64,000 nt of DNA from a bacterium (GTDB lineage: Bacteria; Myxococcota_A; UBA9160; UBA6930): NCBI GenBank assembly GCA_024226235.1, contig JAAELW010000238.1:3046-67045 (forward strand), written 5' to 3'. The translations under genes and the position numbers were made by a program. Within the stretch, counting starts at the first letter, position 1, and every line of letters begins with the position of its first letter. Positions 1 to 64,000 of this stretch are shown piece by piece. The notes under the pieces are model-generated. The model was not told where the DNA came from. It ran no database searches and saw only the letters and a list, made by a program, of their open reading frames with translations.

Positions 1-297
1 GCCATTGCCCAGTTCCGAGAAGCGATCAGCGCGAATCCGAAGTACACGGCTGCGTACAACAACCTGGCGGGCAACCTGATCAAGCAGGGAAAACTGGACG
101 AAGCCGCGTCGAACTACCGGCTCTCTCTCCGCGAGAAGCCGAGCCCCATCCTCCATAACCAACTCGGAGTGATCCTCGTTCGGCTGGGCCGGACCGACGA
201 AGCCGCTCGGGAGTTCCGCAACGCACTCGCGTTGAACCCCGGGTATGCGGAGGCGCGAAGCAATCTCACGGCCCTTGGCGGGGGTCCCGAGCGCTAG
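1..297 (+). CDS. TPR-repeat protein, C-terminal fragment (5' end lies outside the window)
   Basis: Frame 1 is open from base 1 to TAG at 295-297. The translation AIAQFREAISANPKYTAAYNNLAGNLIKQGKLDEAASNYR...FRNALALNPGYAEARSNL shows repeated TPR-like A..Y.NLG....G..DEA periodicity. Confidence 0.75.
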   Translation, partial: AIAQFREAISANPKYTAAYNNLAGNLIKQGKLDEAASNYRLSLREKPSPILHNQLGVILVRLGRTDEAAREFRNALALNPGYAEARSNLTALGGGPER

Positions 298-423
298 CAT
301 CCGCATGCCATCTGACGAAGCCGCCGTCGGAACTCCCCTTCATCCCACCTCTTGACAGCGGAGATCCGGTGCTTGTTTGTTCCTTCTGAGCGCGTGAGGA
401 CAGGGCGAGATGTTTCGTCCGTG

Positions 424-442
424 CCTTTCGCGAGGAGGAAGG
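424..442 (+). promoter_or_regulatory. Candidate SD-sequestering hairpin (RNA-thermometer-like) in the hsp20 leader
   Basis: CCUUUC (424-429) can pair fully with GGAAGG (437-442) of the Shine-Dalgarno region, leaving a 7-nt loop, just upstream of ATG 446. A TTGACA -35-like hexamer sits at 352-357. Confidence 0.25.
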
Positions 443-445
443 GAC

Positions 446-901
446 ATGGCAACCGAGAGAGAGTCGAGACTGTCGCGAATCGATCCCACCTTCGATCTCG
501 AACCGTTCTTCGGGGGTTCGGGGATGGGGCGCCTGATGGAGGGGATGCTCGGCCGCTCCGCTGCGCGAACGGGAGCCTGGCTCCCAGCCGTCGACGTGAA
601 TGAGAGTGATCTGGCGTTCGTCGTGACGGCTGAGCTTCCCGGGGCGAAAAGCGAGGACATCACCGTCGAGGGTCATGGCGATCTGTTGACCATCCGGGGA
701 GAGAAACGCAGCGAACGCGACGAGAAGGACGAGCATCGGCGTCTGATCGAGCGCAGCTACGGCTCTTTCAGCCGCTCTTTCACGCTCCCGCCCACTGCAG
801 ATGGTGATCGCGTAGAGGCGGATTTCAAGGACGGCGTACTCACGATCACGATCCCCAAGCAAGAGGAGCACAAGCCGCGCACGGTGCCGATCCGGTCGTA
901 G
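446..901 (+). CDS. Hsp20/alpha-crystallin family small heat-shock protein
   Basis: Alpha-crystallin domain: PAVDVNESDLAFVVTAELPGAKSEDITVEGHGDLLTIRGEK...SYGSFSRSFTLP...ADFKDGVLTITIPK. I moved the start from 410 to ATG 446, which is preceded by GAGGAGGAAGGG. Confidence 0.9.
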   Translation: MATERESRLSRIDPTFDLEPFFGGSGMGRLMEGMLGRSAARTGAWLPAVDVNESDLAFVVTAELPGAKSEDITVEGHGDLLTIRGEKRSERDEKDEHRRLIERSYGSFSRSFTLPPTADGDRVEADFKDGVLTITIPKQEEHKPRTVPIRS

Positions 902-983
902 GCCGCGGAGGCGGAATTCGATCTGGAAGGCTCGCTTACGGCTGACTACGATCTGACTCTCGAGGCAACAACCAAGGAGAGTC

Positions 984-1862
984 ATGACGAAGACCATCGA
1001 TCAGGCAGTGCGGTACGAAGAGCGCGGGACGCTGGCGGTCATCACGCTGAATCGCCCGGACAAGCTCAATACCCTGACGGAGGCGATGGTCCAGGGCCTC
1101 GCCGATTGCATCGACACCGCGACGGCATCCCGCGAGGTCCGGGCCGTGGTGCTGCGGGGCGAGGGGCGTGTCTTCACCGCCGGCTACGACCTGACTGCTG
1201 GCGAATATGCGGACTGGTCGAACCCCTACGGCGCCCCGAGTGTCGAGCCCCGCCCGGGAGCCTGGGATCCGGTCCGCGACTGGCAGTTCATGGGGAAGAA
1301 CGTCGAGCGCTTCATGAAGATCTGGCACTGCCCCAAGCCGGTCATCGGACAGATCCACGGATTCGCAGTCGGTGGAGCGACTGACATGGTCTTGTGCTGT
1401 GACCAACTCTTCATGGCCGAGGATGCCTACATCGGGTACGCCCCGTCACGGATTTTCGGCACTCCGACGACCATGCTCTGGATCTACCGGCTGGGTCTGG
1501 AGCACGCGAAGCAGTTCTTGCTGACCGGTGAGGCCATCGATGCGGAGACGGCGCTGCGGATCGGTCTGGTGTCGAAGGTGTATCCGGCAGCCGAACTCGA
1601 TGCGCGCGTCGAAGAGCACGCGAGCCGGTTCCAACACATCCCGGCCAACCAGCTCGCGTTGAACAAGCTGCTGATCAACCAGGCCTTCGAGAACATGGGC
1701 CTGCGTACCACGCAGCTCCTCGGCACGTTCTTCGACGGGGTCACCCGCCACACCGAAGAGGCCTACCGCTGGGCCGAGTCCTTTGGGGAAAAGGGGTTCC
1801 GGGAGGTCATTCGCGAGCGCGATGAGCCTTGGGGGGACTACGGAGAGCGCCGCCGCCGATAG
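984..1862 (+). CDS. Enoyl-CoA hydratase/isomerase (crotonase) family protein
   Basis: LAVITLNRPDKLNTL...VVLRGEGRVFTAGYDL...IHGFAVGGATDMVLCCD. AAGGAG lies upstream of the ATG. Confidence 0.9.
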   Translation: MTKTIDQAVRYEERGTLAVITLNRPDKLNTLTEAMVQGLADCIDTATASREVRAVVLRGEGRVFTAGYDLTAGEYADWSNPYGAPSVEPRPGAWDPVRDWQFMGKNVERFMKIWHCPKPVIGQIHGFAVGGATDMVLCCDQLFMAEDAYIGYAPSRIFGTPTTMLWIYRLGLEHAKQFLLTGEAIDAETALRIGLVSKVYPAAELDARVEEHASRFQHIPANQLALNKLLINQAFENMGLRTTQLLGTFFDGVTRHTEEAYRWAESFGEKGFREVIRERDEPWGDYGERRRR

Positions 1863-1956
1863 GCGTCTACCGGCCGTGGGTCCGACCGCGACCGCATGGC
1901 GCCGGTGGTGGGCTACGCGTTGACCGGCCCGCTCGGCCAACGTAGCCTCGGGGCCT

Positions 1957-2400
1957 GTGCAACCCAACCTGACCCATGTCGCGATTCATGCAGAAGACCT
2001 CGCGCAGTGCGTAGCGTTCTATCAGAGCTACTGCTCGATGGCGGTCTGCCATCGACGAGATGATCAAGGCGCCGGGGTGGTGTGGTTGGCTGAGCCGGGA
2101 CGCGAGAGCGAACTCATCATCGTGATCATTGGCGGTGGTTCCGCATCAGACCAGAAGGATGGGGACTTCAGCCATCTGGGTTTCGCGGTCGAGAGCCGCG
2201 AGCAGGTGGATGCAATCGCGGCGCGAGCCAAGCGGGAAGGATGTCTCGTCTGGCCTCCTCGTCAGGAAGCCCAGCCTGTCGGCTATTTCTGCGGAATTCG
2301 AGATCCGAATGGGAACTGTGTAGAGTTCAGTTTCGGCCAGCCTCTGGGGCCCGGCGCGCGTGAGTCCGAGATCGAAGCCGAAGCCCAAACGCAGGACTGA
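1957..2400 (+). CDS. VOC (glyoxalase/bleomycin-resistance/dioxygenase) family protein
   Basis: LTHVAIHAEDLAQCVAFY...FSHLGFAVESREQVDAI...GIRDPNGNCVEFSFG fits the paired beta-alpha-beta-beta-beta VOC pattern. GTG start. Confidence 0.8.
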   Translation: MQPNLTHVAIHAEDLAQCVAFYQSYCSMAVCHRRDDQGAGVVWLAEPGRESELIIVIIGGGSASDQKDGDFSHLGFAVESREQVDAIAARAKREGCLVWPPRQEAQPVGYFCGIRDPNGNCVEFSFGQPLGPGARESEIEAEAQTQD

Positions 2401-2449
2401 GATACGACGAGGCGCGATCACCCATCGCCCGTGGGAATGGGGTGGGGGC

Positions 2450-5400
2450 TCAGCTCCTGATGCGTCGCGCGGCGCGTCTCGCTGCGGCGAGCAACGCGAG
2501 GGCCCCGGCGACTTCGAAGCCGAGTCCGCAGGCGAACGTGACACCCGGCGACTCCGTTTCCGATCTTCCCGCGGCGCATCGCGCATCCGCGGCATCGGTT
2601 GCTCCGTCGAGGTCGTTGTCGAGGCCATCGTCACAGGGCGGGTCCTCGCGCTGGCCTAGCGGGTGGGCGCAACCGGGATCGTCCGGGAAGTCCGTCCAGC
2701 CGTCACCGTCATCATCGAGGCCATTCTGGCAGACGGGCGCCGGCATATCGCAGTCGGGGTCGTCGCTGTCGATCCAGCCGTCGAGGTCGCCATCTTCCGC
2801 ATCGGAGCAGGCTTCCCCGGCCACGATCCGGACTTCGCGAGCAAGACTTGCATTGCCATCGGGGTCGGTGACGACCAGTTCGACCCGAAACGGGCCCGGA
2901 CGATCGATCGCGAGGGTCGGGGTCTTGGTATCGGCCTCCGAAAGAAGCCACTCGCTGCCCGGAGGTGCGGAGAGCAGCCGCCAGCGTGCGGAGAGTGGAT
3001 CGCCATCGGCGTCGCAACTCCAGGTGCTGTCGAGTGTGAGCAGCTCACCGACATTGGCTCTCCGATCGGGCCCCGGGTCGGCAGCCGGTCGAGCGTTGCC
3101 GGGAGCGGCACGCAACTTGAAGCGGGTCTCGCTGCCGAGCACGACGCGGGCGCCAGCCGGAGTGGCGGTGAAACCACAGACGCCGTCTGCGCCCGCCACT
3201 AGAAAGGGAAGGTTCTTCACGTCGACGAGATGTGCGGAGGCGTCGACCACCAGGTCGGCGCTTTGCTCGTGCAGCCGGATGGAGAGGAATCCGGGCTCCG
3301 GGGTCTCGAGGTAGGTCACCCCTCCGAACGCGAGCCGGCCGCCTCCCTCGACGATCGCGTGTCGCAGGCTTCCGTCCGTGTGGGCATCGAAGATGGCGAG
3401 GTTCGCGCTCACCTCGGTCTCCGGAAGGCCGGTCGCCGCAGTCGGCAACAGCAGCGCGGGTCCACGAGCGCGGCGATGCACCGCAATCAGCCGCCTGTCC
3501 GATGCTGGTTGGTCGAGGCGAATCCCGGCGGCGCCCACTAGATCGAGCGAAGTGAGGGTGGGGATCCCTTCATGGCTCGGTGACGGCGCCAGCAGGAGCA
3601 GGGAGCGAAGCCTCGAGCCGCTGGAAGTGGCCTCCAGCACGTCGTGGGTGAGGCTCGCTTTGCCCGGACCCTCGTGGTTGCTGACGCGCGTCGAGAAGGT
3701 CGGCGCTCCGGCACCATCATCGTCGAAGCCCGCATCGAGCCGTGCCTGCGCCCGGGTCCAGCGGCCGCCGTGAGGCAGCGCCTGGTAGCTCCCTCCACTG
3801 GTTCCGCCTCCATTGCCGTGGACCTGCCAGGTGAAGTCGTGTGCCTGCCCGGGTTCCGCGTCCAGCGAGTCGGCGATCAGCAGCAGGCTTCCATCGAGGA
3901 AGAGGAAGCGCCGGTCGATCCGCGGAGCGTTGGCAGAGGGGGCGGCGTAGCTCCAGGCGCCGTAGCGGGTGATGACGCGCGCGGCTGCGAGCCCCTCTGC
4001 ATCCAACAAGTCGGTCAGGATTGCGTGCCCATCCACAGGCGGGCGCAGATCCGGTGCGGTTGCCCAGAGGAGTGTTCCGCTGAGGTAATCGAACGGGCCC
4101 TGACCGTCGACCAGGATGATGCTGTGATCTTGCGGCTTGCCGACCATGGACCGTAGATCGAAGCTGAGGTACCCGGGATCGAGGGCCAGGCGCTCTCCGT
4201 AGGCGTGAAGCAGGAAGGCACCCGGCTCGGCATGTTCGTGCGATTGGGGGAACAGCGCGTTGCCGTCGCGATCGCGCCCGAATAGCGAGGCGACATCGTG
4301 CTCCGCCTGGACCACGGCCACGACCGCGTCCTCGGACCAGGCGCTGCGGAAAATGGCGTTTCCTCCTTCGGGGTAGAACGCGTTCGGGCGATCAGTGGGA
4401 GCCGCTGGCGTGATGCCATCGTCGTAGATCGCGATCGCATCTGGTCCGAGATCGACGTTTCCGTCAGTTTCGAATGGGGAAGGTGCATTCGCCCATCGCC
4501 AGGCAAAGGCGGCTGCATCGGGATGCGTCGTCGGGTAGGCGCCGAAGTAGTGGGAGCGCCCGACGTTGGCGTCGTCCTGTGGCACCAGGGAGCCATCGGG
4601 GAGGGTCATGTCGAGCAGCCACCGGAGCTGTCTCGACGTCACCGGGTGGCGCCATAGGCTCGGGTAGCTGCGCTCGCCAACCGACACCACGGCTCCACCG
4701 AACAGGCGATCCCAGGTGCGGGCGAATGGGATCCAGTTCTGGTGGGTGAAGCGGAGGTAGAAGGGGCCTTCCGCGTAGGCGCCGTCGCCGGTCACCAGCG
4801 CGTCGCGCAAGATGGTGTGGGTCAGGTCGAGGCCGAGCACGACCCAGTCGGCCGGGTCTCGGATCGCGTCCGGGTCGGTTCCCGGTGCGGGTGCGTACTC
4901 AGCCAGCGCCATGGCGGCCACGACCAGAGACATCCCGGTCTTGGAGCGGTGATTGTTCTGGTGCATGTTGGGATAGCCACCGGCCGTTTCCGGGTTGCGG
5001 TAGTTCAGGAACAGCTCGGAGGCGAGGGCGACCAGCCGGTCCACGATCTCCGCCTCGTCGTCCGGATCGAATGCATAACCAGCGCCCTTCAGCGTGTCGT
5101 AGGCGGTCGCGAATTGGAGGAGTTCCTCCGAGGTCGAGATGTCCCGGTCCGAGCCGCCGAGTGGCGGCGGGACGGCGATCCGGCTTCGGGGGTAGAGGTG
5201 GAGGAGCCAGTCGCGCACTCGGTCTCCCTCGGCTTGGCGCGCGGCGGGGCTGGGGAAGGGGACGATGGCGTTGTCGATCCGTGTCCGGTCGAGCGCGTAG
5301 AGAAATGCGCGAACCTTGGCCGCACGCGCCTTGAAGCGCTGCGCTTCGATGCCGTGGTCGTCCAGCAGGATCCCGTCCGCCATCATTGCGCGCCCGAGCA

Positions 5401-5578
5401 TCTGATCGAACAGAGTCCGGTAGGGCTCCCGCTCGAGCCGGTCCTGAAGCTCCGGGATGTCACCCGGGCGTGACAGGATCCGGGGCCGGGTCCAGTCCGC
5501 CTCCGTCGGGAGCCACTCTGCCAGGCCGAGGCTCGGCACGAGCAGGATCAGGAACGCGGCGACGGGAAGCCAACGCAT
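2450..5578 (-). CDS. Secreted heparinase II/III-like polysaccharide lyase with a PKD-like domain, Cys/Asp-rich calcium-type repeats and a C-terminal sorting-type tail
   Basis: Signal peptide MRWLPVAAFLILLVPSLGLA. Heparinase II/III-like core (DGAYAEGPFYLRFTHQNWIPF, LALDPGY). PKD-like segment (DADGDPLSARWRLLSAPPGS...VTDPDGN). Repeats CQNGLDDDGDGWTDFPDDPGC / CDDGLDNDLDGATD. Tail FACGLGFEVAGALALLAAARRAARRIRS. The alternative upstream start at 5632 is less likely. Confidence 0.8.
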   Translation of the reverse strand: MRWLPVAAFLILLVPSLGLAEWLPTEADWTRPRILSRPGDIPELQDRLEREPYRTLFDQMLGRAMMADGILLDDHGIEAQRFKARAAKVRAFLYALDRTRIDNAIVPFPSPAARQAEGDRVRDWLLHLYPRSRIAVPPPLGGSDRDISTSEELLQFATAYDTLKGAGYAFDPDDEAEIVDRLVALASELFLNYRNPETAGGYPNMHQNNHRSKTGMSLVVAAMALAEYAPAPGTDPDAIRDPADWVVLGLDLTHTILRDALVTGDGAYAEGPFYLRFTHQNWIPFARTWDRLFGGAVVSVGERSYPSLWRHPVTSRQLRWLLDMTLPDGSLVPQDDANVGRSHYFGAYPTTHPDAAAFAWRWANAPSPFETDGNVDLGPDAIAIYDDGITPAAPTDRPNAFYPEGGNAIFRSAWSEDAVVAVVQAEHDVASLFGRDRDGNALFPQSHEHAEPGAFLLHAYGERLALDPGYLSFDLRSMVGKPQDHSIILVDGQGPFDYLSGTLLWATAPDLRPPVDGHAILTDLLDAEGLAAARVITRYGAWSYAAPSANAPRIDRRFLFLDGSLLLIADSLDAEPGQAHDFTWQVHGNGGGTSGGSYQALPHGGRWTRAQARLDAGFDDDGAGAPTFSTRVSNHEGPGKASLTHDVLEATSSGSRLRSLLLLAPSPSHEGIPTLTSLDLVGAAGIRLDQPASDRRLIAVHRRARGPALLLPTAATGLPETEVSANLAIFDAHTDGSLRHAIVEGGGRLAFGGVTYLETPEPGFLSIRLHEQSADLVVDASAHLVDVKNLPFLVAGADGVCGFTATPAGARVVLGSETRFKLRAAPGNARPAADPGPDRRANVGELLTLDSTWSCDADGDPLSARWRLLSAPPGSEWLLSEADTKTPTLAIDRPGPFRVELVVTDPDGNASLAREVRIVAGEACSDAEDGDLDGWIDSDDPDCDMPAPVCQNGLDDDGDGWTDFPDDPGCAHPLGQREDPPCDDGLDNDLDGATDAADARCAAGRSETESPGVTFACGLGFEVAGALALLAAARRAARRIRS

Positions 5579-5718
5579 GAGGGCGCGTCTTCGTACCGGA
5601 GCTCTGCGTGGGTGCGTCTCGGGGAGGGGCATCAGCGGGGTTTCTCGAGGTTGCGCCCCGGGGCTCGGGCACGCCTCATCGCGAGTATACCAGCCGGGTG
5701 GAAGGCCCGGACGGGGCT

Positions 5719-8700
5719 ATGCTCGGCTGCGCAAACGAGTACCGAGGCCCACAGGAGCATCCCCGTTTGAGCTTTCTGGACATCGTCCGACGTGCGAAGG
5801 CCTACCTGGAGGAGCAGGGTAGGGTCTCGCTCCGCGCACTGAAGCGCGAGTTCGATCTCGATGAAGAGACCCTCGGCGATCTGGTCGACGAACTCGTGGA
5901 TGTGCAACTGGTTGCGGCCCACGAAGGCAAGATCCTCTCGTGGGTTGGTTCCACCCGGACGATTCGCGAGCCGGGAGCGCAGCCCGCCGGGGCCGAGCGT
6001 CGCCAGCTCACGGTCATGTTCTGCGATCTCGTCGGCTCCACGGATCTTTCGCAGCGTCTCGATGCAGAGGATCTGCGAACCATCGTGCGCGCCTACCATG
6101 AATCGGCCTCTGGGATCGTCGAGCGGTTCGAGGGCCATATCGCGCAGTACCTGGGTGACGGCCTGCTCGTCTACTTCGGTTATCCCCAAGCTTACGAAGA
6201 CGCCGCCGAACGGGCGGTCCGCGCCGGGCGCGGAATTCTCGCGGCACTCGTTCGGTTGAACGGCAGGTTGGAGGCAGAGTACGGCATTCGCCTTGCCGCG
6301 CGGATCGGCATCCACACCGGCCCGGTCGTGGTCGGCGAGATCGGGGGCGGCGGAAGGAGCGAGGCACTCGCTCTTGGAGACACGACGAATATTGCGGCGC
6401 GGCTTCAGGGCATCGCCGATCCGGGAACGGTCGTAGCGAGCGGAGCCACGTTGCGCCTGGTCGACGGGAAGTTCTCGACCAGGGATCTCGGCACTCCGAT
6501 GCTGAAGGGCATCACCGATCCGATCCGAGCCTATACGGTGCTTCGGGTACCGCGGGTTCGCAGTCACCTCGCGATGGATTCGAGCAGGCTCACGCCACTC
6601 GTCGGATGTGATCAGGAACTGGGGATTCTGCTCGAACGGTGGGACAAGGTCGCGGAAGGTGAGGGCCAGGCGGTGCTCATCTCGGGCGATGCGGGCCTCG
6701 GCAAATCGCGGCTGCAGATCGCGTTCCGAGACCGGCTGGCCAACACGCCGCACGCGTGGCTCGAATGCCGCTGCTCGGCATATACGCAGCGGAGTGCCTT
6801 CCATCCCGTGATCGAGCTGTTGGAACGAGAGCTGGGGTTTCAGCCTGGTGACGAGCCCGAAACGAGGCTCGCGCGCCTGGAAGAGGGCATCGCTGCCACG
6901 GGCCTCGCTGTCGACGAGAGCGTGTCCTTGCTGGCCCCGCTGCTCGGGCTGCCGATTCCGGATCGCATTCAGCCGCCCGGGTTCTCTCCCGAGCATCAGC
7001 GCCAGAAGACCATCGAAGTCATGGTCGGCTGTGTCATTGGCCTTGCGCAGTCGCAACCGCTGGTCTTGATGGTGGAAGACCTCCATTGGTGTGATGCCTC
7101 GACGGTGGAGCTCCTGGGGTGGCTTCTCGAGCAGAATCCGGCGGCCAAGATCCTGACGCTCGTGAGCTTCCGGCCCAGCTTCGAACCGCCCTGGCCGACG
7201 CGCTCCCACATCACACCGCTGGCCCTGAAACGGCTCTCGCGTCGGCAGGCTACGAATCTGGTCCACGAGATGACCCGTGGCGTAGAGCTTCCCGACTCGA
7301 TCGTCGAGCGCATCGTCGAGCGCGCAGATGGCGTGCCGTTATTCGTCGAAGAGCTCACGAAGATGGTGTTGGAGTCGGACCTCGTGGAAGAGCACAGCGG
7401 CCGCTACGAACTCACGGGGCCGATCGCAGAGCTCGCGGTGCCGTCCACTCTCCAGGATTCGCTGATGGCGCGGCTCGATCGGCTTGCAGAGGGCAAAGAG
7501 GTCGCACAGCTCGGTGCCACCCTTGGACGCGAGTTCGTCTACGAGTTGTTGCGCAGTGTCTCGCTCGATGAGGAGCCCCGTCTGCGCGCGGGGCTGACCC
7601 AGCTCGTCGACGCCGAGCTCCTGTATCAACGCGGGGTGGTGCCAAACGCCGAGTTCACGTTCAAGCATGCGCTGATCCAGGAGACCGCCTACCAATCGCT
7701 TCTTCGAAGTGTCCGCCAGCAGTTCCACACGCGCATCGTACGAGTGCTCGAGGAGCAGTTTCCGGAGCGGGCTTTGCAGGAGCCCGAGGTGATCGCACGG
7801 CACTACGATGCGGCCGGCCTCTCCGAGTCGGCGATCGCGCACTACCAAAGGGCGGGTGAGCGCGCGATGGAGCGAATGGCGAACAAGGAAGCCTCGGGGC
7901 ACATGAGGCGCGCGCTGGATCTGCTGGCGGAGCTCCCGGAATCTCCCGGGCGGGATCAGACCGAGATCGACCTCCAGATGGCGATCGGAGCGCCGCTCGG
8001 AGTGGCGCAGGGGTTTGCGCATCCGGATTGCGAAGCGGCCTACAAGCGAGCGCGCGAACTAGCCGACAGGATCGACGGCGCCCCGGAACTCCCTCGAATT
8101 CTCGTGGGGTTGTCGATGACCCACTACATCAGGGGCGAACTATCGGTTTCGAGAGGGCTCGCCGAACAGGCACTTGCTGCTGCCGAGCCGCGGGGTGATA
8201 CGAATAGCCTCGCCTATGCGCACGAGTCGATGGGTCAGTCCCTCTACTGGGAGGGTCAGCTCGCGGATGCACTGCAGCATTTCGAGCAGGCCATCCGTTT
8301 CGATGATGCCCGCGATCGGGCGCCGATCGTGAATCCGGGGATCGACTGGGAGCCCGGCGTCGTGTCGCGCAGCCACGCGGCGCATTGTCATTGGGTGCTA
8401 GGCCGTCCCGAGCAGGCACTGGCGCTCGGCCGGGAGGCCGTATCCCTGGCCGAAGGACGCCAGCGTGCGATGAGTCATGCGATCGCTCTCCATTTCCTGG
8501 GTTTGATTCACGCACTCCGCGGCGAGTGGGCGCTGACCCGGAAGAGCACCGAAGATCTCATTGCGCTCTGTGACCGGCTCGGGTTCCCGGTCTATCTGGG
8601 GTTGGGAAGAGCCTACCGGGGTTGGGCACGTGCTCATCTGGAGGATCCCGCACAGGGCGTTGCAGAGATGCAACAGGGAATCGCCGAGATCGTCGGAACC

Positions 8701-9120
8701 GGAGGTGCAATTGGCGCAGGAGAAGCGATGAGCATGCACGCCGAGATCCTCTGGTCGGTCGGGCGGGGCGATGAAGCGCAAGGTGCTCTCGAGGTCGGAA
8801 CCGCTCTGTCCGAACAGCACGGTGAGCATCTGTGGGATGCGGAGCTGCGTCGGCTCCGGGCGGGAATCCTTCTGGACCAGCCCGACGGCCAGACGGAAGT
8901 AGCGGAAGGCCTCTTCGACGAGGCCCTCGAGATTGCGCGCAACCAGGGGGCCAGATCCTGGGAGCTGCGTGCCGCCACTGGCCTGGCACGGCTTCGACAG
9001 CATCAGGGCAGGAGGGTCGAGGCCCAAAGTCTCCTCGCCCAGGTCCACGACACGTTCACAGAGGGCTTCGACACGCTGGACCTGAAGGCAGCGAAGGCAC
9101 TGCTGGACGATCTCGCGTAG
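5719..9120 (+). CDS. Class III adenylate/guanylate cyclase domain - AAA (STAND-type) ATPase - TPR signalling protein
   Basis: Cyclase domain LTVMFCDLVGSTDLSQRL...YLGDGLLVYFGYPQAYEDAAERAV...RIGIHTGPVVVGEIGG. P-loop ISGDAGLGKSRL. Long C-terminal TPR-like helical repeats. The start is set to ATG 5719 so that it does not overlap the divergent gene. Confidence 0.9.
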   Translation: MLGCANEYRGPQEHPRLSFLDIVRRAKAYLEEQGRVSLRALKREFDLDEETLGDLVDELVDVQLVAAHEGKILSWVGSTRTIREPGAQPAGAERRQLTVMFCDLVGSTDLSQRLDAEDLRTIVRAYHESASGIVERFEGHIAQYLGDGLLVYFGYPQAYEDAAERAVRAGRGILAALVRLNGRLEAEYGIRLAARIGIHTGPVVVGEIGGGGRSEALALGDTTNIAARLQGIADPGTVVASGATLRLVDGKFSTRDLGTPMLKGITDPIRAYTVLRVPRVRSHLAMDSSRLTPLVGCDQELGILLERWDKVAEGEGQAVLISGDAGLGKSRLQIAFRDRLANTPHAWLECRCSAYTQRSAFHPVIELLERELGFQPGDEPETRLARLEEGIAATGLAVDESVSLLAPLLGLPIPDRIQPPGFSPEHQRQKTIEVMVGCVIGLAQSQPLVLMVEDLHWCDASTVELLGWLLEQNPAAKILTLVSFRPSFEPPWPTRSHITPLALKRLSRRQATNLVHEMTRGVELPDSIVERIVERADGVPLFVEELTKMVLESDLVEEHSGRYELTGPIAELAVPSTLQDSLMARLDRLAEGKEVAQLGATLGREFVYELLRSVSLDEEPRLRAGLTQLVDAELLYQRGVVPNAEFTFKHALIQETAYQSLLRSVRQQFHTRIVRVLEEQFPERALQEPEVIARHYDAAGLSESAIAHYQRAGERAMERMANKEASGHMRRALDLLAELPESPGRDQTEIDLQMAIGAPLGVAQGFAHPDCEAAYKRARELADRIDGAPELPRILVGLSMTHYIRGELSVSRGLAEQALAAAEPRGDTNSLAYAHESMGQSLYWEGQLADALQHFEQAIRFDDARDRAPIVNPGIDWEPGVVSRSHAAHCHWVLGRPEQALALGREAVSLAEGRQRAMSHAIALHFLGLIHALRGEWALTRKSTEDLIALCDRLGFPVYLGLGRAYRGWARAHLEDPAQGVAEMQQGIAEIVGTGGAIGAGEAMSMHAEILWSVGRGDEAQGALEVGTALSEQHGEHLWDAELRRLRAGILLDQPDGQTEVAEGLFDEALEIARNQGARSWELRAATGLARLRQHQGRRVEAQSLLAQVHDTFTEGFDTLDLKAAKALLDDLA

Positions 9121-9189
9121 ACCCGGCCCGCAGCAGTGCCGGGCGTCGCTGGGAATTGCTGCTTTCGAGCGCGCAGCACTCTCAGTCGA

Positions 9190-9894
9190 TCAATTTGCCA
9201 GGGTCGGTGCGCCGGCCGAGCGAAGATGCTCGTACTCCGGCGGCGGGCCGACCCGGAGATCCTCACGCAGCTGCTCGAGCGGTTGCTGCAGGAGCGCTTC
9301 CCAATCCTGATCGATCAGCCATTCGGCGCGACGCCCCCGCCAGTACCCCTGGCGGATCACCCTGCCCATTTCGGAGCGCCAGCCCGCCCCACGCAGAACG
9401 CGTAGCGCCAGATAGCCGATACCGGTGTTCTTCGTCTGCGAGTAGGTGAAGGCGAGACACGCGACCTCTCCCCTCACATCACGTCCGTAGCCGGTCAGGA
9501 CGTGGAAGACATCGTGCAACTCGCGCAGACGTCGTGCGAAGCGCGTTCGATCATCGTCTCCCCCAAAGTAGCCATCCTCGCCTGCAGCGGTCTCGCTCGC
9601 GGCCTTCAGGCCTTGCGCGCTGAGCTCCTCGCTGGTGTAGAAGGCCCAGATGGCCCGGCCCAGCGAGCCTTCGGGCATGGCCCTGAGGTCATCGAGATTC
9701 GAAAGGATGTCGTAGAGTTCGCGCTTCTCGCGCAGGATCCGCTGGCCGCCACTGGACCGTGCGAAGCGATTGAAGCAGCGTTCCCCTGAATTGCCCGACA
9801 TCGCCCCGATCACCCGAATGGCCTGTGCTGTGTCATCGGGATTGGCGCTGAGCGCCATCATCGCACGCTGTGCTTCACGAAGTTGGAATGCCAT
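9190..9894 (-). CDS. coq4: Coq4-family protein (ubiquinone-biosynthesis COQ4 homolog)
   Basis: Carries the COQ4 zinc-ligand signature HDxxH-x11-E: LHDVFHVLTGYGRDVRGE. Length is about 234 aa from MAFQLREAQ. Confidence 0.75.
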   Translation of the reverse strand: MAFQLREAQRAMMALSANPDDTAQAIRVIGAMSGNSGERCFNRFARSSGGQRILREKRELYDILSNLDDLRAMPEGSLGRAIWAFYTSEELSAQGLKAASETAAGEDGYFGGDDDRTRFARRLRELHDVFHVLTGYGRDVRGEVACLAFTYSQTKNTGIGYLALRVLRGAGWRSEMGRVIRQGYWRGRRAEWLIDQDWEALLQQPLEQLREDLRVGPPPEYEHLRSAGAPTLAN

Positions 9895-10105
9895 GGGTTC
9901 GTTCTCTCGGGGAAACGGTTCGAGCGAGTTCCGTGGGGTTGTTCTCTCAGACGCGCTGGGCTGGAGCATTGCCCACTGCGGTTGATGACATTCTGGACCG
10001 TGGAAGTCGCAAACGCAACGCCTGAGGCACGGAGCCGCTGCTCCCCTCGACCAGGCTGTTGATCAACGTCTATTCTCGCGGAGCCATCTGGGTAAAGGGA
10101 GGGAA

Positions 10106-12040
10106 ATGTCACTGCTCCAAAGCCGCCTGGGCCGGGTTCGGCTTGCGCTGGCCGGGCTGCTTGGCGGCCTGGTGGTGCTCCTGGTCCGCAGCGAGAACCC
10201 ATGGACCGCGGGGGTCGCGCGCGCGCTGGAACAGGGCAGTAGCCCGAGGTCCGTCGACTACTGGGCCAGCCATGGCTGGGCCTTCGGAGTCGCCGATGCT
10301 GTGCTGTTGGCAGTGCTGATCCTGTGGGCAAACCACTGGTTGGGGCCGCGCGAGGTGCCGCGGGTGGGCCGCCTGACGCCACGCGAGATGCCCCGCGTGG
10401 CCGGCCTGACGCCACGTTCTTCGAGCAGAGCAGTGATCGGGCTCGTGGCGGCGGCCATGCTGGTGGGCGGAAGCCTCGGCGCGACGCGGCTCTCCTTCGG
10501 CCTGTGGGACGACGAGGTCTACAACGTCTACCGCTCGATCCACGGTGGCTGGGGTCTCGACAGGAAGAGCGGTGAGTACAAGTACCGCAAGGTGCGGTGG
10601 GCCAACACCCTCTGGTACTACAGGATCCCGAATAACCACGTCTTTCATTCCATCCTGGCGCGCGTCGCCTCGGAGATCCCCGAGAAGAGACAAGACCGGT
10701 TGGTGAACGAGGTGGCTGTGCGGATGCCGGCCTTCCTCGCGGGGATCCTGTCGATCGGAGCCATCGCCTGGTTCCTGTGGCGGATGGGCTTCCCCGGGGC
10801 GGGGGTCTTCGCGGCCTGGCTGCTCGCGCTGAACCCATGGGCGCTGCGCTACATCGCCGAGGCGCGGGGCTACTCGCTCGCGATGCTGCTCGTAAGCCTC
10901 ACCTTCGTGGCGGCCATCTCGGCGCTTCATCATGGGCTGTGGCGCAGGTGGCTGTGCTTCGGCCTCGTGCAGTTCCTGCTGCTCTGGAACCTTCCTTCGA
11001 TCCTCTGGATCGTGGTCGTTCTGAATCTCGCCCTTCCCGTGTCGATCTGGCACTTCAATGCGGAGCCCGAACCCCGCCGGGCATTCCTGACGCGGTGGGC
11101 GGCAGCAAATCTGATGGGGGCGATGCTGTGGCTGCCGCTGATGGCCCCGAACGTCGCGCAGCTCTTCGCCTACTTGGCCCGCAACGCGGGCAACTGGGTG
11201 GGTCCGGGCTGGCCGGCCAGGATTGCCAGCCATCTGATCGCGGGCATGGACTGGAAGCACGGCGGCTCTCCTGTCTATCCGGAGCTTTCGGCGGGTTTCG
11301 CGGCCCATCCGCTGCTCGCCGGAGCGACCTTCGCGGTGGCAGCCCTGGCGGTCGCGCTGGGCGTGGCACGACTGTGGCGGGCGGGCGGCATCGCCCGGCA
11401 CCTCTCGTGGGCCCTGTGGCTTCCGTTGCTCCTTACCTATCTGCAGCTGAGTTTGGGCCACGACCGCACGTACATCTGGTACTTCGTGATCTTCCTGCCC
11501 GGAATCCTTGCGCTGGCGGGTCTGGGCGCGGCCTGGCTGGCGGAGAGCGCCCGCACGCGACCTCGCTGGCTGGCGGGGGTCGGGGTCTGCCTGGCCTTCT
11601 TCGCTGCGTACACCTGGCTGGGCTCCCCCGCACGCGAGGCGCTTCGAGCCCGCCCGTACTATCCGACCCGCGATGCGGTTCTGCTGACCCGGCCGAACCT
11701 CGATCCGCTCTCCCCCGAAAACCAGCGCATCCTGACGGCCTCCTGGGCGGCCGGGCCGGTCTACTACGACCCGCGGATCCGTTACGTGTTGGAGCCCGGC
11801 CTGCTCCAGCAAGTGATGGATGAGGCCGACGCCACGGGCTTCCCCCTCTACATCAACCTCGGCGTGTATGGTCACGCGGCAGAGCGGTCGCCAGAGAACC
11901 TCGCGATCGTCGAAGATCCGAATCGCTTCGAGAAGGTCGATGTCCTGCCGGGCTTCATTCCCGCCCGAACCCGATATGTCTACCGGTACCTGGGTTCAGA
12001 GGTGGTGTCCGGCCCCACGGTGTCCGTGCCGAGCCCCTGA
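10106..12040 (+). CDS. Polytopic membrane protein, GT-C-type (ArnT/PMT-like) glycosyltransferase candidate
   Basis: Many hydrophobic helices. An acidic motif FGLWDDEVYNVY sits in an early loop, as in GT-C glycosyltransferases, and there is a soluble C-terminal domain. I recognise no closer family. Confidence 0.55.
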   Translation: MSLLQSRLGRVRLALAGLLGGLVVLLVRSENPWTAGVARALEQGSSPRSVDYWASHGWAFGVADAVLLAVLILWANHWLGPREVPRVGRLTPREMPRVAGLTPRSSSRAVIGLVAAAMLVGGSLGATRLSFGLWDDEVYNVYRSIHGGWGLDRKSGEYKYRKVRWANTLWYYRIPNNHVFHSILARVASEIPEKRQDRLVNEVAVRMPAFLAGILSIGAIAWFLWRMGFPGAGVFAAWLLALNPWALRYIAEARGYSLAMLLVSLTFVAAISALHHGLWRRWLCFGLVQFLLLWNLPSILWIVVVLNLALPVSIWHFNAEPEPRRAFLTRWAAANLMGAMLWLPLMAPNVAQLFAYLARNAGNWVGPGWPARIASHLIAGMDWKHGGSPVYPELSAGFAAHPLLAGATFAVAALAVALGVARLWRAGGIARHLSWALWLPLLLTYLQLSLGHDRTYIWYFVIFLPGILALAGLGAAWLAESARTRPRWLAGVGVCLAFFAAYTWLGSPAREALRARPYYPTRDAVLLTRPNLDPLSPENQRILTASWAAGPVYYDPRIRYVLEPGLLQQVMDEADATGFPLYINLGVYGHAAERSPENLAIVEDPNRFEKVDVLPGFIPARTRYVYRYLGSEVVSGPTVSVPSP

Positions 12041-12153
12041 CGATTCCTCTGCGGACTCGGCCGGTGCGATGGCGTATCATCGGCCGGCGGCACGGTCCGG
12101 AGGGATCGCGCTGCTCGAAGCATCAGCCACAACGCATTCCCGGAGAGAACTGA

Positions 12154-13344
12154 ATGGATTTCGAGCTTTCAGACAAGGCCAAGGCGGTAGAAGAGCAGCT
12201 TTGCCGGTTCATGGACGAGTACGTCTACCCCGCGGAGCGCGAATATGCCGAGCAGGCCGAGGCGAAACCCAACGAAGAGCCGGGCATCATGCTCGAGCTT
12301 CGCGCGAAGGCGAAGGAGATCGGGCTCTGGAACCTCTTCCTACCCGACGATGATTGGGGCGCGGGGCTCACGAACCTCGAATACACGCCGCTCTGCGAGA
12401 TCATGGGCCGCAGCGGCATCGCTTCCCGCGTCTTCAACTGCCAGGCACCGGATACGGGAAACGCCGAGATCCTGGCGGAATTCGGAACGCCGGAGCAGAA
12501 GGAGAAATGGCTCCAACCGCTGCTCGACGGAGAGATCCGGTCCTGCTTCTCGATGACAGAGCCGGAGGTTTCGGGGGCAGATCCGACCAAGCTGCAAGCC
12601 CGCGCGGTGAGCGACGGCGACGACTACGTGATCAATGGTCACAAGTGGTTCACCTCGGGCGCGATCGGCGCTGCCTTCGCCATCGCGATGGTCGTGACCG
12701 ATCGCGACGCCGCTCCCCACGAACGCATGAGTCAGATCCTGGTTCCGACCGACAATCCGGGCTTCGACATCATCCGGCCGGTTTCGGTCATGGGGCACAG
12801 CGGGGGCGGAGGGCATTGCGAGGTCCGCTACGAGGACTGCCGCGTGCCTGCGACCAATGTACTGGGGCCCGTGGGCTCGGGGTTCATGATCGCCCAGGCG
12901 CGGCTCGGCCCCGGGCGCATCCATCACTGCATGCGGGCAATCGGCATGGCGGAGCGCGGTTTCGAGATCATGTGCCGAAATGCCAACAGTCGAGAGGTTT
13001 CGGGTGGCCTGCTGCGCGACAAGCAGTTCATCCAGGAATTCGTGGCAACCTCCCGGATGGAGATCGATCAGGCGCGTCTGCTGACTCTGCATGCCGCTCA
13101 CAAGATGGACAAATACGGAAAGAAGCAGGCCCGGCAGGAGATCTCGATGATCAAGGTCGTGGTCCCGAACATGGTCATGACCGTCCTCGATCGCGTGATC
13201 CAGAGCCTGGGCGCACTCGGGGTTTCGGACGACACGCCGGTGGCGGCCATGTGGCGAAACGGACGAATGCTGCGCATCGCGGATGGCCCGGACGAGGTTC
13301 ACAAGATGGTGATCGCCAGGCGCGAGCTCAAGCGCTTCGCGTAG
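12154..13344 (+). CDS. Acyl-CoA dehydrogenase (FadE2/ACAD10-11-like)
   Basis: LWNLFLPDDDWGAGLTNLEYTPLCEIMG...CFSMTEPEVSGADPT...INGHKWFTSGA...RIADGPDEVH. Confidence 0.92.
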   Translation: MDFELSDKAKAVEEQLCRFMDEYVYPAEREYAEQAEAKPNEEPGIMLELRAKAKEIGLWNLFLPDDDWGAGLTNLEYTPLCEIMGRSGIASRVFNCQAPDTGNAEILAEFGTPEQKEKWLQPLLDGEIRSCFSMTEPEVSGADPTKLQARAVSDGDDYVINGHKWFTSGAIGAAFAIAMVVTDRDAAPHERMSQILVPTDNPGFDIIRPVSVMGHSGGGGHCEVRYEDCRVPATNVLGPVGSGFMIAQARLGPGRIHHCMRAIGMAERGFEIMCRNANSREVSGGLLRDKQFIQEFVATSRMEIDQARLLTLHAAHKMDKYGKKQARQEISMIKVVVPNMVMTVLDRVIQSLGALGVSDDTPVAAMWRNGRMLRIADGPDEVHKMVIARRELKRFA

Positions 13345-13380
13345 AGTGCTTCCGGGGGGAGCGCAATCGAGGAGAATCCG

Positions 13381-14076
13381 ATGGCAGACGACGGGACCCG
13401 GAACATGATCGAGGGCATGCTCGCCCAGCTCGAAAAGGAGAAGATGGCGGGCCTCTCGATCGACGATCTCCGAGATGCGATGATGGCGCCCGGTGCAGCC
13501 GAGTCCGTGGCGGAGCTGATGCCGATCGAAGCGGCGTCGGTGCAGCAGGGTGAACCGGCGCCGGATTTCGATCTGGCGTGGCTTCCAGGCAGTGGTCCCG
13601 AAGGAGAAACGCTTCGGCTCTCCTCCCATTTCGGCGACCGACCGGTGGCACTCGTATTCGGCAGTTACACCTGACCGCCTTTCCGGGCCCAGGCTGGGTC
13701 CATCAACCGCATCTACCGCCGCTTCAGGGATCAAGTCGCCTTCTACGTCGTCTACATCAAGGAGATCCATCCGACCGACGGCTGGCAGGTGAAGGAGAAC
13801 GAGCAGGACGCGGTGCTCTTTACACAACATCAGTCGATGGAAGAGCGCGTAGAAGTTGGCGAGGCCTGCATGTTGAAGCTCGCGCTGGAGCCTCCGGCTG
13901 TGGTCGATGAAATGGACGATGCCGTTGCGCGGAACTATGCGGCCGTGCCGGAGCGGCTCTACCTGATCGGCGCCGACGGTCGTGTGGCCTACAAGGGCGG
14001 CATGGGTCCGATGTTCTTCCGGCCCGATGAGTGGGAGGCCGCGATCGAGAGCCACATCGAGAGCACTGGCAAGTAG
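13381..14076 (+). CDS. Deiodinase-like thioredoxin-fold selenoprotein (in-frame UGA = Sec at 13672-13674), soluble form
   Basis: ORFs 13381-13674 and 13789-14076 share one frame, and TGA is the only stop between them. The joined protein reads ...RPVALVFGSYT-U-PPFRAQAGSINRIYRRFRDQVAFYVVYIKEIHPTDGWQ...RLYLIGADGRVAYKGGMGPMFF..., collinear with the iodothyronine deiodinase core. GAGGAG RBS lies before the ATG. Confidence 0.85.
13672..13674 (+). other. Predicted selenocysteine (UGA) recoding site
   Basis: TGA sits between GSYT and PPF, at the position of the catalytic Sec in deiodinases. Confidence 0.8.
13685..13701 (+). promoter_or_regulatory. Candidate bacterial SECIS-like hairpin
   Basis: GGGCCC-AGGCU-GGGUCC forms a 6-bp stem (one G:U pair) with a 5-nt loop containing GG. 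It starts 11 nt after the UGA. Confidence 0.4.
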
Positions 14077-14083
14077 CCCGCTC

Positions 14084-15127
14084 CTATAGCTGCGAAAGGT
14101 AGGCCTCCATCACGGGCTCGAGGTGGTCGGGGTTGAAGCCGAACGGGCCGATTCCCGGGTTGTAGATCACGCGGCCTTCCAGATCGATGAAGTAGATTCG
14201 AGTGGGCCGTGCCGTGTAGAGCGTGGCCACGCGGTTGTCCATCGCATCGACGTAGAGCGGGACGACGCCCTCGAACAGGTTGGCCTGGCAGCTTGCGGCC
14301 ACCCGTTGCCGCTGGGCCAGAGTCACCGGTTCCTTGATGTCGGTACGCGCGCGCTGGCCCGTGAGATCGTTCACGAGCCGCTGGGTACGTGAGCGGCCGA
14401 GCCACCAGCGATCGGTGGGATGGGCTTCCTTGATGTAGACGACGATGAACTCGACCCGATCGTGATACCGCTCGTAGAGGTCTTTGAGACGCACGGTCCC
14501 ATTGCTGAAGGGCGGTCACGTGTAACTGCCAAAGACCAGCGCAACGGGGAGCCTGCCCCGGAAGTCAGAGAGCCGGACCTGGGCGTTTCCCTCCGGGTCT
14601 AGGAGTTCGAAATCCGGTGCCAGATCGCCGGCCTTGGGAGATTTCACATCCTGGGCGAGCTGCCACGTGATCTCTTCATTGCGCCACTCGGCGGCCTGAA
14701 CCAGCAGATCCGTTCCGAGCGTCAGATTGTCCTCGCCCTCCCAGACCATGAAGAAGGACACCACCGCCGCGATCGCGACCGCACCCCCTCGGACGAAGCG
14801 ACCCGGGGAGCGCCGGTTTTCGGAGAGCCCACGTGCGACGTGGAGGAGCAACGCGAATGCTCCAAGCCCGGCCACCAGCGAGACCATCATCGGGGCACCC
14901 CACATCAGGGGCGCCAGCAGGAGAAGGCCCAGCAGCAACCGCAACGCACCGGCTCGGTGGTGCAAGAACAAGCCATGCGCACCGCTGGCAAGCAGGTAGC
15001 AGGAGAGGGCCGCGTGGAAGAAGGCGATCGCTGCGTGGAGGCCATAGACGAGCACGGTCCACAGCAGGTTGGTGGTGTCGACGACGGTTTCATAGCTGGG
15101 GTCCATCGGAGCCTCCACGCCGGGCAT
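14084..15127 (-). CDS. Membrane-anchored deiodinase-like thioredoxin-fold selenoprotein (in-frame UGA = Sec at 14516-14518)
   Basis: ORFs 14516-15127 and 14084-14494 share one frame with no other stop. The N-terminus has about four hydrophobic helices. It continues ...DLAPDFELLDPEGNAQVRLSDFRGRLPVALVFGSYT-U-PPFSNGTVRLKDLYERYHDRVEFIVVYIKEAHPTDRW...IYFIDLEGRVIYNPGIGPFGF. Confidence 0.85.
14485..14501 (-). promoter_or_regulatory. Candidate bacterial SECIS-like hairpin
   Basis: Minus-strand UGGGAC-CGUGC-GUCUCA forms a 6-bp stem (one G:U pair) with a 5-nt loop. It starts 15 nt after the UGA. Confidence 0.35.
14516..14518 (-). other. Predicted selenocysteine (UGA) recoding site
   Basis: Plus-strand tca is TGA on the minus strand, in the same GSYT-U-PPF context as the paralog. 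Confidence 0.8.
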
Positions 15128-15192
15128 GTGTGCCTGGCAACCCTAGCCGAGGCTGTTTGCCGCTGAAGACCGTGCGGACTAGAGTCGAATTT

Positions 15193-15204
15193 GTGAATGT
15201 GAAT
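15193..15204. promoter_or_regulatory. AT-rich GTGAAT-GTGAAT direct repeat in a divergent promoter region (possible operator)
   Basis: tcgaatttGTGAATGTGAATtccgga is an unusually AT-rich island. It lies in the 97-bp gap between the minus-strand selenoprotein gene and the TetR gene. Confidence 0.2.
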
Positions 15205-15224
15205 TCCGGATCCTATTTGCTCGG

Positions 15225-15902
15225 ATGCTTCGAGTGAGGACCCATACGCCCCGGATCGACGATCTCCGGTGGGCAAAGCCGGCCCATCAAGCCCGCAGCC
15301 AGCGCACCCTCGAGCTCCTGCTCGACGCGGCTGAGGCCGAGATCCGTGAGAAGGGCTACGCAGATGCGTCGGTCGCGGAGATCGCGCGTCGCGCGGGGTG
15401 CTCGGTCGGGACCGTCTACCGGCGGTTTCGCGACAAGACCGCGCTGCTCCACGCCCTCGACGAACGCTGGGGGGCGGCGTTCCGTGCCACGATGGAGGAT
15501 GCGGTCGCGCCCGAGCGCTGGCAGGGCGCTCCCATTCTCGAAGTGTTGACCGGCTACATCGCGTTCACACTCAACGAGGGTCACGAGCGTGCCGCACTGC
15601 AGCGCGCCGCGATCACGATGGCCTCGCGTGACGCCAGCTTTGCGGAGCGGCAGATGAAGCTCGCTTCCGAGCTTCATGCGGGACTGCGCGCACTACTCAC
15701 CGCGCGGATCGACGAGATCGGCCACGCCGATCCTCCGCTTGCGATCGAATTCGCACTCGAGCAGTTGAGAGCCATGCTGATGCTTCGTCTGGCTACGCTT
15801 CCGCTCGAAGCGACACTGTTTGGCAATAGTGATGAGCAGTTCATCGATCAGGCCTTGACCAGTATCGCGGCCTATCTGAAGCTCGAACCGCTATCCGCAT
15901 AG
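15225..15902 (+). CDS. TetR/AcrR family transcriptional regulator
   Basis: HTH region: TLELLLDAAEAEIREKGYADASVAEIARRAGCSVGTVYRRFRDKTALLHAL. The gene ends 21 nt before the molybdoenzyme alpha gene. Confidence 0.9.
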   Translation: MLRVRTHTPRIDDLRWAKPAHQARSQRTLELLLDAAEAEIREKGYADASVAEIARRAGCSVGTVYRRFRDKTALLHALDERWGAAFRATMEDAVAPERWQGAPILEVLTGYIAFTLNEGHERAALQRAAITMASRDASFAERQMKLASELHAGLRALLTARIDEIGHADPPLAIEFALEQLRAMLMLRLATLPLEATLFGNSDEQFIDQALTSIAAYLKLEPLSA

Positions 15903-15923
15903 CATCTGCTCAGGAGGGGAACC

Positions 15924-18902
15924 ATGGAAGAACGGAGCACACCGAAGGCCACTGCCGAGGCTACTGGCGGCAAGGCTCCCGCCGCGGGGCTGAGCCGTCG
16001 CCGCTTCCTTCACCTCAGTGGGCTCGGTGTGGCATCGCTGCCGCTGCTCCACTTCGAGAGTACGCCCGCGCGTGCGGCCGCCACGGCGAAACCCAAGCTC
16101 CTGAGCTGGGAGGATCTCTACCGGGAGCGCTGGACCTGGGATCGCGTGGCGAAGGGCTCCCACGGCTGGCTGAACTGCCGCAGCGCGTGCAACTGGGACC
16201 TCTACGTAAAAGATGGGATCGTCGTCCGAGAGGAGCAGGCGGCGAACTACGAGGCTTCGGAGCCCGGGGTACCCGATTTCAATCCTCGTGGTTGTCAGAA
16301 GGGCGCCTGCTACACGGAGGTGATGTATGGCCCGAGCCGACTGACGGTTCCGCTCAAGCGGGCCGGCGAGCGGGGAGAGGGCAAGTGGAAGCAGATCGGC
16401 TGGGACCAGGCCCTCCGCGAAATCGCCGAGAAGCTGATCGACATCTGCCAGCGGTATGGCGGCGAAGCGCTCGTCCAGGATCTGGGCCCCCACTTCGATC
16501 TCGGTGCAACCAATGCGGCTCGCAACCGATTCTTCGGCATGTTGGGTGCGTCTCTCCCCGATGACTGGGCGGAGATCGGGGACCTGAACATTGGCGCGAC
16601 GCTCTCGCTCGGAATCCCGCACATCGGAGGCTCTTCCGACGAGTGGTTCCTCTCGGACTTCCTGGTGGTCTGGATGATGAACCCCTCCGTCACCCAGATG
16701 TCCGATGCCCATTTCCTCTACGAGGCGAAGTACAACGGCGCGGAGCTGGCGGTGATCGACCCCGTCTACAGCGCCACCGCGATGCACGCGGATCAATGGG
16801 TCCCGATCCGGCCCGGCAGTGACGCAGCGCTCGGGCTGGCCACCGCGCGCCACATCTGGGAGAGCGGGCGGATCGATCTCGACTACGTCCGGGAGCAGAC
16901 CGACCTTCCCATCCTGGTCCGCCTGGATACCGGACGCTTCCTCCGCGAGTCGGATCTTCGCACGGGAGGGGCGGACGACCTGCTCTACCTCTGGGACTCC
17001 AAGCAGGACGCGCTCGTCCCTGCACCGGGCTCCCAGGGCAACGACGAGCGCGTAAAGCTCTTCCTGGAGGGACTCGAGCCCGTGATCGAGGGGCGCTTCG
17101 AGGTGGACCTCGCCGACGGCACCCGCATCGGGGTAGCGCCCGTGGGCTCACTACTGCGCGAGCACCTCGATCCATGGACCTTCGAGCGCGCGGCTGCGGT
17201 CACCGGCCTGGACGCTGCGGTGGTCGAGCAATTCGCCGAGGGCTTCGCGGCAGCCGAGCGGCCGATGGTGCTCTCGAGCTGGGGATCGAATCGCTACCTC
17301 CACTCAGACCTGATCAATCGGACCAAGCTGCTCTGCCTCTCGCTGAAGGGAGCGATCGGCAAGAAGGGCGCCGGCTACCACTCCACTGGCTGGGTCGGCA
17401 TCGATGGATTTGGCCAGGTTGCCCAGGACGCCGGAGAGGGTTTCATCGGAACGCTTCGCGGAATGGCGAAAGTGTTCGGAAGCGCCAAGGTGATCGGCAT
17501 GCTGGTGGACCAGATCGCCGGCAAGAAGTCCGAGGCGCAAGTCCAACACGAGCTGACGCGTCACCTGACCACCGGTGAGGATTCGTGCCTGACCAACTCG
17601 GCCAGCCAGAACTACAAATTCCAGGGCCTGGCCGACGATCTCGCGCGTGAGCAGGACCACCTGTATCCGCAACCGCTGGCTGCCTACGTGGCGGAATCCG
17701 AGGCCAAGGGCTGGATGCCCACGCATCCCGCGAAGGGCACCCGACCGCGCTGTTGGGTGACCGGGGGCAGCAACGTGCTGCGACGCACGAACCTGCCCCA
17801 GCGCATGCTCGAAACACTCTGGCCAGGGCTCGAACTCGTGATCGACGTGAACCAGAAGCACACCTTCACGGGGCTCCACGCCGACTACCTCCTGCCTGCT
17901 GCCGGCTACTACGAGAAGCCGGGCATCAAATACTCGGTGGCCTACGTCCCCTACCTGCACTACTGCGACCGGGCGGTGAAGCCGGTCGGTGAGGCGAAGG
18001 ACGAGTGGGAGCTCTACTCGCTGCTGGCCCGGGAGATCCAGCGGATTGCCCAGGAGCGCAACCTCGAGCCGACCCAGGGCTGTGGCACCCAGACGGTCGA
18101 GCTCAAGACGTTTGCCGACCGTTTCTCGTTTGCCGGAGAGTACGGGCCCGAGGATGTGGAGGCGGTCAACCAGTTGATCCTCGAGAAGAGCCCCTCGGCA
18201 GAAGGAATGACCGTCGAGAGCCTCAAAAAGACCGGTATCGCCAAATATCGGAGCGTCGGAGGGATGGGGATCCAGGAGAACCTCTTCAATTCGGATTGGA
18301 AGGGAGAGGGAATGATGCGTGCGCTCACGGACATGAGTGAGCAGCGCTGGCGCTGGCCGACATTGACCGGAAGGCAGCAGTGCTACATCGACCATCCGTG
18401 GTTCATCGGGGCCGGTGAAAGCCTGCCCGATCACAAGGAGAGCCCGAAGGCCGGCGGTGACCATCCGTTCCAGTTCGTTTCGTGCCACTCTCGCTGGAGC
18501 GTCCACAGCGTGTGGCGCGACACCACGATGCTGCTGCGCCTGCAACGTGGAGAGCCGGTCGTGTATCTGAACCCGGCCGAGGCTCAAAGGCTCGGAGTCG
18601 AAGACGGTGCCTGGGCCGAGATCAGCAACGACTACGGCAGCATCCTGATGCGCGCCAAGCACTCCGCCATGGTGCGTCCGACTGTGGCGTACTACTTCCA
18701 TGCCTGGGAGCCGCATCAGTTCCCGGAGCACAAGAGCTACAAGTGGTTGATTCCGGGTTTGATGAACCCACTGCATTTTGCGGGCGGAGAGGGACACCTC
18801 GGCTGGTTCTTCGGTCAGTACACGCCGGGCACCCACGTGCAGGACACGCGCGTTGCCATTGCACCCTCGAATGGCCCGCAGCGGCAGGGAGAACAGAGTT
18901 GA
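15924..18902 (+). CDS. Type II DMSO-reductase-family molybdoenzyme, catalytic alpha subunit (NarG/EbdA-like), Tat-exported
   Basis: Twin-arginine signal LSRRRFLHLSGLG. FS0 motif SHGWLNCRSACNWDLYVKDG...NPRGCQKGAC. NarG-like ...TQMSDAHF segment carrying the expected Mo-ligand Asp. Confidence 0.9.
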   Translation: MEERSTPKATAEATGGKAPAAGLSRRRFLHLSGLGVASLPLLHFESTPARAAATAKPKLLSWEDLYRERWTWDRVAKGSHGWLNCRSACNWDLYVKDGIVVREEQAANYEASEPGVPDFNPRGCQKGACYTEVMYGPSRLTVPLKRAGERGEGKWKQIGWDQALREIAEKLIDICQRYGGEALVQDLGPHFDLGATNAARNRFFGMLGASLPDDWAEIGDLNIGATLSLGIPHIGGSSDEWFLSDFLVVWMMNPSVTQMSDAHFLYEAKYNGAELAVIDPVYSATAMHADQWVPIRPGSDAALGLATARHIWESGRIDLDYVREQTDLPILVRLDTGRFLRESDLRTGGADDLLYLWDSKQDALVPAPGSQGNDERVKLFLEGLEPVIEGRFEVDLADGTRIGVAPVGSLLREHLDPWTFERAAAVTGLDAAVVEQFAEGFAAAERPMVLSSWGSNRYLHSDLINRTKLLCLSLKGAIGKKGAGYHSTGWVGIDGFGQVAQDAGEGFIGTLRGMAKVFGSAKVIGMLVDQIAGKKSEAQVQHELTRHLTTGEDSCLTNSASQNYKFQGLADDLAREQDHLYPQPLAAYVAESEAKGWMPTHPAKGTRPRCWVTGGSNVLRRTNLPQRMLETLWPGLELVIDVNQKHTFTGLHADYLLPAAGYYEKPGIKYSVAYVPYLHYCDRAVKPVGEAKDEWELYSLLAREIQRIAQERNLEPTQGCGTQTVELKTFADRFSFAGEYGPEDVEAVNQLILEKSPSAEGMTVESLKKTGIAKYRSVGGMGIQENLFNSDWKGEGMMRALTDMSEQRWRWPTLTGRQQCYIDHPWFIGAGESLPDHKESPKAGGDHPFQFVSCHSRWSVHSVWRDTTMLLRLQRGEPVVYLNPAEAQRLGVEDGAWAEISNDYGSILMRAKHSAMVRPTVAYYFHAWEPHQFPEHKSYKWLIPGLMNPLHFAGGEGHLGWFFGQYTPGTHVQDTRVAIAPSNGPQRQGEQS

Positions 18903-19936
18903 GCAAGCAACAAGCGAGCCGTCAGGTCGCGATGGTGATGGACCTGAACAAATGCCTCGGTTGCCAGACGTGTACGGTGGCCTGCAAGAAGCTCTGGAAT
19001 CGGGAGTCCGGCGCCGACTACGCGTACTGGAACAATGTCGAAACCATGCCGGGAAAGGGCTATCCGGGGCGATGGCAAGAGACCGGCGGCCGTCACGTCG
19101 ACGCTTCGGTCAAACGCGGCGAGCTTCCGAGCCTCGAACGCGACTACGGACGGGCGTGGAAGTTCAACCATCAGGACGTCGTCCGCTCGAACTCCAAGCG
19201 GGGGGACACCTGGCTTCGCCCGGAAGGCGATCCAAAGTGGGGTCCGAACTGGGACGAGGATCGTGGCGCGGGGAACTATCCCGAAGACAACCACTACTTC
19301 TACCTGCCTCGGATCTGCAACCACTGCACTCATCCGGCATGCCTGGACGCCTGCCCGCGCGCCGCGATCGAGAAACGGGACGAGGACGGGATCGTGTTGG
19401 TCGACCAGGATCGTTGCCACGGCTACCGCTTCTGCGTCGAGGCCTGCCCCTACAAGAAGGTCTTCTTCGATCCGGAAAGGCAGGTCGCGAACAAATGCAT
19501 CTTCTGCATGCCCCGGGTCGAACAAGGGGTGGCACCGGCCTGTGCGCGCCAATGCCCGGGGCGGATGCGCTTCGTCGGCTACCTGGATGACGAAGACGGA
19601 CCCATCCACAAGCTGGTATACGGCTGGAAGGTCGCGCTGCCGCTGCATCCGGAGTACGGGCTCCTGCCGAATGTGTTCTACGTCCCGCCGATGAGCCCGA
19701 GCGCGATGGATGCGAACGGGAAGCCGACGGAAGCGCCGCGCATTCCGATGGAAACCCTCGAGGGCCTGTTCGGACCCAGCGTACGCGAAGCGCTGGCGAC
19801 CGTCGAAGCCGAGCGCGCCAAGCGAAAACGGGGGGAGCCGAGCGAGCTGATGGACCTGCTGATCGCCTACGACTGGAACGAGAATTTCCAGCTCGGTGCG
19901 GGCGGGTCGGTCTGGCCGCGCGAAGGGAGGGCGTGA
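18899..19936 (+). CDS. Type II DMSO-reductase-family beta subunit (NarH/EbdB-like, four Fe-S clusters)
   Basis: Cys groups CLGCQTCTVACK, CNHCTHPACLDACP, CHGYRFCVEACPY (second Cys replaced, 3Fe-4S type) and CIFCMPRVEQGVAPACARQCP. I propose TTG 18899 as the start, overlapping the alpha stop; ATG 18932 is the alternative. Confidence 0.88.
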   Translation: MSKQQASRQVAMVMDLNKCLGCQTCTVACKKLWNRESGADYAYWNNVETMPGKGYPGRWQETGGRHVDASVKRGELPSLERDYGRAWKFNHQDVVRSNSKRGDTWLRPEGDPKWGPNWDEDRGAGNYPEDNHYFYLPRICNHCTHPACLDACPRAAIEKRDEDGIVLVDQDRCHGYRFCVEACPYKKVFFDPERQVANKCIFCMPRVEQGVAPACARQCPGRMRFVGYLDDEDGPIHKLVYGWKVALPLHPEYGLLPNVFYVPPMSPSAMDANGKPTEAPRIPMETLEGLFGPSVREALATVEAERAKRKRGEPSELMDLLIAYDWNENFQLGAGGSVWPREGRA

Positions 19937-20493
19937 TGGCGACGAGCCCCGGGAAGATCGAGCTGATTGCTGCACCCATCGGAATACAACCGGGTGGCTA
20001 TGTCCCGAAGGCCTACGCAGGCCGTGACAAGGCCCCGATGACACCGAGCCTCGAACTGGAGGTGGCGCAGCCGCCCGGAGCCTGGCGTCTGCGCCTGCGT
20101 TGGCCCTGCGCCGAGCCGGTCGTCGACGTGAGCGAGGATCCCTCGCTCTTCCCCGACGCGGCGGCGCTGTTCTCCCCCCAGCAAGAGGATACGCCCTGGG
20201 TCACGATGGGTGCGCCCGGCAACGGGGTGGATGGCGTGCTCTGGCGGGCCGATGGCGAACGCCTTCACCGCATTTCCGCCGAGGGTCTTGGCAGCATGAC
20301 GCGGTCCGACGCCCCGGAGAGCTGGCGCTCCAGCGCTGCGCACGAACGGGGCTTCTGGCAACTCGAGTTCACGCTTTCGGGCTGGGCCAGCTTGGATCGT
20401 TCGAAGAGAGTGGCGGTGGCCATCTGGCGCGGCTCGGCCCAGGATCGGGGCGGGCTCAAGTCCGTGACCGGGGGCTTTCTGGAGGTCGGGTGA
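19933..20493 (+). CDS. EbdC/NarM-like (EB_dh domain) putative heme-b gamma subunit, with no recognisable signal peptide
   Basis: ...DAAALFSPQQEDTPWVTMGAPG...VAVAIWRGSAQDRGGLKSVTG resembles the EB_dh heme-b domain, with candidate Met and Lys ligands. The start overlaps the beta stop. Confidence 0.65.
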   Translation: MMATSPGKIELIAAPIGIQPGGYVPKAYAGRDKAPMTPSLELEVAQPPGAWRLRLRWPCAEPVVDVSEDPSLFPDAAALFSPQQEDTPWVTMGAPGNGVDGVLWRADGERLHRISAEGLGSMTRSDAPESWRSSAAHERGFWQLEFTLSGWASLDRSKRVAVAIWRGSAQDRGGLKSVTGGFLEVG

Positions 20494-20495
20494 GC

Positions 20496-21020
20496 ATGGA
20501 AGCGCGGCTCGAAGCAGCGCTGCCCTTCGTCGCGTGGTCACGCGTCTGGAGCCCGCTCGCACCCGAAGCGTGGCGCCAGGAGGCGTGGACAGCGCTCTCG
20601 CTGCCGGGAAGTTTCGCAGATCTGGAGAGCGCCTTCCTCGATGCCTTCGTCATCGGGCTCGGTGGACCCGATGTCCCGCTGCTGCTCCACGCAGCGCTTG
20701 GCCGCGACGGCGGTACCGTGCGGGAGGATTGGATGCGGGTCATCCAGCACCTCGAGCTTCAATGGAAGGAGCAGGCGCTTCCGCCCGACCATCTCGGTGT
20801 GGCTTGCGACGTGGTGGCCCGTGCCATCGAGCGCGACGAGCCTCTGCTGATTCGCGAGCTCCGCAGGCGCTACCTGGATCCGTGGTGCGCGGTCGCATCC
20901 GAACGGCTTGTAGAAAAGGACGCCGGTCTGGCGGCGCTCCCCGAGGTCTTTGCCTCTGACCTGGCAGTCCTCGCACAAGCCGAGGCTGAGGCCGATCCGC
21001 CGTTCGGTGGCGTCTCATGA
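20496..21020 (+). CDS. TorD/NarJ/DmsD-family molybdoenzyme maturation chaperone (delta subunit)
   Basis: About 175 aa and helical: FADLESAFLDAFVIGLGGPDVPLLLHAALG...LPPDHLGVACDVVA...LRRRYLDPW. It sits immediately after the gamma gene. Confidence 0.7.
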   Translation: MEARLEAALPFVAWSRVWSPLAPEAWRQEAWTALSLPGSFADLESAFLDAFVIGLGGPDVPLLLHAALGRDGGTVREDWMRVIQHLELQWKEQALPPDHLGVACDVVARAIERDEPLLIRELRRRYLDPWCAVASERLVEKDAGLAALPEVFASDLAVLAQAEAEADPPFGGVS

Positions 21021-21054
21021 TAGGCTCGCCGTACCCGAATTGGAGCCCACGATC

Positions 21055-21432
21055 TTGAATACACCGATCCGTATCCTGGTTGCATTGCCCGGCGTCGTGA
21101 TGTTGATGAACGCATTGGGTTGGCTGATCCGCCCTGGACCCACGGCCGAAAGCCTCGCGATGCCGCTTCTGGAGGGGATGGCGCGCAGCACCCAGATTGG
21201 CGATCTGGGTGCGTTCTTCGCTGTGACCGGCATCGTGATCCTGCTCGGTGCCTGGCTACAGCAGCGCAGCTGGCTCTATTGCGGTGCGATGCTGCTTGGT
21301 GGTGCCGCGGCCTTTCGCACCCTCGCGTGGGCCTTCCACGATGCGGAGCTCGCAACCACATTCATCGCATCGGAGATCGTGATGACGGCGATCGTGCTAT
21401 TCGGCGCGTCGAGAGCCAATACGGAGGTATGA
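21055..21432 (+). CDS. Small 4-TM membrane protein (unknown function)
   Basis: Four hydrophobic segments (IRILVALPGVVMLMNALGWLI, LGAFFAVTGIVILLGAW, LYCGAMLLGGAAAF, IASEIVMTAIVLFG). The start is uncertain; I chose TTG 21055. Confidence 0.55.
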   Translation: MNTPIRILVALPGVVMLMNALGWLIRPGPTAESLAMPLLEGMARSTQIGDLGAFFAVTGIVILLGAWLQQRSWLYCGAMLLGGAAAFRTLAWAFHDAELATTFIASEIVMTAIVLFGASRANTEV

Positions 21433-21522
21433 TCCGCACGACACCACCCTCGCGAGTTCCCGCCGAGTGACTCGCACTGGGCCTTTGCATGTGCCAGCAT
21501 GGAACACGTTGGAGGTGCACGG

Positions 21523-22521
21523 ATGACGGATGTCCATCGGATCTGGGGGGCGGAAATATCCCCCTACTCAGTGAAGGTTCGCTCGTACTTTCGTTACAAA
21601 GCCATTCCCCACGAGTGGATCGTGCGCGGACCGGCCGAGATGGAAGAGTTCCAGAAGTACGCGAAGCTTCCGCTGATTCCCGCCGTGGCCACGCCTGAAG
21701 GCGAGGGGATGCAGGATTCGACTCCGATCCTGGAGACGATCGAGGCGCGCAACCCGGAACCTTCGATCCACCTTGGCGATCCGGTTTCGAATTTCGTCTC
21801 TGCACTGCTCGAGGAGTTCGGCGATGAATGGGGCAACAAGTGGATGTTCCATTTCCGGTGGGCCCGCGAGGCCGATCAGGACAGTACGGCTGCACGCCTT
21901 GCCGCCACGATGGCGCCAGGCGTCACGGGTGAGCCACTGCAGGGGATCATCGACGGTATCAAGGATCGGATGGTGAACCGGGTCTGGTTCGTTGGCTCGA
22001 ATGAACAGACGGCGCCGCAGATCGAACAATCCTTCAAGGACGCCCTTGTGCTGATCGAGGCCCATCTCGAAGGGCGTCACTACTTGTTTGGCGGCCGCCC
22101 CGCGTTCGGGGATTTCGGAATCTGGGGTCAGATCTACAATGCCTGGACCGATCCGACCTGCAAACAGATCATCGAGGCCGGGCACCCGAACGTATTGGCG
22201 TGGGTCCGGCGCATGCTGGATCCGAAGAGCGAGGGCGAGTTCGAGCCATGGTCTGCGCTCGAGCCGACCCTGCTGCCGTTGTTGAAGACCCAGGTCGGAG
22301 GGCTCTTCCTGCCCTGGTCGGAGGCGAATCGGAAGGCCCTGGAAGCCGGCGACGAGGAATTCACGGTCGAGTTGGCTTCCGGCCGGTGGACCCAGAAGCC
22401 CCAGAAGTACCACGCGCGGTCGCTGGCGAAGCTCCGGGAGCGCCTTGCGGCAGTTGCCGACAGGGCTGACCTCGATCCCGTGCTCGAGAGTGCGGGCTGC
22501 CTGCGCTGGCTCCAGGCCTAG
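21523..22521 (+). CDS. Glutathione S-transferase-like protein (long form, about 330 aa)
   Basis: GST N-terminal thioredoxin-like domain: IWGAEISPYSVKVRSYFRYKAIPHEWI...LPLIPAVATPEGEGMQDSTPILETIE. GST_C-like helices: YLFGGRPAFGDFGIWGQI. GGAGGT lies before ATG 21523. Confidence 0.8.
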   Translation: MTDVHRIWGAEISPYSVKVRSYFRYKAIPHEWIVRGPAEMEEFQKYAKLPLIPAVATPEGEGMQDSTPILETIEARNPEPSIHLGDPVSNFVSALLEEFGDEWGNKWMFHFRWAREADQDSTAARLAATMAPGVTGEPLQGIIDGIKDRMVNRVWFVGSNEQTAPQIEQSFKDALVLIEAHLEGRHYLFGGRPAFGDFGIWGQIYNAWTDPTCKQIIEAGHPNVLAWVRRMLDPKSEGEFEPWSALEPTLLPLLKTQVGGLFLPWSEANRKALEAGDEEFTVELASGRWTQKPQKYHARSLAKLRERLAAVADRADLDPVLESAGCLRWLQA

Positions 22522-22523
22522 AC

Positions 22524-23249
22524 ATGGCCACTGCCATTGTCGTCGGTGTGGGTGCCGAGAGGGGCGTGGGGGGTGCGTTGTGCCGGCGTTTCGCGAGCGA
22601 GGGGTTGCATGTACTGGTGGGTGGCCGCACCCCCTCCAAGATCGAAGCGGTCGTCGACCACCTGCGCGAGCAGGGGGGACGAGCGACTCCGGTCCAGATC
22701 GATGCCACACGCAGTGAAGACATCTCCCGAATCTTTGACGCAGCAGAGCAGGCCGGAGGCGTCCCCGAACTGGTCGTCTACAACGCTGGCAACAACCGGT
22801 TCAGCGGCCTGCGCGAGATGAGCGACGAGTTCTTCGAGGAGGTCTGGCGTATCTGCTGCTTCGGCGGCTTCCTGGTCGGGCGCGAAGCCGCGACGCGGAT
22901 GCTTCCTGCGGGCGGGGGGAGCCTGCTCTTTACCGGTGCCACCGCTTCGATGCGCGCCCGCCCACCTTTCACCGCCTTCGCGTCAGCCAAGGCGGCCCTT
23001 CGCATGGTGGCACACGGAATGGCCCGCGAATTCGGGGGCGAGGGCCTGCATGTCGGCCACGTCGTGATCGACGGCGTGATCGACGGCGACCGCATCAACG
23101 AACGCATGCCTGCGATCAAGGAGCGCCTCGGCGCGGAAGGGATGCTTCAGGTGGATGACATCGCATCTGCATTCTGGATGCTGCATACGCAGCCGAAGAG
23201 TAGCTGGACGCTGGAGCTCGACATCCGTCCGTTCAAGGAGAGCTTCTGA
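22524..23249 (+). CDS. Short-chain dehydrogenase/reductase (SDR)
   Basis: IVVGVGAERGVGGALCRRFASEG...YNAGN...FASAKAALR shows the Rossmann motif plus the SDR catalytic pattern. Confidence 0.85.
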   Translation: MATAIVVGVGAERGVGGALCRRFASEGLHVLVGGRTPSKIEAVVDHLREQGGRATPVQIDATRSEDISRIFDAAEQAGGVPELVVYNAGNNRFSGLREMSDEFFEEVWRICCFGGFLVGREAATRMLPAGGGSLLFTGATASMRARPPFTAFASAKAALRMVAHGMAREFGGEGLHVGHVVIDGVIDGDRINERMPAIKERLGAEGMLQVDDIASAFWMLHTQPKSSWTLELDIRPFKESF

Positions 23250-23252
23250 CCT

Positions 23253-24014
23253 TCAGCTGATGCGCGAAAAGCCGATCAGACCACCGCCATCGAGAACGAA
23301 AGCCTGGCCGGTGATCCAACCGCTGGCCTCGCCGTGGGCCAGGAAGAGGGCTGCAGCGGCCACGTCCTCGGGCTCGCCCAGGCGTTTCAACGGGTAGGAC
23401 CGCGCGACCTTGTCACCCTGGTCGCCCTCCCACAAGGCGCGGGCGAAGTCGGTCTTGATCAGGCCCGGCGCGATCGCATTGACCCGTACATGGGGTCCGA
23501 GTTCCGCCGCCAGCTGCTTGGTGAGATGGATCAGCGCAGTCTTGGTCAGATCGTAGACGCCGATAATCGGGCTGGTGCCGAAGGCACCGACACTGGCGAT
23601 GTTGATCACCGCGCCACCGTGCTCCTTCATGTGCCGCTGCCAGGCGCGTTGGGTCCAGAAGAGCGGGGCGGTGAGGTTCACTTCGAGGGTCTTCTGCCAG
23701 CGTGGCATGTCCACGTCGATGGTCGGCCCGGCATAGGGGTTGGTCGCGGCATTGTTGACCAGGATGTCGAGACCGCCCAGCCGGTCGAGGGTCGCGCTGA
23801 TCACGCGCTCTGAATCCTCGCTCTTTCCAATGTGGCCCGGTTCGAAGTGGGCGCGCTCGCCGATCTCTTTCACGGCCGCTTCGCAGCTCTCGGCGTTGCG
23901 CGAGGTGATCATCACCTCGGCACCGGCGTCGGCGAAGGCCTGGGCAATGCCCTTGCCGATGCCGCGAGAGCCACCCGTCACGAGCGCCACCTTGCCGTCT
24001 AGCCGCCATTCCAT
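23253..24014 (-). CDS. Short-chain dehydrogenase/reductase (SDR)
   Basis: GKVALVTGGSRGIGKGIA...NNAATNP...YDLTKTALIHLTKQLA...GQAFVLDGG. The start is moved to MEWRLDGK. Confidence 0.9.
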   Translation of the reverse strand: MEWRLDGKVALVTGGSRGIGKGIAQAFADAGAEVMITSRNAESCEAAVKEIGERAHFEPGHIGKSEDSERVISATLDRLGGLDILVNNAATNPYAGPTIDVDMPRWQKTLEVNLTAPLFWTQRAWQRHMKEHGGAVINIASVGAFGTSPIIGVYDLTKTALIHLTKQLAAELGPHVRVNAIAPGLIKTDFARALWEGDQGDKVARSYPLKRLGEPEDVAAAALFLAHGEASGWITGQAFVLDGGGLIGFSRIS

Positions 24015-24092
24015 CGCGGATTCTCCTCGGGCTCGAAAAATGACATGAGCAGTGTCATATTTCAAGGTTCACATCGATTCCGGAGACCCGAC

Positions 24093-25340
24093 ATGCCGAT
24101 GAACGTCCAATCCATCCCCACGCTTTCGGATCGCATCAACCAGGTGCGGTTGCTCACGGCCGAGATCGTCAATCGCGAGATCCTGCCCAACGAGAATACC
24201 CTGTGGCGTTGGCACCGGGATGGTTTCGAGGAGAGCGCGCGTGAGAAGGCGCGGGAACTGCGTCACGACATCCAGGCGAAGGTGAAGCAAGCGGGCCTGT
24301 GGGCACCCCACCTGCCGGAAGACTACGGCGGCTGCGGGCTCAGCTTCCTCGAGCACGCCTACATGAACGAGATCCTGGCCTACAGCGTGGGCGCGGCTTC
24401 GTTGTTCGGGGTGGTGGCACCGAACTCGGGCAACCAGAAGATCCTGCTCAAGTACGGCACCGAGGCGCAGCGCCAGAAGTGGCTGGTGCCGTTGACCGAA
24501 GGCAAGCTCGAGAGCGGTTTCTCGATGACCGAGCCCGACAACGCCGGCTCCGATCCCCGTTCCATCAAGACCACGGCTCGCAAGGACGGGGACCAATGGG
24601 TGATCAACGGCCACAAGTGGTTCACCTCGAACGGCAAGCGCGCCGACTTCCTGATCGTGATGTGCCGGACCGACGATCCGGATGCAGCGGGTGACAAGAA
24701 CACGAAGATGACGCAGATCATCGTTCCGACGGATACCCCCGGCGTGAACCTGATCCGCGGTGTCGAGGTCTGGGGACGCCAAAGCGACCACTGGGAGATC
24801 ATCTACGACGACGTTCGCGTGCCTCTCGAGAATCAGCTCGGTCAGACCGGCTCGGGCCACGCCGCGGCACAAGATCGGCTGGGCGCGGGAAGGGTCTACC
24901 ACTGCATGAATTCAGTGGGCTCGATGTGGCGTGCATTCGACCTGATGGTCGAACGCGCGATGGTTCGGGAAGTTCATGGTGGGCTCCTCGAAACCAAGCA
25001 ATTCGTCCAGGGCTGGATCGCCGATTCCTTCATCGATATCCAGGCCGCCCGCCTGATGACCATCAACTGTGCCGAGAAGATGGACGGAGGCACGGATGCG
25101 CGGACCGACATCTCGGCGCTCAAGATCTTCGTGCCCCATGTCTTCAGCAAGGTCGCGGATCGGGCCATCCAGGTCTGGGGCGCTGCCGGTGTGTCTGGGG
25201 ATCTGCCGCTTTCGGCCATGTATCAGGGCGCACGCACGCTGCGGCTTGCGGACGGTCCGGACGAGGTCCACAAGATCCTGATCGCCAAGAACGTGCTCAA
25301 GCAGTACCACTCGGGTGTGTCCTGGGACTTCGGAAACTAG
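24093..25340 (+). CDS. Acyl-CoA dehydrogenase (FadE2/ACAD10-11-like)
   Basis: GLWAPHLPEDYGGCGLSFLEHAYMNE...GFSMTEPDNAGSDP...INGHKWFTSNG...RLADGPDEVH. Confidence 0.92.
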   Translation: MPMNVQSIPTLSDRINQVRLLTAEIVNREILPNENTLWRWHRDGFEESAREKARELRHDIQAKVKQAGLWAPHLPEDYGGCGLSFLEHAYMNEILAYSVGAASLFGVVAPNSGNQKILLKYGTEAQRQKWLVPLTEGKLESGFSMTEPDNAGSDPRSIKTTARKDGDQWVINGHKWFTSNGKRADFLIVMCRTDDPDAAGDKNTKMTQIIVPTDTPGVNLIRGVEVWGRQSDHWEIIYDDVRVPLENQLGQTGSGHAAAQDRLGAGRVYHCMNSVGSMWRAFDLMVERAMVREVHGGLLETKQFVQGWIADSFIDIQAARLMTINCAEKMDGGTDARTDISALKIFVPHVFSKVADRAIQVWGAAGVSGDLPLSAMYQGARTLRLADGPDEVHKILIAKNVLKQYHSGVSWDFGN

Positions 25341-25366
25341 ACACCCTTCATCGGAGGAGGACATTC

Positions 25367-25912
25367 GTGAGACTCGACACCCCCCGCGTTCCGCCGCTCG
25401 ACCCGTCCGAGATGGACGAGAAACTCCGCGAACGGTTTGGGGACCGTCCGATCCTCAACATCTTCCGCACGCTGGCCCAGCATCCCGATCTGATGCGGCG
25501 CTGGCTCGTGTTCGGCAACCATGTACTCGCCAAATCGACGCTACCGGCCCGCGAACGCGAACTGGTGATCCTTCGCATCGGCTATCTGTGTCGCGCTGGC
25601 TACGAATGGGGCCAGCACGTGGAGATCGGCAAGCAGAGCGGCCTGACGGACGACGAGATCACCGCGATCGCAGAGGGTCCGGGTGCAGGTGGGTGGAGCG
25701 AGCTCGACCGGGCTCTGCTTCAGGCCACGGACGAACTGCACGGCGACGCATTCATCGGCGATGCGACCTGGCAGACGCTCAGCAAGCACCTCGATACCCA
25801 GCAGTTGATGGATCTGGTCTTTTCGGTCGGCCAGTACAACCTGGTGTCCATGGCCTTGAACACGCTGGGTGTCCAGCCTGAGCCCGGCTTGGCGAAGCTG
25901 CCCGACGCGTGA
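25367..25912 (+). CDS. Carboxymuconolactone decarboxylase (AhpD-like) family protein
   Basis: LPARERELVILRIGYLCRAGYEWGQHVEIGKQSGLTDDEI...LVFSVGQYNLVSMALN. GTG 25367 is preceded by GGAGGAGG. The upstream part of ORF 24926 overlaps the ACAD gene and is discarded. Confidence 0.8.
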   Translation: MRLDTPRVPPLDPSEMDEKLRERFGDRPILNIFRTLAQHPDLMRRWLVFGNHVLAKSTLPARERELVILRIGYLCRAGYEWGQHVEIGKQSGLTDDEITAIAEGPGAGGWSELDRALLQATDELHGDAFIGDATWQTLSKHLDTQQLMDLVFSVGQYNLVSMALNTLGVQPEPGLAKLPDA

Positions 25913-26709
25913 GCGGGCGGCTCCAGGGAAAGATCGCGCTGGTCATCGGCGCGGGCCAGACGCCGGGCGACACGATCGGCAACGGTCGAGCCACGGCGAT
26001 CCTGTTCGCCAGGGAAGGTGCTTTGGTCGTGGCCGTCGACCGCGACGGGGCTTCGGCCGAAGCCACCGTGGCCACGATCCTGGAAGAAGGTGGCCAGGCG
26101 AGTGCATACGCTGCGGATGCGACCGTGGAAGCCGAGGTCGAGGCGCTCGTCGCTTCGTGCAAGAGCAGCTACGGCCGGATCGACATCCTGCACAACAATG
26201 TCGGGATCGGCGGAGACGACGCGGGACCCGCCCACGTCACGGAGGAGGTCTGGGATCGGATCCTGGGCGTGAACCTGAAGAGTGCGATCTTCCCGTGCAA
26301 GCACGTGCTACCCGTGATGCGTGAGCAGCAGAGCGGTGCGATCGTCAACATTTCGTCGATCGCTGCGGTCTGTTCGACGGGGATCGTGGCCTACAAGACC
26401 TCCAAGGCCGGCCTGAATGCCTACACCCAGGCCCTGGCCGTCGGCAACGCGAAATACGGAATCCGGGCCAATGTGATCATGCCGGGCTTGATGAACACAC
26501 CGATGGCCATCGAGGGGATCTCGGCTGCACGGGGAGTGCCGAAGGACGATCTGATCCGCGCCCGCGATGCGATGGTTCCGTTGGGAGCCAAGATGGGTAC
26601 CGGCTGGGACATCGCCGCTGCAGCCGTCTTTCTCGCCTCGGACGAGGCGCAGTTCATCACCGGAATCGTACTTCCGGTCGATGGGGGCCAGAGCGCACGA
26701 GTAGGCTGA
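25909..26709 (+). CDS. Short-chain dehydrogenase/reductase (FabG-like)
   Basis: GKIALVIGAGQTPGDTIGNGRA...HNNVGI...YKTSKAGLNAYTQALA...GIVLPVDGG. The GTG start overlaps the previous stop (GTGA). Confidence 0.9.
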   Translation: MSGRLQGKIALVIGAGQTPGDTIGNGRATAILFAREGALVVAVDRDGASAEATVATILEEGGQASAYAADATVEAEVEALVASCKSSYGRIDILHNNVGIGGDDAGPAHVTEEVWDRILGVNLKSAIFPCKHVLPVMREQQSGAIVNISSIAAVCSTGIVAYKTSKAGLNAYTQALAVGNAKYGIRANVIMPGLMNTPMAIEGISAARGVPKDDLIRARDAMVPLGAKMGTGWDIAAAAVFLASDEAQFITGIVLPVDGGQSARVG

Positions 26710-26764
26710 TCGGAGGCAGCGTGGCAGCAGACGCGGAAGAGGCTTACTCGCCGGTCCTCTCGTC

Positions 26765-28048
26765 GTGAACCAAAAAAAGCCGTATCGCCCCTGGTGGACC
26801 TACACGGTCCCGTATTTTGGCCGCGTGCCGGAGCTGAAGCCTCGGCAGTGGCATGTGCTCGGGCTGCTCTCCGCGGCCGAACTCTTCGACAGCTACGATG
26901 TCGGCCTGCTCCTGCTCGCTCTGAAGCAGATCCAGGAGGGGATCGGCATCTCGGAGGCGGATGTCGGCTGGCTCACCGGGATCATTCGTCTCGGCGCGCT
27001 GCCTGCGCTGGCGATCACGGTGGCGGCCGACAGGATCGGCCGCCGACAACTGCTGCTGGGTACGGTCCTGGGTCTCACCGTCTGCACGGCCCTGACGGGC
27101 TTTGCCCAGACTCCACTGCAATTCGTCGCTCTGCAGTTCCTGGTGCGCACTTTTGCCTATGCGGAGACCGCTCTTGCGGTGGTGGTCCTGACCGAGGAAC
27201 TCAATTCCGAAGATCGGGGCTGGGGCATCGGCATGCTGGGCGCACTTGGCTCGCTGGGCCACGGGGTCGCCGCGCTCGCCTTCGGCTTCATCGAAGTCGT
27301 TCCGTTCGGCTGGCGAGGGTTGTACGTGCTGGGTGCCGCCCCCCTGCTGCTGCTGGCCTGGCTTCGCCGGGAGCTGCCCGAGACCCGGCGTTTCGAATCC
27401 CAGCAGACTCAACACGCAGAGGACAGCTGGTGGCACCCCGTCGTGCTGCTGTTCCGGAGCTACCCGGGGCGGATTGCCGCATTGTCCGCTGTCGTCTTCC
27501 CACTCGATTTCGTGATGATGGCGGGCTACACGTTCGCCCCCAAGACCCTTCAGGAGATGCACGGATACGGTCCGGGATCGATCGGCGTGCTCTATCTCTG
27601 CGGGGGGGCGATCGGGATCATGGGAAGCCTGTTGGCGGGCCGGCTGAGCGATCGCTTCGGCCGGCAAAGCGTCGTGGCGGCCGGTGCCCTGATGGCCTTC
27701 GTATCCTTCGCCGGCTTCTACAACATCCGTGGGGGCTGGATCGTGATCCCGTTCTGGATCTTCCAGGTGTTCGCGTTGATCGGACTCGGCGCGACACTCA
27801 AGACACTCGGGAGTGAGCTCTTTCCCACGTCCCATCGTTCGACCGCCTCTGGGGTCCGGGCTGCGATCGGCACCCTCGGAGGGGTGGCAGGGCTCGGGTT
27901 GGAATCCGTCCTCTATGGCATCACGGGCTCCCACGCCGAAGCGATCAGCTGGATGCTCCCCGTGCTGGTGATCCCACCGTTCGTGATGTGGTGGGTGATC
28001 CCGGAGACCGCCCGGCGTACGCTTGAAGAGATTGCGCCCGAACGTTGA
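26765..28048 (+). CDS. MFS transporter
   Basis: About 12 hydrophobic helices. MFS motif-A-like ADRIGRRQLL and GRLSDRFGRQ. Confidence 0.85.
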   Translation: MNQKKPYRPWWTYTVPYFGRVPELKPRQWHVLGLLSAAELFDSYDVGLLLLALKQIQEGIGISEADVGWLTGIIRLGALPALAITVAADRIGRRQLLLGTVLGLTVCTALTGFAQTPLQFVALQFLVRTFAYAETALAVVVLTEELNSEDRGWGIGMLGALGSLGHGVAALAFGFIEVVPFGWRGLYVLGAAPLLLLAWLRRELPETRRFESQQTQHAEDSWWHPVVLLFRSYPGRIAALSAVVFPLDFVMMAGYTFAPKTLQEMHGYGPGSIGVLYLCGGAIGIMGSLLAGRLSDRFGRQSVVAAGALMAFVSFAGFYNIRGGWIVIPFWIFQVFALIGLGATLKTLGSELFPTSHRSTASGVRAAIGTLGGVAGLGLESVLYGITGSHAEAISWMLPVLVIPPFVMWWVIPETARRTLEEIAPER

Positions 28049-28091
28049 TGCAGCATCATTCCCGGCCCGTCGCCTGCTAGCTTGAACGCCG

Positions 28092-28760
28092 ATGCTGGGC
28101 AAGCGATCCAATGAGAGGAATGGCTACGTCGGCGCGCGCCGGCGGCTGGTCGAGCGGCTTCGCGAGCAGGGCGTCCGGGATTCCCGAGTGCTCGAGGCGG
28201 TCGCGGAGATCCCCCGGCACCTGCTCGTGGACGAGGCGCTGCGCGACCGGGTCTACGAAGACGTCCCGTTGCCGATCGGTGGCGGGCAGACCATCTCTGC
28301 ACCTGGAATCGTGGCCGCCATGTCCGAGGCTCTCGAACTCAGTGGCGGCGATACCGTTCTGGAAATCGGTACCGGCTCCGGCTACCAGGCTGCGGTTCTC
28401 TCGCGGCTGGCCGCGAGAGTCGTTTCGATCGAAAGGGTTCCGGCGCTCGCGAACCGCGCCCGCTCTGCGCTCGATACGCTGGGCGTGACCAATGTGGTGG
28501 TCCACCTGGGCGATGGCACGCGAGGTCGACCCTCCGAGGCACCCTTCGACGCGATCGTGGTCACGGCAGGAGGGCCCGAGCTGCCCAAGCCCTTGATCGA
28601 ACAGCTGGCATCGGGCGGGCGCCTGGTGGGCCCCTTCGGCCCGCGCGGCCAGCAGCAACTGACACGTGTGCAGCGCGGGCCCGAAGGCGAACTGCTTGCC
28701 GAATCATTGGGCCCGTGTCGCTTCGTCGATCTGGTGGGCGAACACGGTTGGGTGGGCTGA
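28092..28760 (+). CDS. pcm: Protein-L-isoaspartate O-methyltransferase
   Basis: GGGQTISAPGIVAAMSEAL...VLEIGTGSGYQAAVLSRLA...FDAIVVTAGGPELP. Confidence 0.93.
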   Translation: MLGKRSNERNGYVGARRRLVERLREQGVRDSRVLEAVAEIPRHLLVDEALRDRVYEDVPLPIGGGQTISAPGIVAAMSEALELSGGDTVLEIGTGSGYQAAVLSRLAARVVSIERVPALANRARSALDTLGVTNVVVHLGDGTRGRPSEAPFDAIVVTAGGPELPKPLIEQLASGGRLVGPFGPRGQQQLTRVQRGPEGELLAESLGPCRFVDLVGEHGWVG

Positions 28761-29440
28761 CGCAAGCTGCGAGTGCGTCGCTGTGCTGCGGTCTCGTGGC
28801 ATTGCTGCTGATCGGAGCGGGCTGCGCCCATCGCAATGAGGGCGTCGTGCACACAGTGCAACGGGGTGAGAACCTGTTCCGGATCGCACGGCACTATCGC
28901 GTTCCGGTTTCCGACATCGTCGACGCAAATGACATCAACGATGTCCGGGATCTTCCGACCGGTGCACCGCTGTGGATCCCCGGGGCCCGAGTCCTCCATC
29001 CGGGGAGGCACCCGTTGCGTCCGCCGCTCCCCTCGAAACCGGCGGCGGAAGCCGATGCATTGACTCACGGAGGCTTGCGCTTCGCCTGGCCCGTTCGCGG
29101 ACGTCTGACTTCGGGCTACGGGCCGAGGGGGCGGCGCCTCCATCAGGGCCTGGACATCGCCGCATCCAGGGGAGTCCTGGTTCGGGCGGCCGAGGCGGGA
29201 AGGGTGGTCTTCAGCGGACGCATGGGCGACTACGGCAATATGGTCGTGGTCCGACACACTCCGGCGTATGCCAGTGTGTACGCCCACCACCGGCGAAACC
29301 GGGTGGGTCGGGGGGGGTTCGTGGACAAAGGGGACGTGGTGGGCGAAATCGGGACCACCGGGAACGCGTCCGGGCCTCATCTGCACTTCGAAATCCGCCG
29401 GGACGAGATTGCCCAGGACCCGCTATTCTTCCTGCCCTGA
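28715..29440 (+). CDS. nlpD: LysM domain / M23 peptidase family protein (NlpD-like)
   Basis: LysM: HTVQRGENLFRIARHYRVPVSDIVDAN. M23: HQGLDIAASRG...GNMVVVRH...YAH...GNASGPHLHFEIR. It follows pcm, as in the common pcm-nlpD arrangement. The exact start is uncertain. Confidence 0.85.
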   Translation: MSLRRSGGRTRLGGLTQAASASLCCGLVALLLIGAGCAHRNEGVVHTVQRGENLFRIARHYRVPVSDIVDANDINDVRDLPTGAPLWIPGARVLHPGRHPLRPPLPSKPAAEADALTHGGLRFAWPVRGRLTSGYGPRGRRLHQGLDIAASRGVLVRAAEAGRVVFSGRMGDYGNMVVVRHTPAYASVYAHHRRNRVGRGGFVDKGDVVGEIGTTGNASGPHLHFEIRRDEIAQDPLFFLP

Positions 29441-29465
29441 TGATGCGCATGGAGCCTGCACGATC

Positions 29466-29984
29466 GTGACACACGACAAATTGCGTTCGCTGATACGAGA
29501 TGTTCCGGACTTTCCGAAGGAGGGGATCCTGTTTCGGGACGTCACTCCGTTGTTGCTCGATCCGGACGGGTTGAATGCCGCGATCGAGGCAGTGGCCGTG
29601 CCGTTCAGGGAGGCTGGAGTCGATCGCGTGCTTGGAATCGAGGCGCGTGGCTTCATCTTCGGGGCTCCGATTGCGCAGGCCCTGGGGGCTGGCTTCGGAC
29701 TGATCCGCAAGGCGGGCAAACTGCCCTGGGAGAGCCACTCTGCCAGCTACGAGCTCGAGTACGGTACCGACAGCGTCGAAATGCACATCGACACGGTCGA
29801 AGCCGGGCAACGGATCTTGATCGTGGACGATCTGATCGCCACGGGCGGCACCGCATCAGCCGCAGTGGAGCTGGTTCGCAAGGCCGGCGGCGAAGTCGTC
29901 GCATGCTCCTTCCTGATCGAACTCCTCGCCCTGGCCGGACGCGAAAAGGTCGATACCGACTGCCACGCAGTACTGACCTACTAG
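29466..29984 (+). CDS. apt: Adenine phosphoribosyltransferase
   Basis: IRDVPDFPKEGILFRDVTPLL...LGIEARGFIFGAP...ILIVDDLIATGGTA (PRPP motif). GTG start. Confidence 0.92.
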   Translation: MTHDKLRSLIRDVPDFPKEGILFRDVTPLLLDPDGLNAAIEAVAVPFREAGVDRVLGIEARGFIFGAPIAQALGAGFGLIRKAGKLPWESHSASYELEYGTDSVEMHIDTVEAGQRILIVDDLIATGGTASAAVELVRKAGGEVVACSFLIELLALAGREKVDTDCHAVLTY

Positions 29985-30021
29985 ACACCCCGCACCTCAC
30001 CCACGCCAAGGTCGGAGCCAC

Positions 30022-30066
30022 GTCAAGAGAGGCGTCAAGATAGGGGCCACGTTAAGATAGGGGCCA
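30022..30066. repeat. Three tandem GTYAAGAKAGG(GGCCA) direct repeats in an unassigned intergenic region
   Basis: gtcaagagagg (30022-30032), gtcaagataggggcca (30034-30049) and gttaagataggggcca (30051-30066). A fourth gttaag lies near 30076. Confidence 0.6.
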
Positions 30067-30236
30067 GGCACTTTTGTTAAGTTGCGTGTCTCCTAGGGAT
30101 GCAGCTCGGCTCGTCCCGTTGGAGTCTGAGGCGCAGCTGGAATCTCCGGGGGATGGACTTGGGGCGGTAGCCGAGAGGGATGTCTCTGCGCAGGCCATCT
30201 GTCGAGCCTTCTGCCATCGCGGTCTCGATTCGTCAG

Positions 30237-30266
30237 TTGCCCGCGGGTGCTTCCCCCCAGTAGAAT
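30237..30266 (+). promoter_or_regulatory. Candidate sigma70-type promoter for the nfeD-SPFH operon
   Basis: TTGCCC-N18-TAGAAT. It is followed by an 8-bp-stem hairpin GGTGGTTC...GAACCACC (30279-30312) in the leader. Confidence 0.25.
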
Positions 30267-30357
30267 GCCGAGTTCCTGGGTGGTTCTTCTCCAGCGGAGT
30301 CCCCGAACCACCGAACACGCCCTAGACTGATGGATACGGATCGAAGGGGAGATCGTT

Positions 30358-30795
30358 TTGCCCTGGTGGGGATGGATGACACTCGGCGCCGCATTGCTGG
30401 CGGCCGAGCTTGGCGTGAGTGCCGACTTCTGGCTCGCAGTCGTCGGCGCGGCTGCGTTGGGTACATCCCTACTCGGGCTGTTCGGGTTCGATGCACCGAT
30501 CTGGACGCAGTGGTTGGTCTTTGCGGGGTTGGCCGTCTTCATGGCGGTGTTCGTCCGCGGGCCCGCATACGAGCGACTGATGGCCGGGACCGTCGACCTG
30601 GCGCCCGAGCTGCTGGGCGAAAGTGCACGGGTCGTGGGGTCGGCCATCGCGCCGGGTCAGGTGGGCAAGGTCGAGCTTCGTGGATCCACCTGGCGCGCAC
30701 GCAATGAAGGAACTGCAGCCCTTGAAGAGGGCGCCATCGCCCATGTCGATGGTGTCGATGGAGTCATGCTGCGAGTCCAGGCCAAAACGGCCTGA
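30358..30795 (+). CDS. NfeD family membrane protein
   Basis: Three N-terminal TM helices followed by an OB-fold-like C-terminus: GESARVVGSAIAPGQVGKVELRGSTWRARNEG...VMLRV. It lies upstream of an SPFH gene. Confidence 0.85.
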   Translation: MPWWGWMTLGAALLAAELGVSADFWLAVVGAAALGTSLLGLFGFDAPIWTQWLVFAGLAVFMAVFVRGPAYERLMAGTVDLAPELLGESARVVGSAIAPGQVGKVELRGSTWRARNEGTAALEEGAIAHVDGVDGVMLRVQAKTA

Positions 30796-30816
30796 CCCGC
30801 TGAAGGAGGATCGATC

Positions 30817-31770
30817 GTGGAGACGCTCATCGGTGTTGGGGTGATCGCGGCACTCGTCATCTTCGTGCTGGCGAAGACGGCGGTCGTCGTCCCCCAACAG
30901 AATGCGTTCGTCATCGAGCGGCTCGGCAAGTACTCCGACACGCTACATGCCGGCTTCCACATCTTGATGCCCTTCGTCGACCGGATCGCCTACAAGCACT
31001 CTCTCAAGGAGCGGGCGATCGATATCCAGGAGCAGGTCTGCATCACCCGGGACAACGTCCAGGTGGGTGTGGATGGTGTGCTGTATCTCCAGGTGCTGGA
31101 TGCCCGCCGCGCCTCCTACGGCATTGGCAACTACATCTTTGCGATCTCACAGCTGGCCCAGACCACACTGCGCAGCGAGGTAGGCAAGATCGATCTCGAC
31201 CGGACGTTCGAGGAACGGGCGCAGATGAATGCGTCTGTCGTCTCGGAACTCGACATGGCCTCGGACCCCTGGGGTGTGAAGGTGATGCGCTACGAGATCA
31301 AGAACATCAATCCGCCCCATGATGTACTGACCGCGATGGAGAAGCAGATGCGCGCTGAGCGCGAGAAGCGGGCCGTCATCCTGGAATCGGAGGGCCATCG
31401 CGATGCAGCCATCAACCAGGCCGAGGGCGACAAGCAGAAGGTGATCAAGGAATCCGAGGCTGCTCGTATGAGGCAGATCAACGAGGCGGAGGGGGAAGCG
31501 GAGGCGATCGAGGCCGTCGCTCGCGCCACTGCCGAGGGCCTGCGGCAGGTGGCCGGTGCACTGAGCTCACCCGGCGGCGGAGAGGCGATGCAGCTCCGAG
31601 TGGCGGAGCAGTACGTTCGCGAATTCGGAAACCTCGCGAAGGAGGGAAACACCTTCGTCGTGCCGTCCAACCTGAGCGATATCGCTTCGATGATCGCGTT
31701 GGCCACGGGCTTCAACAAGGGTACCGACGGAGCGCCCGGCCGTGCGGGCAGCGCGGGCGGCGGCAGCTAG
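30817..31770 (+). CDS. SPFH/Band 7 (stomatin/paraslipin-like) protein
   Basis: N-terminal TM, then VPQQNAFVIERLGKYSDTLHAGFHILMPFVDRI...RAIDIQEQVCITRDNVQVGVDGVLYLQV and a coiled-coil tail. Confidence 0.92.
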   Translation: METLIGVGVIAALVIFVLAKTAVVVPQQNAFVIERLGKYSDTLHAGFHILMPFVDRIAYKHSLKERAIDIQEQVCITRDNVQVGVDGVLYLQVLDARRASYGIGNYIFAISQLAQTTLRSEVGKIDLDRTFEERAQMNASVVSELDMASDPWGVKVMRYEIKNINPPHDVLTAMEKQMRAEREKRAVILESEGHRDAAINQAEGDKQKVIKESEAARMRQINEAEGEAEAIEAVARATAEGLRQVAGALSSPGGGEAMQLRVAEQYVREFGNLAKEGNTFVVPSNLSDIASMIALATGFNKGTDGAPGRAGSAGGGS

Positions 31771-31777
31771 ACGCCGG

Positions 31778-32503
31778 ATGCGTGCGGTCCTGCTGGCTGC
31801 CGGTTGGGGCACACGCCTGGGGCCCATTCGCGAGGCCAATGCAAAGGCGCTGATACCGATCGGTAGCCGCCGGGCGATCGATTGGGCGGCAGATGCAGCT
31901 GAAGCCGTGCAAGCGGTTCAGGCCATCGACGTTCTTGCGAACGAGAAGAGCAGGGCCGCCGTCACGTCCTGGGCAGCGAGCCGGGCGGGGCGATTGAGCG
32001 TTCGCGTGCTCGGTAACGGAGTCGCTTCGCCGGAGAGAAAGCGCGGGGCGGTCGCGGACCTGGCCGGCTACATCGCCAACACCGGAATCGACGAAGACTT
32101 GCTGATCCTGGCCGCCGACAACGTCTTCGACTTCAGCCTGGCAGATCTTGCCGAGCGCGTGCGCCAGACCCCGTCCGTGGCGGTCTACGATGTCGGGAGC
32201 CCTCGGAATGTGAAACGCTACGCCAGCGTGAAACTGGCCACTGACGGCGCGGTCACTGCGCTCGTGGAAAAGGATCCGGCACCTGCCTCCAGTCTCGCGG
32301 TGACGGCTCTCTACGGCATCCCGCGCGCGCGGCTCGCCGACGTCGAGACCTACCTCGCAGGTGGCCATCCAGCCGACAACCTCGGGTATCTGGCCGAGTG
32401 GTGGTGCGCCAGCGGATGCCTTCAGGCAGTACAGGTCGAAGGAACCTGGATCGACGTCGGCAGCCCCGACGACCTGGCCAGGGCCCGGCGCCTGCTCGGC
32501 TGA
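31778..32503 (+). CDS. Sugar-phosphate nucleotidyltransferase family protein
   Basis: MRAVLLAAGWGTRLGPI...KALIPIG matches the G-x-G-T-R-L NTP-transferase motif. Confidence 0.75.
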   Translation: MRAVLLAAGWGTRLGPIREANAKALIPIGSRRAIDWAADAAEAVQAVQAIDVLANEKSRAAVTSWAASRAGRLSVRVLGNGVASPERKRGAVADLAGYIANTGIDEDLLILAADNVFDFSLADLAERVRQTPSVAVYDVGSPRNVKRYASVKLATDGAVTALVEKDPAPASSLAVTALYGIPRARLADVETYLAGGHPADNLGYLAEWWCASGCLQAVQVEGTWIDVGSPDDLARARRLLG

Positions 32504-32540
32504 GCATCGTGCAGGGCCCTCTCTCGACACGAATCCGGGA

Positions 32541-33014
32541 TCAGGACTGGCCCTGCTTCGGCTTGAGCTGCGGGTTCAAGCGGGTCGAGTAGCTGAACTC
32601 TTCGACCCGCCGGCGGATCTTCCAGCCATCGGCCGTCCGGACGAGCTGATCGAGGTAGTAGCCACCTTCGAAGAAGAGCAGTTGGTCCCCTCCGTCCTCG
32701 ATCGGGAGCGCCATGGGGTTGTAGAAGCCCGCGCGGCTGGTCGCGGTGTCGCCGCTGACCTCGATCTCCTTGTTCAGGATCATGTGCTGGCACATGGAGA
32801 AGATCGGCATCGTCTTCTCGAGCCACCCGCGGATCTCTTTCAGGCCGCCACGGATTCCCCCGAACGCGGTGTAATCGATCACTGCATCCTCGGTGAAGCA
32901 GCTTTCCCACAGGTTCCAATCCTGGCGGTCGACCCCTGTCGCGTAGCGAGTGAGGAGATCTTCGATCTCGAGGCGGTCGAGCAACTGTTCATGGGTCATG
33001 CGAGGCTTCGTCAT
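32541..33014 (-). CDS. SnoaL-like / NTF2-fold protein
   Basis: LEIEDLLTRYATGVDRQDWNLWESCFTEDAVIDYT... is typical of SnoaL_4. Its start overlaps the upstream stop (ATGA). Confidence 0.75.
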   Translation of the reverse strand: MTKPRMTHEQLLDRLEIEDLLTRYATGVDRQDWNLWESCFTEDAVIDYTAFGGIRGGLKEIRGWLEKTMPIFSMCQHMILNKEIEVSGDTATSRAGFYNPMALPIEDGGDQLLFFEGGYYLDQLVRTADGWKIRRRVEEFSYSTRLNPQLKPKQGQS

Positions 33015-33832
33015 GACTCGACCCGTGCTCCCCAGGCCACCGCGTTGCGGAGCAGGCTTTGGTAGGCCTCACTCTCCCAGGAGCCGCGGAAGAGCAGTGG
33101 CGTCTTGCCTGCCGGGTCGACGCTCTCGTCGACGAAGGGTTGGCCGTTCGTTTCCGGGGAGTGGCAGTGTCCGAGTGCGATGTAGGTGACACCGCCGTTG
33201 CCGACTTCTCGGGTGTAACCGAGCGCTCGGGTCTGGCGGTCGGGAAAGAGCGAGGTGTCCTCGTCGTACGTGAAGCCGAAGCCCGGGGCGGGATCCTCCG
33301 GCAATTGGGTCGTCAGCAGGACCTGCGTGTGCTCGCGATCGAGAAGCTCGATGAAGTAGAGCTCATCGCTCACTTCGAACGAGGCGGGAAGGCCCTGCAC
33401 GAGCGGGTTCTCGACGTCTGCGACATCCACCTGGAAGCGGCGGATCGGGGGATGATTCAGGAAGAAGCTGCCAAGTGTGTCGTGGTGTGGAAGTCTCAGC
33501 ATGCGCCGCGCATGGGGTTGGCCTTCGATGCGTCCGGCTCGGCCGCCGCTCGTGCCGTGGAGCCCGAGCCAGCGTCCGCCTCCGGAAATCCACTCCTGGA
33601 CGACGCCATTCTGGTCCCCCTCCAGATGTGGGCCCGCGACGTAGCTCACGAGAAAGGTGCAGCCAGGCAGCCACCGCTCGATGTCGGTGAAGTCGTTCGA
33701 CACCGTGGTCAGTACGCCAGGGGTCTCCTCGAGCAAGCCCAGCAGACGACACCGCGCGTAGTCCATGTCATGGGCGGCCGTGGCTCCGGGCGGGAAGCCC
33801 CCCACGACCAGGTGAGTCCGGCAGATGCTCAT
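33011..33832 (-). CDS. ThuA-domain protein
   Basis: GGGRWLGLHGTSGG...FEVSDELYFIE...GNGGVTYIALGHCH are ThuA-like motifs. Confidence 0.72.
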   Translation of the reverse strand: MSICRTHLVVGGFPPGATAAHDMDYARCRLLGLLEETPGVLTTVSNDFTDIERWLPGCTFLVSYVAGPHLEGDQNGVVQEWISGGGRWLGLHGTSGGRAGRIEGQPHARRMLRLPHHDTLGSFFLNHPPIRRFQVDVADVENPLVQGLPASFEVSDELYFIELLDREHTQVLLTTQLPEDPAPGFGFTYDEDTSLFPDRQTRALGYTREVGNGGVTYIALGHCHSPETNGQPFVDESVDPAGKTPLLFRGSWESEAYQSLLRNAVAWGARVES

Positions 33833-33949
33833 GTCTCTACGCCTCCTTCAGCGGTTTCTGGCCGACCGATGATATTACAGAACTGGTTGAATGGTGTCGC
33901 ATTGCGTAATATCGAATGAATTAGCCCATCAGACCTCCACGAGGCTCAA

Positions 33950-34897
33950 ATGAACCAACCCATCCACACCTCGTCCAGCAAACAGCCGCACCAGCAGGCC
34001 AGGCCCGAGTCTCTCGGCGCTCGACGCCTCAGCATCGAGCCGCCGCCTCAGTACCCGGGCGCGATGGTGAACGTCACGAACCATTGCAACCTCGCATGCG
34101 CGCACTGCTTCGTCTTTCGCGACGGGAACCCGAATGAGTCGGAAGGCGAGATGCAACCCGATCGGATTCTCGCAGAGCTCGAACGCCTGCGCGACCGCCA
34201 CGGCATTCGCAGCATGATGTGGATGGGAGGCGAGCCGATGTTGCGCTGGCGCCTGGTCGAAAAAGGCCTCGCGCTGTTCCAGAAGAACACCATCACGACC
34301 AACGGCACCGTGGTATTCAAGGACTTCGGGCCCGAAGTCACCTACGTCGTCTCCCTGGACGGTCCGAAGGACATCAACGACCCGGTGCGCGGCGAAGGGG
34401 TCTTCGACCGCGTGATGAAGAACGTCGCTGCCCTCCCGGACGGCTTCCAGTCGACAGTGATGGCGCAGTGCGTGCTGCATCGCCAGAACCAGCACCGGCT
34501 CGAGGATCTCGTGCGCGAGCTACTCCCCACGAAGTTCCAGGGCCTGACGTTCAGCTTCTACGTACCCCGTGCAGGTGAGGTTTCACCGCGCGCTTGGGAT
34601 AGCGTCGAAGAGCGCGAGGCGGCGATCGACATCGTGTTCGACCTGAAGCGTCGCTACCCGGATTTCATCTGGAACTCGACCCGCAGCCTGGATCTGGCGC
34701 GTCCAGCTACCGCCAAGATCGTTACCGACCATTGTCCGATGCTGAAGACCATGCTCCCACTCTATATCGAAGGTGACGACTTCACCACGCCCTACTGTTG
34801 TTATGGCAACGACGTGGACTGCGACCGCTGCGGCTCCTGGGGCGTATTCGCGACCGCGGCAAGGATCGCTGGGCCCTGGGACTCACCCGGCACCTGA
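33950..34897 (+). CDS. Radical SAM protein with a Cys-rich C-terminus
   Basis: CxxxCxxC cluster motif NHCNLACAHCF. MGGEPML motif. C-terminal YCCYGNDVDCDRCGSWG may be an auxiliary cluster site. Confidence 0.8.
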   Translation: MNQPIHTSSSKQPHQQARPESLGARRLSIEPPPQYPGAMVNVTNHCNLACAHCFVFRDGNPNESEGEMQPDRILAELERLRDRHGIRSMMWMGGEPMLRWRLVEKGLALFQKNTITTNGTVVFKDFGPEVTYVVSLDGPKDINDPVRGEGVFDRVMKNVAALPDGFQSTVMAQCVLHRQNQHRLEDLVRELLPTKFQGLTFSFYVPRAGEVSPRAWDSVEEREAAIDIVFDLKRRYPDFIWNSTRSLDLARPATAKIVTDHCPMLKTMLPLYIEGDDFTTPYCCYGNDVDCDRCGSWGVFATAARIAGPWDSPGT

Positions 34898-35000
34898 GCC
34901 GGAGTGGAGCATCGGCTCCGACCCGCAGCCTTTGCGGCTCGGAGCTGGGGTAAAGACTGCAGTCCTTCCAAATTGAAAGGCCGGTCTGGTTCAGAGGCGC

Positions 35001-36866
35001 GTGCGACGCTCCGATAAATCCTCCATAGCATTGGAGGATGCGTTCGTGTCGTACGCAAAGATCGAAGATCATGGCATCGTCGGGAACCTGCGCACGAGCG
35101 CGCTGATCAGTCTCGACGGAACCATCGACTGGCTCTGTTTTCCCCGTTTCGATTCACCGAGTGTATTCGCGTCGATCCTGGATGACTCGAAAGGCGGCCA
35201 CTTCCGGGTCTCTCCCATCTCCTCTGGCGAAGTCACGCACAAGCAGTTCTATCTGCCCGAAACGAACGTGCTGATCACTCGCTTTCTTTCGGCGGATGGG
35301 GTCGGTCAGATCACGGATTTCATGCCTGTCGCAACGGATGGTGAGAAGGTCCCGTCGCTGGTCCGTCAGATCCACGCAGTCCGCGGGCGAGTGACCTTCG
35401 ATGTCGATTGCCAGCCCGCGTTCGACTACGCACGCACGGTTCACGAGACCCGGATCGAGAACGACGTAGCGTACTTCTCCACCGAAAAGCACGAACTGAT
35501 CCTGTCCACCAACGTGCCTCTCGAAATGCGAGGCAGCGGAGTGGGTGCTCGCCTCCAGCTTTCCGAGGGACAAACCTCGGTACTGACACTTGGCGATGGC
35601 GATACCGAGCAGATCTCCAGTGTGCAGGCGGATGTCCTGTTCCGCGACACGGTCGACTACTGGCGCCATTGGATCTCGGGATGCACGTATGCAGGGCGCT
35701 GGCGGGAGCAGGTGTATCGTTCTGCACTCACGCTCAAGCTGCTGACCTGCGAGGAGACGGGCGCGATCGTCGCTGCACCGACCTCGAGTCTGCCTGAAGA
35801 CATGGGGGGCGAACGGAACTGGGACTATCGCTACACCTGGATTCGAGATGCAGCCTTCACACTCTACGGCCTTCTCCGGATCGGTTTCACCGACGAAGCA
35901 GCGAAGTTCATGGAGTGGTTGGAAGGGCGCTGCCGTGAACTCGACGAAGACGGATCACTGGGGATCATGTACAGCCTGGATGGCCGAAGCGAGCTCACGG
36001 AAGAGACGCTCGAACACCTGGATGGCTATCGGGGTTCGCGGCCCGTCCGCGTGGGCAACGGCGCTCATGGACAGCTCCAACTGGACATCTATGGCGCGCT
36101 GATGGACTCGGTCTACCTGTTCAACAAATACGGCCGACCGATCTCCCACGACCTGTGGACGAAGCTTCGCGGCCTGGTCGACTGGGTGTGCGACAACTGG
36201 CAGCGCGAAGACGAAAGCATCTGGGAGGTCCGAGGCGGTCGCCGTCACTTCCTGTATTCGAAGCTGATGTGCTGGGTCGCGGTGGATCGCGCGCTCCGGT
36301 TGGCAGACAAGCGCTCCTTCCCTGCCGATCGGACACGGTGGCTGAAGGTTCGCGATGAAATCTACGAGCAGATCATGGAGCTCGGCTGGAACGAGGACAA
36401 ACAGGCATTCGTGCAGTCCTATGGGTCCGAGTCACTCGATGCTGCAGCGCTGATCATGCCGCTGGTATTCTTCCTTTCCCCGACCGATCCGAGGGCGTTG
36501 GCGACGCTGGACGCGATCAACCGAGCACCGAAGGATGGGGGCCTGGTCGAAGATGGCCTGGTTTATCGATACGACCCGGAGGTCACCGACGATGGCCTCT
36601 CCGGCGGAGAAGGCAGCTTCAACATGTGTAGCTTCTGGCTGGTCGAAGCGCTGACCCGAGCAGGTCAGGCCGATCCGAAGAGGCTCGAGGCGGCGCGGCT
36701 GACCTTCGAGCAGATGCTCGGCTACGCGAACCATCTGGGCCTGTACGCGGAAGAGACCGGCCCCCACGGTGAAGCGCTTGGCAACTTTCCGCAAGCATTC
36801 ACACATCTCGCGCTGATCAGTGCCGCGTTCAACCTCGATCGAGCACTCGGTACGCGAGCGGGCTGA
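35001..36866 (+). CDS. Glycoside hydrolase family 15 (glucoamylase/trehalase-like)
   Basis: [40 protein letters not shown]...[19 protein letters not shown]...[12 protein letters not shown]. The alternative start GTG 35046 lies after a local hairpin. Confidence 0.9.
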
Positions 36867-36873
36867 GGGTCCG

Positions 36874-37848
36874 CTACAAGCGTGAGGCCATCCTCGCTGC
36901 TCCTAGCAGCGGCGTCAGCGGATCGAGTGCGATCGCGATCGGGATCTCCGACATCAGGTTCGAGAAGCGACCCTTGTCCAGGAATGCCTGCATGAAGGCG
37001 CCACTCGAAAGGAACGGCAGGATCTTCGGTGCGACACCGCCGCCGATATAGACACCGCCGATGGCCATGCACCGAAGTGCATGGTTGCCCGCCTCGGCTC
37101 CGTAGAGTGAGGCGAACAGCTCGAGGGTCTCCACACAGACCGGGTCCCGTTTGGCGAGCGCGGCATCGGCGATGGCAGCGCTCGCATCGCCCGCCGCGCG
37201 CGCAGCGCAGAGCCACTCCGGTGCGGACGTGTCACGGAACTCGATCAGGAAGTCGTGGATCGAAGCGATCCCAGGGCCGGAGATCACCCGTTCCACACTC
37301 ACTCGGCCCCCGAGTTTGGCCCGAAGGTGGTGGAGCAGCGCCACATCGCGCTCGGTCCGGGGAGCGAAGTCCGCATGTCCGCCCTCGGATGCGGTCGGAG
37401 TGTGCTTCTCTCCGTCGAAGAAGAGCATGGCCTCGCCAAGCCCCGTGCCGGCTGCGATCACGGCGGCATTCCCCCTTCGCACCCGTCCCTGTTGCAAGGA
37501 GTGAAGGGAAGCCTCCGGAAGTTCGAGCATTCCGAGGCCTGCGGCCTCGAGATCGTTCAGGAGTTTCACCCGGCAGCCGCCGAGCGCCAGCCCGAGAGCC
37601 TGCTCGTCGAGCTTCCACGGAAGGTTCGTCGTCTGCGCACAACCATCAATGATGGCCCCGGCTACACCGAAGCAGGCTGCGGTGATCTCCGTGGGGTATT
37701 CGGAGCGGAAGGCTTCGACGACCTCCTCGAAAGTGGGGTGCTCCTGGCTCGGGAAGATGGCCATCTCCCGCCTCTCCAGGCTTCCCTCATGAGTGTCGAA
37801 CAATGCAAGGACAGTCTTCGTGCCACCGATATCACCAGCGAGAATCAT
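36874..37848 (-). CDS. glk: Glucokinase
   Basis: MILAGDIGGTKTVLALFD...AACFGVAGAI...IGGGVAPKILP. Confidence 0.92.
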   Translation of the reverse strand: MILAGDIGGTKTVLALFDTHEGSLERREMAIFPSQEHPTFEEVVEAFRSEYPTEITAACFGVAGAIIDGCAQTTNLPWKLDEQALGLALGGCRVKLLNDLEAAGLGMLELPEASLHSLQQGRVRRGNAAVIAAGTGLGEAMLFFDGEKHTPTASEGGHADFAPRTERDVALLHHLRAKLGGRVSVERVISGPGIASIHDFLIEFRDTSAPEWLCAARAAGDASAAIADAALAKRDPVCVETLELFASLYGAEAGNHALRCMAIGGVYIGGGVAPKILPFLSSGAFMQAFLDKGRFSNLMSEIPIAIALDPLTPLLGAARMASRL

Positions 37849-38621
37849 GACGCCTCCAGTGCCTGCGGCAGCGCTGCAGCCGCGGCCTCGTCCACGAACC
37901 AGGTCAAGGCGCCGTCTCGAGGCACCACCGCCTGGGCCGGCAAATCCCGCGGTCTTCGCGGGCCCGCGAGCACTTCCGCCAACTTCGTTGCTTTGTCCGG
38001 CCCGGTCACCAGGAACAGCACTTCCCGCGCCCGCTGCAGGATCGGAAGCGTGAGCGTGATGCGCGGCACCAGACCTGCCGGATGGTTTGGGGCGACCCAG
38101 CGGTGAGTCTCCGCGAGTGCCGTGCTGCCCGGGAAGAGCGAGGCCGTGTGTCCATCAGTGCCCATTCCAAGCAGCACGAGATCGAAACGTGGTGGCTCGC
38201 CCATGGGGTCGGACCCGAAAACGCTCGCAATCTCGCGCTGGTAGTCTTCGCTTGCTGCAACGAGATCACTGGCTTCTCCGTGCATCCGATGGACCTGGGC
38301 CGATGTGGCATGGATCGGACCCAGCAGGCCGTCCTGGGCAAAGCGGTAATTGGAGTCGGCATGGTCGGGAGGCACGGCTCGTTCGTCTCCAAAGAAGAAA
38401 TCCACGTGTTCCCAGGAGACGAGCGGCTGCGACGCGCTGCCGAGAAGTGAATACAGGTGCCCGGGCGTCGATCCCCCAGAGAGCACCAGCCTGAAACGAC
38501 CGCGCTGCTCGATGGCCTTGGAGGCGACTTCGGTGAGGAACTCGGCGGCAGCAGAAGCGACGCCAGCCTGGTTCCGGAACCGCTCGATGTGGATTCCGCC
38601 CAAGGCCAGGTCCGGCTTCAC
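37845..38621 (-). CDS. pgl: 6-phosphogluconolactonase
   Basis: RFRLVLSGGSTPGHLY...VLLGMGTDGHTASLFPGS. The GTG start overlaps the zwf stop (GTGA). Confidence 0.9.
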   Translation of the reverse strand: MKPDLALGGIHIERFRNQAGVASAAAEFLTEVASKAIEQRGRFRLVLSGGSTPGHLYSLLGSASQPLVSWEHVDFFFGDERAVPPDHADSNYRFAQDGLLGPIHATSAQVHRMHGEASDLVAASEDYQREIASVFGSDPMGEPPRFDLVLLGMGTDGHTASLFPGSTALAETHRWVAPNHPAGLVPRITLTLPILQRAREVLFLVTGPDKATKLAEVLAGPRRPRDLPAQAVVPRDGALTWFVDEAAAAALPQALEAS

Positions 38622-40153
38622 GGCTGCCTCCAGCTCCGGTCGCGGGTGCCTCCGATCAGACGATCCGCCTCGATCGGACCCCAGCCGCCAGCATCGTATT
38701 CGGGAAGCCAACGGGCACCGCCGGCCGACCAGGCTTCGAAGATCGGATCGATGAAACGCCACGAAGCCTCGACAGCGTCGCGTCGCATGAAGAGCGTCGA
38801 ATCTCCGGCCATCACGTCGAGGAGCAGCCGCTCGTACGCCTCGGGGGACGGCTCCTGGAAGGAGTCTCCGTAGCCGAAGTCCATCTGGACGGGGCGCACC
38901 TTCACCTTCGGTCCGGGCAGCTTCGCCGAGATGCCGAATGCGAAACCCTCTTCGGGCTGCAGCCGCAGGGTCAACACATTGGGCGTCAGCAGATGCTCGG
39001 GGTCGCGGTTGAAGAGCGTATGCGGGACGTGCTTGAACTGGACGGCGACCTCACTCGTCCGCTTCGGGAGGTTCTTGCCTGTCCTGATGTAGAACGGAAC
39101 GCCGGCCCAGCGCCAGTTGTCGATGTAGACCCGCATCGCGACGTAGGTTTCGGTCGTCGAATCGTGTGCGACGCCAACTTCCTGCCTGTACCCAGGTACG
39201 GCAGTACCCTCGGACGAGAAGCCAGCGCCGTATTGAGCGCGAACCACCTCTCGCCCGACATCCTCGCCGCGAATCGGCCGGAGGCTCTTCAGTACGGCGA
39301 GCTTGTGGTCTCTCACGGCCTCAGGATCGAGGCTCCAGGGCGGTTCCATGGCTGTCATGCACAGGACCTGGAGGATGTGGTTCTGCACCATGTCGCGCAG
39401 TGCTCCGGCCTCTTCGTAGTACCCGGCCCGGGTTCCCACTCCCTCCGCCTCGGCGACGGTGATCTGCACGTGGTCGATGTACTTCTGATTCCACAACGGC
39501 TCGAGAATCGTATTCCCGAAGCGCATCACCAGGATGTTCTGAACGGTCTCCTTGCCCAGGTAGTGGTCGATGCGGAAGATCTGCCGCTCGTCGAAGGCCT
39601 GGGCAAGAGTCTCGTTCACGACCTCGGCACTCTGCAGGTCGTGGCCGATCGGCTTCTCCACGATGATCCGGGAGAAATTCACCGGATCTTCGGCGTCGGA
39701 AACCAGGCCTGCAGCGCGGAGCTGCTCGATGCAGGTTGCAAAGCGGCTCGGAGGGATCGACAGGTAGAAGATGCGGTTCGGCGGCAGGCCGGCTTCCAGC
39801 TCGACCTCCTCAATGCGGCGTCGCAGCTGAACATAGCTCTCCGGATCATCGAGTGAGCCGGAATGGTAGAAGAGCTTGGATTCGAACTCAGCCCAGTGGG
39901 TGCGTTCCGGCGCCTGGCGGGAGAACTTCTCGGTGCCCTCACGGGCGAATTGTCGGAAACCCTCGTCGCCGAGTTCCTTGCGGCCCGTACCGATCACTGC
40001 GATCTCGGACGGCAGCACGCCATCCATCGACAGATTGTAGAGAGCCGGGAGCAGCTTGCGTCCCGCGAGATCACCGCTTCCCCCGAAGATCACCAGGGTG
40101 CACGGCGAGGGCGCAGGATCCGCTCCGACGGACTGGAGCGGTTCCGTACTCAC
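38618..40153 (-). CDS. zwf: Glucose-6-phosphate dehydrogenase
   Basis: [20 protein letters not shown]...[15 protein letters not shown]. The GTG start overlaps the gnd stop (GTGA). Confidence 0.95.
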
Positions 40154-41127
40154 GAACCGGTCTCCACGTGTCCGCCGAACTGCTTGCGCATGGCCGAGAG
40201 CACCTTCTCTGCAAAGGTGTGGTCCTGGCGCGAGCGGAAGCGGGCGTAGAGTGAGGCGGTGAGGACCTCGGCCGGCGTACCGGACTCCACCGCGGCCTGC
40301 ACCGTCCAGCGTCCTTCCCCCGAGTCCTGGACACTGCCTGAGAACTCTTCCAGGTCCGGGCTCGCCTGTAGTGCGATTGCGGTCAGGTCGAGCAACCACG
40401 AGCCCACGACACTTCCGCGACGCCACAGCTCGGTGATCTCGCCCAACTCGAGCGGGAATCGGAATTCGTCGGAAACCGTATCGCCGCCCTGGCAACGCAT
40501 GATGTCGAGACCCTCGGCATACGCCTGCATCAGGCCGTACTCGATTCCGTTGTGGACCATCTTCACGAAGTGTCCCGCCCCAGGCGGACCACAGCGCAGG
40601 TAACCCGCCTCCGCGGTTCCCTGCCCAGACGGCCGCCCCGGAGTGCGTTCGACGTCACCCTGGCCCGGCGCCAGCGCCTTGAAGATCGGGTCGAGGCGCT
40701 CCGCCACGGCGGGCTCCGCTCCGATCATCAGGCAGTAGCCACGTTCCAGGCCCCATACGCCGCCGCTGGTCCCGACATCCGCGTAGTGGATTCCGCTCTC
40801 GGCAAGGGTCGCGGCTCGGCGCACGTCGTCCTTGTACATCGAGTTTCCACCATCGATGATCGTGTCTCCGGATGCGACCAGCTCGGCCAGTTGCCCGACG
40901 GTCGTCTCGGTGGCCGGACCCGCGGGAACCATCACCCAGATCGCCCGCGGTGCCTCGAGCTTGTCGACCAGCGCCTGAAGGGAGCTCGCGCCTACCGCGC
41001 CTTCATCTTCAAGGCTTCCGACCGCTTCGGGGTCGAGATCGAAGACCACGCATTCGTGGCCGGCACGGATCAGACGCCGAACCATGTTCGCGCCCATCTT
41101 CCCAAGGCCTACCATTCCCAACTGCAT
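40150..41127 (-). CDS. gnd: 6-phosphogluconate dehydrogenase, decarboxylating (short, about 325-aa form)
   Basis: [19 protein letters not shown]...[12 protein letters not shown]...[32 protein letters not shown] lies before ATG 41127. Confidence 0.9.
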
Positions 41128-41206
41128 GTTGTTTCCTCCTGTTCGATCGTTCGTGGCGATCCGAGTTCTTGATGGCCGGTCGACCGCAGATGGGCTGCGC
41201 TCTCCG

Positions 41207-43291
41207 TCAGCTACGTTCTCCGAACGGGTCATTGCCCTGCATCGCTTCGTGAGCGGCCTCGACGACGCGCTCCGTCGTGAAGCCGAACCGCTTCTGTAGC
41301 TCCGCCAACGGCGCGGAAGCGCCGAAGGTCTCCATCCCGATGCGAACACCGGTCGGCCCCACATAGCGTTCCCAGCCGAATACAGACGCCTGCTCGACGG
41401 AAACTCGCGCCTGCTGCTCCGGGGGCAGCACCTGGTTTCGGTAGGTCGCATCCTGGCGCTCGAAGAGTTCCCAGCACGGCATGCTCACCACCCGAGCAGA
41501 CACGCCCTCACTGTTCAGCTTCTCCCAGGCTTCGACGCAAAGCGAGAGCTCGGTCCCGGTGCCGATCAGGATCACGTCCGGATCCCCATCGGAGGCATCT
41601 GCAAGCACGTAGCCACCGCGAGCGAGGCCTGCTGCTGGTGCGTAGAGTTGCCTGTCCAGGGTCGGCATCGCCTGGCGCGAGAGCACCAGCACCGCCGGTT
41701 CGTGGCGAAGCTGCATGATCACCCGCCACGCCTCGGATACCTCGTTGGCGTCGCCTGGCCGGATCGTCAGCAAGCCGGGAATGGCACGCAACGAAGCGAT
41801 CTGCTCAATCGGTTGATGCGTCGGGCCGTCTTCGCCCACACCGATCGAATCGTGGGTGAACACGTGGATCACCGGAATTTCCATCAGTGCAGCGAGCCGC
41901 AGTGCCGGCCGGGCATAATCACTGAAGATCAGGAAGCCCGATCCGAAGGGGCGCAACTTCGCTAGGGACAAGCCGTTCATGAACGAGGCCATGGAGTGTT
42001 CGCGCACTCCAAAGTGGAAGTTCCGGCCCGCGGGTTCTTCGGCCGAGAAATCCCCAGCTCCGTCGAAAACCAGGCTCGTCTTCGTCGAGGGGCTGAGATC
42101 TGCGGAGCCTCCGAGCAGCCAGGGCACGTTCTCCGCAACCGCATTCAAGACCTTGCCTGAAGCCTCGCGGCCGGCCAAGCCCTTGGGGTCTGTGGGAAAA
42201 ACCGGGAGATCGGCATCCCATGCCTCCGGAAGCTGTCGGTGCTGCATCCGGTAGAGCTCATCAGCGCGCGCGGGATGCTCTTCGCGATAGCGTTCGAAAT
42301 CCGCCATCCAGGCTTCGCGGAGTTCGTGGCCGCGACGGCCGATGCCTTCGGCGAAGTGCTCCTGCACGCCCTCGGGCACATGGAATGCCTCATCCTCGGG
42401 CCACCCGTAGGCGCGCTTCGTGAGGCGGACCTCCTCCTCTCCGAGCGGTTCACCGTGAGCGCTGGGCGTGCCTTCCTTGTGCGGCGAGCCCCAACCGATA
42501 TGACTCTCGACGATCAGCAGCGTGGGCCGATCCTCGGTCGCGCGGAAGGTCTCCAGTGCTGCGGTGGTCGCGTCGAGATCGTTGGCGTCCTCAACGCGCA
42601 GCGTGTTCCAACCGTAGGCCTGGAAACGTGCGGCCACGTCCTCAGTGAAGGCCAGATCCGTACTGCCCTCGATGGTGATCTGGTTGCTGTCGTAGATCCA
42701 GCACAGATTCGACAGGCGGAGATGGCCCGCCAAGGAGGCTGCTTCCGCGGAAACCCCTTCCATCAAACAGCCATCACCGCAGATCGCATACACATCGTAG
42801 TCGAACAGGTTGTGGCCCGGCCGATTGAATTGTGCGGCCTGCGCGCGTTGGCCCGTGGCGATTCCGACGCTGGTCGCGACACCCTGGCCGAGGGGACCCG
42901 TGGTCATCTCGACACCCGAGGTCCAGCGGTATTCGGGATGCCCGGGGCAACGGCTATCGAGCTGCCGGAAGCGTCGGATGTCGTCCAGCGAGACCGCCGG
43001 CGAACCCAGCGTTTCGTACTTCGTGTTGACGGCTTTCACACGACTGAGATGGAGCATCGAGTACAACAACATCGAGGCATGTCCCGCCGAGAGCACGAAT
43101 CGATCCCGGTTGGGCCAGATGGGATCCTGGGGATCGAACCGCAAGAAACGCTGCCAGAGGCAATACACCACCGGCGCCAGTGCCATCGCCGTACCCGGAT
43201 GTCCCGAGTTGGCGGCCTGGACCGCATCGATGGAAAGGGTGCGAATCGTGTCGATCGCGCTGGTTTCAATTTCGTTGGGCGGCATGCTCAT
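41207..43291 (-). CDS. tkt: Transketolase
   Basis: [20 protein letters not shown]...[12 protein letters not shown]...[16 protein letters not shown]. Confidence 0.96.
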
Positions 43292-46155
43292 TCTCCGTCA
43301 GTCGATCGCTCGACCATGTCCATCAGATGGGCGAGCCCGGAACCGACGTCATCGCCGAGGTCGATCCGAAGCACTCGTCTTCCCCGTTCTGCCAGGACTT
43401 CGTGGTCTCCCGCGGCCTGGGCACGTGCCAGCACGCCGAAGGTTGCACGCTGGCCCGGGACCGCGATGTCTTCACCGGGATCGGCCGTGATGTGGAGGAA
43501 CACTCCGCTGTCGGGTCCACCCTTGTGGAGCTGGCCTGTCGAGTGGAGGAAACGAGGCCCGTAGCCGAGCGTCGTCGCCGCGTTCTTCCAATTGCGCAGG
43601 GTGTGACGCAGATGCTGCAACGCGTGATCGTGGTCGTCGCAGCGCTCGACGTAGGCGTTCACCGCGACATAGTCGTTCTCGCCGATCCGGTCGATATGTG
43701 CACGGAGCAGTGCGACAGCGTCGTCGGATCCTGCGCTCGTGCGAAGTGCTTCCGCGTTCTTCGCATCTGCGTACAGCCTTACGGGCCCATCTTGAGCCAA
43801 CGGTTCCTCTTCGCCAAGTGTGCCGCTCTCCTCGAATGCGGCGATGCGGGAACGGGCCGCGTTCTTCGCGGCCTCTACATCGGGCTGATCGAAGGGATTG
43901 ATTCCGAGAATCGCCCCAGCCACCGCGGTGGCGAACTCCCAGCGGAAGAATGCCTGACCGATGTCCATCGGATCGGCGATGGACAATCGCACGACCGGAT
44001 GGCCGGCTGCGGCCAGAGCCGCCACCCCGGCATCCTGCTCGGGTGAGGCATCGCCTTCGAGACGTGCATACACGAACAGCCGGTCATCGCCGTAGCGATC
44101 CGGTGTCGTGAGACGTTCGCCATCGATCGGTACGATTCCGAGCCCGAGCTTGCCGGTCGATTCCGCAACCAGCTGCTCGACCCAGGCTCCAAGCCCCGAA
44201 ATCGCTGGAGTCGTGATCAGGGTGAGCTTGTTTCGACCTTGCTTGGCGAGGGTCCCGAGCGTCGCGCCGAGGACCAGTCCCGGATTCGATTCAGGCGGCA
44301 CGCATGATTCGCACGCCAGGACCATCTGCTCCGCGCGATCCATGAGGTCCCGGACATCGAGCCCCATCATCGCGGCGGGGACGGTTCCGAACGCGGAGAG
44401 CGCCGAGTAGCGCCCGCCGATGCTCGGCTCTCCACGGAAAATGTGGCGGAAGCCAGCCTGCTTTGCGGTTTCGCGCAATGAGGTTCCGGGGTCGGTGACC
44501 GCGACAAAGCGACTTCCGATCTGTTCCGATCCGATCACTTCGCCCACGCGCTCCATGAAGTACGCTCGAAGCGTGGCGGTTTCGCTGGTTCCGCCGGATT
44601 TCGACGAAACCAGGAAGAGAGTTCGCGCCAGATCGATGCGTGCTTCGACGCTCCGAATCTGGTCCGGAAGGATCGAATCCAGCACGATCAGCTCCGGCGC
44701 ATCAGCCTGGGGGCCGAAAGTGTGCCAGAGCACTTCGGGACAAAGGCTCGAGCCACCCATTCCGAGCAATACCACGTGCTTGATCTCGTCTTGTCGAACT
44801 TTCGAGGCTATGCGCTGGAGCTCATCGGCTTCGTCGCGCTGGCTCCCCACCACATGTAGCCAGCCGAGCCAATCCGCCTCGTCCGCACCCGTCCAGAGAG
44901 CGGCATCTCCTGCCCAGAGCGCCCGATGCTTTCCGCTTTGACGCCACTCGGCAAGTGTTTCCGTTACCGCGGCTTCCGCCTCTCCGAGTTCGCTCTCCTG
45001 GTGAGCGAGTGCGGTCCCCAACAAAGTCTGCCGCTTGCACTCGACGGCGCCGAGAAGCTTGTCGAATGCCTCTGAGAAACTCTCGGCACCCGCATCGAGG
45101 AGCTCGGCCCCCACGGCTTCCAAGGAGATCCCGAGCTGGTCGAGGGCTTCGGCTTCGGACTGCGCCTCGGCCTCGAGCGCTTCGAAATCACCCGGAAGCG
45201 TCGTACTGGCAGTTCCGTCCTCTCGGAAGAGCCGGTAGGTCTCCGTGGGAACGGTGTTCACCGTATCCTTCCCGATCAACTCATCGACGTAGCGGGTCTT
45301 CGAAAACGCCGGGTCCTTCACGCCGGTGCTTGCCCAGAGGAGCCGCTGGTTGCGGGCTCCATCTGCTTCGAGCGCTGACCAGCGCTCACTCTTCATCACG
45401 TGCAGAAAGCTCCCATAGCAGAGGCGAGCGTTTGCAATGGCAGCGTTGCCGAGCCGATCCTTGTACAGCTTGCGTTTCGCGGCGTCCTGCGTGGCGTCGA
45501 GACCGCGCTTCAATTCGGCATCCACGAGGGAATCGACACGACTGATGAAGACACTCGCGACGCTTTCGACGTGCAGGTCTTCGCCCCGCGCTTGCCGGTC
45601 CTCGAGGCCAGACATGTAGACATCCGCAACGCGTTCGTAGGTCGCCTTCGAAAAGATCAGGGTCACGTTGACCGGGATTCCATCTGCGATCAGAGTCCGG
45701 ATCGCCGGCAGCCCGGCGTCGGTCGCAGGAACCTTGATCATCACGTTGTCGCGACCGATCGCGTCGTGAAGGCGGCGCCCCTCTTCGACCGTGCCTTCGG
45801 TATCGTGCGCAAGGTAGGGTGAGACCTCGAGGCTGATGTATCCGTCGCGGCGGGTCGTCCGCTCCCAGATCGGGCGCAGAACGTCTGCAGTGAGCTGGAT
45901 GTCCTCGATCGCGAGGCGCTCATAGAGATCCTTGGCATCGCCCACGCCTTGTCGGACCAGGGCCTGCAACGCCGGGTCGTAGTCCGTACTCCCCGCGACT
46001 GCCTTCTCGAAGATTGCGGGGTTCGACGTCACACCGAGGACTCCGCCCTCCGCGACGAGCTCTTGCAGCTCACCGGACAGGATGAGACCCCGCCGGATGT
46101 TGTCGAACCAGATGCTCTGACCGAGAGCTTGTACCTGTACCACGGGGTTGGGCAT
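43288..46155 (-). CDS. Bifunctional transaldolase / glucose-6-phosphate isomerase fusion
   Basis: N-terminal transaldolase: SIWFDNIRR...GVTSNPAIFEKA...MIKVPAT. C-terminal PGI: VLLGMGGSSL...VSSKSGGTSET. AGGAGGC RBS lies before ATG 46155. Confidence 0.92.
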   Translation of the reverse strand: MPNPVVQVQALGQSIWFDNIRRGLILSGELQELVAEGGVLGVTSNPAIFEKAVAGSTDYDPALQALVRQGVGDAKDLYERLAIEDIQLTADVLRPIWERTTRRDGYISLEVSPYLAHDTEGTVEEGRRLHDAIGRDNVMIKVPATDAGLPAIRTLIADGIPVNVTLIFSKATYERVADVYMSGLEDRQARGEDLHVESVASVFISRVDSLVDAELKRGLDATQDAAKRKLYKDRLGNAAIANARLCYGSFLHVMKSERWSALEADGARNQRLLWASTGVKDPAFSKTRYVDELIGKDTVNTVPTETYRLFREDGTASTTLPGDFEALEAEAQSEAEALDQLGISLEAVGAELLDAGAESFSEAFDKLLGAVECKRQTLLGTALAHQESELGEAEAAVTETLAEWRQSGKHRALWAGDAALWTGADEADWLGWLHVVGSQRDEADELQRIASKVRQDEIKHVVLLGMGGSSLCPEVLWHTFGPQADAPELIVLDSILPDQIRSVEARIDLARTLFLVSSKSGGTSETATLRAYFMERVGEVIGSEQIGSRFVAVTDPGTSLRETAKQAGFRHIFRGEPSIGGRYSALSAFGTVPAAMMGLDVRDLMDRAEQMVLACESCVPPESNPGLVLGATLGTLAKQGRNKLTLITTPAISGLGAWVEQLVAESTGKLGLGIVPIDGERLTTPDRYGDDRLFVYARLEGDASPEQDAGVAALAAAGHPVVRLSIADPMDIGQAFFRWEFATAVAGAILGINPFDQPDVEAAKNAARSRIAAFEESGTLGEEEPLAQDGPVRLYADAKNAEALRTSAGSDDAVALLRAHIDRIGENDYVAVNAYVERCDDHDHALQHLRHTLRNWKNAATTLGYGPRFLHSTGQLHKGGPDSGVFLHITADPGEDIAVPGQRATFGVLARAQAAGDHEVLAERGRRVLRIDLGDDVGSGLAHLMDMVERSTDGE

Positions 46156-46481
46156 GAATAGCCTCCTGTTTCCGGGATACCTGGCTTGCGCAGGCACCAC
46201 ACCAGGGAACTAACGGCGTTTCGCTTTGGGAGCCTGAGACTCCAACCGGGCGGGTTTCAAATCGCACGAATCAACGCTGGCTTCCCTCAGGCTTTGGCGT
46301 TTCAAAATGGAATCCGCCCATCGGTGGAACACCTGTGTCATCCATCCTTCGGCGGATCCGATCACCCGCCAGGGGATTCATCAAGGCTTCTCTGTATGGC
46401 GGGAGCGAGTCGCAAACCCTGAAATCACCCCCGCTACCGACTTGCCCTTGCGTCCGACCGGTCGGTCGGGTTACGGTCCAC

Positions 46482-47195
46482 ATGAAACCAACCGGACCCG
46501 AGGTTCCCCTGACACAACCCGCCTCGAATCAGATCCAGCGTGGAGCCGATACCCACGCCGGAGAGAGTCGCGAGACGATTCTCGACACCGCGGAGGCGTT
46601 GTTCGCTCGGCACGGCTACGAGGGTGTGGGATTGCGCGAGATCGCTCGCCTTGCCCAGCTCTCGAAGTCCGCGCTTTTCCATCACTTTCCCACCAAGATG
46701 GACCTGTATCTGGCCGTCCTGGCGCGGATCTTTGGTGATCTCGAGGGGTGTCTGTCGGAGGCTTCCAGCAGCGAGGGGAGCGCTCTCGCGCGTCTTCTGG
46801 CCTGGGTGGATGCAATGCTCGACGCGCTCGCCGAGCGCGACACCCGTGCGCCGCTCTTGATGCGGACACTCTTCGAGGGTGAAGTGCTCGAGCACGACTC
46901 CGACACGCCCGAGGTCAATGGCCCGCTGAAGAGGATTCTCGAAGCTGTTTCATCACTGTTGCACGAAGGCATCGAGGCTGGAGATCTCCGCCCGATCCCG
47001 GTGCCGCATGCCACGCAGAGCCTGATCGGCGTACTGCTCTTCCATTTCGCTTCGGGTGGCTTCGGGGACGAGATCCTCGGTCGACCCGTATTCTCAGCGA
47101 CGGAGATCCGTCGCCACAAGGAGTTCGTTCTCTCATTCATAGAGACCGGCCTGTCCGCCAGACCGAACCACCCACAAGGAGCCCTGGGATCATGA
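46482..47195 (+). CDS. TetR/AcrR family transcriptional regulator
   Basis: ILDTAEALFARHGYEGVGLREIARLAQLSKSALFHHFPTKMDLY. Its stop overlaps the next start (ATGA). Confidence 0.9.
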   Translation: MKPTGPEVPLTQPASNQIQRGADTHAGESRETILDTAEALFARHGYEGVGLREIARLAQLSKSALFHHFPTKMDLYLAVLARIFGDLEGCLSEASSSEGSALARLLAWVDAMLDALAERDTRAPLLMRTLFEGEVLEHDSDTPEVNGPLKRILEAVSSLLHEGIEAGDLRPIPVPHATQSLIGVLLFHFASGGFGDEILGRPVFSATEIRRHKEFVLSFIETGLSARPNHPQGALGS

Positions 47196-48250
47196 GTATG
47201 AAGTTTCTAGCCGAGAACCGGCGCAAGATCGGTGATTTCGAAGTTCTGGACATCGTCGACCAGGAGCAGATCGACGGATTGCGCAACAAGCTGACCGTCG
47301 AGGCCCCCACGACCGTTCGCTGGAACGACTGGGACTACGGCAGCAATGTGACCGAACTGCGTGCTCTCTACGAAAAGGGCAAGCTGAACCAATGGAACTC
47401 GACGACGGACCTCGACTGGGACATCCCGGTCTCGAAGGACGAGTGGTTCGGCAAGATGGAGATGTCGCTTCTCGCCAACCTCCTCAAGCTGATGGGCAAG
47501 GACGAGAAGGAGCAGAAGGTCGCGATGCTCGACGAGATCGCCTTCACCTGCTCGCAGCTCCTTCACGGTGAGCAAGCGGCCCTGCAGCTCTGTGGCCAGT
47601 TGACATCGCTTTGTCCGACGACCGACGAGAAGCTCTACGCTGCAAACCAGGTCGCCGACGAGGCGCGGCATGTCGAGGCGTTTGCCCGCTTCGCCAGCGA
47701 CAAATGCGGCGAGATCTTCCCGGTCACACCGACGCTCAAGTTCCTGCTCGATGAACTGCTCACCGTCGAAGGCCACAAGATGAAGACCCTCGGGATGCAG
47801 ACGCTCTTCGAAGGCATGGCGGTGGGCATCATGGATATGCTCCGTTCGAATTCGAAGAACGCGCTCTTCACGGAGTTGATCCGGAAGGCAGAGCAGGACG
47901 AATCGCGCCACGCAGCCTTCGGTGTTCTGTCCATGCGCCGGGTCGTCGCCGAAGCGACCGAGGAAGAGATGCACGAAATGGAGGATTGGGCGTTCGCGGT
48001 GCTCGAGGCGCTGAACGCGAACCAACAGCTCGACATGCTGCGCGTTCTCGGGCCCCGCTACGATATCGACCCCGACACCATCGCACAGACGATACTCGCC
48101 ATGCCCCAGTGGGCCGAGTTGAATAGTACGATCTACATGCACACCGTGGTTCCGAACCTGCAGCGGCTCGGCCTCATCACCGAGCGCACCGAGCAGAAGT
48201 GGCGAGACCGCGGCATGCTCAGCGACAACCGCGGCGGACAAGCGTCGTAG
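47192..48250 (+). CDS. Ferritin-like diiron-carboxylate protein (oxygenase-like, AurF/R2-like fold)
   Basis: Two half-sites: LLHGEQAAL...VADEARHVEAF and LFEGMAV...EQDESRHAAF (E...(D)ExRH twice). Confidence 0.65.
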   Translation: MSMKFLAENRRKIGDFEVLDIVDQEQIDGLRNKLTVEAPTTVRWNDWDYGSNVTELRALYEKGKLNQWNSTTDLDWDIPVSKDEWFGKMEMSLLANLLKLMGKDEKEQKVAMLDEIAFTCSQLLHGEQAALQLCGQLTSLCPTTDEKLYAANQVADEARHVEAFARFASDKCGEIFPVTPTLKFLLDELLTVEGHKMKTLGMQTLFEGMAVGIMDMLRSNSKNALFTELIRKAEQDESRHAAFGVLSMRRVVAEATEEEMHEMEDWAFAVLEALNANQQLDMLRVLGPRYDIDPDTIAQTILAMPQWAELNSTIYMHTVVPNLQRLGLITERTEQKWRDRGMLSDNRGGQAS

Positions 48251-48289
48251 CTCCCCGCGCCAGCTGATCCAGGCCAGACCCACCTGATC

Positions 48290-48318
48290 GCTGCGGCCGG
48301 CTTCGTGTCGGCCGCAGC
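48290..48318 (+). terminator. Strong GC hairpin (terminator/attenuator-like) between the diiron gene and the Mo-oxidoreductase gene
   Basis: gctgcggccg-gcttcgtgt-cggccgcagc forms a perfect 10-bp stem. No clear U-tract follows. Confidence 0.4.
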
Positions 48319-48387
48319 GACTGGGGCTGTTCGCCGTGTCCGTAGTATAGTCGCAGGGCCGCCTTCATCCCGAAGAGAGGAGCCCCG

Positions 48388-50583
48388 ATGAACTCCAGGA
48401 CCGCCGGCGATTGGCATTCGACCTCCTGCGTCCTTTGCTCGCTCAACTGTGGCCTGTCGGTCCAGGTGAGTGACAACCGGATCATGAAGGTGAAGGGCGA
48501 CAAGTCGAACCCATTCAGTCGGGGCTACACCTGCAGCAAGGGGCTGACTGTCGGAAAGTACGCTCATCACGAGCAGCGCGTGCGCGAGCCGATGAAACGC
48601 ATGCCGGATGGGACTCACCAGGAAATCACCTGGGAGCAGGCCACGACCGAGATCGCCGAGAAACTGAATCAGATCATTGCCCGATCCGGCGGCCATTCGG
48701 TGGGGTTGGTGGGCGGCGGTGGGCAGGCCAACCACATGGACTTCGTCTATGCAGCGGGCCTGCTCCAGATGATCGGCTCGCATTGGCACTTCAATGCACT
48801 CGCCCAGGAGTTCACCCAGAAGTATTGGATCAACGGCCACGTCTTCGGGAGCGAGGCGATCGACTTCGAGGCCAACGCCCACGAGTCCGAGCTGCTGCTG
48901 GTGATGGGCTCGAACCCTTGGTTGAGCCATGGCATCCAACGCGCGCGCGTCGTGTTGAAGGAGATCGCCAAGGATCCCTCGCGCTCACTGGTGGTCGTCG
49001 ATCCGCGCCGCACCGAGACCGCGAAGATGGCAGATACGCATCTTCGGATCCGGCCCGGTACGGATCTCTTCCTGCTGCTGGCGATGCTGAACGTGATCGT
49101 TCACGAAGGGCTGGTGGACGAGGCCTTCGTCGCAGAACACGCCCACGGTTGGGACGACGCGCGGTTCATCGCCGACCTCGTGACGCCCGCCCGGGCGGCA
49201 GAGCTCTGCGATCTGGACGAGCAGGGGATCATCGCGCTCGCCCGCCGCTTTGCCAACGCGAAGAGCGCCAGCATCAAGTTCGACCTCGGCATCTACCACA
49301 ACCGATACATGGTCGAGAACTGCTTCCTGCTGCCCCTGCTCCAGATCGTGACCGGGAACATGTGTACACCTGAGGGCGCCCACTTCGCCGCAACCATGTT
49401 CAGTGGCGCCAGCCTGTTTTCAGGGGATCGCGAGAAGCCGCGAACACGGGTGGCAGGCATCCCGATGGTCCGAGGCCTCTTTCCCCCCAACGCACTGCCC
49501 GAGGAGATCCTCGAGGCCGGCGAGGGGCAGATCCGTGCGCTCTTCGTGGAAGGTTGCAACCCGTTGCGCTCCTATGCCGACACCCGGGCCATGACCCGCG
49601 CGTTCGAAGACCTGGAGCTATTGGTGGTGATCGATCCCGCGATGACCGAGGCTGCGATGCTGGCGCACTACGTGCTGCCCGCTCCGGTTGGCTATGAGAA
49701 ATGGGAGGCCTCGGTGTTTCCGAAGGGGCACCCCGAAATCTACATGCACCTGCGCGCCCCGGTTCTGCAAGGCCCACCCGAGGCGAAGCAGGAGTGCTCG
49801 ATCTTCTACGAGATCGCCAAGGCGATGGGGCTCGACCTCTCTTCCCATCCATTGTTCGCGATGCTGGAGCAAGCGATCGAGGCCGGTGAGACAGCCCCAG
49901 TGCTCTCCTTCATGAAGCTGGTGTGCGGGGTCTTTGCGGCCCAGAATCACGACCGCCTGATCGAGGCCGGGACGCTGAGCGCAGGGGACGACCCTGCACA
50001 GGCGCTCTTCGAGAAGCTGCTCGAGAACCCGCAAGGTCTGCTGCTATGTCGTTCGGATCCGAAGGACAATTGGAGCCAGGTCCGAACCCCGGACCAGATG
50101 GCGGTGCTTGGTGTTCCCGAGGTGCTGGCATTGTTCCGGGAGCTGGAGATTCCCGATGACACCGACTTCCGAAAGAACACGGAGTTCCCGTTCATGCTGC
50201 AGACCGGAGAGCGCACGGACTCGAACGCGAACACCATCCACCGGGATCCCAGCTGGCGGAAGGCCCTCAAGACCAGCTATCTGCGAATGAACGGAACGGA
50301 TGCCGAGGGCCTGCTCATCGAGGACGGGGAGCGCGTCAGGGTTGTCACGGAGGCCGGGGAGGCGACGGTACCCGCCATGCTGACCGACGACATCTATCCC
50401 GGGAACCTCAGCATGCCTCACGGCTACGGCCTGCTGGCCCGCGACCCCGAGACGGGCAAGATGGAGCCCGTCGGAGTGAACGTCCAGGAGTTGATTCGCG
50501 CCAGCCACCGGGACCCACTCAGCGGGATTCCCTACCACAAAGCCATTCCCGCAAGGGTGGAGAAGGTCGAGGCCAGCCACTAG
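48388..50583 (+). CDS. Molybdopterin-dependent oxidoreductase (MopB superfamily, cytoplasmic, Fdh/Nas/BisC-like)
   Basis: N-terminal 4Fe-4S motif SCVLCSLNCGLSV...KGDKSNPFSRGYTCSKG. C-terminal molybdopterin dinucleotide-binding domain VRVVTEAGEATVPAMLTDDIYPGNLSMPHGYG. No Tat signal. Confidence 0.85.
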   Translation: MNSRTAGDWHSTSCVLCSLNCGLSVQVSDNRIMKVKGDKSNPFSRGYTCSKGLTVGKYAHHEQRVREPMKRMPDGTHQEITWEQATTEIAEKLNQIIARSGGHSVGLVGGGGQANHMDFVYAAGLLQMIGSHWHFNALAQEFTQKYWINGHVFGSEAIDFEANAHESELLLVMGSNPWLSHGIQRARVVLKEIAKDPSRSLVVVDPRRTETAKMADTHLRIRPGTDLFLLLAMLNVIVHEGLVDEAFVAEHAHGWDDARFIADLVTPARAAELCDLDEQGIIALARRFANAKSASIKFDLGIYHNRYMVENCFLLPLLQIVTGNMCTPEGAHFAATMFSGASLFSGDREKPRTRVAGIPMVRGLFPPNALPEEILEAGEGQIRALFVEGCNPLRSYADTRAMTRAFEDLELLVVIDPAMTEAAMLAHYVLPAPVGYEKWEASVFPKGHPEIYMHLRAPVLQGPPEAKQECSIFYEIAKAMGLDLSSHPLFAMLEQAIEAGETAPVLSFMKLVCGVFAAQNHDRLIEAGTLSAGDDPAQALFEKLLENPQGLLLCRSDPKDNWSQVRTPDQMAVLGVPEVLALFRELEIPDDTDFRKNTEFPFMLQTGERTDSNANTIHRDPSWRKALKTSYLRMNGTDAEGLLIEDGERVRVVTEAGEATVPAMLTDDIYPGNLSMPHGYGLLARDPETGKMEPVGVNVQELIRASHRDPLSGIPYHKAIPARVEKVEASH

Positions 50584-50766
50584 CCCTCGAACAAGCGAGC
50601 ATCGAGTTCAGGCTGTCGCAGTGCGATGGCGCAGAGGCGATCGATCCGTCCGAACAACCTGAACCCGGGTGAACGATCCAGCCCGAACCGTGGAAGAGCC
50701 CAAACCACCGGGGCCTTTCCCGGAGATCGACGCCATCGACGCTCCGGACTGCCTGTCGTCGCGCCG

Positions 50767-51639
50767 ATGAGTGTGGAAAAGAGCCCGGAGCCCCCCATCT
50801 CCCTCACCCTCCGCGACAGCAGCCTGTCGCTGGGCATCCAGCGTCAGCTCGCCCTGCATACGCGCGCCGCCCAGCGCTCGATGCAACGGCTCTCCTCGGG
50901 CCGGCGCATCACCCGCGCCGCGGACGACCCGGCCGGGCTTGCGATCGGGCTGCGGCTGGCAGCCCGTGTGCGCAGCACGGTCCGCGCGCAGCGCAATGCG
51001 CTCGACGGAGTCTCGCTGCTGCAGGTTGGCGAAGGCGCGTTGAACGAGGTGAGCGACATGCTTGTGCGCATCCGCGAGTTGGCCATCCAGGCCGCCAGCG
51101 GAACGCTCAGCGACCGCGAACGCTCGCTGCTGCAGCAGGAGGCCGACGGCCTGATCCAGGAGATCGACCGCATTGCGAACGTCACCGAGTTCAACGGTGC
51201 CTCCCTGCTGGATGGCTCCAACGGAGGGATCGTGCTCCAGGTCGGCGCCTCCGTAGGGGACGTGCTGAGCCTCTCGCCGGTCGACGCGCGCAGCTCCCAG
51301 TTGGGCGGCGGGGCGCTGGCCGCACTCGACTTGTCCAGTCAGACGGGAGCGCAGAACGCCCTGGCGGTGGCGGATCTGGCGATCGGGGAGGTGACCCGGC
51401 ACCGCGCCAGCTTCGGTACCCAGCAGGTGCGGCTCGAGCATCGCATCCGCAGCCTGGGTGTGCAGGCGGAGAACGAGTCGGCGGCTCGGTCGCGCATCTT
51501 CGATGTGGACTTCGCACTAGAGACGGCGGAGCTCACCCGATCCCAGATCCTCCAGCAGGTCGGCATTTCACTCCTGGCGCAGGCCAACATCCAGCAACAG
51601 GCGGCGCTGCAACTCCTCCAGGCCACGTTGGGCCGGTAG
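50767..51639 (+). CDS. fliC: Flagellin (short form, conserved N and C helical domains only)
   Basis: N-domain: MQRLSSGRRITRAADDPAGLAIGLRL...NALDGVSLLQVGEGALNEV...IRELAIQAASGT...EIDRIANVTEFNG. C-domain: RASFGTQQVRLEHRI...SRIFDVDFALETAELTRSQILQQVGISLLAQAN. Confidence 0.88.
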   Translation: MSVEKSPEPPISLTLRDSSLSLGIQRQLALHTRAAQRSMQRLSSGRRITRAADDPAGLAIGLRLAARVRSTVRAQRNALDGVSLLQVGEGALNEVSDMLVRIRELAIQAASGTLSDRERSLLQQEADGLIQEIDRIANVTEFNGASLLDGSNGGIVLQVGASVGDVLSLSPVDARSSQLGGGALAALDLSSQTGAQNALAVADLAIGEVTRHRASFGTQQVRLEHRIRSLGVQAENESAARSRIFDVDFALETAELTRSQILQQVGISLLAQANIQQQAALQLLQATLGR

Positions 51640-51714
51640 GCCCTCGTCCCACGCCTCCGGCGATACGTAACTGAACATCGTGGGCTGGTTTCGCAGTGAG
51701 GCCAAGCACGGGGC

Positions 51715-54165
51715 TCAGTACACAGCCTCGTCTTCCATCAGCTGCGAGATCTCCTGGTCATCCAGACCGAGAAGCGTGCCCAGCACATCGCGGTTGTGCT
51801 GGCCCAGCAGCGGACTGGGCTGATTCAACTTCGCACCCTCCATCCGCCAGGGTGGGCGGAGCACCTGGAGGCTGCCCAGCCTCGGATGCTCGATGGATTG
51901 GAAGACCTGGCGCGCGAGCACGTGGCGATCCCGCGAAAGACTCGCGCCCGAATTCAGACGCGCCGCCGCGATCCCGGCGGTCTGCAGCTCCTGAACCACA
52001 TCTTCAGCCGAGCGGCCCTGCGTCCAATGCTCGATCCGTGCATCGAGGGGCTCCTGGTTCCGGTGGCGAGATTGGGCCGTCGCGAACATGGCCGCATCAA
52101 GCTGGGGGTCGGCAAGCAGCGAACGAAAGGCGTTCCACTCTTCCTCGGTCTCGACCGCGATCGTGACCCACTCACCCTCCGAGCGACAGCGATAGCATCC
52201 ATGCGGTGCCATCTGTTCGTCGCGATTCCCGATCCGTTCCGGTATCCGGCCATCGAGCCCGTAGCCCACGAACGCGTGGCCCATCATCGTGCTCATCACT
52301 TCCGTGGACGACAGGTCGATGTTCTGGCCCTCACCCTTGCGCTGGCGATGGATGAGCGCCGCCAGCACCGCAAAGGCCGACGCGGTTCCGACGCGCAAAT
52401 CGACGGATCCGCTGAGCGGCATCGGCGGCTCGTCGGGGTACCCGGAGATGCTGGCGATTCCCGACAGGCAAGCAAACGTCGGCGCATAACCCACGTAGCG
52501 TCGCTCGGGGCCGGTCGCGCCTACCGTGGATGACGAGAGCATGACGATTTCCGGATTCACTTTCCGAAGGTCGTCGTATCCGAGCTCCAGGCGGTCGAGC
52601 ACGCCGGGGCGCATGTTCTGGAGCACGACATCGCATTCGGCCACGAGCTTGCGCACAAGCCCACGCCCAGCATCGCTGCGCAGGTTCAATGTGACGGAGC
52701 GCTTGCCGAGATTGAGATCGTTGAAGATCGGGGACTCATCGATGCCGCCGCGCAGCCCGCCCGCGGTCAAGGAGTGGACTCGTGCGTGATCGGGCCTCGC
52801 GCGACTCTCGATCTTGATGACCTCGGCCCCCAGCATGCCGAGCAGCAGAGAGCCTTGTGGACCGGCCCAGGCCCAGGTGAAGTCCGCAATGCGAATGCCG
52901 TCGAGGGGCCCGCGGGCACCGCCCGAACCGACTCCGGAGGGCTGCATGCCGGCCGCCGCCTTCGCATCACCGGCTGGTTGCGGGCGCCCCAGCCCGGTCA
53001 GGATTTCATCGCTGTGCTCGCCCAGCAAGGGTGCGCGTGTCCCCACCCAGGCCGTCCGTGAAAACTGGTAGGGCGCGGTCGGGAAGGTCACTCGGCCCGC
53101 TTCCGGATGGTCGAGCTCCCGGAAGAAACCGCGCGACCGGCTCTGCTCGGATTGCATCACTTCTGCGACATTCCGGACGGGTGCGGCCGGTGTTCCCTCC
53201 TGTTGCACGAGGTGGTAGATCTCCTCGCGGGTTCGGGTGGAAGCCCATTCACTCCTGTGTTCATCGATTTCCTGTTGATGCGCCACGCGCCCGGCCAGGC
53301 TTTTGCACCACTCGGCTTCGGTCCAGGCCGGGTTGCCCATGGCCCGCACCAAACCCTCCCATTGGTGGTTTTCGAGCGTAGTCAGCATGACCCAGCCGTC
53401 TTTCGCACGGATCAGACCACCGATCCCGCCACCGGGGAACGGATTCGCTTCGTTCGCAAACCGCCCGATCGTCACGCGCTCGAGGCCCATCATGGCCTCC
53501 TGCTTCGACACGTCGATGTGTTGGCCTCGCCCGGTGATTTCGCGACCGAAGACCGCTCCAAGCGTTCCCACTGCAGCCATCAGGCCGGCGTCATACTCGC
53601 CCAGGTGCCCACCGGCGCGCGCGGGCGCACGCCCTCCAGCGGTCTCGAGGGAGGCGAAAGGCGAGGAATGCCCGGCCGAGTGAAACAGGTTGATCGGATG
53701 GCTCTTGTGCCCGCGATTCGGGCCGGTCTGCCCGAACGGCGAGATCGAAGTGACGATCAGTCGTGGGTTGCGAGCAGCAAGCGAGGCGTAGCCGAGGCCG
53801 AGTGCGTCGAGAGCCTCCGGCGCGCGGTCCTCGATCAGGATGTCCGATCGCGAGGCGAGGGCTTCGAACGCATCGCGATCCTGTGGCAAAGCGAGATCCA
53901 GGCAGACCGAACGCTTGCTGGTATTCAGGTAGAGGAAGAGTCCGCTGCGCTCTGGATTCGGCTGATCCCCGGAAAACGGGCCGCGCCAACGCGAGGGATC
54001 GCCGTGCTCGGGGCGTTCCACCTTGATGACGTCTGCGCCAAGGTCCCCGAGCAGCTTCGCGCAGTAGGGAGCCGCCACCATTTCACCCAGTTCGAGCACA
54101 CGAAGACCCTCGAGGGGGCCATGTGCGACCTGGGGCTCGGTCTCATCCGCTTCGCTTTCCGTCAT
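51715..54165 (-). CDS. Tandem-fused family III CoA-transferase (two CaiB/BaiF-type modules in one polypeptide)
   Basis: Module 1: LEGLRVLELGEMVAAPYCAKLLGDLGADVIKVERP. Module 2: LDGIRIADFTWAWAGPQGSLLLGMLGAEVIKIESR. About 816 aa from MTESEADE. Confidence 0.85.
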   Translation of the reverse strand: MTESEADETEPQVAHGPLEGLRVLELGEMVAAPYCAKLLGDLGADVIKVERPEHGDPSRWRGPFSGDQPNPERSGLFLYLNTSKRSVCLDLALPQDRDAFEALASRSDILIEDRAPEALDALGLGYASLAARNPRLIVTSISPFGQTGPNRGHKSHPINLFHSAGHSSPFASLETAGGRAPARAGGHLGEYDAGLMAAVGTLGAVFGREITGRGQHIDVSKQEAMMGLERVTIGRFANEANPFPGGGIGGLIRAKDGWVMLTTLENHQWEGLVRAMGNPAWTEAEWCKSLAGRVAHQQEIDEHRSEWASTRTREEIYHLVQQEGTPAAPVRNVAEVMQSEQSRSRGFFRELDHPEAGRVTFPTAPYQFSRTAWVGTRAPLLGEHSDEILTGLGRPQPAGDAKAAAGMQPSGVGSGGARGPLDGIRIADFTWAWAGPQGSLLLGMLGAEVIKIESRARPDHARVHSLTAGGLRGGIDESPIFNDLNLGKRSVTLNLRSDAGRGLVRKLVAECDVVLQNMRPGVLDRLELGYDDLRKVNPEIVMLSSSTVGATGPERRYVGYAPTFACLSGIASISGYPDEPPMPLSGSVDLRVGTASAFAVLAALIHRQRKGEGQNIDLSSTEVMSTMMGHAFVGYGLDGRIPERIGNRDEQMAPHGCYRCRSEGEWVTIAVETEEEWNAFRSLLADPQLDAAMFATAQSRHRNQEPLDARIEHWTQGRSAEDVVQELQTAGIAAARLNSGASLSRDRHVLARQVFQSIEHPRLGSLQVLRPPWRMEGAKLNQPSPLLGQHNRDVLGTLLGLDDQEISQLMEDEAVY

Positions 54166-54264
54166 CGGGAGAGGATCGCGCACACCAAGGCCCCAGTCGA
54201 CTCGGGCGGGCCCGCGGGGTCCGCACGGATGATTCAACCGAGAACCGATCCGGGCCGAGTGTTC

Positions 54265-54711
54265 TCATCCTGAGGAGAGGGAAGGGTGGTGCGGGCTCTC
54301 CCAAACAACCTTGTAGTTCCGCTTCTCTACGCGATGGTTCGGGCGAAGTGCAAGGACCTTCTCCCAGCCAGTCCCCGCCAGCGGAGTATCGACCCGTGCC
54401 TGCCCCATTTCATCGCCGTAGAGTTCGATCAGATAGGCAACGATGCGTTGTACCGGCGAGGCGGGGATCAGCGGAGGCGTCGGATGCGCAGCCTCGAGTT
54501 GGTCGAGGATGTCACTCGTGTCCTGCCACATGTCCCCGTCCGGCGTCTCGACGGCCGGAAAGTAGTGCATACCCGTCCTGCGCTTGATTTCGAGGATGTC
54601 GGGCATCACCTCACGCATCCATAGAGTCTTGTGAGCAAAGGCAGGGCGCAGTTTTCCGGAGAAATAGGACACGTCGGCGCCGTGCATGATGTGGGGGGCG
54701 TTATGGGTCAT
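54265..54711 (-). CDS. Short GST-N-domain protein (possible internally deleted paralog of 21523-22521)
   Basis: MHGADVSYFSGKLRPAFAHKTLW...FPAVETPDGDMWQDTSDILDQLE...AYLIELYGDEMG parallels the N-terminal third of the long GST-like gene. It then jumps to a short tail. Confidence 0.55.
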   Translation of the reverse strand: MTHNAPHIMHGADVSYFSGKLRPAFAHKTLWMREVMPDILEIKRRTGMHYFPAVETPDGDMWQDTSDILDQLEAAHPTPPLIPASPVQRIVAYLIELYGDEMGQARVDTPLAGTGWEKVLALRPNHRVEKRNYKVVWESPHHPSLSSG

Positions 54712-54730
54712 CAGGGCTTCCGGTTGATCC

Positions 54731-56386
54731 TCAATCGGGATCTTGCTCGAAGGAACAGTCGAAGCCGTCGCGAGCTGCAGCGTCTTCCGCCACGAGCCGC
54801 CGGCTCGACGCCTGGGTGATCGTCGCAGGGCCGAAGTCGGCACAGATACGCAGGGTTCCCAAAGTGATCCGGAGTCCGAGCCCATCAATGACCTCGGCTG
54901 GTGAGAGCGGACTATTCCAGATCTCGAGTTCGAGGCCATCGCCTTCGCGAAGCTCCAGCCAGACCGGAGGAATCTGCCCACCGGGCGACAGCCATGACAG
55001 CAGGCCGCCCCAGTAGCTCGTGTGGCCTTCGCGGGCCCGCCATCCGGTTCCGGCCGGCAGTGTGATGATGTGCTGGGCACCCCCGGGAACAAGCAGTTCG
55101 ACCGTAGCAGGGCCCGAACTCTCTTGCTCCGGATCGTTCCGCGACGCGGGAGAGGGTGAGACGACGGCCAGATCGCTCGACGAGAACGCGAGTGATGTCC
55201 TGCCGAACCCTCTACTGCGAAGAGCCAGGCGTTTGCCGGAAACCGGATGGTCACCGGACCTGCCCCGCAGCAATGCTTCGCGCACCGCGTAGTACGCCGG
55301 CTTGGGGTGCAGGTTTTCATCGAAGAGCAACGGATCGGGATCGGGGCCCGTCAGCAGATCGAAGTTGTGCAGCCATGTATGCGCGTCATCGATTCCCCAG
55401 ACCACGATCATGTCACACGCCGGGACGGCGAGGCAGGTCTCGACGACACGTCGATATCGCTCAGCTTGCACCGTGAAGCGGTCCTCCAGATCGACCGGCA
55501 CCGGAACGTCGAGTTCGCTCACGAAGACGCGAAGGCCGAGAGCAGCAATCGACTCGAGGACTTCGCGGAAGACCTCCCAATCCGGATCGCCGAGTAGCAG
55601 ATGCGTCTGGATGCCGACTACGTCGATCGGAGCACCTCCCTCTACCAGATCGCGGACGAGTGCCACCCATGCCTCCGCGCGCGGTCGAGTGTACTCGACG
55701 AAATTCTCGTTCAGGAAGAGGTCGACATGGGGAGGTGCTTCTTCGTCTACGATCTGGAAGAGCTTTGCGATGTAGTCTGGGCCGAAGACCTGGTAGAAGT
55801 GATTGGGGTAGAGGGTCGTCATCAAGAGGGGCCCGAGCGGTTCGTTGATGACGTCGAGCCGGTCGATCCCCGGACAGCGGTTGAAGATGATTCGCACCCG
55901 CTCTCTCATCACGGTCTCCAACTCGACCGGATCATCAATCTCGAGCACCCAGTCCGCGAGGTCGTCGAGGAGCGCCTGGTTCCAGGCGAAGTGGTAGCCG
56001 ACCTGGTAGAGGTCGTGCTCGGACGAGAACGCGCAGTTTGCGTCCATGGACCCACTCACCACGTCGGGCATGGGTTGGAGCCCTGCCCAGCTCACTCCAT
56101 GATTGGTCGTCACATTGCCCTCATGGACGGCCAACTCGCCATCGGGTCCGCCTGCACCACTCTCGTCATGAAACCCGAAACGGATGCCCGAGACCGCGGC
56201 TGCTTCTTGGAGTGTGCAATCTGCGGGGTCCTCGCAAAGAGCGCCGTCGCCCGGCCGCTGGCAGGGACCGCTCCCGAGCGTGACCAGGAGGAGCAGCAGC
56301 AGCGTTCCGCCCCGCGCTACACCCCAACACGCGAAACCATCCGTCTTCCTCAATGATCCTCTAGATGATCCTCTAGACATCCGCAT
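54731..56386 (-). CDS. Secreted glycoside hydrolase family 10 (xylanase-like) with an extra C-terminal domain
   Basis: Signal peptide GGTLLLLLLVTLGSG. GH10 motifs GYHFAWNQ, RLDVINEP (acid/base Glu), GIQTHL and VFVSELDV (nucleophile Glu). Confidence 0.8.
   Translation of the reverse strand: MRMSRGSSRGSLRKTDGFACWGVARGGTLLLLLLVTLGSGPCQRPGDGALCEDPADCTLQEAAAVSGIRFGFHDESGAGGPDGELAVHEGNVTTNHGVSWAGLQPMPDVVSGSMDANCAFSSEHDLYQVGYHFAWNQALLDDLADWVLEIDDPVELETVMRERVRIIFNRCPGIDRLDVINEPLGPLLMTTLYPNHFYQVFGPDYIAKLFQIVDEEAPPHVDLFLNENFVEYTRPRAEAWVALVRDLVEGGAPIDVVGIQTHLLLGDPDWEVFREVLESIAALGLRVFVSELDVPVPVDLEDRFTVQAERYRRVVETCLAVPACDMIVVWGIDDAHTWLHNFDLLTGPDPDPLLFDENLHPKPAYYAVREALLRGRSGDHPVSGKRLALRSRGFGRTSLAFSSSDLAVVSPSPASRNDPEQESSGPATVELLVPGGAQHIITLPAGTGWRAREGHTSYWGGLLSWLSPGGQIPPVWLELREGDGLELEIWNSPLSPAEVIDGLGLRITLGTLRICADFGPATITQASSRRLVAEDAAARDGFDCSFEQDPD
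56355..56378. repeat. 12-bp tandem duplication (gatcctctagat / gatcctctagac) in the GH10 signal-peptide n-region
   Basis: Encodes SRGS-SRGS on the minus strand. Read directly from the sequence. Confidence 0.8.
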
Positions 56387-56594
56387 TCCATCCACGCATT
56401 CCGGTCCAAGCACAGCAGAGAAGAGACAGTCTACCACGGTGCTCGATCGAGTCGGAGGAATCACTTCATTGCCAGCCGCAGATCATCCCTCTGCCCCAAC
56501 GCGCCAGCTCGATGCTGCCGTTGCTCTCCGTGCGATTTGGAAAACGTACGCATAGCGGAGTAGGATTCCCTGAGAGGACTATTCGGGAGAGGGC

Positions 56595-59285
56595 GTGCAA
56601 GATCAGCTGCTCATTGTCCTGCCGGCCGGCCTGATCGGAATTCCGGCGGGAATCTACTTCTGGCGCTACTTCCGGGGCCAGGACGCCATGCTGACCTGGA
56701 GCCTGGCCTGGCTCGCACTGTGGCTCTCGGGCACGCTGGAGGGAGCCGCCGACTACTATCCCTTCCTATCCGCACCAGCGAACCTGATGGTGGTACTCTT
56801 CGCGAGCCTGTTGTTGGCAGGCGCCTTCCGCTTCGCCTTGCGACCGGTTCCGCGCTGGCTCCCAGCCGTCTGCCTGACCGCATGTATTGCGGCACCGGCT
56901 ACCGCCGTGCTGGTGGACGAAAATGCAGGAAACATGGCGGTCGGTTTCGTGACGGCGCTCATCCTCTTGAGGACAGCTGCCGTAGTCAGCGGCAACTCGA
57001 GGCGATCCCCGGTGGGTCCTGCCGCGCGGTTCCTGGGGCCCGTGATCGTCGTTCTCGGGGTGCTGGCTGCCTTCAACTGGATGCGGTACTCGAACGAGAA
57101 TGTTCGCGAGATCCTGCTCGCCAGCTGGTACACCGGATCCTTCGCCGCGATCTTCCTGCAGCTGCTGATCTTCGCGGAGCGCTCGGGAACACTCAGCAGC
57201 CGCCCGCTCGAGGAGCGCTCAGGAACGCTCAGCAGCCGCCTGCTCGAGGAGCGCGAATTGCTGCGCCGGATCGCGCTGGTCATGGGCGACGATCAAAACC
57301 CCCGAGAGCAACTCGTCCAGGTGCTCGAAGAAACGCAGTACCTGGACCTGTTCCTGGCCTTCGGTGCCTGGATCCTCCCTTTGGGCGGCGATAGGCTCGA
57401 GTACCTCGCGGGTCACCTCCCAGGAAAGATGCCGCTCCCCACGGTTCTACGCGATCCGCAGCTGAATCGCCCGATCCTCCAGACCGCGTTGGCGTCTTCG
57501 GGTCCGCTGTTTCTCGAAGACCTGGCCGGGGATTCACGAATTCTCCCGGAATTACGGGCCGCTGGCCTACAGCGCGGATTCATCGCTCCGCTGAGGGTCA
57601 CCGGAGAGGTGGTAGGCGTCCTGGGAGCGATACTCGCCCCCACGCGCCCGCTGGACAAGGATCGGCGTCGGTTCATCGGCGACCTGGCTGACGTCATCGC
57701 GCTCGTGCTCGCGAACCTCCGACTTCGCGACCAGCAGCGGGACCATACCGAGGCTCTGGACGCCGAGCGCCGTCTGTTCCGCGAAATGATCGAGGCAGTT
57801 CCGGAGGGGATCCTGCTCACCGACTACGAAGGGCGGGTCCAGGTCGTGAACCGCCACCTGTGCGAGCAATTCGGTATCGCAGAACCCGAACTATGGGTCG
57901 GCCGTCTGGAGCGCGAGATCACGCTCTTGGTGATGAGTCGTATCGCGAAGCCGATTCGTGACTCCATCGTCCGCGATGTGGAGACCTTTTCGGCCAACCG
58001 CGAGCTGAGCTTCGATCCTTTCGAGGTCCAGATTGACGGCGAGTCCGGGACGATCCTGCTGCTCAGCGCGCAGCCCGTCAGGGCGCACGATGGTCACCAC
58101 CTCGGACGTGTGTGGGTCAGCCGCGACGTGACCGAGGAGCGGCGCATGGGCGAACGGATTCAGCACGCCGAGCGGATGCAGACCTTCGGAACCCTGGCGG
58201 GAGGGCTCGCCCACGACTTCAACAACAACCTCACTGCCATCCTCGGCAACGCGGAACTCATCCGCTCAGAGTTTGCAGCCGATGCTCCTTCGCTCGAGAT
58301 GCTCGATGACCTGGAGCAAGCTGCAGAACACTGCGCTGACCTCACCCGAGGGCTCCTCACCTTCGCTCGGCAAGACCCCGCGGATTCCGTTCCGGTCGAG
58401 GTGAAGGCAGCCGTCGCGGAGGTGCAGACGCTCCTTCGTCCCTCGATGCCTCCGGGGGTCCAACTGATGGTCGAGGTGGACGAGACGGCCGGCTGGGTGA
58501 AAGCGGACGCGCCCCAACTGCGACGCGTCCTGACGAATCTGATCGTGAATGCGCGCGATGCCATGGCGCGCGAGGGGCAGATCCGGGTGGAGGCACGACG
58601 CCTCCAGGACGGGAAAGAGCCCGCCGAACTCGAACTCCTCGTCATCGACGATGGCCTGGGGATGGACACGGATACCCAGAACCGGATCTTCGACCCCTTC
58701 TTCACCACCAAGGAGAAAGGGCGGGGCACGGGCCTTGGCTTGGCAATCGTCTATAGCATCGTCGAGCGCCACGGAGGCAGCATCACTGTGAGTAGCGCGC
58801 CAGGCCTCGGATCGACGTTCCGGGTCACCTGGCCTGCACTATTGCACCCGCCACAGGGTTCTCCCGAGGTCGTTGCGAACCCGCCCACACGCCCCCTCGA
58901 GGGGGTGACGGTGCTGCTCGCCGAGGACGAAACCGCGGTACGGCGGCTCGCCCGCACGACGCTCGAAAGCGCGGGCTTTCGCGTTCTCGAGGCCGAAGAC
59001 GGCGATGCCGCGATCGCCTGTTTTCGGAAGCATCGGGACGAAATATCGGCGGCGGTCTTCGACCTGAGCATGCCGCAACGAGACGGACTCGAAGCGCTGA
59101 GGGCCATCCGGAAAGAGGCGCCGGAGCTTCCCGCCCTGATCGTGAGTGGACACCCGGACCGGGAGCAATATCCCTCCTGGCCGAAAGACGTTCCGCTGCT
59201 TCCGAAACCCTACAAGCCCAACACTCTAGTGGCGCGAGTCGCGGCCCTCCTGGCGCCCGAGGCTGATTCGCCGCCGGTCGCATGA
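56595..59285 (+). CDS. Hybrid sensor histidine kinase / response regulator (multi-TM - GAF - PAS - HisKA - HATPase - REC)
   Basis: N-terminal hydrophobic helices. GAF: GFIAPLRVTGEVVGVLGA. PAS: MIEAVPEGILLTDYEGRVQVVN. H-box: LAGGLAHDFNNNLTAILG. ATPase: DDGLGMD...GRGTGLGLAIV. REC: VLLAEDE...FDLSMPQRDG. Confidence 0.92.
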   Translation: MQDQLLIVLPAGLIGIPAGIYFWRYFRGQDAMLTWSLAWLALWLSGTLEGAADYYPFLSAPANLMVVLFASLLLAGAFRFALRPVPRWLPAVCLTACIAAPATAVLVDENAGNMAVGFVTALILLRTAAVVSGNSRRSPVGPAARFLGPVIVVLGVLAAFNWMRYSNENVREILLASWYTGSFAAIFLQLLIFAERSGTLSSRPLEERSGTLSSRLLEERELLRRIALVMGDDQNPREQLVQVLEETQYLDLFLAFGAWILPLGGDRLEYLAGHLPGKMPLPTVLRDPQLNRPILQTALASSGPLFLEDLAGDSRILPELRAAGLQRGFIAPLRVTGEVVGVLGAILAPTRPLDKDRRRFIGDLADVIALVLANLRLRDQQRDHTEALDAERRLFREMIEAVPEGILLTDYEGRVQVVNRHLCEQFGIAEPELWVGRLEREITLLVMSRIAKPIRDSIVRDVETFSANRELSFDPFEVQIDGESGTILLLSAQPVRAHDGHHLGRVWVSRDVTEERRMGERIQHAERMQTFGTLAGGLAHDFNNNLTAILGNAELIRSEFAADAPSLEMLDDLEQAAEHCADLTRGLLTFARQDPADSVPVEVKAAVAEVQTLLRPSMPPGVQLMVEVDETAGWVKADAPQLRRVLTNLIVNARDAMAREGQIRVEARRLQDGKEPAELELLVIDDGLGMDTDTQNRIFDPFFTTKEKGRGTGLGLAIVYSIVERHGGSITVSSAPGLGSTFRVTWPALLHPPQGSPEVVANPPTRPLEGVTVLLAEDETAVRRLARTTLESAGFRVLEAEDGDAAIACFRKHRDEISAAVFDLSMPQRDGLEALRAIRKEAPELPALIVSGHPDREQYPSWPKDVPLLPKPYKPNTLVARVAALLAPEADSPPVA
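57177..57248 (+). repeat. In-frame 36-bp tandem duplication inside the kinase linker (ERSGTLSSRPLE / ERSGTLSSRLLE)
   Basis: Unit 1 is 57177-57212 and unit 2 is 57213-57248. They differ at 3 nucleotide positions. Confidence 0.9.
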
Positions 59286-59347
59286 CGAGCCTCTCACCCT
59301 GAAACGAAGAAAACCCCGGAACCCGTTTGGGATTCGGAGGGCTTGAT

Positions 59348-59375
59348 TGGCAGCAAGGACAGGATTCGAACCTGC
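59348..59375 (-). other. tRNA-like 3' fragment (T-arm + acceptor 3' strand + CCA) with no matching 5' half
   Basis: The minus strand reads GCAGG-TTCGAAT-CCTGT-CCTTGCT-G-CCA. No complementary 5' acceptor strand or anticodon arm could be folded in the 174-bp intergenic region. Confidence 0.35.
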
Positions 59376-59459
59376 GACCTGCGGGAGAGGCGCCCCAGCT
59401 TCTGGCGCTGCGGCGGGACCACGTGGCCTTCGGCACCGACGAGAAGTGAGGAATGAAGC

Positions 59460-59876
59460 GTGACTGATTCGTCCGAGCACGTGTACGGTGTCGTCGTGGG
59501 CTGTCGGGCCGACGACGATCGCTGGCTCTTGATCCGACGCAGTACCACGGTTCGCTCACCGCTGGCAGTGTGCTTTCCGGGAGGACACATCGAATTCGGC
59601 GAGCAGGCGCACGAAGCCGTCGTCCGTGAGATGCGCGAAGAACTCGGCCTCGAAGTCACGCCGCTCCAGCACGTCTGGTCGCATACCTTGATGGAGCGTC
59701 CGGTCACGCTCTTCGGCTGGCTTGCAGAACTCGGCAATGCCGCCGTGGTGCCGTCGCCCGACGAGGTACACGAGGTACTCTGGCTCACGGCTGAACAAGC
59801 CAGCAACCACCCCGATGGCATGCCCCACACCCGGGAGTTCGTGGCGGCGCTATTGGAGGCCGTCCGGAACTGCTAG
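59460..59876 (+). CDS. NUDIX hydrolase
   Basis: Nudix box GGHIEFGEQAHEAVVREMREELGL (Gx5Ex7REUxEExGU). Confidence 0.9.
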   Translation: MTDSSEHVYGVVVGCRADDDRWLLIRRSTTVRSPLAVCFPGGHIEFGEQAHEAVVREMREELGLEVTPLQHVWSHTLMERPVTLFGWLAELGNAAVVPSPDEVHEVLWLTAEQASNHPDGMPHTREFVAALLEAVRNC

Positions 59877-60122
59877 CTCCTGCGTAGTGGATGAGCGTGG
59901 TGGCCCCTCGATCAATCACAGTCTGCACGGGCCTCGGCGGATGCCTTGGCATTTTGGCATAGGGTGTGCCAACATTCGACAGGCAGCCAGTCGAGCCTTC
60001 GCGCATTGTTCGAGGCGCGATTCGATAGCAACGCATTTGTTTCGAACACCTACTCCGAGCACGGCTGACCACCGTCTTCCGCCGTACTCGGGTTCGTTCG
60101 ACGATTCAACACACCCATACCG

Positions 60123-61466
60123 ATGATCAAGGAGAGGGATATGGCCGGCCTCGAGACCCATGACGAGATGTACGACCTGAGGATGTCGAAGGGCGCCAAA
60201 CCGCTCTTCGAGAAGGTCAAAGCCTTCGTCAAGGAAGAAATCGAGCCGATCACGCTCGAGTTCTACCAACTCGGCGAGAACAGGGAGGAGCGCTGGGCAT
60301 GGGCTCCCGGACAACTCGAACTGCTCGACGGCGTCAAGGCCAAGGCGAAGGCAGCCGGCCTGTGGAACTTCTTCCTTCCCGACGATGACACGGGGCAGGG
60401 CCTGTCGAACCTCGACTACGCCTACATTGCAGCCGAGTTGGGCAAGAACCCGCTTGCGCCGGAGTGCCTCAACTGCTCCGCACCCGATACCGGAAACATG
60501 GAGGTCCTCGAACGCGTCGGGACACAGGAACAGAAGGAGACGTGGCTCACTCCGCTCCTGAACGGCGAGATCCGCTCGGCCTATGCAATGACGGAGCCCG
60601 ACCTCGCTTCATCGGATGCCAGGAACATCTCCTGCCGGGCCGATCTCGTCGGCGACGAATGGGTGATCAACGGCGAGAAGTACTACATCTCCGGCGCCGG
60701 AGATCCGCGTTGCAAGATCATGATCGTGATGGTGCAGACAGACCAGGACGCGGCGCCCCACCTCAAGCAGTCGCAGATCCTCGTTCCGACCGACGCCCCC
60801 GGCTTCGAAATCCTCGGCCCGATGCACGTATTCGGCAAGGACGACGCGCCCCACGGCCACATGCACCTGCGCTTCACGAATTGCCGCGTCCCCAAGGAGA
60901 ATATCCTGCTCGGAGAGGGTCGGGGCTTCGAGATTTCGCAGGTGCGGCTCGGGCCGGGACGCATCCACCACTGCATGCGATCGATCGGTGCCGCCGAACG
61001 AGCCGTCGAGATGATGGCGAAGCGGAGCCTGGCTCGAGAGGCGTTCGGAAGGCGAATCGCCAACCTCGGGAAGACCGCCGAGGTGATCGCCAAGGCGCGC
61101 ATCGAGATCGAGGCCATGCGCATGATGGTGCTCAAGGCAGCCAAGGCCATGGACGTCCTGGGCAACGCGGAGGCTCGCGTCTGGGTGAGTGCGATCAAGG
61201 CGATGGTCCCGATTCGCGTCTGCGCGATCATCGATGAGGCGATCCAGCTCCACGGCGCAACCGGTGTCTCGCAGTGGACCCCGCTGACGGACATGTACAC
61301 GGGGCAACGAACGCTTCGCCTGGCCGACGGTCCGGACGAGGTGCACTGGTTCGTCGTGGGACGAGCCGAGCTCTCGCGTTGGGCGGAGGATGGCGCGAGC
61401 GACTACGACCCGAAGGCCGCCTTCGAAGCACTCCCGGTGATGGGCAAGAACTTCACGGGCCCGTGA
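60123..61466 (+). CDS. Acyl-CoA dehydrogenase (FadE2/ACAD10-11-like)
   Basis: GLWNFFLPDDDTGQGLSNLDYAYIAAELG...AYAMTEPDLASSDA...INGEKYYISGAG...RLADGPDEVH. Alternative start at ATG 60141. Confidence 0.92.
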   Translation: MIKERDMAGLETHDEMYDLRMSKGAKPLFEKVKAFVKEEIEPITLEFYQLGENREERWAWAPGQLELLDGVKAKAKAAGLWNFFLPDDDTGQGLSNLDYAYIAAELGKNPLAPECLNCSAPDTGNMEVLERVGTQEQKETWLTPLLNGEIRSAYAMTEPDLASSDARNISCRADLVGDEWVINGEKYYISGAGDPRCKIMIVMVQTDQDAAPHLKQSQILVPTDAPGFEILGPMHVFGKDDAPHGHMHLRFTNCRVPKENILLGEGRGFEISQVRLGPGRIHHCMRSIGAAERAVEMMAKRSLAREAFGRRIANLGKTAEVIAKARIEIEAMRMMVLKAAKAMDVLGNAEARVWVSAIKAMVPIRVCAIIDEAIQLHGATGVSQWTPLTDMYTGQRTLRLADGPDEVHWFVVGRAELSRWAEDGASDYDPKAAFEALPVMGKNFTGP

Positions 61467-61507
61467 GCCCTCAGGGCGGACCTGGAATCAGCCGATTTGA
61501 CAGCCCA

Positions 61508-63487
61508 CTAGTGGACGAGCGCTCGCTCCTTGAGTTCGGCGACGCTTTCCTGACCCGGGACCCCAGTATTCTCATCCCACCCGAAGTGTTTCCAGTGGAG
61601 TGAGACCATCTCCTGGATCGGCAGGGTGATGCCCTTGAGATTTCCGCTCTCGAGCGGCGGTTCGCCCATCACCCGTCCGGTCATGATCGCCTCCTTCGGC
61701 TCGATGCCGTGCTTCACGCCGAACATCTGTCGCAGGGTCTGGATGCGCTTGCCAATCTCCATGTACTCGTCCGCGGAAAGGCCCCAGCCCGTGGTGTCGT
61801 TGAACATCCGGAACAGGTTCCAATGTTCAAGGCCCGCGATGAGCGCGAAGAAGCAGCCACCGGCCGCGTCGTTGAGCATCTTGTAGCAGGCGAGCGCGAC
61901 GCTCTTCAGCGCCTCCTCATCTGAAGGGATGTACTCCTGCGATTTTGGATACTTCGTCACCTTCGGCGCCCAGGAGACCTCCTGCCACAGGCTTATCATG
62001 TTGTAGTAGTTGCCGGCGCCGATGGTGTGCCGGCCGGGCGTCGGATCCGCGCTGAAGTGGACTCCGAGCATGGGATCGAGTTTCGGGTCGTGCATGCCGG
62101 GTTCCTGTCCGCCGCAGTGGATCGCATACGCTTCGGAGTTCTTCCCGATCTTCTGGGCGGCGACTCTCACGCCATCGGCCAGCAGATCGCCAATGCCCTC
62201 TCGCGCGATCATCATCTCGAGCAGCCTGGTCGCAGCATCCGCGTCGCCCCAGCGCAACTGCAGGCCACCCGTGTCCTCTTCCGTGATGATGCCGTTCTCG
62301 AAGCACTCGAACGCGTAAGCGAGGGTCGTCCCGGCTGAGATGCTGTCCATCCCGGCGCGGTTCAGGCTCTCGCTCATCAGGAAGATCGCGTCGAGATCGT
62401 TGATCAGCAGGTTCGTTCCGAGCGAGCAGCAATTCTCGTACTCGGGCTTGTGAGTGTGCTCGATCTTTCCATCGCCCAGATCGCTGATGTCGCAGGTGTC
62501 GCCGCAGGCGATCGTGCACGAGTAGCACGAGTAGCTCTTGATCTTCCGATCCAGGATCCGGTCCGGGTTCAGCTTCTTGTACTTGCGCAGCGGAAAGTCC
62601 TTGACCGAGCCGCCCCAGTTTTTGACCGGCGAGTCGCCATTCGGCAACCCCATGGTGTTGACGGCGATCGTCCCGTACTTCTTGTTCATCATGACGCCCA
62701 TCATGCCGTCGGTGGCCGATACGGATTTGACCTTCGACAGCACCCAACCGAGGACGGGGAAGGCGGAGCCCTTGATGAAGCCCGGTGCCGAGGCCTGCTT
62801 GAACTTCGCGCCGACCTCCTTGCTGTACGCCTTCATGCCTGCAGGGTCGTGGATCTTCGTTCGTTGCTTGCCCGCCAGCACCACGGCTTTGAGGAGCTTC
62901 GAGCCCATCACCGCCCCCACCCCCGAGCGCGCTGCGATCCGGCCGCCGTCGTTGACGATCCCCGAGATCAGCGACTTCTTCTCACCGGCGGGTCCGATCG
63001 TGATCACCTTGGGAACGAGTTTGACCCGACACGTCTTCCGAAGGATGTCCTCGGTCTCGATCGCGTCAGTTCCCCAGAGATGGGAGGCATCGCGCAACTC
63101 GGCACCGCCGTCGTCGACGTGGAGAAAGACCGGCTTGGAAGAGATCCCCTTGAAGAAGATCGCATCGTAGCCGCACGCCTTGATCGCGGGCGCGAAGTCG
63201 CCTCCGCAGTTGGCATCCCCCCATCCGCCAGTGAGCGGCGACTTGCAGACAGCCATCCAGCGGCCGGTCACGAGGCTTCCACTTCCCACCAGCATACCGC
63301 TCGTGAGACCCAGGATGTTGTCGGGGCCGAGGGGATCCGCACCAGCGGGGATGTTGTTGTAGAGGTAGTAGGCCCCCAACCCGATGCCGGAGAGGACGTT
63401 CTCGTAGACGCTGTCGGGAATCGTTTCATCGGCGATCTCACCGGTCGTGAGATCGACCTTCAATACCTTCCCCAGATACCCCTTCAT
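61508..63487 (-). CDS. Aldehyde:ferredoxin oxidoreductase family (tungsto/molybdopterin AOR)
   Basis: MKGYLGKVLKVDLTTGEI...LSGIGLGAYYLY...LVTGRWMAVCKSPLTGGWGDANCGG. 4Fe-4S motif CYSCTIAC. GGGAGGAGAG RBS. Confidence 0.92.
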   Translation of the reverse strand: MKGYLGKVLKVDLTTGEIADETIPDSVYENVLSGIGLGAYYLYNNIPAGADPLGPDNILGLTSGMLVGSGSLVTGRWMAVCKSPLTGGWGDANCGGDFAPAIKACGYDAIFFKGISSKPVFLHVDDGGAELRDASHLWGTDAIETEDILRKTCRVKLVPKVITIGPAGEKKSLISGIVNDGGRIAARSGVGAVMGSKLLKAVVLAGKQRTKIHDPAGMKAYSKEVGAKFKQASAPGFIKGSAFPVLGWVLSKVKSVSATDGMMGVMMNKKYGTIAVNTMGLPNGDSPVKNWGGSVKDFPLRKYKKLNPDRILDRKIKSYSCYSCTIACGDTCDISDLGDGKIEHTHKPEYENCCSLGTNLLINDLDAIFLMSESLNRAGMDSISAGTTLAYAFECFENGIITEEDTGGLQLRWGDADAATRLLEMMIAREGIGDLLADGVRVAAQKIGKNSEAYAIHCGGQEPGMHDPKLDPMLGVHFSADPTPGRHTIGAGNYYNMISLWQEVSWAPKVTKYPKSQEYIPSDEEALKSVALACYKMLNDAAGGCFFALIAGLEHWNLFRMFNDTTGWGLSADEYMEIGKRIQTLRQMFGVKHGIEPKEAIMTGRVMGEPPLESGNLKGITLPIQEMVSLHWKHFGWDENTGVPGQESVAELKERALVH

Positions 63488-63553
63488 CGACTCTCTCCTC
63501 CCGAAATCATTCCTTGGACTTCAACCTGTCTCGTTCGCCCCGGTTTCGCCGTT

Positions 63554-63608
63554 CGCCTGGCTCGCCCGATCTTCATCCGCCTGGCTCGCCCGATCTTCAT
63601 CCGCCTGA
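63554..63608. repeat. 24-bp tandem repeat (2.3 copies) spanning the stop codon of the MoaD-like gene
   Basis: cgcctggctcgcccgatcttcatc occurs twice (63554-63577 and 63578-63601), followed by a partial cgcctga. The copies are perfect. Confidence 0.9.
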
Positions 63609-63830
63609 CATCGCGCTGAGCAGGCTTACCACGTCACCGTCCTTCAACACGGTCCCCGGCTTCGCCTGATTGTAGTTCACTGCCGCAAACCGGAAGCGGC
63701 GCAACAGCAGCGGGATGCCAAGCCTCTTGAGCACATCGTTCACGCTCGCGCCCTCGGGCAGGGTCATGAAGCCGTCGTCATCGATATGTTCGAAGTTGCA
63801 GTACCCGGAGGCGTAGATCTTCACTCTCAT
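63597..63830 (-). CDS. MoaD/ThiS-family ubiquitin-like sulfur-carrier protein (C-terminal GG)
   Basis: 77 aa: MRVKIYASG...LKDGDVVSLLSAMSGG-stop. It lies directly upstream of the AOR gene. The start is moved to ATG 63830. Confidence 0.75.
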   Translation of the reverse strand: MRVKIYASGYCNFEHIDDDGFMTLPEGASVNDVLKRLGIPLLLRRFRFAAVNYNQAKPGTVLKDGDVVSLLSAMSGG

Positions 63831-64000
63831 GGCCGACTCCGAGTGTCGCGGAGAATGGCCGTGGCTACCATCGCGAAATGGGGACAGAAGGTTCAGGCTG
63901 CGTATTTCGCTCAATGACCGGGTAGTAGATGTTCCGTCGACTACCCGCGAACCTGGGATCGATCCAAAGCAGCGGGCCCCGAGATCCCCCGATCAGACGA

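Follow-up and report, generated by a model that had tools for sequence, protein, structure and literature searches.

Which reaction is catalysed by the type II DMSO reductase-family enzyme encoded in this 64-kb stretch of DNA (hereafter the window), and on which substrate? An earlier note, made from the sequence alone, had compared the operon with anaerobic hydroxylase systems. The enzyme family and the hydroxylase grouping proposed there hold, but the placement relative to the closest known enzymes, the argument from flanking genes, and the Mo-ligand motif do not. The substrate was left unassigned in that note and is so here; an alpha-subunit identity of 56% to two Sterolibacterium denitrificans homologues is too low to fix it.

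Operon and subunits

The five genes are found at the positions previously described, on the + strand, as a tightly coupled TetR-alpha-beta-gamma-delta unit spanning 15225-21020 (Table 1). TetR and alpha are separated by 21 nt, and the gamma start overlaps the beta stop codon (GTGA). GC3 is high across all five genes (0.74-0.82). The alpha and beta profile matches and the A-B-C-D gene order bear out the assignment to the type II DMSO reductase family, and the TetR profile match confirms that a regulator heads the operon. The alpha-beta-gamma-delta order is kept in at least 12 related loci.

Table 1. Features of the operon and its upstream region (window coordinates).
Feature	Position	Strand	Basis
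23-bp motif TTGTGAATGTGAATTCCGGATCC, candidate TetR operator	15191..15213	+	conservation upstream of TetR
TetR-family regulator, 225 aa, first operon gene	15225..15902	+	PF00440, 58 bits
alpha, catalytic Mo-bisPGD and FS0 subunit, 992 aa	15924..18902	+	PF00384, PF01568, TIGR03479
alpha Tat signal, S24-RRRFL	15993-16010	+	motif
alpha FS0 ligands H80, C85, C89, C124	16161-16295	+	motif
alpha His190	16491-16493	+	alignment
alpha Mo-ligand position D220	16581-16583	+	alignment to EbdA D223, PcrA D170
alpha R457	17292-17294	+	alignment to EbdA Lys450
beta, Fe-S electron-transfer subunit, 334 aa	18932..19936	+	TIGR03478, 494 bits, above 481-bit cut-off
gamma, EB_dh-fold heme b subunit, 186 aa	19933..20493	+	EbdC (2ivf_C) match, E=2e-10
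gamma axial heme ligand M92	20206-20208	+	aligned to EbdC Met108
gamma axial heme ligand K176	20458-20460	+	aligned to EbdC Lys201
delta, NarJ/TorD-like assembly chaperone, 174 aa	20496..21020	+	PF02613, 19 bits; TIGR03482, 19 bits

The best NCBIfam match of alpha is TIGR03479 (type II DMSO reductase alpha) at 819 bits, below the 985-bit cut-off, and NF042978, which bears on the comparison with ethylbenzene dehydrogenase, yields 502 bits against a cut-off of 2000 bits. The Tat signal and the FS0 motif recognised earlier are both present, the latter as H80-x4-C85-x3-C89-x34-C124, and all four FS0 residues are invariant in 14 relatives. The SDAHF segment is likewise present and conserved (MSDAHF, residues 259-264). 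However, its Asp, previously expected to ligate Mo, is rejected in that role: EbdA reads SSYHF there, and EbdA D223 and PcrA D170 align instead with D220 in WAEIGDLN. This position is Asp in 185/185 sequences of the clade described below.

The 15 Cys residues of beta fall into four groups (4+4+3+4), as noted before, the third being C162-HGYRF-C168-VEA-C172. This pattern predicts three [4Fe-4S] clusters and one [3Fe-4S] cluster. Beta is 66-74% identical to the beta genes of related loci. Signal peptides are absent from both beta and gamma. The description of gamma as an EB_dh/heme b-like subunit is sustained by its match to EbdC and by the retention of both heme ligands (Table 1); Pfam EB_dh gives a weak hit of 24.6 bits, and both it and the TIGR03477 match (72 bits) lie below cut-off. 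The NarJ and TIGR03482 matches of delta are also weak (E about 1e-3). A homologous gene lies after gamma in at least 12 related loci. Delta homologues are 37-61% identical and are placed after gamma or directly after alpha. Delta would be a NarJ/TorD-like chaperone that stands outside the mature enzyme.

Placement of the alpha subunit

A neighbour-joining tree (81 sequences, 906 columns, 200 bootstraps) was built from a set without full-length AhyA or CmdA and without authentic SerA or DdhA. The window alpha groups with an "EbdA-like" protein of the gamma proteobacterium HdN1, an alkane degrader, and with S. denitrificans DH5-7 in a clade of 100% bootstrap. ClrA, a PcrA-like sequence, haloarchaeal NarG, and NarG fall outside the hydroxylase assemblage, within which the deeper nodes between groups are unsupported (4-62% bootstrap). 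Window alpha is 32-33% identical to EbdA, ClrA, and haloarchaeal NarG. The tree and the low identity to ClrA and haloarchaeal NarG agree with the earlier view that alpha is closer to anaerobic alkyl-chain hydroxylases than to nitrate, chlorate, or perchlorate reductases.

The closest relatives had nevertheless been overlooked. Within the 100% clade, two DH5-7 alphas of S. denitrificans (P0287 and P0289) are 56% identical to the window alpha over about 976 aa. Both carry the NCBI name "putative steroid C25 dehydrogenase-like alpha-subunit", and a published supplement (Jacoby 2020, PMC7411048) has alpha6/DH5-primer and alpha7 entries that match their N-termini. The DH5-7 proteins, which are >80% identical to each other, are the group containing S26DH1, a steroid C26 dehydrogenase (PMC7411048). 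Judged by sequence, the window alpha is therefore not equidistant from all known enzymes, its nearest being the DH5-7 group. The HdN1 protein is 59% identical. Identity to the window alpha is 52% or more throughout the clade, and the best non-member among representatives of 50%-identity clusters reaches 45%.

The clade splits without exception at position 190, which lies in the loop bearing EbdA His192. His occupies this position in 105 sequences, including the window and HdN1, and Asn in the 77 S26DH-like sequences. The window sits in a subclade that is sister to the S26DH type (73% and 90% bootstrap).

Proposed function and alternatives

Ethylbenzene dehydrogenase, EbdABCD (PDB 2IVF), resembles the window enzyme in its A-B-C-D gene order and Asp Mo ligand. 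Both also have Met and Lys as the heme b ligands of gamma and contain His in the His192 loop. However, EbdA and the window alpha share 32% identity and differ at Lys450 (Arg457 in the window) and in SSYHF versus SDAHF. S25DH1-4 of S. denitrificans belong to the same class, have the same cofactor set, and perform water-dependent hydroxylation of an isoprenoid side chain. An S25DH-type alpha, L069, has an N-terminus with 78-89% identity to alpha1-4 and shares only about 39-40% identity with the window alpha. The S25DH group has Lys at the EbdA K450 position and Asn at residue 190, unlike the window (Arg and His), and its genes are often ordered gamma-beta-alpha or occur as an orphan alpha. The S26DH1 group and the window both have Arg at the Lys450 position.

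With a probability of roughly 60%, the window encodes a water-dependent, O2-independent C-H hydroxylase of the EBDH/S25DH/S26DH group, a periplasmic alpha-beta-gamma molybdoenzyme acting on a hydrophobic alkyl/isoprenoid substrate. The likeliest substrate is an alkyl or isoprenoid chain. Delta would insert Mo-bisPGD in the cytoplasm, and the folded alpha-beta-gamma complex would reach the periplasm via Tat on the signal of alpha. There, the Mo(VI)=O centre may take a hydride (or H. and an electron) from the substrate C-H and give back a water-derived OH. A periplasmic acceptor, for example cytochrome c, would receive the two electrons by way of FS0, the beta clusters, and heme b.

A narrower reading, that of a true S26DH isoenzyme hydroxylating the allylic C26 methyl of delta-24 sterol side chains in anoxic sterol degradation, is unlikely. 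S26DH1 (DH5; subunits of 113, 40, and 20 kDa) hydroxylates desmost-1,4-dien-3-one at C26 with water, converting the allylic terminal methyl of the delta-24 sterol side chain to the alcohol and then the aldehyde (Jacoby 2020, PMC7411048). Besides sharing the clade, S26DH1, DH6, and DH7 are like the window enzyme in the Tat signal, the alpha-beta-gamma order, and subunit sizes (about 110, 38, and 20 kDa). A Sterolibacterium MAG orthologue is 70% (beta) and 41% (gamma) identical to the window, which also holds acyl-CoA dehydrogenases, SDRs, and an enoyl-CoA hydratase. However, 56% identity contrasts with the >80% within DH5-7, and the window enzyme falls in the sister branch with His190. This branch has no characterised member, and the substrate is therefore probably not the sterol of S26DH1. 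The window operon includes its own chaperone gene, which is located elsewhere for S26DH1, and has TetR directly upstream, unlike S26DH1. Sterol-pathway context is absent, and the 64-kb window contains no S25DH-type paralogue or 25-hydroxysteroid kinase/dehydratase-like gene. Among the loci listed (n=80), an S25DH-type locus also occurs in 1/12 His-type versus 9/18 Asn-type genomes, which is only suggestive. The hosts differ as well, probably Myxococcota for the window, judging by the nearest relatives, and Rhodocyclales for S26DH1.

Quite unlikely, too, is an O2-independent n-alkane/alkene hydroxylase resembling the AhyABC proposed for Desulfococcus oleovorans Hxd3. If true, the enzyme could account for the missing anaerobic alkane activation in HdN1, which degrades C6-C30 alkanes anoxically without alkylsuccinate synthase and by an unresolved activation mechanism. 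The HdN1 protein (FP929140.1, about 2,501,347-2,504,301) shares the His190 subclade and the same alpha-beta-gamma-delta cassette, and the genes flanking an 80%-identical relative (L082, L083) encode two wax-ester synthases, alpha/beta hydrolases, an acyl-CoA synthetase, and a P450. However, the HdN1 cassette, which lacks the TetR gene, lies in a different, mobile-looking context: its neighbours are RHS, IS66, and cellulase genes and give it no catabolic setting, and any role in alkane growth is putative. Additionally, the N-terminus of Hxd3 AhyA matches no clade member, AhyA is described as a separate cluster, and a non-activated alkane C-H resists oxidation far more than allylic, benzylic, or tertiary C-H bonds do.

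Automatic annotation suggests a respiratory reductase of an oxyanion (chlorate, perchlorate, selenate, nitrate) or a dimethylsulfide dehydrogenase, a reading that is highly improbable. The subunit and cofactor architecture is shared (alpha-beta(-gamma) in PcrAB, PDB 4YDD and 5E7O, and ClrABDC), alpha scores equally on PcrA (PDB 5e7o, 480 bits) and EbdA (479 bits), public databases give several clade members the label DdhA, and the HdN1 homologue bears the name "dimethylsulfide dehydrogenase alpha subunit". However, perchlorate/chlorate reductases are only about 32-35% identical to the window alpha and, in the tree lacking authentic SerA and DdhA, they and the NarG groups lie outside the hydroxylase assemblage. 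At the positions of the PcrA gate residues F164 and Y165, the window alpha has D214 and W215, and the window operon has no cld, cytochrome c, or respiratory genes next to it.

Conserved neighbourhood and regulator

SDRs, an ACAD, a CMD-like gene (25412-25912), and an MFS transporter lie downstream in the window, as the earlier note had reported. Their use as a functional argument fails, as they are not conserved with the operon: GST, SDR, ACAD, CMD, and MFS genes are not beside the cassette in relatives at 88%, 84%, 80%, and 59-72% identity, so that the association is lost even at 88%. In the relatives' loci compared, no conserved cytochrome c gene accompanies the cassette, nor do conserved genes of steroid, isoprenoid, or alkane pathways. 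The conserved neighbourhood consists of TetR, among the closest relatives only, and the 23-bp motif 5' of it. TetR orthologues lie immediately 5' of alpha in L081, L089, L090, and L091 (71-77% identity) and in L007 (45%).

The motif, TTGTGAATGTGAATTCCGGATCC, is a candidate TetR operator. TetR may repress the operon at this site, with repression lifted once the regulator has bound the substrate or a related lipid. The motif ends 11 nt before the TetR start codon and is near-invariant 5' of TetR in the window, L081, L089, and L090, where the surrounding sequence has diverged. With up to 3 mismatches allowed, the 64-kb window contains a single copy (0 expected by chance), and its 14-nt core is also present in L081 and L089.

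Operon architecture and cofactor ligands

The operon at 15225-21020 consists of five tightly packed genes in the same orientation, with the high GC3 of coding sequence in a window of 64% GC. The alpha subunit (992 residues) matches the Pfam families Molybdopterin and Molydop_binding. Its score against TIGR03479 (type II DMSO reductase alpha) is 819 bits, below the cut-off of 985, yet this is still by far its best model (E=4e-246); the clade to which alpha belongs diverges from the rest of the type II DMSO reductase family. Beta exceeds the cut-off of TIGR03478 (494 versus 481 bits). Gamma aligns with EbdC of ethylbenzene dehydrogenase (EBDH; PDB 2IVF, E=2e-10) and keeps both heme b ligands (Met108 as M92 and Lys201 as K176), and its matches to Pfam EB_dh and TIGR03477 are weak, both scoring under the cut-off. 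Delta gives only very weak, 19-bit matches to NarJ and TIGR03482 (E about 1e-3), and its position after gamma is conserved among relatives. Pfam and NCBIfam models bear out the gene assignments that an earlier note had made by reading the sequence, if only weakly for gamma and very weakly for delta. The class named there, a type II DMSO-reductase-family operon of the hydroxylase-like kind, also stands.

Alpha carries a Tat motif (S24-RRRFL) and an FS0 motif, H80-x4-C85-x3-C89-x34-C124, whose four residues are all invariant in 14 relatives. A signal peptide is absent from beta and from gamma. The 15 cysteines of beta fall into four groups, as previously described, of 4+4+3+4, and the third group (C-HGYRF-C-VEA-C) is one Cys short, the [3Fe-4S] pattern. 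The molybdenum ligand had been expected in the SDAHF segment of alpha (D261), which is the wrong motif. In a phmmer comparison with solved structures, the crystallographic Mo ligands EbdA Asp223 (DIGDT) and PcrA Asp170 (WYGDH) align with D220 in WAEIGDLN. MAFFT and HHalign alignments agree, and D220 is Asp in 185 of 185 clade sequences. Since EbdA has SSYHF at the SDAHF position, D261 is ruled out as the ligand.

Besides these directly observed features (cofactor-binding motifs, the Tat signal, beta and gamma lacking signals, and membership of the clade), analogy with EBDH and the steroid C25 and C26 dehydrogenases (S25DH and S26DH) suggests how the enzyme would work. Maturation would take place in the cytoplasm, aided by delta, and the folded alpha-beta-gamma complex would be exported by Tat. 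Mo(VI)=O would then hydroxylate a C-H bond with oxygen from water, and a periplasmic acceptor would receive the electrons by way of FS0, the four clusters of beta, and heme b.

A scan of 14900-23400 for promoters and terminators gave nothing exceeding chance. A small ORF encoding a hydrophobic protein of up to 160 residues shares as many as 70 nt with the 3' end of delta; its true start probably lies further downstream. Neither a Pfam family nor any gene of the related loci matches it.

Features of the window, with positions in window coordinates
Feature	Position	Strand	Remark
644-aa ORF	10106-12040	+	
Deiodinase-like gene	13381-14076	+	in-frame TGA at 13672-13674
Deiodinase-like gene	14084-15127	-	in-frame TGA at 14516-14518
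23-bp motif	15191-15213		ends 11 nt before TetR start codon
TetR	15225-15902	+	TetR_N 58 bits
alpha	15924-18902	+	21-nt gap after TetR; AGGAGG ribosome-binding site upstream
beta	18932-19936	+	TIGR03478
gamma	19933-20493	+	GTG start overlaps beta stop codon
delta	20496-21020	+	start 2 nt past gamma stop
Small ORF	20950-21432	+	
GST	21499-22521		downstream of delta
SDR	22524-23249		
SDR	23253-24065	-	
ACAD	24045-25340		
CMD-like gene	25412-25912		
SDR	25909-26709		
MFS	26765-28048		
Gene fusion	43288-46209	-	
Second molybdopterin oxidoreductase	46883-50583	+	745 aa
Gene fusion	51715-54264	-	
Aldehyde:ferredoxin oxidoreductase	61508-63520	-	AFOR_N 227, AFOR_C 279 bits
ThiS-like gene	63597-63992	-	

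Placement of the alpha subunit beside steroid C26 dehydrogenase

Judged by solved structures and annotated plasmids alone, alpha looks equally far from all known enzymes. PcrA and EbdA score alike (480 and 479 bits), with NarG far behind (225 bits). Among plasmid proteins, identities are 32-33% to ClrA (Alicycliphilus denitrificans BC and Ideonella) and NarG (Haloferax mediterranei); identity is 32% to EbdA and 32% to ClrA. A large protein database holds a dense family 88-59% identical to alpha, from metagenomes and metagenome-assembled genomes (MAGs) of Myxococcota, Pseudomonadales, Moraxellaceae, and Gammaproteobacteria. Its one isolate is the gamma proteobacterium HdN1, an alkane-degrading denitrifier (59%). 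In a library clustered at 50% identity, the entire family collapses into one representative, and the next representatives are only 38-45% identical. Members of these nearest clusters are MAG proteins named only "molybdopterin-dependent oxidoreductase", offering no functional anchor, and the CANT-HYD and MopB-superfamily papers give no clade-level information.

The link to a characterized enzyme comes from published N-termini of Sterolibacterium denitrificans alpha1-alpha8, HdN1 "EbdA-like", CmdA, EbdA, and Hxd3 AhyA (Supplementary Table 3 of Jacoby et al., 2020; PMC7411048). The HdN1 match of alpha agrees with the "EbdA-like" entry at 37 of 37 residues. The N-termini of alpha5 and alpha6 correspond to Sterolibacterium MAG loci at 55% identity to window alpha, and those of alpha1-4 (S25DH) to a protein from a Rhodocyclaceae MAG at only 39-40%. 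With the Sterolibacterium MAG protein as query, a database search brought up two proteins of S. denitrificans, both annotated as "putative steroid C25 dehydrogenase-like alpha-subunit". One (P0287) begins MGILATSNLVSASRRKFL, which is the "alpha6" entry and the DH5_for primer; the other (P0289) begins MTTASPAQPNPARRRFL, which is alpha7. Window alpha is 56% identical to each over about 976 residues. The 30-residue N-terminus compared for AhyA (WP_012173623.1), from the putative alkane C2-methylene hydroxylase AhyABC of D. oleovorans Hxd3, matches no clade member.

DH5 is S26DH1, which uses water to hydroxylate desmost-1,4-dien-3-one at its allylic C26 methyl and takes the alcohol on to the aldehyde (PMC7411048). 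Its subunits, of 113, 40, and 20 kDa, together contain Mo, about 20 Fe, and heme b (PMC7411048). In Supplementary Tables 3 and 4 of that paper, the "alpha6" N-terminus (MGILATS...) equals the DH5_for primer and "alpha5" (MERSSAS...) equals DH6_for. These inconsistent labels make it ambiguous which printed sequence is S26DH1. Since DH5-7 share more than 80% identity (PMC7411048), the mismatch does not alter the conclusions drawn here.

The phylogenetic placement proposed in the earlier note was made with a neighbor-joining (NJ) tree of 81 sequences (906 columns with <20% gaps, Kimura distances, 200 bootstraps, NarG-type root), built without full-length AhyA and CmdA and without SerA and DdhA. 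One clade of 36 sequences with 100% bootstrap unites the window, HdN1, the S. denitrificans DH5/6 and DH7 proteins, and Denitratisoma DHT3. Within it, the window and HdN1 subclade has 73% support and the S26DH-type subclade 90%; the window's own lineage (P0001, P0003, P0011) has 83-100%. The clade belongs to a hydroxylase assemblage together with S25DH-type, EbdA-type, and CmdA/T. terpenica-type groups, whose branching order has only 4-62% support. A T. terpenica fragment anchors the CmdA-like group (P0130, P0134, P0135), and an alpha4 fragment anchors locus L069 as S25DH-type. The ClrA group and a PcrA-like plus haloarchaeal NarG branch fall outside the assemblage. The affinity to hydroxylases proposed earlier therefore holds in this tree, and alpha is no longer unplaced: it is a member of the S26DH-containing clade, in a sister branch that has no characterized member. 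Until now, the HdN1 "EbdA-like" sequence has been the only representative of this branch in the literature.

Position 190, cassette context, and candidate substrates

The two branches of the clade differ at alpha position 190. Among 182 clade sequences, 105 have His (GPHFD; the window, HdN1, and all close relatives) and 77 have Asn (GPNFD; S26DH-type), with no exceptions, and the class of the nearest neighbor agrees with the residue-190 class for all sequences except one. S25DH-type proteins also have Asn there. H190 can be placed in the same loop as EbdA His192, since phmmer pairs the two residues whereas MAFFT and HHalign put H190 one residue later. According to a published review, the His proposed to act in OH rebound in EBDH is missing from S25DH. 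Just three other positions split the subclades at the 90% level (P232/A, V618/L, and Y662/W). Arg457 is found throughout the clade, whereas EbdA (Lys450), S25DH-type, and ClrA sequences have Lys.

Tandem arrays of three to four alpha paralogues within about 15 kb occur in MAG loci of Myxococcota and Binatia that belong to the S25DH-like group, which shares about 40% identity with the window (L028, L062, L071, and L076; also L030, L042, L046, L061, L063, L064, and L068). The residue corresponding to position 190 varies among these paralogues (N, G, L, A). The arrays point to a large unexplored enzyme radiation.

At least 12 loci, spread over different phyla, share the alpha-beta-gamma-delta order, and some loci have alpha and delta only. 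In four related loci (L001, L009, L010, L011), delta directly follows alpha with no beta or gamma genes nearby, which suggests that beta and gamma are common to several alpha paralogues, as reported for S. denitrificans. The SDR, ACAD, CMD, and MFS genes noted earlier downstream of the operon are present, but the functional argument drawn from them is unsupported because these flanks do not recur among relatives. In the 88% relatives (L089-L091), enoyl-CoA hydratase and TetR genes precede the cassette and a DUF7064 gene follows it; L081, at 84%, keeps TetR among otherwise different neighbors. The 80% relative (L082, L083) lies among genes for an acyl-CoA synthetase, two wax-ester synthases, hydrolases, and a P450, the HdN1 cassette among RHS, IS66, and cellulase genes, and other cassettes beside housekeeping genes.

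TetR is kept with the cassette in the closest relatives (71-77% identity). Upstream of it, a 23-bp motif, TTGTGAATGTGAATTCCNNATCC, is conserved in these relatives amid diverged intergenic DNA and occurs once in the 64-kb window against 0 expected by chance (<=3 mismatches). It is a probable TetR operator, predicted from sequence, and on this reading TetR-alpha-beta-gamma-delta would be an autoregulated unit. A regulon shared with the flanking SDR, ACAD, and GST genes finds no support: the window has a single copy of the motif, and relatives do not conserve the flanks.

ThDP-dependent enzymes lie beside or near His-type cassettes in six loci from about four independent lineages (L092, 3386-7986; L086, 2506-5019; L094, 6186-7877; L005, about 7399-9030; L002, 7476-9113; L004, 1410-3017). 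They are acetolactate-synthase-like or indolepyruvate/phenylpyruvate-decarboxylase-like, with an adjacent SDR in two loci, and could hint at a route of hydroxylation, alcohol oxidation, and C-C cleavage. The window has no ThDP-dependent gene of this kind.

Water-based, oxygen-independent hydroxylation of unactivated C-H bonds is rare, and to our knowledge the few characterized enzymes are EBDH, S25DH1-4, S26DH1, and p-cymene dehydrogenase. We favor a water-dependent C-H hydroxylase acting on a hydrophobic alkyl or isoprenoid substrate. As the earlier note held, sequence alone does not reveal the substrate. The closest activity to have been characterized acts on an allylic methyl at the end of an isoprenoid chain, which it hydroxylates. 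Because many isoprenoids end in the prenyl group (CH3)2C=CH-, the simplest guess by analogy is an isoprenoid or another long alkyl chain. Two observations speak against the sterol itself: the His/Asn switch, and the fact that S25DH-type partners are nearly absent from His-type genomes. The partner count is only suggestive: among the 80 loci listed, an S25DH-type locus is also present in one of 12 His-type versus nine of 18 Asn-type genomes.

That the operon encodes a true S26DH isoenzyme is unlikely. Its alpha subunit is monophyletic with those of DH5-7 (100% NJ bootstrap), but it lies in the sister subclade, has His190 instead of Asn, and at 56% falls short of the >80% identity among these isoenzymes. 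Alpha, beta, and gamma all score below the cut-offs of the EBDH equivalog models (NF042978, 502 of 2000 bits; NF042979, 419 of 740; NF042980, 49 of 400). Somewhat more doubtful is an anaerobic alkane or alkene hydroxylase, argued mainly from HdN1, whose anaerobic alkane activation is unexplained, and from the wax/alkane-like neighborhood of L082 and L083. An oxyanion reductase (chlorate, perchlorate, selenate) or DMS dehydrogenase is highly improbable, being contradicted by the tree, in which the reductases covered (ClrA, PcrA-like, and NarG proteins) fall outside the hydroxylase assemblage, and by missing accessory genes, with no cld gene in the window.

Beyond the favored hydroxylase reading, S26DH-type enzymes have a large uncharacterized sister branch marked by a single His/Asn switch in the EbdA His192 loop. 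Its sequences, at least 105 in number, come from MAGs of Myxococcota, Pseudomonadales, Moraxellaceae, and Caulobacterales and from strain HdN1, and in many non-Rhodocyclales bacteria it takes the form of a self-contained, presumably TetR-controlled four-gene cassette. It is conceivable, at long odds, that this branch is a functionally distinct, widespread class of oxygen-independent hydroxylases for non-steroid aliphatics (alkanes, alkenes, wax/isoprenoid chains); it could then include the long-sought anaerobic alkane-activating enzyme of HdN1. If the substrate were an alkane or a common isoprenoid, the branch would matter for anoxic hydrocarbon and lipid turnover. Its function would also bear on the soundness of metagenomic "AhyA" and "DdhA" annotations. 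One cassette, one diagnostic residue, and one candidate operator make a concrete target.

Other genes in the window

Two iodothyronine-deiodinase-like genes lie just upstream of TetR, each with an in-frame TGA in the motif VALVFGSYT-TGA-PPF. With TGA read as Cys, PF00837 matches across the site (114 and 89.5 bits), so that both probably encode selenocysteine proteins. In a SECIS search, RNA folds downstream of both TGA codons were no better than those of shuffled sequence. The minus-strand gene has a hydrophobic N-terminal half.

A tungsten-type aldehyde:ferredoxin oxidoreductase gene adjoins a ThiS-like gene and suggests that the host is anaerobic or facultative. In principle its product could oxidize aldehydes, but the gene is 40 kb away from the operon. 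A second, unrelated molybdopterin oxidoreductase with a Molybdop_Fe4S4 domain has an AurF-like di-iron protein directly upstream and a flagellin gene downstream. The 644-residue ORF has a strong coding-type GC3 (0.83) and no Pfam or NCBIfam match. There are also two gene fusions. One encodes an 849-residue protein with two family III CoA-transferase stretches, and the other a 973-residue transaldolase/phosphoglucose isomerase in a pentose-phosphate cluster with glucose-6-phosphate dehydrogenase and transketolase.
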